Assembly: GCF_018336915.1 (NCBI RefSeq)
Contig: NZ_CP064923.1
Span: 750,001 to 782,000, forward strand
Source: Acaryochloris marina S15
GTDB lineage: Bacteria; Cyanobacteriota; Cyanobacteriia; Thermosynechococcales; Thermosynechococcaceae
Reading direction: 5' to 3'
DNA: 32,000 nt
The translations under genes and the position numbers were made by a program. Numbering within the stretch: the first letter of the stretch is position 1; each line of letters opens with the position of its first letter. The notes below the pieces were generated by a model. That model had not been told where the DNA came from, made no database searches, and worked only from the letters and a program-made list of their open reading frames with translations. Positions 1-32,000 of the stretch are shown in pieces.

Positions 1-491
1 AGTGGGAAATTGCAATTCAGGGTCACTTGCTTACGAAAAAGTTGGCTACATATCTATTTGAAGAGAAAGTAGAATCTTACTTTGCTGAAAGGCGACTAAA
101 TTTTGATCGTTTTGTAATTTATCAAATTAGTGTTGACTGTCAAAAATTTGCTCAAGAATTATTTTATCAAATTGAAGAAGAAGAAATTAGTTTTTATGAA
201 GCAGCTCATCTTTATGATCTTGATGAAAGAGCTCGCTCTCTTTGCGGTTATACAGGTGAGACAAACCGCTTAAGTTTCTCTCCAGGTATTGCTGCAGCTA
301 TTTTTCAAGATCCTTTACCAATAGGAGTTTTGCTAGGGCCAATTCAAACAGAAGAAGTGCATCATCTGGTAAGGATTGAAAAATATATACCTGCAGATTT
401 AACACCCATTGTAAGGCAAGAAATTCTCGATAGCTTATTTGAAGAGTGGATTAGTAAAGAATTAAATTATATTATTAATATGCAACAATAA
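1..491 (+). CDS. PpiC/parvulin-type peptidyl-prolyl isomerase-like protein, C-terminal part (5' end lies outside the window)
   Basis: The reading frame is open from base 3 (WEIAIQGHLLTKK...), so the listed TTG at 27 is probably internal. FVIYQIS..ISFYEAAHLYDLDE..GYTGE..FSPGIAAAIF..GPIQTEEVHHLVRIE follows the parvulin pattern (HILV..A..yS.D..GG.lG.f..f..a.F..Pv.t.fG.H.i), but the first His position is substituted. Stop TAA at 489-491. Confidence 0.45.
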   Translation, partial: WEIAIQGHLLTKKLATYLFEEKVESYFAERRLNFDRFVIYQISVDCQKFAQELFYQIEEEEISFYEAAHLYDLDERARSLCGYTGETNRLSFSPGIAAAIFQDPLPIGVLLGPIQTEEVHHLVRIEKYIPADLTPIVRQEILDSLFEEWISKELNYIINMQQ

Positions 492-538
492 AAACATAAT
501 GAATCACATAATCTAAAATACTAGAGCATTAAATATTT

Positions 539-3500
539 TTATAATTCTAATTGTTGCTGAGCTAAGTAGAAATAAAGTCCTTGTTGTTGAATTAACTCTT
601 CATGAGTGCCTTTCTCAACGAGAATCCCTTTATCTAGAACAATGATACAGTCAGCGTTGCGTACTGTTGAAAGTCGATGGGCAATAATAAAAGTTGTCCG
701 TTCTCGTGCTAAACGCTTTAAATTTTCTTGAAATCTTCGTTCTGATTCAGTGTCAAGAGAGCTGGTTGCCTCATCGAAGATTAGTATAGGTGGCTTCTCA
801 AGTAAAGCTCTGGCAATTGCAATTCTTTGTCTTTGTCCCCCCGAAAGATTAGTACCCCATTCACCTACTTTGGTACTATATCCGAGAGGAAAAGCCTGAA
901 TAAAAGCATGCGCTTCTGCAAGCTTAGCAGTGTCAATAGCTTGCTCTAGACTAAATTTGGGCTGGTGGAGTGTAATATTTTCTAGGATTGTTCCCGAGAA
1001 TAAAAAACACTCTTGTGGTACTACTCCTAGTTGGGAGCGGAGCGATTTAAGTGATAAATGGTTGAGATCGTGTCCATCAATCCAAATTTGACCACTGGTC
1101 GGTTGGTATAGACCTTGAAGTAATTTGACTAAAGTACTTTTTCCTGAGCCACTACGTCCAACTATTGCCAAAGTTTGTCCTTTCTTGACTTCAAAAGAGA
1201 TGTTTTGAAGAGCATTCCTCTCTTCTTCTGATTCGTAACGAAAACTGATATTATCAAATCGAATATTTCCTTCTATGTTTGGTAGAGCTGTAGAAGATTT
1301 TTGTGATTTCTCCTCAGGTTGGTAATCAAAGATATCATTTAACTTTTCGACGGAAATTAAAACTTCTTGCAATTCATCCCATAGCCCTACAAGTGTAATG
1401 AAAGGACTAATAACATGGCCTTTCATCATGCTAAAAGCAACATATTGACCTATGGTTAGTTGATCTTGGATGACTAAAGTAGCCCCGTACCAAAGTAAAG
1501 CTGTTCCACCAATCGTATTAATTAAGCCACTGAGCACTCCTAAGTGAATGGCAAGTTTTTGGCCTTTGAATTGTATATTGAGCTGATGGGTTAATTTATC
1601 TTCCCAACGCCAGCGGAATTCTTGTTCTACAGCGACAGATTTAACTGTGGATATACCCGATAGCATTTCGACTAACGTAGAGTTCTCATCTGCTGTAGCA
1701 TTAAACTCTTCACGAGAAATCTTACGAAGTAAAGGTGTTGAAACCAAGGTGAGAACTACAATAGGAGGGATAATGGCTAATACTAAAACTGTGAGCTGCC
1801 AGTTGTAGTAAAGCATCAAACATAGATAGATAATTCCAGTCACTAAATCTAGCCAAGATAGCAATACCTGCCCGATTAGGAATTGTTGAATCTTTTCATT
1901 TTCCTGAACCCGCGTAATGATGTCGCCTACTCTGCGCGATTCAAAAAATTTAATCGGTAAATTGAGAGTATGCCTAATCAAGCCGCTAATCAATGTTAGA
2001 TCTAGTCGATTAGCAAAGTAGTTTAGTAAATATGTACGAACGGCACTTAATCCCATCCCTGCAATGCCAAACAGCAGAGCTCCAACAATCATGACATTGA
2101 GTGTCGTTTGGCTTTTGCTGACTACAATCTGATCCAGTATTATTTGGGTGAATAGAGGTGAAATAATACCAAAAATCTGAATCAAAATTGAAGCAAGAAT
2201 AATCTGTAGCCCTAAAGTGCGATAGGGCAATAGTAGATTGAAGAATCTAACTAAAGATCGCTTTTCCCCGGGGACTGTATATAGTTGCTCTGTAGGATCA
2301 AGGAGAAGCGCAAAACCTGTCCAACTCGCTACAAATTTTCGGCGTGATATCCGGTATTTGCCTTTAGCTGGATCAGCAACTAGAACCTGATCTCCTTTAA
2401 TCCAGTAAACAACAATAAAGTGATCCCCTTCCCAATGTGCAATCCAAGGATTGGTTTGATCCACTAAACGATTTAAACTTGCCCGTACGGGGCGGGCATG
2501 GTAACCAAGGGATTCTGCAGTACTAGCTAAATTCTTTAAAGAAGTACCTGATCGCCATACACCAGTTATTTCTCTCAACCAGCTAATACTAAAACGCTTG
2601 CCCCAGTACTGGCTAATCATCGCCAAACAAGCAACCCCACAGTCCGAAGAACTTTGCTGCTCGATAAACGGATAAGCTTTCCATAAAGTTCGGCGAGGTT
2701 TTAGCGGTTTAGGAAAATCAACCTGTTGTGGATTATCTACATTCTCTGCAGCGGGGAATTGCTTTGTCTGATCCTTGATTTTCCTCGGTGGGGTGGAACG
2801 AACTAGATTTCGCTTCCAGGATTTAGTTCGGTCAGTGTTGTAAATTTTTTGAGGATTAGAATTTGAGTTTGTGGTGGGTGATTGATGACTTTCTTGAACT
2901 AGCAATGTCAGTTGAGGAGCGATGGCTGTGGCAGCTTCCCAATCTTCTTGAGGAAGTTGATATATGAGTAGCTCAGTTTTGCTAAAGCTATTGATTTCAG
3001 TCGTTTCTGGATAACCCCAAGTGAAGCCAGGATGGGAGCTTTGATCTTGGATTTGACCTTGCTGTAGCCAAAAACGACCCAGTTTGGCAGGGGCTAAATT
3101 GGCAACAGCTTTACCTGGGAGTATTTTCTTCTCAACCACATATGAACAAAATTGCTCTAATTTATGGGTAGGTAGCCTATTTAAGCTTGTAAGAGTTTTA
3201 AAGAAAATTAAGCACTGTCGAGCTTGAATAGTCTCAGCTAAATGGTGTTGTAATTTTGGCAACTTCGCTAGAAAAGGGTGTAGTACTTGAAAAGGAATCT
3301 TTGCGATCTTTACTTCACTAGCAGCAAAAGCTTGGTAAGGTAAACTAGCTTCGCGATAGTTAGAGTCGCCTCCAAAAAAACTACCCTCTTGCAATAATTG
3401 AATGGATAAATTTTGATGTTGTTCAGAGTCAGTGCTTACAAGCCTAATTCTTCCTTGAATTATAATATATAGGTCTTGGTAATCATTTTTGGCTGGAGTT

Positions 3501-3754
3501 GAGGCTTCGTGGATATTATGAATAATATCTCCAAGCTGCAGTTCAATTGCTTCAAATTTTTTGCATAACTCACTGATGACAGTATTTGAGTCTGAGATGT
3601 CACATATTGTAGATAAAAAGCTAGGTAGCTTAGGTAGCTTATCTGAGGCTTGAAAATGATGATTCTTGTCTGGGATACTTAAGTTATCCATCTTGGTTTT
3701 ATTATTCAGTTTTATTTGTGCTAATGATTTTGTTTTTTGGTCATTTTGTCCCAT
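539..3754 (-). CDS. HetC-like ABC exporter: tandem cNMP-binding-like domains + C39 peptidase + ABC membrane domain + ATPase
   Basis: 1071-aa ORF. cNMP-like beta-barrel around aa 70-180 ([19 protein letters not shown]) and a second degenerate copy around aa 190-290. C39 motifs: [15 protein letters not shown] (Cys372), GDHFIVV (His445), LVADP (Asp461). Walker [10 protein letters not shown], signature [14 protein letters not shown], Walker [14 protein letters not shown]-loop IIAHRLS. The start is ambiguous: ATG 3754 overlaps the upstream gene by 34 nt, while ATG 3691 (MDNLS..) leaves a 29-nt gap. Confidence 0.9.
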
Positions 3755-4140
3755 AGAAAAAGATAGTTTTTCCCTAGCCAGTTATTGCTTTCTCCACCGG
3801 TCACTTGTGTTGATGTTTCTCGAACATCCTCTAAGTATTCAAGGTCTTGCAAGTATCTCGATGAGTTTGACTGGGATATTAGTGAACTAGGCTCAAATTC
3901 TGTACAGCTTGCTTTATCTTGAGGTATTTGATAACCCAGCATGCTTTCTTTTTTGATTAATCTGTTGTAAGTGCGATAAGGAATATAGTGTAGTGGGTTG
4001 TATCCCACAAAACGCAGCATTAAGACGCAGGCCCAGGAATATTTTCCCATTAGTATGGCTTCAATCACTTGATTGAATTGTTCATAAGTGATTTGCTTGT
4101 CAAAATCAGCGCCAGAGTGAGTTGATAAGTTATGGTTCAT
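3721..4140 (-). CDS. hetP: HetP-family protein (heterocyst-commitment protein family) with a divergent C-terminal tail
   Basis: The N-terminal block [44 protein letters not shown] matches, from memory, the conserved HetP core (..[34 protein letters not shown]..). ATG start at 4140. The C-terminal half is low-complexity/acidic and ends ..[28 protein letters not shown]. Confidence 0.75.
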
Positions 4141-4528
4141 TTTTTAAATCTCATTAGTTGATAAATCGGCTTTGTAATTGAAATTTTATGATCCTACAGA
4201 TACTTATTCCTAGAGAAGTAATTCAATTTTATGATGTATTTTTGATAGAGCATTGATTCTTTCATCTTGTTTTTCTGCTTAACCGATGGTTTTTTGAAGT
4301 GTATTTATTTTTTGTGAAAAGTAGATTTTGAGCTAATGAAAAAAGTTTTATTTTTGTGGTAGGTTGGAATGATTCGCTTTAATGGTTTTTACCTTGATTG
4401 ATAGATTGGTTGTTTGTGTTTTATAGATTAAAACGAAATGTAATCGAGATCTATTCAGTATCAAGAGATGACCGAAAAATAAGATTTATCTTGTTCGTTA
4501 TTATAGAGACTAAAAGATTTAAGCAATA

Positions 4529-6115
4529 CTAATTTTTCGTATTGCCGTTCTTTAACTGTTTTATTGGATCTAATAAAACGTCTATAACACGACGCTGACG
4601 AATAATAATATTGGCTGTTGCTGATTGGCCAGGTCTGAATTTGATTTTCTTATTGTTGTCTACGATATGATTCCGCTCTAATTCAACTTCAACTTGATAA
4701 ACATTTCCTAGGGTCTGATCAGATTTTGAGTCTGCCGAAATTGATGTTACCTTGCCTGGAATCACTCCGTAATCTTGATATGAATAGGCATCAAATTTGA
4801 CTTTTGCAGGTTGATTTTTTTTGATAAATCCTGCTTCTTTATTCGGTAATACTGCAGAAATTACTAAAGGAGTGTTGTGAGGTGCAATTTCAGCTACGGT
4901 TTGACCTGAATTTACTACCTTACCTTTATTCTTTAAATTGAAGGATAAAACAATGCCATCAATTGGTGCTTTAAGAAGTTTTTGGTCTAGGGTAGCTTTG
5001 GCTTTGAGTATTAGATTTTTTGTTTCAGATACTCTAGTTTTATTCTGAGTAGTTTCTAGTTTGAGCTGATCAATTTTTTGGTATGCTTCTAGCTTTAATC
5101 GCGTTCTTTCTGCTTTATTCCGATTTAAATCTGCTTGTAGTTGCTCAACCCGTTGATAAGCCGAATATATCTCTCCTTGATCTTGTGTCATTTTTGCCGC
5201 GAGCGTTCGCATCGATTGCTCATTTTGAAAGATCTGCTGGCTGACACTAGTAATGTCTTGTAATTTACTTTCTGTTATCTGATTCTGAACTTGACTAAGG
5301 TTTTGATTTGCTTGGAAGACCAATTCACTAGAGATGGCACCTTGCTTTTCCAAAGATTTTAACTTCTTCACGCGACCTTGATTTGATTTGAGATCTAGCT
5401 CTAGTTGCTTAACTCGAGATTTTGATAAGTTTGACAAGAGCTTTAAGCGTTTATGCCTGGCATTGTACGCATTGAGTTCTTGCTTTTGCTGTATTAGTAA
5501 CTGAAGCAAAGTTTCTGCCTTGTCTTCAGCTGATTTAATAGCAGACTCTTGACCTAAATTCTCTGATGTAGCAATTCGTTGATGAGTTTGAGCTTCTAAG
5601 TAGACTTTGTTGAGAAGAGATTGTTTTTGCTTCAGTTCTTGTTGGTAGTCAGATAGCATTTGTTCCAATCGTCTGACTTCTTTTTTATCTATAGAAGTAT
5701 CTAGTTCAGCGATTATCTGTCCAGCGGTAACTATTTCTCCTTCTTTAACCGCAATTCGACTGACTTTACCTATTGCAATAGACTCAACCTTATATGTCTC
5801 ACCTTTCGGAACTAGCTTCCCTTTTGCTGTACCTATATCTTCTATTTTTCCCAGCCAAGCCCATCCGAGAAAAGCCAGCAAAAATACCATGCCGCCCACA
5901 ATGATTCGAAGAGGCATCTCTGCTGGAGGCTGGTCTAGTAGTGATTGTAGAGATGAAGACCAATCGATGATGTCATTGTTTTTGTATTCAAAATTGTGGA
6001 TATTAGGCTGATTTAAGCTTGAGCTTTGATCGATTTTGTTACCTAATTCTTGATCAGAAATAGTCAAACCTTTGCCCCCAAAACCTTTTTTATGAAAAAA
6101 TTGCTCTGCTGCCAA
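4529..6115 (-). CDS. HlyD-family membrane fusion (periplasmic adaptor) protein
   Basis: Single TM LRIIVGGMVFLLAFLGWAWLG, lipoyl-like hairpin GKVSRIAVKEGEIVTAGQIIAELD, a coiled-coil of roughly 230 aa rich in Q/K/E/L, and a C-terminal barrel APIDGIVLSFNLKNKGKVVNSGQTVAEIAP. The listed start is TTG (6115); there is no in-frame ATG until Met67, so the start is uncertain. Confidence 0.85.
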   Translation of the reverse strand: MAAEQFFHKKGFGGKGLTISDQELGNKIDQSSSLNQPNIHNFEYKNNDIIDWSSSLQSLLDQPPAEMPLRIIVGGMVFLLAFLGWAWLGKIEDIGTAKGKLVPKGETYKVESIAIGKVSRIAVKEGEIVTAGQIIAELDTSIDKKEVRRLEQMLSDYQQELKQKQSLLNKVYLEAQTHQRIATSENLGQESAIKSAEDKAETLLQLLIQQKQELNAYNARHKRLKLLSNLSKSRVKQLELDLKSNQGRVKKLKSLEKQGAISSELVFQANQNLSQVQNQITESKLQDITSVSQQIFQNEQSMRTLAAKMTQDQGEIYSAYQRVEQLQADLNRNKAERTRLKLEAYQKIDQLKLETTQNKTRVSETKNLILKAKATLDQKLLKAPIDGIVLSFNLKNKGKVVNSGQTVAEIAPHNTPLVISAVLPNKEAGFIKKNQPAKVKFDAYSYQDYGVIPGKVTSISADSKSDQTLGNVYQVEVELERNHIVDNNKKIKFRPGQSATANIIIRQRRVIDVLLDPIKQLKNGNTKN

Positions 6116-6260
6116 GCAGATATTTCATCAAAATGTACTTATTTTAGTCTGAAAATGATTTAAATCTATGAAAAATTTAACAGTTTCTTTTGATCTTTGT
6201 TGTTGGACATTTGTTCATAGAATAGCACTCAAAAAAATTTTAAAAACTGTAATTTAAGTA

Positions 6261-6295
6261 GAGTAAGTTAGAAGATTGCTGCTTCTAACTTACTC
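6261..6295. other. Perfect inverted repeat (14-bp stem, 7-nt loop): possible terminator/attenuator hairpin
   Basis: GAGTAAGTTAGAAG (6261-6274), attgctg, CTTCTAACTTACTC (6282-6295) are exact reverse complements. It lies 146-180 bp upstream of the hlyD-like start and 3 nt downstream of a 29-codon plus-strand ORF. T-rich sequence follows on both strands, though not immediately. Confidence 0.5.
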
Positions 6296-6724
6296 CTTAA
6301 GTGTTTGTTTAAAGACACATCGTGACTAAAGAAAAAAACCTTTATAGACTTTATTTTTTTATCACTAGTGTTTGAGAAATTGTTATCCGCTTTAGGATAT
6401 AAATTGTTAGACAGCACTATCTGACAATCCTATATTTTTCCGTATAAGTCTCAGAAAATCTATAAGCACTGCCACGTTTAATGTTGAGGCTGATATCTCT
6501 ATATTAGTTAGAGTTAATGCATGCTCTAGTACTCTCTAGATAATTTGTATGGATAATATCCTCTAAATGCTTAAATCTCATTCAAAAAATGCGAATGACT
6601 TATACCCAGTTTTTACAGGCATAGAATCTAGTTTTAGTTATTTATCAAGAGCTTTGATAACTCTTAGCCTCTTTATCACTATTTGAGTGAAAAGCTAAAA
6701 ATTTGATTGTTTGAGTTTTGACTT

Positions 6725-6769
6725 GGGGAAGATTTTTTGGGGAGCAGTTGATTAGGGGGAATCTGTGGG
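6725..6769 (+). repeat. Cluster of four G-runs (GGGG, GGGG, GGGGG, GGG) within very AT-rich DNA
   Basis: G-runs at 6725-6728, 6739-6742, 6755-6759 and 6767-6769, separated by 10, 12 and 7 nt. The first three are each preceded by a T-rich stretch (ttgacttGGGGA / attttttGGGGA / ttgattaGGGGGA). Confidence 0.4.
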
Positions 6770-7817
6770 CTTAAGAATATTCGAACTTAGAAAATTCTTG
6801 GTTCATGTATCAAGTAGACTAAAAAATTATTTCTAATCTGTCTGTTGTGAGCCCATAGATGAATCATATCTAGCTAGGATTGATATTTTTTTTGCTTTAC
6901 CAAACACATTTTGAATTTACCTTTTGTTTGAGTAATTGAATAGTTTCTCTTTACAAAAGTTATCTAGGTAATTTTATGTTTTATTGATGTCGTATATGTC
7001 TTTATTACTTTAAATGACTATAGATTATTATTCCTTTTTCAGTGCATATTAAAAGTTTTTATTACTTTCGTACTGCAAAATAGAGATTTTGTAAAATAAA
7101 ATTAATTATGTACAGTAACTTATTCTATCTTAAGTGCTTAGATCCTATAGATAGCAAGAACTTTAGAGGAATTAAAAGATTTTATACTAGTTATATATTG
7201 GAGGTTAGAGTCATTATCTAAAAATGATTTTATATATGAGGTAAGTTCTGATCTGAATCTGATGCTTCTTTAGACAGAGTGTGAAAATGTAATGCTTAAG
7301 GTAATTACAAGAATAATGTGATATGAGATGATTCGATTGATCAGATTAGGTTGATCGTTGATTTTTGAGTGAAACTATAATTTGAAAGAGAAATAAATCT
7401 CAATGGTAAATTTTGTTGATACTATCTAGCTCATGCTTGGTTTCTTTGTTGGTGATGGATGAGTTGTGTACTTCATGAAGTCGATAGGGAGATACTGTTG
7501 ACGGCTGATTAATCATTGCTATCTAAATATCTAAAATTTTATGAAGCCTATTTCAATAAGGCTTCTATATAAAATATAAATCTTTAATCTTGGCAATGTT
7601 TAATGCTTGAATTTAAGAGAAAAATAGCTTGAATTTGATTTATATATAGTCTTGTTTATGGGTTTATTGAGTCTTGCTTTTTATTTTTTTGTGATACTTA
7701 AAGGTCAATTAGAAACTAAGAATAGACTTTGTAGGTATCTATAAAGTCCGAGTTATTTCATTGATTAAAAATAATAATATTCTTGGCTTGAGAAAACTTT
7801 ATTGGAAAACTATGTGA

Positions 7818-8600
7818 TCACTGCTCTGTTTGTATTTTAGGATTTAATACCTGTTCTATAAAATGAGTAATGATTGATATGAAATTGTTCCGATTTTCCC
7901 AAGGTACACGATGTCCAGAATTGAGAATTATGCGATGAGTGATTGATGGACAATGATGAGCTAGCTTTTGCCCGATTTGGCAATATTTCTCGTCTTCTAC
8001 TCCTGATATATACAAAACAGGAATGTTTAAATTTTGTAAGTTAGAGAGAAGATTGAATTGATGTCCTTTGGAGAAATTCTGAAATGCTTTTGAGATTTTG
8101 AGCCGAGAATAGTCTTTTTCTAAGGCTGAATAGGAGGGCTGGCGTCCACAGAATACGGGTAGCGAATTCCACTCCTGTATTAGGTTGTCCCAATTATCAT
8201 GCAGCAATTGGATGCTCCATACGTTATCTTTTTTGAGACAGTTTCTGCGATCGCACTCCGATGTCAACCCCGAATCGGCACTAATAATGATGGCTCCTTG
8301 CCATAATTCAGGTTGGTGTAGCAGGGCATGAAACGCTAAACGTCCCCCCAGGGAATATCCCAGCAAAATACGAGACTTAAAGGCATGGGGGTGAACACGT
8401 TGACAAAATAATGCGGCCCATTCCTTTAAAGACTCTCCGGGACTGGCCCATAGATCTTCTAAGAAAATGGATAGGTTGAGTTCTGGGCTAACTGCTTGAT
8501 GCAGTTGTGTTGTGATTGGTTGCCATACTTTAGGGGTTTGGAGATTGCCATGAATCATCCATAACCCAACTTCAGACGGCACAATAGATTTTGGTGACAT
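7818..8600 (-). CDS. menH: Alpha/beta-hydrolase, MenH-like (SHCHC synthase-like)
   Basis: 260 aa. Nucleophile elbow GYSLGGR, acid residue in SGVEDEKY, His in NSGHRVPWEN. The overall motif order is collinear with E. coli MenH as I remember it (GYSLGGR..W..PVF..G..D.K..GH..H.E.P). ATG at 8600. Confidence 0.55.
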   Translation of the reverse strand: MSPKSIVPSEVGLWMIHGNLQTPKVWQPITTQLHQAVSPELNLSIFLEDLWASPGESLKEWAALFCQRVHPHAFKSRILLGYSLGGRLAFHALLHQPELWQGAIIISADSGLTSECDRRNCLKKDNVWSIQLLHDNWDNLIQEWNSLPVFCGRQPSYSALEKDYSRLKISKAFQNFSKGHQFNLLSNLQNLNIPVLYISGVEDEKYCQIGQKLAHHCPSITHRIILNSGHRVPWENRNNFISIITHFIEQVLNPKIQTEQ

Positions 8601-8689
8601 GATGCTCAGTATATGATTTCCCTAAGCCAAAAGAGGGGGCTGTTTCCTAACACGGGATATGGCTGGCTCTGCTAAAGATGTTCGATTAA

Positions 8690-10972
8690 ATGTCTACACT
8701 GCACCTGTTTGGAATTCGCCATCATGGACCGGGCTCAGCCCGGAGTTTGCGACAGAGCTTAGAAAGCCTAGAGCCTGATTTGATTTTGGTGGAGGGGCCA
8801 CCGGATGCTGCGGGCGTAATTGACCAGATAGTGAGTCCAGACATGAGTCCGCCTGTCGCGATTTTGATCTATTCACCGGAGCAACCTCAGCAAGCCGTTT
8901 ATTACCCTTTTGCGGTCTTTTCACCCGAATGGCAGGCGTTAGACTATGGCCTACAACAGCAGGTCCCGGTGCAGTGGATGGACTTACCCCAGACCCACCA
9001 GCTTGCTTTGCGACAGCAGCTTGATCAACAGTTTGAACCCCCCGAAGCAGATAGTGATGCTGAGAATTTATCACCTGAGTCTGCTCTACCGGAGATTCGG
9101 CATGATCCGCTCTTTTGGTTAGCCCAAGCTGCTGGATTCAATGATAGTGAACGCTGGTGGGAGCGAATGGTGGAACAGCGATCTGAAACCACCGATTTGT
9201 TCCCCGCCATTGTGGAAGCGATGACAGCCCTGCGATTAGAGATGGAAAAAGACCATCCGCCGGATCTCAATAACAATCGGGATTACCGAGAAGCCTTGCG
9301 AGAAGCCTATATGCGGCAAACGATCCGCAAAGCTAAAAAAGCAGGGCATGAAAAAATTGCGATTATTTGTGGGGCTTGGCATACGCCTGCTTTGGCAGAA
9401 CCTTTCCCACCGGCTAAGCAGGATACGGCTTTACTGAAAGGCTTACCTAAACTGAAGGTGACCTCCACCTGGATTCCCTGGACCTATGAACGGCTGGCAG
9501 ATCGCAGTGGCTATGGCGCTGGGATTGCTGCTCCCGGCTGGTATCACCATTTATGGACTGCATCGGATCAACCCACGATTTATTGGTTGACCCATGTGGC
9601 TCGACTGTTGCGTCAGGCCGATGTGGATGCCTCCTCGGCTAGCGTGATTGAGGCGGTGCGGTTGGCCAATTCTTTAGCGGCGCTGCGAGATTGCCCCACA
9701 CCTGGTTTGCCGGAACTGAATGAAGCGGCCCAGACGGTCCTCTGCTTTGGAGATGACCTGCCGTTGCGGCTTATTCATGAACGATTGATTATCAGCGATC
9801 GCATGGGGCAAGTCCCGGACGATACGCCGATGGTGCCCTTACAGGTGGATTTGCAGCGTTGGCAGAAAAAGCTGCGCCTCAAACCTCAGGTGACGTCCAA
9901 GGAATTGGCTCTGGATTTGCGAAAGCCGAATGATTTGTTGCGATCGCAACTTTTGCATCGTCTCAATTTACTGGGAATTCCTTGGGGCCGCCCTACCTTT
10001 AGTCGCGGTAAAGGCACCTTCAAAGAAGCGTGGATGCTAGAGTGGCAGCCTGAGTTTGAGATTGCCTTAATTGAAGCAGGTCAATGGGGAAATACGATTG
10101 AAGTTGCAACGACAGCCTATGCCTGTGATGTGGCTGAAAAGGCTCCCAATTTACCGAAATTGACTGAGCTGTTAGACCAAGTGCTATTGGCGGCTCTTCC
10201 CGAAGCGATTGCCCAACTGATGCTCTGCTTGCAGGCTGAAGCTGCAGTCGCCAGCGATGTGGTGCATCTGATGTCGGCCTTACCGTCTTTGGCCCAAATC
10301 CTGCGGTATCGCGATGTCCGCCAAACGGATACGGATGTTGTGGCCCATGTGGTGGATGGCTTAGTCACTCGCATCTGTATTGGTTTACCGGGGGCTTGTG
10401 CGTCCCTGGATGATGACGCGGCAGCCATGATGGATCAGCAAATTATGCAAACCCACAGCGCGATTAATTTGCTGCAAAATCAGGACCACCAGCAGATGTG
10501 GTGGATGGTGGTACAACAACTGGCCCATCGAGAGAGTTTGCATGGATTGCTGGGCGGTCGCTGTTGTCGGTTACTGCTGGATGGGGGACAGTTCGAACCT
10601 GCAAGAGCGGCCCAACGGTTGGGGTTAGCGTTATCCTTGGCGACGGAACCGACTCAAGCAGCAGCCTGGATTGAAGGCTTTCTCAAGGGCAGTGGCCTGT
10701 TGTTACTCCACAATCAGGAGATTTGGCAGGTGCTGGATCAGTGGGTTTGTGAATTGGCACCGGATACTTTTGTAACGCTGTTACCGTTGCTGCGGCGGAC
10801 GTTCTCGACGTTTCCGGCAGCAGAACGGCGACAAATGGGAGAACGAGTGACGCAAGGAAGTGTGGGGACTGGATTGCAGGGTTGGGAATCGGAGGTATTG
10901 GATTGCGATCGCGCTGAAAAAGTCTTACCTCTGGTGGCCCAACTCCTCGGACTGTCTGCACCCAATTTATAA
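8690..10972 (+). CDS. DUF5682-family protein (large conserved protein of unknown function)
   Basis: 760-aa ORF with ordinary codon texture and four HIP1 sites. The N-terminus LHLFGIRHHGPGSARSLRQSLESLEPDLILVEGPPDA matches my memory of the DUF5682 family signature (..GIRHHGPGSAR..PD.VL.EGP.). No catalytic motif recognised. Confidence 0.6.
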   Translation: MSTLHLFGIRHHGPGSARSLRQSLESLEPDLILVEGPPDAAGVIDQIVSPDMSPPVAILIYSPEQPQQAVYYPFAVFSPEWQALDYGLQQQVPVQWMDLPQTHQLALRQQLDQQFEPPEADSDAENLSPESALPEIRHDPLFWLAQAAGFNDSERWWERMVEQRSETTDLFPAIVEAMTALRLEMEKDHPPDLNNNRDYREALREAYMRQTIRKAKKAGHEKIAIICGAWHTPALAEPFPPAKQDTALLKGLPKLKVTSTWIPWTYERLADRSGYGAGIAAPGWYHHLWTASDQPTIYWLTHVARLLRQADVDASSASVIEAVRLANSLAALRDCPTPGLPELNEAAQTVLCFGDDLPLRLIHERLIISDRMGQVPDDTPMVPLQVDLQRWQKKLRLKPQVTSKELALDLRKPNDLLRSQLLHRLNLLGIPWGRPTFSRGKGTFKEAWMLEWQPEFEIALIEAGQWGNTIEVATTAYACDVAEKAPNLPKLTELLDQVLLAALPEAIAQLMLCLQAEAAVASDVVHLMSALPSLAQILRYRDVRQTDTDVVAHVVDGLVTRICIGLPGACASLDDDAAAMMDQQIMQTHSAINLLQNQDHQQMWWMVVQQLAHRESLHGLLGGRCCRLLLDGGQFEPARAAQRLGLALSLATEPTQAAAWIEGFLKGSGLLLLHNQEIWQVLDQWVCELAPDTFVTLLPLLRRTFSTFPAAERRQMGERVTQGSVGTGLQGWESEVLDCDRAEKVLPLVAQLLGLSAPNL

Positions 10973-10985
10973 GCACTGCGATGGG

Positions 10986-12179
10986 CTACGAGTGTTGGAT
11001 AGCTTGTTGTGCCTGTTCTCGTTTGTCCACAATATCTTGTCTATTGGAATCATCCACTAAAACATGGTTATAGGCTGAGATGGCAGCCTCATAGTGCTTG
11101 AACTGGAACAGCAGATCTCCATATTGACTCCAAGATTGGTCATCATCTGGATCAAATGGAACCAGGTGCGGATAAGCCTGAATGAAGGTTGCATGACAAT
11201 CTTCTACCAAAGAAAGCCTCAACACTTCGAGATTGAGGTCTCTGGAAATCCATAGGTTTGTGTGTAACTCTAATCGCAAATCATCGATGTAATCTTGCAG
11301 TGTAGGCTTGACCTGCCGAAAAGACGGAACATCATCAAAATTGCCATACACATTCACACTCCCAGAACTCAAAAGAATAAGGTAGACCACAAACCATCGT
11401 TTATTCTCTGGGTGAGTTTGACTACGCCGCTCCCTGAATTCACGAATCAGCGGTTCCAATGCCTCAGCATGTTTGATCATCCTTTGACTACACCCACGAT
11501 GCATTTCAAAACAAGATCCTGCAATTTGTATTTCAAAATCGCTGAGTGAAGATTCTGTGGGGAAGTATGGTGACATAACATCAGCGATCTGGTGCATAAG
11601 ATCTTCTTCCCATGGAGCAACTTTTTCACGCTGCTGGATATGTTTTTGATCCAGCCAATCCCAGATGTCGGGGTGATTTTTACTTGGATCAAAGAGGAGT
11701 TCTTCACGAGTTCTAGGTATGATTTGCACAACCTCGTGTAGCCATATATCGACTTCATCAATCCAGCCGTTATTCGGATCAGTCTCAAAGTCAGACCGAC
11801 AACAATAATCCCAAAAAGTATCCTGTATCAGTCTTTCTAAAAACTCTTCCAGTGAGTTGGCAAGAACTAAGCCTCCGCTTTCATGAATGATTACGATAGG
11901 TGCATTGTCAGGAGAACAATCTTCATAAAACCAATATCCAACCCTATCTCCTACGCTGCTAAGCATAAAAATACCGAAATGGTTAGCTAGGTCGTTGCCG
12001 TTCTTGATGTAATAGTCATCAAAGAATACTCCTTTTAAGAGTGGCTCTTCATCACAGTGGTAGTAGCGATATTTTTGGTGGAGAAGCGTCAACAACTCTA
12101 TCAGCCGCTCGGGCAAGGCGATTGAGCGGGGAAAATGTTGCCGAATACTTGGTAAATCAATAAATCTATCGTTTTCCAT
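10986..12179 (-). CDS. SMI1/KNR4 (SUKH)-like domain protein with a long uncharacterised C-terminal extension and a TPR-like end
   Basis: N-terminal roughly 120 aa (LPERLIELL..GIFMLSSVGDRVGYWFYED..APIVIIHESGGLVLANSLEEFLERLI) look like a SUKH-1/SMI1_KNR4 fold. The C-terminus WSQYGDLLFQFKHYEAAISAYNHVL is TPR-like. ATG at 12179 (GTG at 12182 is listed). GC looks lower than in neighbouring genes and no HIP1 was seen. Confidence 0.45.
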   Translation of the reverse strand: MENDRFIDLPSIRQHFPRSIALPERLIELLTLLHQKYRYYHCDEEPLLKGVFFDDYYIKNGNDLANHFGIFMLSSVGDRVGYWFYEDCSPDNAPIVIIHESGGLVLANSLEEFLERLIQDTFWDYCCRSDFETDPNNGWIDEVDIWLHEVVQIIPRTREELLFDPSKNHPDIWDWLDQKHIQQREKVAPWEEDLMHQIADVMSPYFPTESSLSDFEIQIAGSCFEMHRGCSQRMIKHAEALEPLIREFRERRSQTHPENKRWFVVYLILLSSGSVNVYGNFDDVPSFRQVKPTLQDYIDDLRLELHTNLWISRDLNLEVLRLSLVEDCHATFIQAYPHLVPFDPDDDQSWSQYGDLLFQFKHYEAAISAYNHVLVDDSNRQDIVDKREQAQQAIQHS

Positions 12180-12456
12180 CACGAAAGTGCCATTGGTTGA
12201 ACTGAAGAAATTGCCGTTACCAAAGCTGCTGTTAATGCGTCTGATAAGCTGATTATTCCCCGCAATCCAGTCTTATACCAACAGGTATTTACTCCCATCC
12301 CAGCATAAGATTGGGTATTCAGATTCTTGATAAATAAGAATTTCAATGATATTTAGATGCACGATCTTATGGCGGGAAGGGAGTAATGCGATGGGATCTC
12401 TAGCTTCTCTAACTCCCTGAAGCACCACCACTAGAAACTTGTTCTCAAACATTGCT

Positions 12457-13239
12457 ATGAGAATTTTGTATCCCTGCAACCCGCTAGAGTCTCAAGAACC
12501 CGATCAACCGTTTACGGACGAATTTGTGGCAGTTCAGCAATTGGGAATCCCCGTTTCCTTGTTTGCTTACGATGATTTGAGTTTTGGCGATTTTAAGCCT
12601 CGGCCCCGTATTGAGTCCGGTGAAGCGATTTTATATCGTGGCTGGATGTTTAATCTCACTGCTTATCAAGCCTTGACCGATTTTATCGGCAAGAGAGGAG
12701 GGATTCCAGTAACCTCAGCCGCAGATTATGCCCATTGTCACCATCTCAATCAGTGGTATTCCGCCTGTGCTGATCTGACCCCAGAAACGGTATTTCTGGA
12801 AAAAGGCTCCAACTATCTGGAACAAATCTCTCATTTGAATTGGGACGCTTACTTTATCAAAGACTTTGTGAAATCCAACACCGATGCCCAAGGGTCCATT
12901 GCCAATACCCCAGAGCAAGCGGTCAATATTATCGAGCGGATTGAACAATATCGGGGAGAGATTGAAGGGGGTGTTGCTGTGCGTAGAGTAGAGCAGTTTC
13001 AGTCTCAATCAGAACAGAGATATTTCGTGGTCAATGGCACTGCGTATTCGCCCACTTCTAAAGTGCCTGCCATTGTTGAAACTGTAACTCAACGAATAGA
13101 TGCTCCTTTCTACTCCGTTGATGTCGCCCAAACTTTAGAAGGCCAAGAGCGGATCGTAGAGTTAGGAGATGGCCAAGTCTCAGAACGCAAAATGTGGCCC
13201 CTCGACCGATTTGTCAAAATGCTTGCTCACATGGGCTAG
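12457..13239 (+). CDS. ATP-grasp domain-containing protein (small stand-alone type)
   Basis: The ORF is listed from TTG 12439; the first ATG at 12457 gives MRILYPCNP... The sequence resembles stand-alone cyanobacterial ATP-grasp proteins as I recall them (MRILYPC.P...YRGWM...FIKDFVKS...RYFV..G......SVDVAQ...G...IVELGDGQVS). Family call from memory only. Confidence 0.5.
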   Translation: MRILYPCNPLESQEPDQPFTDEFVAVQQLGIPVSLFAYDDLSFGDFKPRPRIESGEAILYRGWMFNLTAYQALTDFIGKRGGIPVTSAADYAHCHHLNQWYSACADLTPETVFLEKGSNYLEQISHLNWDAYFIKDFVKSNTDAQGSIANTPEQAVNIIERIEQYRGEIEGGVAVRRVEQFQSQSEQRYFVVNGTAYSPTSKVPAIVETVTQRIDAPFYSVDVAQTLEGQERIVELGDGQVSERKMWPLDRFVKMLAHMG

Positions 13240-13313
13240 CGCAGCACTAGAGCTTGCTTTTTTGTCCTTGCTTGAGCGATTATCTGCTATTGCCTGCCCT
13301 AAAACTCAAACCC

Positions 13314-14150
13314 ATGACTGACTCCTCACTGCGCCTGCTGTCTGCTTTTACAACTGATCCAAAAGGGGGGAACCCTGCCGGAGTGTGGATTGGCGATACC
13401 CTGCCAACCCCGGAAACCATGCAGCGAATCGCGGCTGAAGTGGGCTTTTCTGAGACAGCCTTTGTGGTGCCAAAAACTGGATTTGCGCGAACGGTCCGTT
13501 ACTACAGTCCAGAAGTAGAAGTACCCTTTTGTGGACATGCCACCGTTGCAACTGGAGTGGTCCTTGGTGAATTGAGTGGTGAGGGAACGTATCAATTAGC
13601 AACGACCGTAGGAGAAGTCCCTGTGGCTGTCAGTGTCCAAGAGGGGCAATGGCAAGCTTCTTTGACATCTGTAGAACCCACCCATACCCTAGCCTCGGAT
13701 GCATTAGTGGCTGACATCTTGTCTGCTTTGGGTTGGCAATTGGATGAGCTGGATCTATCTATCCCACCGGCTCGGGCTTATGCTGGGGCATGGCATTTGG
13801 TATTGGCCGTTTCCCAAGCAGAGCGGCTGGCTCATTTAGACTACGATTTTGACCGGCTCAAAGTACTGATGCAGCAGGATGGCCTGTTAACGCTACAGTT
13901 AATCTGGCGAGAGAGCCCTCGCATTTTTCATTCCCGTAATCCCTTCCCCGTTGGCGGTGTGGTGGAAGACCCGGCAACGGGGGCAGCGGCGGCAGCTTTA
14001 GGAGGGTATCTGCGGGATGCCCAGTTAATCTCTGTCCCCCATCAGTTTGTGATTCGCCAAGGAGAAGCGATGGGGCGACCTAGTCGGCTGGTGGTGGATA
14101 TTCCTGCTAGCGGTGGAATTGAGGTGAGCGGGATGGCAGTACGCCTCTAA
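13314..14150 (+). CDS. PhzF-family isomerase-like protein
   Basis: Motifs GGNPAGVW, FSETAF, PFCGHATVA and EDPATGAAAAALGGYL are typical of the PhzF/YddE family. ATG at 13314 is more likely than the listed TTG at 13254. The stop TAA at 14148-14150 lies inside the IS target-site duplication. Confidence 0.8.
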   Translation: MTDSSLRLLSAFTTDPKGGNPAGVWIGDTLPTPETMQRIAAEVGFSETAFVVPKTGFARTVRYYSPEVEVPFCGHATVATGVVLGELSGEGTYQLATTVGEVPVAVSVQEGQWQASLTSVEPTHTLASDALVADILSALGWQLDELDLSIPPARAYAGAWHLVLAVSQAERLAHLDYDFDRLKVLMQQDGLLTLQLIWRESPRIFHSRNPFPVGGVVEDPATGAAAAALGGYLRDAQLISVPHQFVIRQGEAMGRPSRLVVDIPASGGIEVSGMAVRL

Positions 14151-14153
14151 GTT
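14145..14153. repeat. Left copy of the 9-bp target-site duplication CTCTAAGTT (right copy at 15660-15668)
   Basis: Identical 9-mers immediately flank both IRs. 9 bp is the TSD length expected for IS50-like elements. Confidence 0.9.
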
Positions 14154-15659
14154 CTGACTTTTCCTGCTAAGTCTTCCAGTGCTTAGTGGGTGGTATTTGT
14201 AGCCCTTAGTCTCAGCCTTGGTTAAAGTAAGTGCAGTGATACCCAGGGAGCATCTAATGAGTCCAGAGCGTTATGAGCAAAATTTTGGAACCTGTGAGTT
14301 GGGTGATCAACGATTGAATCACCGTGCATTCAGTATCGGTCGTTCTCTGAGCGAGAAATTTGGTCAAGCCCTATGACCGTATTTGAGACTGGGAAAGCCC
14401 TCAAACGGTCTTACGAGTTTTCGCAAATGTGAAAACCAGCTTCGCTAAGATTATTTCTCCTCATTGTTCTATGACCGCTTGTAGCGTATCGTCGCAAGAG
14501 ATGACCTTGAGTGTTGGCGACACCACCTTCCTCGACTATGAAGGTATCAAGCAGAAGCGCCAAGGCTATGGTCCCCAAGGCAGAGGGGGGAATGGATTAT
14601 TACTCCATAGTGCCTTAGCCGTTGACCCTGAGCAGGGCCAACCCTTGGGTTTGTTATGGCAAAAAGTGTGGAATCGTCAGCATCGCCCCAAGCCCCCGAA
14701 GAATGAAACGTCCCGACAAAAGAAGAAACGTCAGACCAAAGCGCGTAAAACTGCTCGGGAGCGTCTATTTGAGGAAAAAGAATCCTATCGTTGGGTGGAA
14801 GCACTGCACGCAGTGGAGAAAGCTGTGGGTCCTTCAACTCGTATCATTCATGTCTTTGACCGAGAAGGAGACATTGCTGAAGTCTTTGAACGACTCAATA
14901 CCCTAGACAATACGGGACTCGTGGTTAGAGCCTCTCATAATCGTTGTCTAGAACACGATCCTAATCGCCTGTGGGAAAAGCTGGAAGCCCAGAGTGTTCA
15001 GTTCGAGTATGAGATTGACTTACCTAAAACGAAAGGCCGGAGTGCGCGCACGGCTAAGTTAGCTGTGAGATGTTGTCTTGTTGAACTTCAAAGACCAGCC
15101 CGACTAGCTGCCAGTCAACCCCTTCAGATTTACGCTGTCTATGCAACAGAAGTAGCCCCACCTGAAGGGGAAGAACCAGTGTCATGGATGTTGCTCACTA
15201 GTGAAGTCGTGACAACAGTAGAAATGGCCCAAACCATTTTGCGTTGGTACACCTACCGTTGGCGAGTTGAGGAGTATCACAAAGTTCTAAAATCGGGCAC
15301 TCAGGTGGAGCGATATCGGTTGGCATCTGAGGGAATGAAAACCTTATTGGGATTCCTGTGTGTCACTGCTGTAGAGCTGTTGCGTGTGACTTATTTAGAA
15401 CGAACACAACCTCAATTACCTGCACAAGATGTCCTCACGCCTTTACAGATCAAAGTTCTCATTGCCAAGACCCCGAAGGTACCTAAAACATTAACGGTGG
15501 CATGGGCTGTTCAAGCAGTTGCACGACTCGGGGGATATCTGGAGCATCGTCGAAACACACCGATTGGAATTCAAGTCCTGTGGAAAGGGTGGGCGAAGCT
15601 CAATGACCTGATTGAAGGCTGGCTGTTAGCTACCCAGGAGACTTAGCAGGAAAAGTCAG
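14154..15659 (+). mobile_element. IS4-family (IS50/Tn5-like) insertion sequence, 1506 bp
   Basis: Perfect 21-bp terminal inverted repeats CTGACTTTTCCTGCTAAGTCT (14154-14174) and AGACTTAGCAGGAAAAGTCAG (15639-15659). Perfect 9-bp direct repeat CTCTAAGTT at 14145-14153 and 15660-15668. The IR start CTGACT..TT......AAGT resembles the Tn5 outside end CTGACTCTTATACACAAGT. The internal ORF has Tn5-like DDE motifs. Confidence 0.92.
14257..15646 (+). pseudogene. Tn5-like DDE transposase, with the N-terminal DNA-binding region interrupted by two -1 frame changes
   Basis: Frame 1 from ATG 14257 gives MSPERYEQNFGTCELGDQRLNHRAFSIGRSLSEKFGQAL* (compare Tn5 ..LGDPRRTARLV..). Frame 3 (14373-14432) gives MTVFETGKALKRSYEFSQM*. 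Frame 2 from about 14420 gives FANVKTSFAKIISPH... and runs to 15646. The catalytic core is intact: GDTTFLDY (D), HVFDREGDI (D), YTYRWRVEEYHKVLKSG (E, YREK signature). Confidence 0.85.
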
Positions 15660-15751
15660 CTCTAAGTTAGCTTCGCGTCAGAAGAAGGAGTCGCTTCACC
15701 AAAAGCAGAATATCAACACAGGTAAGGACGGCTGGGTGGAGCATCCTCGCT

Positions 15752-16669
15752 TTATAAAGCTTGGATAGCCTGAGCTACCTGTTCTCGCAACCATTGATGT
15801 TGAGAACTATGGGTATGACGCTGATGCCAAACCATCGAGACCGTAAATCCTGTGATATCCATCGGAGGTGGCAACAATTTTAACCCCATGGCCTTGGCAC
15901 ATTGTTCCGCCATTCGTTTTGGCAATAGCGCCACACAATCTGTTCGAGCCAGCAAAAACGGCACTGACATAAAATGGGGCGTAGACCAAATCACCGACCG
16001 GGCCTGCTGTTGTTCTGCCAAGCGGCGATCCACAATTCCCAGAAAATCATCCCGAAGCGAGACCAGAATGTGAGATCTGGCGACATAATCAGTCAATGAC
16101 ATCTCCGTCAGCGGATTTTCACTACGCACTACACACACAAATTCTTCTTCGTAGAGCGCTTGTTGGTCATGCCAAGGCTTGCGATCTAATTCAGCACCGA
16201 TAAACAGATCTATCCTATTGGCATCCAATGCCGCTAATACCTCATCTTTCTTGGTGCTGCATATCCTAATCTGCACTTGGGGGGCATCAACCATTAGCTT
16301 AGAGAGCACTTGTCCACCGATGGTTGCTTCTACATAGTCATTCGTCGCCATGCGAAAATCTACCTTCGTCGTGGCTGGATCAAAGGTTTCTTTCACTAGC
16401 AGGGTTGCTTGAATATCGGTCAATACCTGCCGCACTTGCCCACTGATTTCACGGGCATAGGGAGTCACTTCCATTTGGCGTTGCGAAACCCGAATCAAGA
16501 TCGGATCGTTCAAGACCTTGCGGAGCCGTTTTAGGGCATGGCTCATGGCCGATTGACTCATATGTAGCCGCTCAGCTGCCTGAGTCACACTCGCTTCAGC
16601 GATCAGAATATCTAAAACCAGCAGTAGATTCAGATCTAGTTGGCGCAGATTGGCATAGTCAAGGGTCAT
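15752..16669 (-). CDS. LysR-family transcriptional regulator
   Basis: N-terminal HTH LDLNLLLVLDILIAEASVTQAAERLHMSQSAMSHALKRLR followed by a roughly 200-aa substrate-binding domain. Divergent from the oxidoreductase gene. Confidence 0.9.
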   Translation of the reverse strand: MTLDYANLRQLDLNLLLVLDILIAEASVTQAAERLHMSQSAMSHALKRLRKVLNDPILIRVSQRQMEVTPYAREISGQVRQVLTDIQATLLVKETFDPATTKVDFRMATNDYVEATIGGQVLSKLMVDAPQVQIRICSTKKDEVLAALDANRIDLFIGAELDRKPWHDQQALYEEEFVCVVRSENPLTEMSLTDYVARSHILVSLRDDFLGIVDRRLAEQQQARSVIWSTPHFMSVPFLLARTDCVALLPKRMAEQCAKAMGLKLLPPPMDITGFTVSMVWHQRHTHSSQHQWLREQVAQAIQAL

Positions 16670-16754
16670 GGGGTTGCTCCTTGGTATGTATGCAATCGAT
16701 GGCAGCTATGCATAGTATTCGTTTGACTAATCTATTTTTCCTTTTTAGTCTACC

Positions 16755-16779
16755 GATAGAGCGTTAGCAATGCTCTATC
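16755..16779. promoter_or_regulatory. Inverted repeat GATAGAGC-N9-GCTCTATC in the LysR/oxidoreductase divergent intergenic region (candidate operator)
   Basis: Exact 8-bp arms at 16755-16762 and 16772-16779, 21 bp upstream of the ATG at 16800. GAGG at 16789-16792 is a plausible RBS. A second motif pair ATGCA..N13..ATGCAT lies about 50 bp further upstream. Confidence 0.4.
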
Positions 16780-16799
16780 TAAAACTTTGAGGTAAAACG

Positions 16800-17816
16800 A
16801 TGACTCGTGTTGTTCGTATTCATGAATTTGGGGGTCCTGAAGGTCTCAAAATTGACAACCTTGCGTTACCTGCACCAGGTTCTGGCGAAGTCCGTATTGC
16901 AATACGGGCGATTGGTCTCAATCGTGCCGATGGCCTCCTCCGCCAAAATCAATATATTGAAACGCCGGAGCTGCCATCCAAGTTGGGCTATGACGTTGCC
17001 GGTACGGTGGAGGCAGTAGGACCTGATGTGGATAACGTTGTGGTGGGCGATCGCATTCTCACCATCCCAACCTTTTCCCAGGCCGACTATGGGGTCTATG
17101 GTGAAGCCGCAATTGTCCCCGCCAATGCCCTCTGGCCCTGGCCCGATACTCTTTCCGCAGAGCAGGCCGCTTGCGTTGGTGTCCAGTACACTACCGTCTA
17201 CTTTGCCCTGCAAAGGGTCGGTCATTTACAGGTCGGTGATACCGTTTTACTCACTGCAGCTACGGGCGGTGTTGGTTTTGCCGCTATTGCTGTAGCCAAA
17301 CAAATGGGGGCGACGGTCATCGCTACCACCCGCAAGCGGGCCAAAGCCGATGCCCTTCACCAAGCTGGAGCAGATCATGTGGTGGTCACTAGTGAAGAAG
17401 ACCTGGCAGAGCGGGTTCAGGTGATTACTGATGGACAGGGAGTCAAGGTGATTTTTGATGCGATCGCAGGCCGTACCATTCCCACCCTCCTCGACTGCCT
17501 AGCCATGGGAGGCTGCTGTATTTTGTATGGTCTCCTGGATTCAACGGAACCCACCTTACCCGTGATGCCATTTCTGTTAAAAAACATCAGTCTGCATGGG
17601 TATACCGTGTTCGCCTATACGGGGTATCCCAATTTTGGTCTTCCTCAACAAACAGAAGCGGTCGTAGCAGCCCGTGAATTTCTCCTTCCCCGTCTAGCAG
17701 ATGGCCGTTTGCAGCCGATGGTCAGTGAAACCTTCCCATTTGAAGAAGTCATTGCTGCCCACCATGCTTTAGAGTCCAACCAGCAAACTGGCAAAATTGT
17801 GTTGAAAGTTCATTAG
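16800..17816 (+). CDS. Zinc-independent MDR-family NADPH:quinone oxidoreductase (zeta-crystallin-like)
   Basis: 338 aa. GroES-like N-terminus (GEVRIAIRAIGLNRAD), cofactor motif AATGGVGFAAIAVAK, C-terminus ..QTGKIVLKV typical of Qor-like enzymes. Confidence 0.85.
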   Translation: MTRVVRIHEFGGPEGLKIDNLALPAPGSGEVRIAIRAIGLNRADGLLRQNQYIETPELPSKLGYDVAGTVEAVGPDVDNVVVGDRILTIPTFSQADYGVYGEAAIVPANALWPWPDTLSAEQAACVGVQYTTVYFALQRVGHLQVGDTVLLTAATGGVGFAAIAVAKQMGATVIATTRKRAKADALHQAGADHVVVTSEEDLAERVQVITDGQGVKVIFDAIAGRTIPTLLDCLAMGGCCILYGLLDSTEPTLPVMPFLLKNISLHGYTVFAYTGYPNFGLPQQTEAVVAAREFLLPRLADGRLQPMVSETFPFEEVIAAHHALESNQQTGKIVLKVH

Positions 17817-17844
17817 CGATAGAGCACTGGAGGCAAGGTTTGGG

Positions 17845-18111
17845 TCACCTGATGCAGAACCTCAGCATATCGCTCACAACCCCTGGGGCATATTGCTCCG
17901 TCCCCCAGGCCTAGGTCGCATCTGAGAGATCGGGCAGTTTTCTCTCTAGAACATCATCAATGGCCTGGGCAAATGGGTGAGCATTGAGAGGAGCCACCTT
18001 AAATCCATTGCAACTGTCTTGCACCATATCTCGCAGCCCCTCTAAATTAGAAGCAACCACAGAGGTTCTGGCTTTATTGGCCTCCAAGATCACCACGTCA
18101 AAGCCTTCCAT
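17845..18111 (-). pseudogene. Remnant of a GT1/GT4-family glycosyltransferase (C-terminal fragment only)
   Basis: EGFDVVILEANKARTSVVASNLEGLRDMVQDSCNGFKV matches the GT-B C-terminal core (EGFG..lEAma.G.PVVas..gG..e.v.dg.nG.lv). A stop codon lies immediately upstream of the Met. The in-frame TAG at 17911-17913 is followed by further open sequence (AWGTEQYAPGVVSDMLRF..). The roughly 250-aa N-terminal portion is absent. Confidence 0.65.
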
Positions 18112-18163
18112 ATCTCTTTCAAAACCACATTAGAACCGATCGGCGTTACCCTCTAAAAAGTGT

Positions 18164-18691
18164 ATGGGTCGCTTTCAAGAGAGGAGTTTTGTTCTAATGC
18201 CCCTGAATCGTATTGAACCCGGTCCGGGTCAAGAATCTGTTTGGGATTATCCTCGTCCTCCTCGTTTAGAAGACTCTTCTAAACATCTGCAGATCATTAT
18301 TAATGGGGTTACCTTAGCTGATACCCACCAGGCCAAGCGAGTCCTAGAGACCAGTCATCCGCCGGTCTACTATATTCCGCCCACTGATATTCAAATGGAA
18401 TATTTACAGCTAACGCGGCGATCGACGTTTTGTGAGTGGAAAGGATCTGCAGGATATTACACGGTAACCGTGTGCGATCGCATCGAAGAAAACGTAGGTT
18501 GGTTTTACGCCAATCCCACCCCTCGCTTCGCTGATCTCAAAGATTACGTCGCCTTCTATCCTAGCCGCATGGACGTTTGCACCCTCGATGGAGAAGTGGT
18601 CCAGGCCCAGTCTGGTGATTTTTACGGTGGTTGGATTACACCCGATATTGTTGGCCCCTTTAAAGGCGGTGCCGGAACTTGGGGATGGTAA
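18164..18691 (+). CDS. DUF427 domain-containing protein
   Basis: ESVWDYPRPPRLE...INGVTLADTHQAKRVLETSHPPVYYIPPTDI...CEWKGSAGYY...FYP matches the DUF427 pattern. An alternative start ATG at 18197 (MPLNRIEPG..) is at least as likely. Confidence 0.7.
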   Translation: MGRFQERSFVLMPLNRIEPGPGQESVWDYPRPPRLEDSSKHLQIIINGVTLADTHQAKRVLETSHPPVYYIPPTDIQMEYLQLTRRSTFCEWKGSAGYYTVTVCDRIEENVGWFYANPTPRFADLKDYVAFYPSRMDVCTLDGEVVQAQSGDFYGGWITPDIVGPFKGGAGTWGW

Positions 18692-18740
18692 ATATGCAGA
18701 GGATTCCCCAAACAACTTGAGGCGTTCTCGCAATATCTAT

Positions 18741-19301
18741 CTACTGCACCGCAACTTCATAGACTGCTTGAACGGCAGCCATCGGCTTTAAAGACTCACT
18801 ATAATCCCATTGCACATGGGTATAAGCTTCAGCCGGTGCAGGCTCCATCTTGACCGTTCCATCCGGCTGAGTCACCTCCAGCATGGGTTGTTCAGCATAA
18901 GTCTGACCATCATCAATACTGTAAGTAAGCGTGGCACCGTTGGCCCGAGCAGAATCCAATACGTAAGCTGTTTTGTTGGGAATGGGTTGGTTGATTTTTA
19001 GCTCCGAAGCGGATTTATCCCCAGCATTCTCACTTAGCAAGGTATAGCGCAAGACATCACCCGGACGGACAGTGACATTACCCTCTACAGCTTCCCAGAC
19101 GATTTCTTGCTCCCCTTCTGCGTTGGTAGAAATGACTTGTTTCTCTGCAGATAGTGCTAGTTTTACCTCTGGCTGTAATATTTTTTGCACCAGCTCTGCG
19201 CCAGCCTTTTGCAAATTAGCAAAGACCGGAGTGCCGCTGGCAAAAGGAACAGCTACAGCAACCGCTAAAATACCCAGACCAATTGATAAGCGACGTTTCA
19301 T
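18741..19301 (-). CDS. Small secreted DUF11-like (conserved repeat domain) protein
   Basis: Signal peptide MKRRLSIGLGILAVAVAVPFASGTPVFA from ATG 19301 (the listed start at 19325 is TTG). A single domain with VRPGDVLRYTLLSENAGDKSA..L.I.QPIP..T.YV..SA...GA.LTYSIDDGQTY resembles the DUF11/TIGR01451 repeat. Confidence 0.55.
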   Translation of the reverse strand: MKRRLSIGLGILAVAVAVPFASGTPVFANLQKAGAELVQKILQPEVKLALSAEKQVISTNAEGEQEIVWEAVEGNVTVRPGDVLRYTLLSENAGDKSASELKINQPIPNKTAYVLDSARANGATLTYSIDDGQTYAEQPMLEVTQPDGTVKMEPAPAEAYTHVQWDYSESLKPMAAVQAVYEVAVQ

Positions 19302-19397
19302 TATTTGAAGACCTTTGAAATGCAACAGTAGAGGGATTGAGAAGGATTGAACCCCAAAAACAGATGATCTGTTGATAGGGTTCCCTCCTAACCCCCA

Positions 19398-21941
19398 TTA
19401 CTTAATACGACGACGGAAGAAGAACTGACCCCGCTGACCTGGATCAACTTGTCCGACCTCATTCTCATATTTCTGGATTTTGGTATCATCCACCGGATCT
19501 GATGTGGTCAAAGGATTGGGATCATCACTGTTCGTGAAGTATCTCACGGTCCCTTGATCTGCGCTCGTATTTTGCTGATGGTTAGAGAAGCCCGCCCAGT
19601 TATTGGTTGTGCCTCCCACAATCGCAGTGCCATCTTCTACTAAGGTCAAGTCAGGAATTGTCAAACCGATGTTGCCATTCCCCACGACAGGAGTAGAAAT
19701 ATTCTCGTAAGTAACCCGGTACTCCAGCTGATAATCCAGCTGGATATTAACACTATCTAAAATAGTCTGATCAGAGGTCCAGGCCTGAATGACCTCCCCA
19801 TTGGCGTCCAGTACTTGGACTTCTTTGATGACTTGTAAAAAGCCAGTATACAGACGATCAATCGTCACATTATTGGTAGTTTCTCCCGTAAAACCCGGAT
19901 TATTGACTGGATCATCATCCGCAAAAGCCACGATGGGAATGGGAATCTCATCATTTAGCCCCACCCCATCCGGTAGATCCACCGTCACCGAATAGTTAAT
20001 GGCCCTTCCTCCGGGTAAATTACCAGCATTGACATGCTTAGGCGTACCATCAGCAACACCCCCCGTCGTACTAGCAAACAACTCAAAGGTATTGGTGGTA
20101 CTATCCCATCGATAGGTTGCGGTTAGCTCATCACCATTCCCAGGGTTACCATCCGGATCATAAGCAATAGTGACAACCGTACCGTTGGGGATATCAGCAT
20201 CTGTTCCATATTGCCCCGTCAATGTACTCTCATCAGCTCCTTCAGCCTGAGTCGGTGAAATCGGCTGAATCGTGACATCAGCGATAAACCCGGTGCTTGC
20301 TGGATTTTGAACGGAATTGGTGAAGGTAGATGGAGCCGGGTCAAAGGTATCAGTAGGACCTAGATTTGGCGGGATATCAGTCGATCGATTCGTAAAATCA
20401 TCATCGTCATCAGAGGGCCCTCCTGCTCCAGGCACACCATCGGGACCATTGAGAATATCATCACTAGCTGCCACTTCTCCTAAGCGGATCACATTGGCTT
20501 CACCATTAGGACCCGTTCCATTGTTGCCGTTGCCTGCATCCGTACCTTGCGTGACTGGATTTGCAACCCCTGTATCGGTTGTCGGGTTATAGTTACTTCC
20601 AGTTGGGCTGGGAGGCGTTTGATTGTCATTAAAGTTATTGGGGTGAGAATCACCCGATTCATCATAAATAACTTGGTTAGACGGATCACCAAACGTTTCT
20701 CCAAACACCTGGGCTAAGTTGTTCACCTGTCCACCTAGGGGTGGCAAGCCAGATGTAATCACGGTAAAGCGAAATGGCGTTACGGTTGTCCCTCTACCTA
20801 GAACAGGCCCACCCACAAAAACAAACCCAAGCCGTGTCACTGAAGTCAGAGGCGGTGGCGTTGTGACCCAAGCTGCAGCTGTTGCTGGTGTACTGGTTGG
20901 TGTAGTGGTATAAACAGCTTGCCAATTGGCTGGAATGTTATCAATCGAAGACAGCTTTGTCCCCACAGGGATAGCATCAGAGACAAGAATTTGGGGAGTC
21001 GATGTGCCGTTCAAATTAATTGGCGTTCCCTCTAAATTAGTAGGAACAAAAGCAGCATTCGGTGAGGTATTCTCAACGGTTAGCTCTAAATCATAGGTAA
21101 TTAAGTCATCGTTAGCTGCCGGAGTCGGTCCTGGGTTTAGATTGGATGCTGTCTTGGCTATCGTTGCCAAAGCAATCGGTCTGAGGGAGCTACCAAAAGG
21201 AATGCTATTTGTAGCACTGGCTTCCCGTTCACCATTTTCCGGTGCACCATTACTTGGATTAGCATCAATGGTACGAAGGTCATTTGAGCGAGCACCATCT
21301 GCATTATCAGGTTGGTTTTGAGTACTGGCACTATTGTTATTGGGACCTGTATTACCTAGTGTGACTCCGACATCGGCACCAGCGGGTATATTCGAGGCTG
21401 GAGTCCCTGTCACACGAATCTTTAAGACCTGATCAGGATCTAGATCTGCTAATCCAGTTATCGACAGTGCACTCAGGTTAGAACCACCTGCAGGTACCGT
21501 CGCTAGTACTGTACCTGCTGCATTTACAATCTGAACCGTACTGGGTACAAAATTCTCAGCATTCAGATTATTTGTACCAGGGATAAATAAGTCAGTCGGC
21601 GCATTACCAATATTGGTGACATCGAAGGTAAAGGTTAAAGTATCCCCAGCATCAACGGATCCACCATTTACATCAGCAAATCCAGAAGGTACAGCCGATA
21701 AACCTGCAACTTCAGCAACAGTGACTGTAATCGTATTGGATGTTGTATCAATGGTCGTTGGGGATGAAGGATCATCCTTATAGGTGCCAGTGGCGGTATT
21801 GGTGATCTGTTCCCCTGCGGCGGTTCCTAAAGCAAAGGCAGGGAAAAGGGGCTGAAGAAGACTACTGGCCAAAATGGCAGCAATGGCGAGAGGGCCAACT
21901 TTACGTGGAGAAGTATAGGACTGAGTTCTATCGTCATTCAT
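19398..21941 (-). CDS. Large secreted T/N/P/G-rich protein with DUF11-like repeat domains
   Basis: Probable start ATG 21941 (MNDDRTQSY..GPLAIAAILASSLLQPLFPAFALG, signal-like); the listed start at 22016 is TTG. N-terminal ITNTATGTYKD...SNTITVTVAEVAGLS and C-terminal LQVIKEVQV...YRVTYENIS..TIPDLTLVED blocks resemble DUF11 repeats. The central region is low-complexity. It lies 72 bp upstream of the small DUF11-like gene. Confidence 0.55.
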   Translation of the reverse strand: MNDDRTQSYTSPRKVGPLAIAAILASSLLQPLFPAFALGTAAGEQITNTATGTYKDDPSSPTTIDTTSNTITVTVAEVAGLSAVPSGFADVNGGSVDAGDTLTFTFDVTNIGNAPTDLFIPGTNNLNAENFVPSTVQIVNAAGTVLATVPAGGSNLSALSITGLADLDPDQVLKIRVTGTPASNIPAGADVGVTLGNTGPNNNSASTQNQPDNADGARSNDLRTIDANPSNGAPENGEREASATNSIPFGSSLRPIALATIAKTASNLNPGPTPAANDDLITYDLELTVENTSPNAAFVPTNLEGTPINLNGTSTPQILVSDAIPVGTKLSSIDNIPANWQAVYTTTPTSTPATAAAWVTTPPPLTSVTRLGFVFVGGPVLGRGTTVTPFRFTVITSGLPPLGGQVNNLAQVFGETFGDPSNQVIYDESGDSHPNNFNDNQTPPSPTGSNYNPTTDTGVANPVTQGTDAGNGNNGTGPNGEANVIRLGEVAASDDILNGPDGVPGAGGPSDDDDDFTNRSTDIPPNLGPTDTFDPAPSTFTNSVQNPASTGFIADVTIQPISPTQAEGADESTLTGQYGTDADIPNGTVVTIAYDPDGNPGNGDELTATYRWDSTTNTFELFASTTGGVADGTPKHVNAGNLPGGRAINYSVTVDLPDGVGLNDEIPIPIVAFADDDPVNNPGFTGETTNNVTIDRLYTGFLQVIKEVQVLDANGEVIQAWTSDQTILDSVNIQLDYQLEYRVTYENISTPVVGNGNIGLTIPDLTLVEDGTAIVGGTTNNWAGFSNHQQNTSADQGTVRYFTNSDDPNPLTTSDPVDDTKIQKYENEVGQVDPGQRGQFFFRRRIK

Positions 21942-23026
21942 GTCGTCTTGGAGTTCTTGGTAATGGGGAACACAGAAAATCAGGATCTGCAGCAAGGAAT
22001 CACAATTCACTCGCAATCAAACAATATTGATCACTTCAAGTTCAAGCTGGACCCTTTCACTTGAGTTGTAGAGTGCCGTTTTTCCCCATTTCATAACGAA
22101 ATTAGAAAGTCAGCTTACTCTCCCCGGTCTATTAGGATTCAGGGACAATATAGTTTTGCAAAGTCAGTGCTAATGATGCACATGAGTTGTCAGATCTACA
22201 CAGATCTAGGGTTCCCATCGATAAAACTTAAAATGACATCTCAATCCAGACCCCTCATTGATTTAGATGTAGTTAGCTTTTTCTAGTTATTCAAGAAGGT
22301 AATAATAATATGGTTTTATCTTGAGTATTTCTCAATGTTTCGGCTCAATCAAAATGAATTTAAATTTTGTCTAGTTAATATAGATAATCTTCGATTGTAT
22401 TAAAATAAATAACCGCGTTAAATGAGTATAAAATCTAGAAAGTTAATCTCAGGCAATTGCCTTGTCTAGTGAATTTCTATAGAGGAATTAGTTTGCTTAT
22501 CTCTCTTGTAGATACTACTAATAAAGTAATGTTACTTAAGCCAGAAGAATCAGCCGCTTCTCCACCCAATTCCGACGTAGTCTGCATTATAATAGATCTC
22601 TTAAAATATTATGGTGACTGAGTTATAAGGTTATGGCATAAATTAAATCAGTTGCTAATCTCACCATAAAAACACCAGAAAATATATGATGTACGGTATA
22701 GATTAACTTACATTATGGCCAATATAAATCATCTAGTTTTCTGGTTGATTTATATGGGTAATTTGAATTTGATAAATACTCCCTGCTTACAGAACTCTCG
22801 ATTAAAAATGATTGAAATCTTGAATCTCTATATGAAGTACAAATCTTTTGAATAAATGAGGTATTCAATCTGCCCTATAAGGAAAGAGGCTGTCAATATA
22901 TTGACTTGGGCAAATGCTGAGGCAGAGTTAGAGGATTGTGTGGATTATGTCCAGGGTAACCATTCCTTCTACTCAATAAAGAAATTGCAGACTTTTCTTG
23001 ATAACAAGTGAAGTATTGAAGAAAAC

Positions 23027-23455
23027 TTATTCTTCAGAACTCGCAAACTGAGCAAAGAGTTGAGCTCCTGTCATGTCATGGGTTTTATTAGCAAAGCTGT
23101 AGAAGTCAGGTTTCTCCTCAATAAAAACTTGATGATCAAACAGAAATTCTTCGCTGTTAGTAAACAGCCCCACAGGGATAAAATGCTGCTGTGTTTCTTT
23201 TAAGCGGTAAAACAGGTGCGTGCCGCAGGTCTGGCAAAATCCTCGTTCAGCCCAATCAGAAGAATTAAAGATCGAAATTTTCTCTTGGTTTTCAAACATC
23301 ACTTCTGTACCACACTCAGTTGCAAAAAACGGTCCTCCAGACCATTGACGACAGGTTGAACAATGGCAAGCACCCACGTTGGGATTCACCGCCTTAGCAA
23401 CCACATGAACTGCTCCACAGAGGCAACTTCCTTGTGCTTCTAGCAAATTTGACAT
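23027..23455 (-). CDS. GFA-family protein (glutathione-dependent formaldehyde-activating/CENP-V-like zinc domain)
   Basis: Cys pattern CLCGAV...CHCSTCRQWSG...CQTCGTHLFY. ATG at 23455 (the listed TTG at 23458 is one codon upstream). Confidence 0.8.
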   Translation of the reverse strand: MSNLLEAQGSCLCGAVHVVAKAVNPNVGACHCSTCRQWSGGPFFATECGTEVMFENQEKISIFNSSDWAERGFCQTCGTHLFYRLKETQQHFIPVGLFTNSEEFLFDHQVFIEEKPDFYSFANKTHDMTGAQLFAQFASSEE

Positions 23456-23529
23456 CAAAGGCTCCCATGTAAATATTCAGGCATTATAGGGGGTGTTTTA
23501 TTTCCTGTGAATTCTAAATTTAAGCAAGC

Positions 23530-24684
23530 TTATCTTTTTTGTTGCCACCGCAGAGTTTTTCCTGGTCTCAGCAGTAAAACTACCCCAATGAATCCAGTCA
23601 TAATATTGGGTAACCAAGCCCCAAGCCACGGCGAAATGATGCCTAATTGGCCCCAGGCATCGGCGATGAAAATTAGGATATATTGCCCCAACACCACAAT
23701 CAGACTCATACCAAAGCCATTGCTAACGGCCAACCGACGCTGACTGATGCCTAAAGAACTTCCTACCAATCCAAAGACGATCACTGTAAATGGGAGCGAA
23801 ACTTTGCGATGAATTTGGATCGCTAAGGCCCTGACTTGAGTTGGATTACCTGTTTGTCGGAGTTTGGCTAGCAGCTGTTTTGACTGGGCGAGGGTCACCC
23901 CATTGGGGTTGATGTCATGATCAGCAAAAGACAATGGAGGCGGCAGTTGTAGTTCCTGTTTTGAAAACTCAATAATATGTTTCTCAGCTCCATCAGTCCC
24001 GACGGCATAAATGGAGCCATCCTCAAAAGTCCAGAGATTTTGTTCTGCATTCCAGGTCGCTGATTTAGCAACTAAGATCTGCTGATGGTTGGGCAACGTC
24101 CAATCGATAACGGTTATTCCAGACAAGGTTTTTTCCTGGGCCGTTTGAGCATAAAAGAGGCGGCGCAGTTTTTGATTGGGACCGATATCTTGATAAACGA
24201 TATGGCGGTCCTGGAGTGAAAATTGCCCTGCTTGCAAGGTTTGAAGAAGTAGATGTTGTGAGTGAGCTTGACTCATGGGAACAACGCTTTCTGTTAGTCC
24301 CAACATCAATAGACAGGCCAATAGTGAAAAACCAAGACAAGAGCCAATCAATCGATTTAAGTCCATCCCTGTGGATTGGAGTGCCATTAGCTCACCATCG
24401 CCCTGCAACCGGGATAAGGTCAGCAAACAGGCTAATAGTACTGACATGGGAATGGCGAGGCTGACAAAGTAAGGTAGCTGTAGGGCGAGGATCGATAGTG
24501 CGATCGCAAGGGGTAACCGCGCTTCTGAAACCTGACGCAATAAGTCAAACAAAACGGCAGCCGACACACCAATGGACGAAAAAGCTCCCATCCCCCACAA
24601 AAAAGGCGGCAACAATTGTCGAAACAGATAGCGATCGATCAAAGCCAATCGTTGCCGCCCTAAAACCCTGCTTACTCTAGACAT
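23530..24684 (-). CDS. LptF/LptG-family LPS export permease
   Basis: 384 aa. N-terminus LIDRYLFRQLLPPFL, three TM segments, a periplasmic insert of roughly 130 aa, then three more TM segments. Immediately downstream of lptB. Confidence 0.8.
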   Translation of the reverse strand: MSRVSRVLGRQRLALIDRYLFRQLLPPFLWGMGAFSSIGVSAAVLFDLLRQVSEARLPLAIALSILALQLPYFVSLAIPMSVLLACLLTLSRLQGDGELMALQSTGMDLNRLIGSCLGFSLLACLLMLGLTESVVPMSQAHSQHLLLQTLQAGQFSLQDRHIVYQDIGPNQKLRRLFYAQTAQEKTLSGITVIDWTLPNHQQILVAKSATWNAEQNLWTFEDGSIYAVGTDGAEKHIIEFSKQELQLPPPLSFADHDINPNGVTLAQSKQLLAKLRQTGNPTQVRALAIQIHRKVSLPFTVIVFGLVGSSLGISQRRLAVSNGFGMSLIVVLGQYILIFIADAWGQLGIISPWLGAWLPNIMTGFIGVVLLLRPGKTLRWQQKR

Positions 24685-24707
24685 CAGCTATGAGTCCAGA
24701 GTGATGA

Positions 24708-25436
24708 TCAACGCTGAAACTGATCTCCCAAGTAATACTGACGAACATGGGGATCATCATAAAGCTCTGTAGGTGTCCCCGCAGCCAAGATACTCCCTTC
24801 CCTTAAGATATAGGCCCGATGCGTGATCGCCAGGGTTTCGCGGACATTATGGTCTGTGATTAAGATACCTAAGTTGCGATCGCACAATCGAGCAATCATA
24901 GTTTGCATCGCCGCGACAGCGATGGGATCGATCCCTGCAAAGGGTTCATCCAAAAGGAGAAATCGAGGCCCATCTTTACCCATCGCTAATACCCGTGCCA
25001 ATTCAGTCCGGCGTCGCTCACCTCCAGACACTTGCATGCCCAGAGTATCGGCCACATGATCAAGCTGAAATTCTGTGAGTAAATGGGTTAACCGAGTAGA
25101 CCATTGTTTGCGGGGCACCCCCGACTGTTCCATCACCATCAATAAATTATCTCGGACACTCAGATGCCGAAAAATACTTGGTTCCTGGGCCAGGTAGCCG
25201 ATTCCTAGCCGGGCTCGCTGATGTAACGGTAATGCCGTGATCTCTTGACTGCCCAACCAAACGGTTCCCTGGGTCGGTCGTTCTAATCCCACCGCAATAT
25301 AAAAGGTGGTGGTTTTTCCAGCTCCATTGGGCCCCAATAGTCCCACAATCTCACCTTGACCTGTAGACAGCGAGACCTTCTGCAATACGCTACGGCGGCG
25401 ATAAGATTTGCTAATAGATTGTAGGAGAATACGCAA
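24708..25436 (-). CDS. lptB: LPS export ABC transporter ATP-binding protein LptB
   Basis: GLLGPNGAGKTTTFY (Walker A), VSGGERRRTELARVL (signature), LLLDEPFAGIDP (Walker B), ITDHNVRE (H-loop). TTG start at 25436. Flanked by OstA-like and LptF/G genes. Confidence 0.9.
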   Translation of the reverse strand: MRILLQSISKSYRRRSVLQKVSLSTGQGEIVGLLGPNGAGKTTTFYIAVGLERPTQGTVWLGSQEITALPLHQRARLGIGYLAQEPSIFRHLSVRDNLLMVMEQSGVPRKQWSTRLTHLLTEFQLDHVADTLGMQVSGGERRRTELARVLAMGKDGPRFLLLDEPFAGIDPIAVAAMQTMIARLCDRNLGILITDHNVRETLAITHRAYILREGSILAAGTPTELYDDPHVRQYYLGDQFQR

Positions 25437-25480
25437 GCGGCCTCCTCTCAGATCTTCAGAAAAGTCCTCAGATGCTCAGG

Positions 25481-25891
25481 CTACTTAGATATATTCACCT
25501 TAGTCTCCACCGCCTCAGAGGGATCAGACTCAGCCTCAAATCGGCCTTCATCAATCACATAGGTAATCTTATCCGCTTGGATATTATTGCCTTTATGCTC
25601 GATGAGCACATCTCCTTCCATCAGAATGCGGCGTTCTCGGCTAAAGTACTGAGCCTTAGCAGCAGTCGCTTTCAACTTATGTTGAGGATAAATAATTTGA
25701 ACATTACCTGCTGCTGTCACAACACCGGTTTTAGCATTGGCTTTTTGAACATCCGCCCGCAGGGTCAAAGATCGGCGCTGATCTTGGGCTTGGATCGGAT
25801 TAAAGAAAATCGCCCCTAGCCCTAAGAGGATGATGCATACTAGATTGACTCTGAGTCTAAAAATGGGCGCTCGCATTTGAAAATTGCTCAT
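25481..25891 (-). CDS. LptA/LptC-like OstA-domain periplasmic protein
   Basis: 136 aa. N-terminal hydrophobic anchor/signal VNLVCIILLGLGAIFF, then an OstA-like pattern LRADVQKANAKTGVVTAAGNVQI...AAKAQYF..ERRILMEGDVLIEHKGNNIQADKITY. Directly upstream of lptB. Confidence 0.55.
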   Translation of the reverse strand: MSNFQMRAPIFRLRVNLVCIILLGLGAIFFNPIQAQDQRRSLTLRADVQKANAKTGVVTAAGNVQIIYPQHKLKATAAKAQYFSRERRILMEGDVLIEHKGNNIQADKITYVIDEGRFEAESDPSEAVETKVNISK

Positions 25892-25962
25892 CGGTTACCT
25901 GTTTAAAGCTCGATGGTTCTTTTTTCTAGTCATTCAGCCACTCTAGTTATCTGTATTTGGCT

Positions 25963-26400
25963 TTATTCTACCGTGGTGATTTTGGGTAATAAAGCTAAAT
26001 GAGTAATAAGGCTAGCATCTTGGGGGGCAGACTCAGACTGCTGATGAGCCGGTAAAACGAGTTGACTGAATATCGCCACTTGCTCCGGTCCATGTTGCTG
26101 CAAGCATTCTAATAGGTTTGCACTGACATCAACAAATGTTCCAATATCTAGTCTTGCAAACTCTGGCTCATAGGATTGCAGGCGACCGATACCTTCACCT
26201 AAGAGGATGACGGCACCTTGCCAGTTTTTGTTGCCAAGATGATAACAAGCTACTGAAACTTGTAAAAAACCTTGGTAAAGGCTTTTGGGTGGATCAGTCG
26301 CTTCCATCCATAAGGCCTCAAGCGTGTCGTGACACGCATAATATTGGCCTTGATTAAATTCTTCAACCCCTTGCCAAAAAGCGGGAGGCAGATCTTCCAT
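25963..26400 (-). CDS. DUF309 domain-containing protein
   Basis: FNQGQYYACHDTLEALWMEA....YQGFLQVSVACYHLGNKNWQGA matches the DUF309 motif (F..g.y.eaHe.lE.lW......r..yqGliq.AvA.yH...gN..GA). Its start overlaps the ftrC stop by 1 nt. Confidence 0.6.
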   Translation of the reverse strand: MEDLPPAFWQGVEEFNQGQYYACHDTLEALWMEATDPPKSLYQGFLQVSVACYHLGNKNWQGAVILLGEGIGRLQSYEPEFARLDIGTFVDVSANLLECLQQHGPEQVAIFSQLVLPAHQQSESAPQDASLITHLALLPKITTVE

Positions 26401-26762
26401 TAAAACTTGTCTGTCTCAGCTCGGATTTGTTCAGCAGTGATGGCTTGCTGATCCCCAGAAAAGGGATTATCAGAGGTCAAGAACAACATACAGTGACATT
26501 CTTTACGCTCCCGCATGGGTACACAGGGACAATTCCAATAGGCCGCTGCCACTTCCGCTTCTTTATCTTCGTAATAGCGACAAGGGCACAAAGGAGAACC
26601 CAAATCATCCTTATGCTTGGCTAGACCTTCAATGACAACAGCCGTTGTTCCAAGATCTGAGCAAAAGTAAGTTCCAGTGCGCTGAGCATAGGTTTCAGAG
26701 AACTTTCTCATCGCCTCCAGGCTTTTTTCCGTAGCTTGTTGGGCACCGCTAGCTTGTGTCAT
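26400..26762 (-). CDS. ftrC: Ferredoxin-thioredoxin reductase catalytic (beta) subunit
   Basis: Diagnostic CPC...CPC...CHC arrangement: SPLCPCRYY, WNCPCVPMRERKECHCMLF. 120 aa, ATG at 26762. Confidence 0.9.
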   Translation of the reverse strand: MTQASGAQQATEKSLEAMRKFSETYAQRTGTYFCSDLGTTAVVIEGLAKHKDDLGSPLCPCRYYEDKEAEVAAAYWNCPCVPMRERKECHCMLFLTSDNPFSGDQQAITAEQIRAETDKF

Positions 26763-26993
26763 AGGATCCTTGAGGTCAAAAACTTGGGGACAGAATATTG
26801 GCTTCTTTTGGTTTAAAGCCTACCATTATTGGCTTGTGTTTATGGACTGCAATATTTCCGAGTAGAAAAATTCCAAAAAGACACCTCACTTTACTGTTGC
26901 AGCTTTGTGATCGCTCGATCCTAGCGGTCTCCAGTTGCCTACTGTTCAAAAAACAGGCAACAATGAAAGAAGTATTACGATCCTTCACATTCC

Positions 26994-28301
26994 ATGGCTT
27001 CAGCCCAACACACCACGAAAAATACTGCTGTCGCGGAAGTTAATGCCCCGTCCCACACCAGCTTCGACTATGACATCGCTATTGTTGGGGGCGGAATTGT
27101 TGGCGCAACTCTCGCTGCGGCCCTTAAAGATACAGACCTGCGGGTGGTCGTGATTGAAGCGCAACCCCACTCGGTGGCTATTGCTAAAGGCCAAGCCTAT
27201 GCGATTCACCTAAGTTCTAGCCGAATTTATCAAGGAATTGGTGTTTGGGAGGCCATTGCTCCCCAAGTCGAATATTTTTCCCAGGTTCATCTATCAGACG
27301 GCAATTGTCCCAGTGTTGTTAAATTCAAGCCGAGAGATTTAGGGACGTCTATCTTAGGCTATGTTGCAGAACATCGCGTTTTACTTAAAGAGCTACTGCA
27401 GTTTCTGGAAACTTGTGAGCATGTCGACTGGTGCTGTCCTGCTCAAGTAATAGCTACTCATTACCATGCCCATGGGGTGGAGGTTCAATTGGCACCCAGT
27501 TCCTGCGAAGCAGAAGAGGCCCATCGCCCTAATGCTGAGTCATTGCCCCAGACTTTGAACGTCAGAATGCTGGTGGCGGCAGATGGGTCGCGATCTCAAG
27601 TTCGTCAACAAGCCGGTATCACCACTCAAGGCTGGGATTATTGGCAATCCTGTCTAGTGGCAACCATTGCTCCCGAGAAATTCCATAACCATATCGCCTA
27701 TGAGCGATTTTGGCCCAGTGGTCCTTTTGCCATTTTGCCGATTGCGAACCGTCAATGTCGCATTGTGTGGACTGCTCCCCATGCTCAAGCCCAAGCTTTA
27801 TTGGAGCTAGAAGAAGACCAATTTCTAGACTTGCTTCAACAACGATACGGCTCGCAAATGGGCAAACTCTCTCTGGTTGGGCGCCGCTTCCTCTTTCCAG
27901 CGAAATGGATGCATTCCACACAATATATGGGTCATCGTCTCGCTCTGGTCGGTGATGCTGCCCATACCTGCCATCCGGTGGGAGGACAAGGTCTAAATCT
28001 GGGCATTCGGGATGCGGCAGCCTTAGCCCAAGTTCTGCATACTGCCCATCAGGCTGGTCAAGATATTGGCAATGTCCAGGTATTGCGTCAATATCAGCAG
28101 TGGCGGCGTCGCCAAAATTGGCTAGCGTTGGGCTTTACCGATATTCTGAACCGAGTATTTTCCAATCGGTGGTTTTTAGTCGTTCAAGGACGGCGATTGG
28201 GGTTGCGTACACTGCAATGGATTACTCCTCTGCGGATCCTAGCTCTTCGCTTTATGGCCGGACTGAGTGGCCGCTTGCCTAACCTAGGGCAGCCTAAGTA
28301 G
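26994..28301 (+). CDS. FAD-dependent aromatic hydroxylase, UbiH/UbiF/VisC/COQ6 family
   Basis: DIAIVGGGIVGATLA (GxGxxG), ADGSRSQVR, LVGDAAHTCHPVGGQGLNLGIRDAAAL fingerprints. Confidence 0.85.
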   Translation: MASAQHTTKNTAVAEVNAPSHTSFDYDIAIVGGGIVGATLAAALKDTDLRVVVIEAQPHSVAIAKGQAYAIHLSSSRIYQGIGVWEAIAPQVEYFSQVHLSDGNCPSVVKFKPRDLGTSILGYVAEHRVLLKELLQFLETCEHVDWCCPAQVIATHYHAHGVEVQLAPSSCEAEEAHRPNAESLPQTLNVRMLVAADGSRSQVRQQAGITTQGWDYWQSCLVATIAPEKFHNHIAYERFWPSGPFAILPIANRQCRIVWTAPHAQAQALLELEEDQFLDLLQQRYGSQMGKLSLVGRRFLFPAKWMHSTQYMGHRLALVGDAAHTCHPVGGQGLNLGIRDAAALAQVLHTAHQAGQDIGNVQVLRQYQQWRRRQNWLALGFTDILNRVFSNRWFLVVQGRRLGLRTLQWITPLRILALRFMAGLSGRLPNLGQPK

Positions 28302-28398
28302 ACTCACTAGTAATGATCAAGATTCTCAAGCGACCCAGAAGAAATTACTGCAAGGCACCATAATAGAGTCAATTATTCGGCGTTCAGGGATGTGATCT

Positions 28399-29289
28399 AT
28401 GTTCCATCGACTTCTCATTACCACCGATTTTACCGATGGCCTTCATCGTCTCGTTAAGTTTATTCCTGAACTCGCGCAAGCTGGGTTGCAACAAATTGTC
28501 TTTTTACACTGTGTGCCCTTCGAAGACGATCGAAATATTCCCAAAATTGACGAAGAAAAATTGGCGATGGCTCAGGCCAAACTCTCTCCCGCATTGGAAC
28601 ATTGCCCTGACAATATTGAAGTCCAAATCGAATTGCCCACCTGCTCATCCTCAGCTGGAGCGAGGGCCAAAGCTATCTTGGCTGCCGTAGAAAAGTATCA
28701 ATCAGAGTTGGTCATGGTAGGGACCTCGATTCATAGCCTCCTGAATGAGAAATTGTTTGGCAGTACCACCAGTGAATTAGCCCCCAAAACTGCTGTTCCT
28801 CTGTTGATCCTGCGACCACAGTTAGTGTCTGCCTATACGGAAGAAGAAATGGCGCTGCGCTGTCAGCATTTGTTGCGATACTTACTTATCCCTTTTGATG
28901 GCAGCCAATCTGCTCAACATGTGGTGGACTATGTCGCAGCCAAAGCAGAAAATCGGCCGCCTCAGTCTTTGGACGCCTGCATGCTGTGTTGGGTTTTGGA
29001 GAAATCAGGGCGTAAAGAAGTCTCCCTACTCCCGAAAGCCAAGGATTGCACTAAATCCTTACAGGCACTACAACAGCGGCTTGAGGATCTGAAGTTACAG
29101 GTGAATATTGATGTGCGTCAGGGAAATGCGATCGCAGAAATTCAAACCGTTGCTTTAGACTTCGATATCAGCGCTATTGTCGTTTCTTCCAAGCACTTTG
29201 GTCGACTCTGGGAGTTGTCAATTCCCAGCTTCGCTGGAGAGATGGTACGCCGAAGCTGGCACCCAATTTTATTTGTGCCGCCGGCTTAA
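28399..29289 (+). CDS. Tandem universal stress protein (two Usp domains)
   Basis: Two half-repeats of about 145 aa, each starting with a beta-strand plus D (RLLITTDFTD / YLLIPFDGSQ) and ending with a G/S-rich strand (LVMVGTS..GSTT / IVVSSKH..). The ATP-binding G-2x-G-9x-G(S/T) motif looks degenerate. Confidence 0.7.
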   Translation: MFHRLLITTDFTDGLHRLVKFIPELAQAGLQQIVFLHCVPFEDDRNIPKIDEEKLAMAQAKLSPALEHCPDNIEVQIELPTCSSSAGARAKAILAAVEKYQSELVMVGTSIHSLLNEKLFGSTTSELAPKTAVPLLILRPQLVSAYTEEEMALRCQHLLRYLLIPFDGSQSAQHVVDYVAAKAENRPPQSLDACMLCWVLEKSGRKEVSLLPKAKDCTKSLQALQQRLEDLKLQVNIDVRQGNAIAEIQTVALDFDISAIVVSSKHFGRLWELSIPSFAGEMVRRSWHPILFVPPA

Positions 29290-29307
29290 GGCTATCTTGA
29301 CCCAGAC

Positions 29308-30900
29308 CTACGTTTGAAATTTTTGTCCTTGCGCATTTTCGAGCTTAATTAAAATATTGGGCTTGATTTTTTCCAACTCAGCTTTCAGCATTTGCTTACT
29401 GGTCATTGCCGAACCCGGTACAACAGCCCCTCGACTGAGCCGCATCCAATCTTGAAAGATCTGTTTCTGATAAGGGGCAATCGGTACAGTACAAACGTTT
29501 GCAGGTTGTTCAGGATCCTCACGAGAGAAGAAAATGAGTGGATAATATCCCACCTGACTGAGCAATTGCACTGCTTTTTCGCCGCGAGCATCTTTCAAAT
29601 CTAGATAGCAAGGCAACCACTTTGGCCCTGACATCGGATCATAAATCGTCGTAATCCACAGCACCATGGGATGCGGATGAATTGTACATAAAAACTGGTT
29701 ATAGCGGGTATTCAGCAGCCGCTGGCTAACTTCAGATCGCGGCAACATCACCCATAAGGCCACCGCTTCTTCCTTTTCAGTTTGCAATAACTGTGGAAAT
29801 ACAATATCTGCAATGGGCTTATTTTTGGGCCAAGAGACATTCCAGCCTGCATCCTCAATAGACCAAAATCGTTGCTGAGGATTAGGAATAGAGGGAACGC
29901 GGGCCGTTCCGAGGGTTCGGCGTCGATCCGATACGGTGTTTTGATGGGCCTTTTTATCGACGATGACTGGCTCATCAATTTCGACTTTGCCTCCGTCCAA
30001 GCCTTGCTCTATTAAGGTTTGGATGACCGCCAGGATATCAGCCATGGTCTGGGGACGAGTGTCAGGAGACTTCGCCATACAAGACATAATCAAGTCATTC
30101 AGAGAGGCAGGGATTTGTAATCCGGGGGCGACTTGAGTGAAGGTTTTAGGCACTTGAGCGCGATGGGCATGATACCAACTGCCAATCGAATTAGTTTCGG
30201 CCTGAATCGGAATATGTCCTGTGAGCACCTCAAACATAGTGATGCCAAGACTATATATATCGGAGCGATTATCTAAATCCTTGCCGGCAATCTGTTCAGG
30301 AGAACAGTAAGCCAATGTCCCCATAAACGAGCCTGTTTGATTGGATTCAGTAGTATCTGATAAGAATTGAGCAATGCCAAAATCTAAAACCTTAGCCAAG
30401 GTTCCTAAACTGGGATCAGAAATCACAAAGGCATTACTAGGCTTAATATCGCGATGAATGACTTGACAGTGTTTGCCATCAATTTTTATACCTTGGTGTG
30501 CACATTCTAATCCCAGACACATATGCCGCATTAACCGTAAAAATTGGTTAATCCCTAAAGGCTGAGCTGCAATAACATCACTTAAATTTTTCCCTTCCAT
30601 ATACTCCATGACATAGAAGGGGGCTTCATTCCGATGTACACCGTAATCTAAAACACGGACGATATGGAGACTGCGTTGCCCCAGTTGTGCCCCAGTTCGA
30701 GCTTCATGGGCAAACCGCATTTTCATTTTTTCGCTCAGTAACGTTTGAGCAAGAAATTTAACGGCGACTGTGACACCACCCAAGAGCTGATCTTCTGCCC
30801 GATAAACCTTTCCCATCGAGCCTTGACCAATGAGCTCTGCTAACCGATATCGGTTGATCAGAACTTGGCCGAGGTTTGGATCAGTGTTGTCGTCAATCAT
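29308..30900 (-). CDS. Hanks-type Ser/Thr protein kinase with an uncharacterised C-terminal domain of about 200 aa
   Basis: GQGSMGKVYRA..VAVKFL, HRDIKPSN, DFGIA, GTLAYCSPEQ. The C-terminal region (aa ~330-530) has no motif I recognise and no obvious TM segment. Confidence 0.9.
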   Translation of the reverse strand: MIDDNTDPNLGQVLINRYRLAELIGQGSMGKVYRAEDQLLGGVTVAVKFLAQTLLSEKMKMRFAHEARTGAQLGQRSLHIVRVLDYGVHRNEAPFYVMEYMEGKNLSDVIAAQPLGINQFLRLMRHMCLGLECAHQGIKIDGKHCQVIHRDIKPSNAFVISDPSLGTLAKVLDFGIAQFLSDTTESNQTGSFMGTLAYCSPEQIAGKDLDNRSDIYSLGITMFEVLTGHIPIQAETNSIGSWYHAHRAQVPKTFTQVAPGLQIPASLNDLIMSCMAKSPDTRPQTMADILAVIQTLIEQGLDGGKVEIDEPVIVDKKAHQNTVSDRRRTLGTARVPSIPNPQQRFWSIEDAGWNVSWPKNKPIADIVFPQLLQTEKEEAVALWVMLPRSEVSQRLLNTRYNQFLCTIHPHPMVLWITTIYDPMSGPKWLPCYLDLKDARGEKAVQLLSQVGYYPLIFFSREDPEQPANVCTVPIAPYQKQIFQDWMRLSRGAVVPGSAMTSKQMLKAELEKIKPNILIKLENAQGQKFQT

Positions 30901-31596
30901 TTTATGATTGTTCTCCCACGCACCGAGCGAATTGACTCCAAAACAAGGTAATGATTGTCCTCATGTTGTGCGTTCTTCTCAACGGTATGCTATCAACAAG
31001 TGTCATCACTCAACAGTTTTCCCAGAAGGTTCAGAATTTGAACAGTTTCTGCAACACTTGATAATCCTCAATAGAATATTCTCTACAATACTGTTGGCTT
31101 TCCCCAGGAAAACTCAAGCATAACTGTGTAGACTGAATATTGAAGTACATCAATCTTAACTTATATTTTTCCAGCCTCTTCATCCCCCATAAGTTTTCAT
31201 CAAACAGGGACAGAGAGATGAATTAGCGGAATGAATGCTATCGTTTTTTACAATCTGAACTATAAAATTCAGATAAATTCAATTTTAAGAAACAAAATTG
31301 GGAATTATAATCTCTAGTGTTAGCTCGAATGTAATAGTAACTTCAGCCTAGCTATGTGAATACTGTCTATCGTTAGGTCACTACTCAGGATACCAACGTT
31401 ATAGATAAAGCTATGTTGTGCTGATGCACTGAACAATTGATCTAAATATCGAGTTCATTAGGTAAACCGGGGGGGTTATCTTCAAATCATTATTTTTTAA
31501 AACAAATATCACCAGTATTGGGCGTTTTAGAGTTGCAAAGTTCTGAAGCACAGCTTTAGCCTGCTCTTATTTTGACTCCCGAAGCTGGTGCGGAAC

Positions 31597-31610
31597 TTAC
31601 GAATTCGTAA
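31597..31610. promoter_or_regulatory. Perfect 14-bp palindrome TTACGAATTCGTAA
   Basis: Self-complementary 14-mer in the ORF-free region between the kinase gene and the PadR-like gene. Confidence 0.35.
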
Positions 31611-31747
31611 CGCTTTTAGGGCTGTCATTCTTGGAGAGCAGTAACTTCTGTGCTCTTAGTGTTTGTCGTCTATAGGGCAAAGACACGGGGGCGTATGAAG
31701 GGCTAATGGCGTCTTCCGAGCAACTTCTCTAGACAGGCTCATGGAAC

Positions 31748-31768
31748 ATGACGATTAACCATCGTCAT
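31748..31768. promoter_or_regulatory. Inverted repeat ATGACGAT-taacc-ATCGTCAT (candidate operator or hairpin) 45 bp upstream of the PadR-like start
   Basis: Exact 8-bp arms at 31748-31755 and 31761-31768. PadR regulators typically bind palindromes in their own promoters. Confidence 0.4.
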
Positions 31769-31812
31769 TAGTTTCCGCATCATTATTCACCTTATTTACG
31801 AAGTGACAGCAC

Positions 31813-32000
31813 ATGAAATTCCAAGATATTTATCGATATTTTCAAGAACCACCACCTATTTATCTCAGTAAAGAAGTAGCCGTTTGCTACGTATTATCCG
31901 TGCTGATTGACCATGGTGACTCCTATGGAACAGCCTTGATCCAGCTCGTAGAGAATAACCATCCGTTGTATCGTTTGTCAGATACGGTACTGTATAGTGC
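31813..32000 (+). CDS. PadR-like winged-helix transcriptional regulator, N-terminal part (3' end outside the window)
   Basis: ATG at 31813, open to the window edge: MKFQDIYRYFQEPPPIYLSKEVAVCYVLSVLIDHGDSYGTALIQLVENNHPLYRLSDTVLYS. The pattern ..vL.vL..g..yG..Li..ve.......ls.g.lY resembles PadR N-terminal domains. Confidence 0.4.
   Translation, partial: MKFQDIYRYFQEPPPIYLSKEVAVCYVLSVLIDHGDSYGTALIQLVENNHPLYRLSDTVLYS

Follow-up and report, generated by a model that had tools for sequence, protein, structure and literature searches.

The closest described systems are the cyanobacterial group I clusters of Wang, Fewer & Sivonen (2011), which combine a long-type (CAP_ED) C39 transporter with HlyD and SurA, and which are often adjoined by HetP-like proteins with a putative GG cleavage motif (PMC3140520). 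AM1_4010 of Acaryochloris marina MBIC11017 (hereafter A. marina) was entered there as a group I 'HetP' precursor, and an M16 peptidase was suggested as the possible relevant protease in group II clusters; the main text does not connect the HetP motif with the N-terminal leaders of small co-clustered peptides (PMC3140520). Micallef et al. (2015) repeated the proposal for Subsection V genomes (PMC4558948), and both studies are in silico only. In Anabaena PCC 7120, hetC (alr2817), encoding a cNMP-C39-ABC exporter, lies directly upstream of the same-strand hetP (alr2818), as an earlier note on the present DNA had stated (PMC4133259). The HetC domain homologous to the cNMP domain of the exporter described here binds ppGpp in vitro (PMC10986499). 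HetC cannot function without its peptidase and ATPase residues; the heterocyst frequency of a hetC peptidase-domain mutant is restored by an extra hetP-gfp copy, and both HetP-GFP and HetC-GFP are concentrated near the heterocyst poles. The earlier note saw no mechanistic link between HetC and HetP, which is true experimentally, although the in silico precursor proposal exists (PMC3140520); its statement that cargo and role outside heterocyst development are undescribed does not hold, since HetP has been proposed as a precursor (PMC3140520, PMC4558948).

Layout of the module and its exporter

The window, the whole 32-kb stretch of DNA analysed here, carries open reading frames at 539-3754(-), 3721-4140(-), 4529-6115(-) and 27-491(+), as noted earlier. 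Family matches confirm that these comprise an HlyD-type membrane-fusion (periplasmic adaptor) gene, a HetP-family gene and a cNMP-C39-ABC exporter gene (PCAT, 'long type') on the minus strand, with a parvulin-like gene on the plus strand converging on the exporter gene, and one conserved module of the four genes is supported. The A. marina cluster around AM1_4010 likewise has the long-type CAP_ED C39 transporter, HlyD, a SurA/rotamase protein and a HetP with KIxDLxYLEx10GG; the window comes from a different Acaryochloris-like genome and shows no difference in kind. The syntenic A. marina region has 79-85% nucleotide identity to window positions 3-10938. The compositionally distinct island of the earlier note is real as regards low GC (29-42% over 1-8000 versus 45-54% in most of the remaining window), but the low-GC stretch is also present in syntenic A. 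marina and therefore says little about recent transfer.

Convergence of the parvulin/SurA-like gene stands, although ORF 27-491 is incomplete: the window's left edge cuts the gene, whose C-terminal ~163 codons (3-491, plus strand) are in a frame open from position 3. This frame matches the A. marina ortholog and gives weak matches to PPIC rotamase (Pfam) and TIGR04500. Orthologs of 245-263 aa carry SurA_N_3 and Rotamase and have no obvious signal peptide, so the protein is probably cytoplasmic. A parvulin-like homolog occurs in most surveyed HetP loci, and in many Nostocales loci it lies 1-2 kb downstream of hetP.

The HlyD gene (4529-6115, minus strand; up to 528 aa, with an uncertain TTG start) matches TIGR01843 type_I_hlyD with 226.7 bits (cutoff 208.65) as well as HlyD_3, and its product and the A. 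marina ortholog share 90% identity; this full-length HlyD contrasts with PCC 7120, where no membrane-fusion gene is reported near hetC. An AT-rich spacer of 388 nt without a conserved ORF (4141-4528, minus strand) parts HlyD from HetP, compared with roughly 30-100 nt in other taxa, a separation that counts against HetP as a substrate. Over 4250-4499, a gapped alignment of the spacer with A. marina reaches only 61% identity; a promoter driving HetP and the exporter may lie in this spacer. Upstream of the module lies a 1.7-kb ORF-poor stretch (6116-7817; ~29-30% GC), which in gapped alignment is 65-80% identical to A. marina and is presumably regulatory or decayed; it yielded no ORF of at least 60 aa, no Rfam match and no small conserved ORF bearing a GG leader.

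The exporter ORF (539-3754, minus strand; 1071 aa) matches cNMP_binding, Peptidase_C39, ABC_membrane and ABC_tran in Pfam. Its spacing from HetP is as the earlier note gave it: the HetP stop codon (3721-3723) lies 29 nt from the second exporter ATG (M22, at 3691), and the genes overlap if translation starts at ATG 3754. Because the A. marina ortholog can start only at the position equivalent to M22, the real exporter probably has 1050 aa (539-3691). Along the 1071-aa ORF, a cNMP-binding (CAP_ED) domain (residues 93-163; 3266-3478, minus strand; PF00027, 30.1 bits, cutoff 27.5) is followed by the C39 peptidase domain (residues 361-489; 2288-2674, minus strand; PF03412, 132.5 bits), a 6-TM ABC transmembrane domain (residues 518-783) and a nucleotide-binding domain (residues 849-998; both domains within 761-2203, minus strand) in which Walker A, Q-loop, LSGGQ signature, Walker B and H-loop are all present.

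PCATs are established to couple cleavage after Gly-Gly with export. The exporter aligns with PCAT1 (4RY2) over residues 354-1067, and also with HlyB; Gln366, Cys372, His445 (GDHF) and Asp461 (VADP) stand opposite the Gln, Cys, His and Asp of the PCAT1 peptidase domain, of which we take Cys, His and Asp to be the catalytic residues, and the C39 peptidase is thus predicted to be active. The C39 domain, the 6-TM ABC core and the HlyD-family adaptor are shared with PCAT1, ComA (8HF4), LahT150 (6MPZ) and HlyB-HlyD, whereas an N-terminal region of ~350 residues with the cNMP domain is additional. The label 'HetC-like' holds for architecture and context, but the exporter tree does not settle orthology to Nostocales HetC, with whose N-domains those of the window exporter are only 29-39% identical.

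The HetP-family protein and its leader-like block

The HetP-family gene (3721-4140, minus strand; 139 aa), the proposed substrate, matches NCBIfam NF037966 HetP_family with 117 bits (cutoff 45). Its product shares 81-83% identity with Acaryochloris HetP-family proteins; for the A. marina ortholog, identified by coordinates as AM1_4010, the value is 81%. The conserved N-terminal domain (residues 8-64; 3949-4119, minus strand), defined by the HMM match and an invariant block in the HetP alignment, largely coincides with three helices predicted by AlphaFold2 at residues 19-68 (pLDDT 70-90). After a poorly conserved linker, disordered in the predicted structure, the alignment has a second conserved block, D-L-x-Y-L-E-x10-G-[G/S/A], which is the motif published for HetP proteins as KIxDLxYLEx10GG (PMC3140520). 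Alignment, motif and leader HMM place it in the window at residues 99-116 (3793-3846, minus strand) as an internal double-glycine leader-like block with a predicted cut after G116. The 23-residue tail downstream of G115-G116 (3724-3792, minus strand) is the predicted exported peptide, with a helix predicted at 119-137. G115 is invariant among the 28 aligned sequences, and the dipeptide is G-[GSA] in 75 of 80 loci (GG 67, GS 6, GA 2); the GG motif is also present in alr2818. The tail is moderately conserved (WL motif), with Trp 3-7 residues after the GG in 60/70 tails of at least 8 aa.

In related clusters, 28 small ORFs (67-119 aa) open with the same block as HetP, for example MIISDLNYLESVEEEIFGG and MLIADLNYLESVAEETIVGG. 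An HMM built from small-peptide leaders alone, with HetP sequences left out, was searched against 4035 ORFs and recovered, beyond the small peptides, nearly only HetP proteins, every time at the leader-like block; window HetP matched at residues 99-116 with E=1.3e-3 and a modest 16 bits. A six-frame scan of the window (926 segments) gave the HetP block as the sole significant match (E=3e-4), and no small ORF with a GG leader was found besides it in the window and its intergenic regions. Judged by these profile matches, the HetP motif is homologous to the leaders of the cluster's own small peptides.

Canonical double-glycine leaders carry hydrophobic residues at -4, -7, -12 and -15, and the HetP leader, with hydrophobics at -4, -11, -14, -15 and -17, is atypical against these positions. 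It also reads DLxYLE...GG rather than LSxxELxxIxGG as for solved PCATs, and this putative leader is internal, behind a folded domain, unlike those of solved-PCAT substrates. The atypical spacing, the modest HMM score, the unusual length of a 116-residue 'leader' with a folded domain and a tail unlike hypervariable bacteriocin cores all weigh against HetP as a substrate. A comparable build is known from NHLP and Nif11-derived N11P precursors, which combine a conserved protein-like N-terminal region, a GG site and a short C-terminal core and are likewise encoded beside C39 transporters in cyanobacteria. The HetP N-domain shows no sequence relationship to them and acts as a regulator in its own right in Anabaena, a predicted disordered linker parts domain from leader, and HetP-type precursors are basic rather than acidic like NHLP and N11P (PMC3140520).

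Linkage and decay across genomes

The earlier note called for a neighbourhood survey of HetP and exporter genes. Such a survey, covering 80 HetP loci from other genomes, mostly Nostocales, with a four-query annotation and a 10-kb flank, placed a C39-ABC gene no more than 10 kb from HetP in 70/80; one further locus has a C39 tblastn match without an intact ORF call, and all four additional loci with precomputed Pfam annotation also have an exporter within 10 kb. The adjacency is not due to chance. It spans Acaryochloris, Pleurocapsales, Leptolyngbyaceae and Nostocales in three gene orders (HlyD-HetP-PCAT; PCAT-HlyD-HetP; PCAT-(short or no HlyD)-HetP), HetP being upstream of the exporter in the window and downstream in Nostocales, a switch that the earlier note had already seen. 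As it had argued, adjacency retained through such rearrangement points to a functional unit. To our knowledge, Acaryochloris forms no heterocysts, and in 10/10 loci that we judged to be non-heterocystous a cNMP-type exporter directly flanks HetP. Counted from the exporter side, HetP occurs in a minority of long-type clusters (1/57 group I, 10/23 group II), which speaks against HetP as a substrate.

The motif or the subsequent tail has decayed in most HetP genes without a flanking exporter: a degenerate GG or tail is seen in 1/60 genes flanked by a co-oriented exporter versus 11/16 not so flanked (Fisher p=8.5e-9, without correction for phylogeny, which limits its weight for HetP as a substrate; at least about 7 lineages by reading of the tails).

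Proposed processing of HetP and alternative readings

With a probability of roughly 0.55, we consider the locus to be a 'group I' double-glycine peptide processing and export cluster sensu Wang et al. 2011 with the HetP-family protein as substrate, and we give the same weight to cleavage of HetP by the C39 domain after G115-G116 with export of the 23-residue tail. Gene content, unbroken catalytic and ATPase motifs, conservation of the motif and of the linkage, and leader homology are observed here, whereas cleavage, export and any signalling role are inferred. Joined to the HetP domain through a disordered linker, the C-terminal part of HetP would by itself form a complete precursor, made up of a 21-residue leader and a 23-residue core. 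We propose the following hypothetical steps: (i) the DLxYLE leader is bound by the C39 domain, which then cuts after G115-G116; (ii) the tail is pumped out via the exporter and HlyD, with an outer-membrane partner encoded elsewhere; (iii) the 116-residue HetP fragment is retained in the cell. The exported peptide could be either a signal or an antimicrobial.

It is possible, if doubtful, that the true cargo consists of one or more small leader peptides outside the window, with HetP a passenger of the cluster and no more than a minor or competing substrate. Related clusters contain arrays of 1-6 such peptides, many coexisting with HetP, and in A. marina a canonical one lies 3.1 kb beyond the parvulin-like gene (L001, 17508-17768, minus strand), encoding MMIISDLNYCEAVTEGLDKVAGG followed by SFSKK...; by synteny its equivalent would lie ~3.4 kb outside the left edge of the window, so the main cargo could sit outside the window. 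No such ORF lies within the window or its intergenic regions, however, and this reading leaves HetP's complete leader, GG and tail unexplained, as well as their decay without a flanking exporter; it is also compatible with HetP as a substrate rather than exclusive of it.

A HetP-like protein that is neither cut nor exported and acts as exporter partner or regulator is rather unlikely. It would dock on the C39 or cNMP domain via the leader-like block, modulating export of other peptides or sensing exporter activity, which would suit a small, helical N-domain with regulatory roles in Anabaena, a tail that is conserved rather than hypervariable, the canonical small leader peptides beside HetP in many clusters and near that of A. 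marina, and the cytoplasmic, polar position of HetP-GFP. Yet in HetP the G-[GSA] dipeptide with its invariant Gly falls exactly on the cleavage-site position of the small peptides, and the C39 catalytic residues are intact; since a C-terminal GFP would be expected to jam export, HetP-GFP localisation is no argument against cleavage.

Inherited synteny or co-regulation without a physical or biochemical link, the C-terminal motif serving an unrelated function, is very improbable and already disfavoured: most of the 80 loci are Nostocales and could share the arrangement by descent, but linkage is kept in three gene orders across distant orders, and the motif, a homolog of the leaders encoded in the cluster itself, decays in the absence of a flanking exporter. 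Cleavage at the motif by another, M16-type protease is the least credible reading, for although Wang et al. saw a connection between the motif and the group II M16 domain (PMC3140520), a suggestion that tells against HetP as a substrate, no M16 or other peptidase gene was found in the 32-kb window, which leaves C39 as the only candidate protease there, or, within the four-query annotation, in HlyD-HetP-PCAT-parvulin loci, and the G-[GSA] site resembles the leaders of C39 peptidase substrates.

In summary, this cluster type was catalogued, and HetP proposed as its cargo, already in 2011 and 2015. Beyond the published work, our analysis adds that the HetP motif matches the leaders of the small peptides, that the window holds no second leader of this kind, and that most HetP genes without a flanking exporter show decay of the motif or of the tail, as would be consistent with HetP serving as a substrate of the C39 exporter.

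Gene content and cluster type

The exporter ORF on the minus strand (539-3754 in the ORF list, 1071 aa) carries a cNMP_binding domain at residues 93-163, with a Pfam score just above the cutoff, together with Peptidase_C39 (residues 361-489; PF03412, 132.5 bits), ABC_membrane (PF00664, 166 bits) and ABC_tran (PF00005, 135 bits), the last with Walker A/B, signature and H-loop intact. Residues 354-1067 align with PCAT1, a bacteriocin transporter of known structure, and with HlyB (structures 4RY2 and 7SGR), and in the peptidase-domain alignment Gln366, Cys372, His445 and Asp461 lie opposite the Gln, Cys, His and Asp of PCAT1. We take Gln366 to be the oxyanion residue and Cys372, His445 and Asp461 to be the catalytic residues. 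Judged by its sequence, the protein combines a C39 domain bearing Cys/His/Asp/Gln with a transmembrane and a nucleotide-binding domain, as a peptidase-containing ABC transporter (PCAT) does. All ORFs of the module lie where the earlier note had placed them, except that the exporter probably begins at M22 (ATG 3691), 29 nt past the HetP stop codon, since the ORF of A. marina MBIC11017 can start only at the equivalent position, and that the parvulin-like gene is incomplete. The latter was detected by a weak parvulin/rotamase match at 27-491 on the plus strand; its frame is open from position 3 and, over 3-491, continues the sequence of the A. marina MBIC11017 ortholog (249 aa), to the middle of which it corresponds, so the gene is cut by the left edge of the window. 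Full-length orthologs (245-263 aa) contain SurA_N_3 and Rotamase domains and no obvious signal peptide, and the protein is therefore probably cytoplasmic rather than a periplasmic SurA. The adaptor gene (4529-6115, minus strand, 528 aa) scores 226.7 bits against TIGR01843 (cutoff 208.65) and matches HlyD_3 (77 bits) and Biotin_lipoyl_2, which identifies it as a type I secretion adaptor. An OEP/TolC domain is absent from the window ORFs scanned, two of which have no Pfam match at all; genes for TolC-like outer-membrane factors are often unlinked to their exporters.

Positions 3-10938 are collinear with A. marina MBIC11017 at 79-85% nucleotide identity. Positions 1-8000 have a GC content of 29-42%, whereas most of the remaining window has 45-54%, and the A. 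marina MBIC11017 region shows the same dip; the low GC of the compositionally distinct island described earlier is thus real, but it is a shared and hence older feature. A promoter and terminator scan of 1-8000 found fewer promoter-like sites than in shuffled sequences and no terminator between the genes, and an Rfam scan of 1-9000 at E ≤ 1 returned no match. The 1.7 kb upstream of the HlyD gene (6116-7817), unusually long for a bacterial intergenic region, contain no ORF of 60 aa or more at about 29-30% GC, and align with A. marina MBIC11017 at 65-80% identity with gaps, peaking at 80% around 6750-6999. Beyond this stretch, a MenH-like alpha/beta hydrolase gene (7818-8600, minus strand; TIGR03695 below cutoff) diverges from the gene for a 760-aa DUF5682 protein (8690-10972, plus strand; E = 4.5e-294), and the GC content climbs from about 36% to above 50% across their boundary. 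Further downstream, an ORF with a weak DDE_Tnp_1 transposase match (14429-15646, plus strand) is flanked by a PhzF-like gene (13254-14150) and the gene for a LysR regulator (15752-16669), and an LPS-transport set of LptF/G permease, ABC ATPase and LptA-like ORF (23530-25891, minus strand) is followed by genes for DUF309 and the ferredoxin-thioredoxin reductase beta chain.

Cyanobacterial 'bacteriocin' clusters have been classified by Wang, Fewer & Sivonen (2011; PMC3140520), with groups I, II and VI comprising a long-type C39 transporter (with N-terminal CAP_ED domain), HlyD and SurA; HetP-like proteins often adjoin such clusters. The window holds a long-type C39 transporter, HlyD and SurA/rotamase, while M16, LanM and S8 domains were found in none of the window ORFs scanned; the cluster, having every group I feature tested, belongs to that group. 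The same authors reported a putative cleavage motif, KIxDLxYLEx10GG, in HetP and proposed HetP as a precursor; the rows of their Table S3 considered here include, among the 'HetP' precursors of group I, AM1_4010 (139 aa, CP000828 4058552-4058971), which by its coordinates is the ortholog of the window HetP gene. Later, a group I cluster with one precursor of the HetP type was described for every Subsection V genome (Micallef et al. 2015; PMC4558948). The earlier view that the cargo and role of such a module outside heterocysts are undescribed is therefore wrong at the in silico level, since both studies already propose a HetP precursor. Cluster type, HetP-exporter association, GG motif and ortholog are all in the literature and thus already known; the GG motif in HetP, considered as a new observation, was discarded as such because it had been published in PMC3140520.

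Leader-like block and tail of HetP

The HetP-family gene (3721-4140, minus strand) encodes 139 aa, of which residues 8-64 match NF037966 with 117 bits (cutoff 45); its database homologs bear PF28069 (HetP), and its closest relatives are Acaryochloris proteins (81-83% identity). An alignment of 28 HetP proteins revealed an N-terminal domain, a variable linker and then the block D99-L-x-Y-L-E-x10-G115-G/S with an invariant G115; over 80 HetP loci from other genomes, the two aligned positions read GG in 67, GS in 6 and GA in 2. In canonical double-glycine leaders (LSxxELxxIxGG), positions -4, -7, -12 and -15 are hydrophobic and position -2 is Gly. The window HetP departs from this pattern, with V-4, S-7, D-12 and Y-15, plus V-11, L-14 and L-17, so that only -4, -15 and the GG conform to the consensus. 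AlphaFold2 predicts a confident three-helix N-domain (residues 19-68) and a tail helix (119-137); the linker between them, with the motif in it, is predicted to be disordered. A Foldseek comparison of this model with the PDB gave no match at E ≤ 0.001, and a fold-based function for the HetP domain was consequently not obtained. The tail is conserved, not hypervariable: a Trp stands 3-7 residues past the GG, usually as W-L, in 60 of the 70 HetP tails of at least 8 aa, and many Nostocales tails in the 80-locus alignment end in FCEFN or a near variant. Most Nostocales HetP proteins have a tail of 36 residues, against 23 in the window protein. Conservation of this kind is more in line with a specific receptor or partner than with a bacteriocin that diversifies.

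The same block opens small ORFs of related clusters, for example MIISDLNYLESVEEEIFGG, MLIADLNYLESVAEETIVGG (followed by RRRRRR) and MNISDLTYLEIVSEENLSGG. A profile built solely from 28 small-peptide N-terminal leaders of the form 'MIISDLNYLE...GG' ending in G-[GSA] was run against 4035 ORFs (all loci plus the window); besides small peptides, it matched almost exclusively HetP proteins, and always in the C-terminal block. It recovered residues 99-116 of the window HetP (E = 1.3e-3 among the 4035 ORFs), which was also the sole significant match among 926 six-frame segments of the window (E = 3e-4). Because a profile of small-peptide leaders finds the C-terminal block of HetP, the protein resembles a HetP domain to which an entire precursor, leader plus core, of the kind found in the cluster itself has been joined. 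The small leader peptides matched no family in NCBIfam. A conserved small ORF or GG-leader peptide was found in neither 4141-4528 nor 6116-7817, and a search between hetP and the parvulin-like gene of seven Nostocales loci gave no convincing leader peptide like patC (asr2819).

Linkage, gene order and relation to HetC

The 80 loci surveyed are the best of roughly 585 or more HetP-family loci, drawn from species-representative genomes with 10-kb flanks and annotated by search with the window's proteins; the family also has short paralogs such as asl1930, alr3234 and alr2902. A C39-ABC gene lies within 10 kb of HetP in 70 of them; one more has a C39 tblastn match only, and several of the remainder are short contigs. 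As a rough estimate, a random gene would have such an exporter within 10 kb in only a few per cent of cases, because genomes have been reported to contain between a few and 14 of these clusters (PMC3140520). Four further loci with independent, precomputed Pfam annotation come from Pleurocapsa PCC 7319, an NCBI assembly and two metagenome contigs in ENA; in all of them cNMP-C39-ABC, a membrane-fusion protein, HetP, small ORFs and a rotamase follow one another in this order. The order HlyD-HetP-PCAT with convergent parvulin, as in the window, recurs in A. marina MBIC11017, two Xenococcaceae MAGs and one unclassified cyanobacterium; Leptolyngbyaceae, Kastovskya and others have PCAT-HlyD-HetP-...-parvulin; and Nostocales have hetC-(short or no HlyD)-hetP-parvulin, often with another PCAT-HlyD-parvulin set behind it. 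The neighbourhood survey suggested in the earlier note thus bears out the co-occurrence of HetP with the exporter, and linkage in 70/80 and 4/4 loci across three gene orders supports its proposal of a functional unit kept through rearrangement.

Between hetC and hetP, Fischerella, Stigonema, Scytonema and Chlorogloeopsis have intact HlyD-like ORFs of about 290-330 aa (8996-9928 in locus L003, 9053-9937 in L036, 8857-9858 in L004, and in about 12 other Nostocales loci), whose similarity to HlyD is confined to its N-terminal part (about 31-205), its C-terminal part (about 340-525) or both. Of three ORFs tested, two passed the Pfam HlyD_3 cutoff and the one from Scytonema had no Pfam match; these short ORFs look like shortened adaptors without the coiled-coil hairpin. 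Nostoc/Anabaena loci have no HlyD-like ORF at this place, in agreement with the published statement that PCC 7120 has no membrane-fusion gene in the vicinity of hetC. In many Nostocales, a second, cNMP-poor C39-ABC gene with a full HlyD gene and a second parvulin-like gene lies 3-9 kb downstream of hetP (14189-19765 in L004; also L007, L008, L009, L013, L033, L034, L037, L042, L049 and others), and often precedes small 'MIISDL...GG' precursor genes. Just past this second cluster, Anabaena/Trichormus loci carry one more HetP-like ORF, which is short (about 118-130 aa) and on the minus strand (L047, 18905-19261; L060, 18887-19240; L062, 19242-19637). In one locus (L052), HlyD is followed by a tandem duplication of the HetP gene (9136-9543 and 9950-10393).

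The window exporter shares the cNMP-C39-ABC architecture described for HetC (PMC10986499), at about 1000-1070 aa, although its N-domain is only 29-39% identical to HetC N-domains. A neighbour-joining tree of 88 PCATs contains three clades: Nostocales HetC (45), non-heterocystous HetP-adjacent exporters including that of the window (14), and the second Nostocales PCAT (29). Midpoint rooting joins the window clade to the second Nostocales PCAT in this tree without outgroup, whose root is ambiguous; we therefore do not claim orthology to HetC and call the exporter HetC-like in its predicted architecture and its context.

Loss of G-[GSA] or a tail of 8 aa or less was seen in 1 of 60 HetP genes that have a co-oriented exporter as direct neighbour, against 11 of 16 that do not (Fisher p = 8.5e-9, phylogeny ignored), and by our reading of the tail sequences such losses span at least about seven lineages. 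The degenerate HetP proteins without a flanking hetC-type exporter end in a 7-aa tail (HREKxxA), have lost the GG, or are truncated before or at the motif. Degenerate loci come from Anabaena, Trichormus, Sphaerospermopsis and relatives (L047, L060, L062, L067, L020, L051), with further cases in L011, L029, L064 and L068; in L029 (Nodularia), just an N-domain fragment of hetC lies upstream of the degenerate hetP.

Proposed processing of HetP and its alternatives

For HetC itself, a 2024 study showed peptidase activity and essential catalytic residues, but termed the substrate unknown; it states that a GG-leader gene is absent from the vicinity of hetC and only raises the question whether HetP-derived peptides are exported (PMC10986499). 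Gene content, motifs, linkage and leader homology of the present module were observed directly, and in the best-supported reading, to which we give a probability of about 0.55, we infer cleavage, export and function as follows: (i) the C39 domain would bind the HetP-like protein at the DLxYLE leader and cut it after G115-G116; (ii) the 23-residue tail would leave via the ABC core and HlyD, with an outer-membrane factor encoded outside the window; (iii) the HetP fragment would stay in the cytoplasm. The cluster would in this way work like PCAT/type I-like double-glycine export systems. [quoted passage not shown] Some features weigh against this reading: the leader departs in its spacing from usual double-glycine leaders, it would have to span 116 residues, and most long-type clusters have no HetP.

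It is somewhat doubtful, and compatible with HetP being a substrate, that small peptides are the main cargo. A. marina MBIC11017 encodes an 86-aa ORF (MMIISDLNYCEAVTEGLDKVAGG, followed by SFSKKVHLKF) at 17508-17768 on the minus strand of its locus (L001), with the leader of the small precursors of related clusters. Given this canonical small leader peptide, whose position falls outside the window, the exporter may have other or additional cargo. The ORF is located 3.1 kb beyond the parvulin-like gene, which corresponds to a point about 3.4 kb to the left of the window, and the window's cluster may extend beyond the left edge. It matched nothing in Pfam and is not among the AM1 rows of Table S3 of PMC3140520 considered here, from a file with six AM1 entries. 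An unlikely alternative is that HetP acts as a docking regulator of the exporter and not as its substrate. Mere synteny, set against the linkage retained across three gene orders, is very improbable. Cleavage of HetP by another protease is the least probable, as neither an M16 nor any further peptidase was found in the window ORFs scanned and the alternative protease of Wang et al. is thus not locally available.

Acaryochloris is unicellular and is not known to form heterocysts. Tentatively, and at somewhat less than even odds, we propose that HetP-family proteins are bifunctional exporter substrates, that the substrate of HetC is HetP, and that hetC-hetP is a decayed remnant of an older PCAT-HlyD-HetP-SurA module. 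A regulatory HetP domain would then be fused to a leader and core of the small-peptide type, and one PCAT cut would yield both an intracellular HetP fragment and an exported, conserved WL-containing peptide. HetP itself would be what HetC acts on in heterocyst commitment, a substrate long sought, while the intact module would persist in unicellular cyanobacteria such as A. marina S15. The remnant would be seen in a series running from a full HlyD outside Nostocales through a short HlyD of about 300 aa in Stigonematales/Scytonema to none in Nostoc. The window locus shows the system in a simple form: it has exporter, full adaptor and SurA-like protein, and HetP is the sole leader-bearing gene in view. 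Together with the leader homology and the correlated decay, it makes the question of the HetC substrate directly testable, and an answer on cleavage and export could settle both the link between HetC and HetP and the role of the HetP family outside heterocyst formers.
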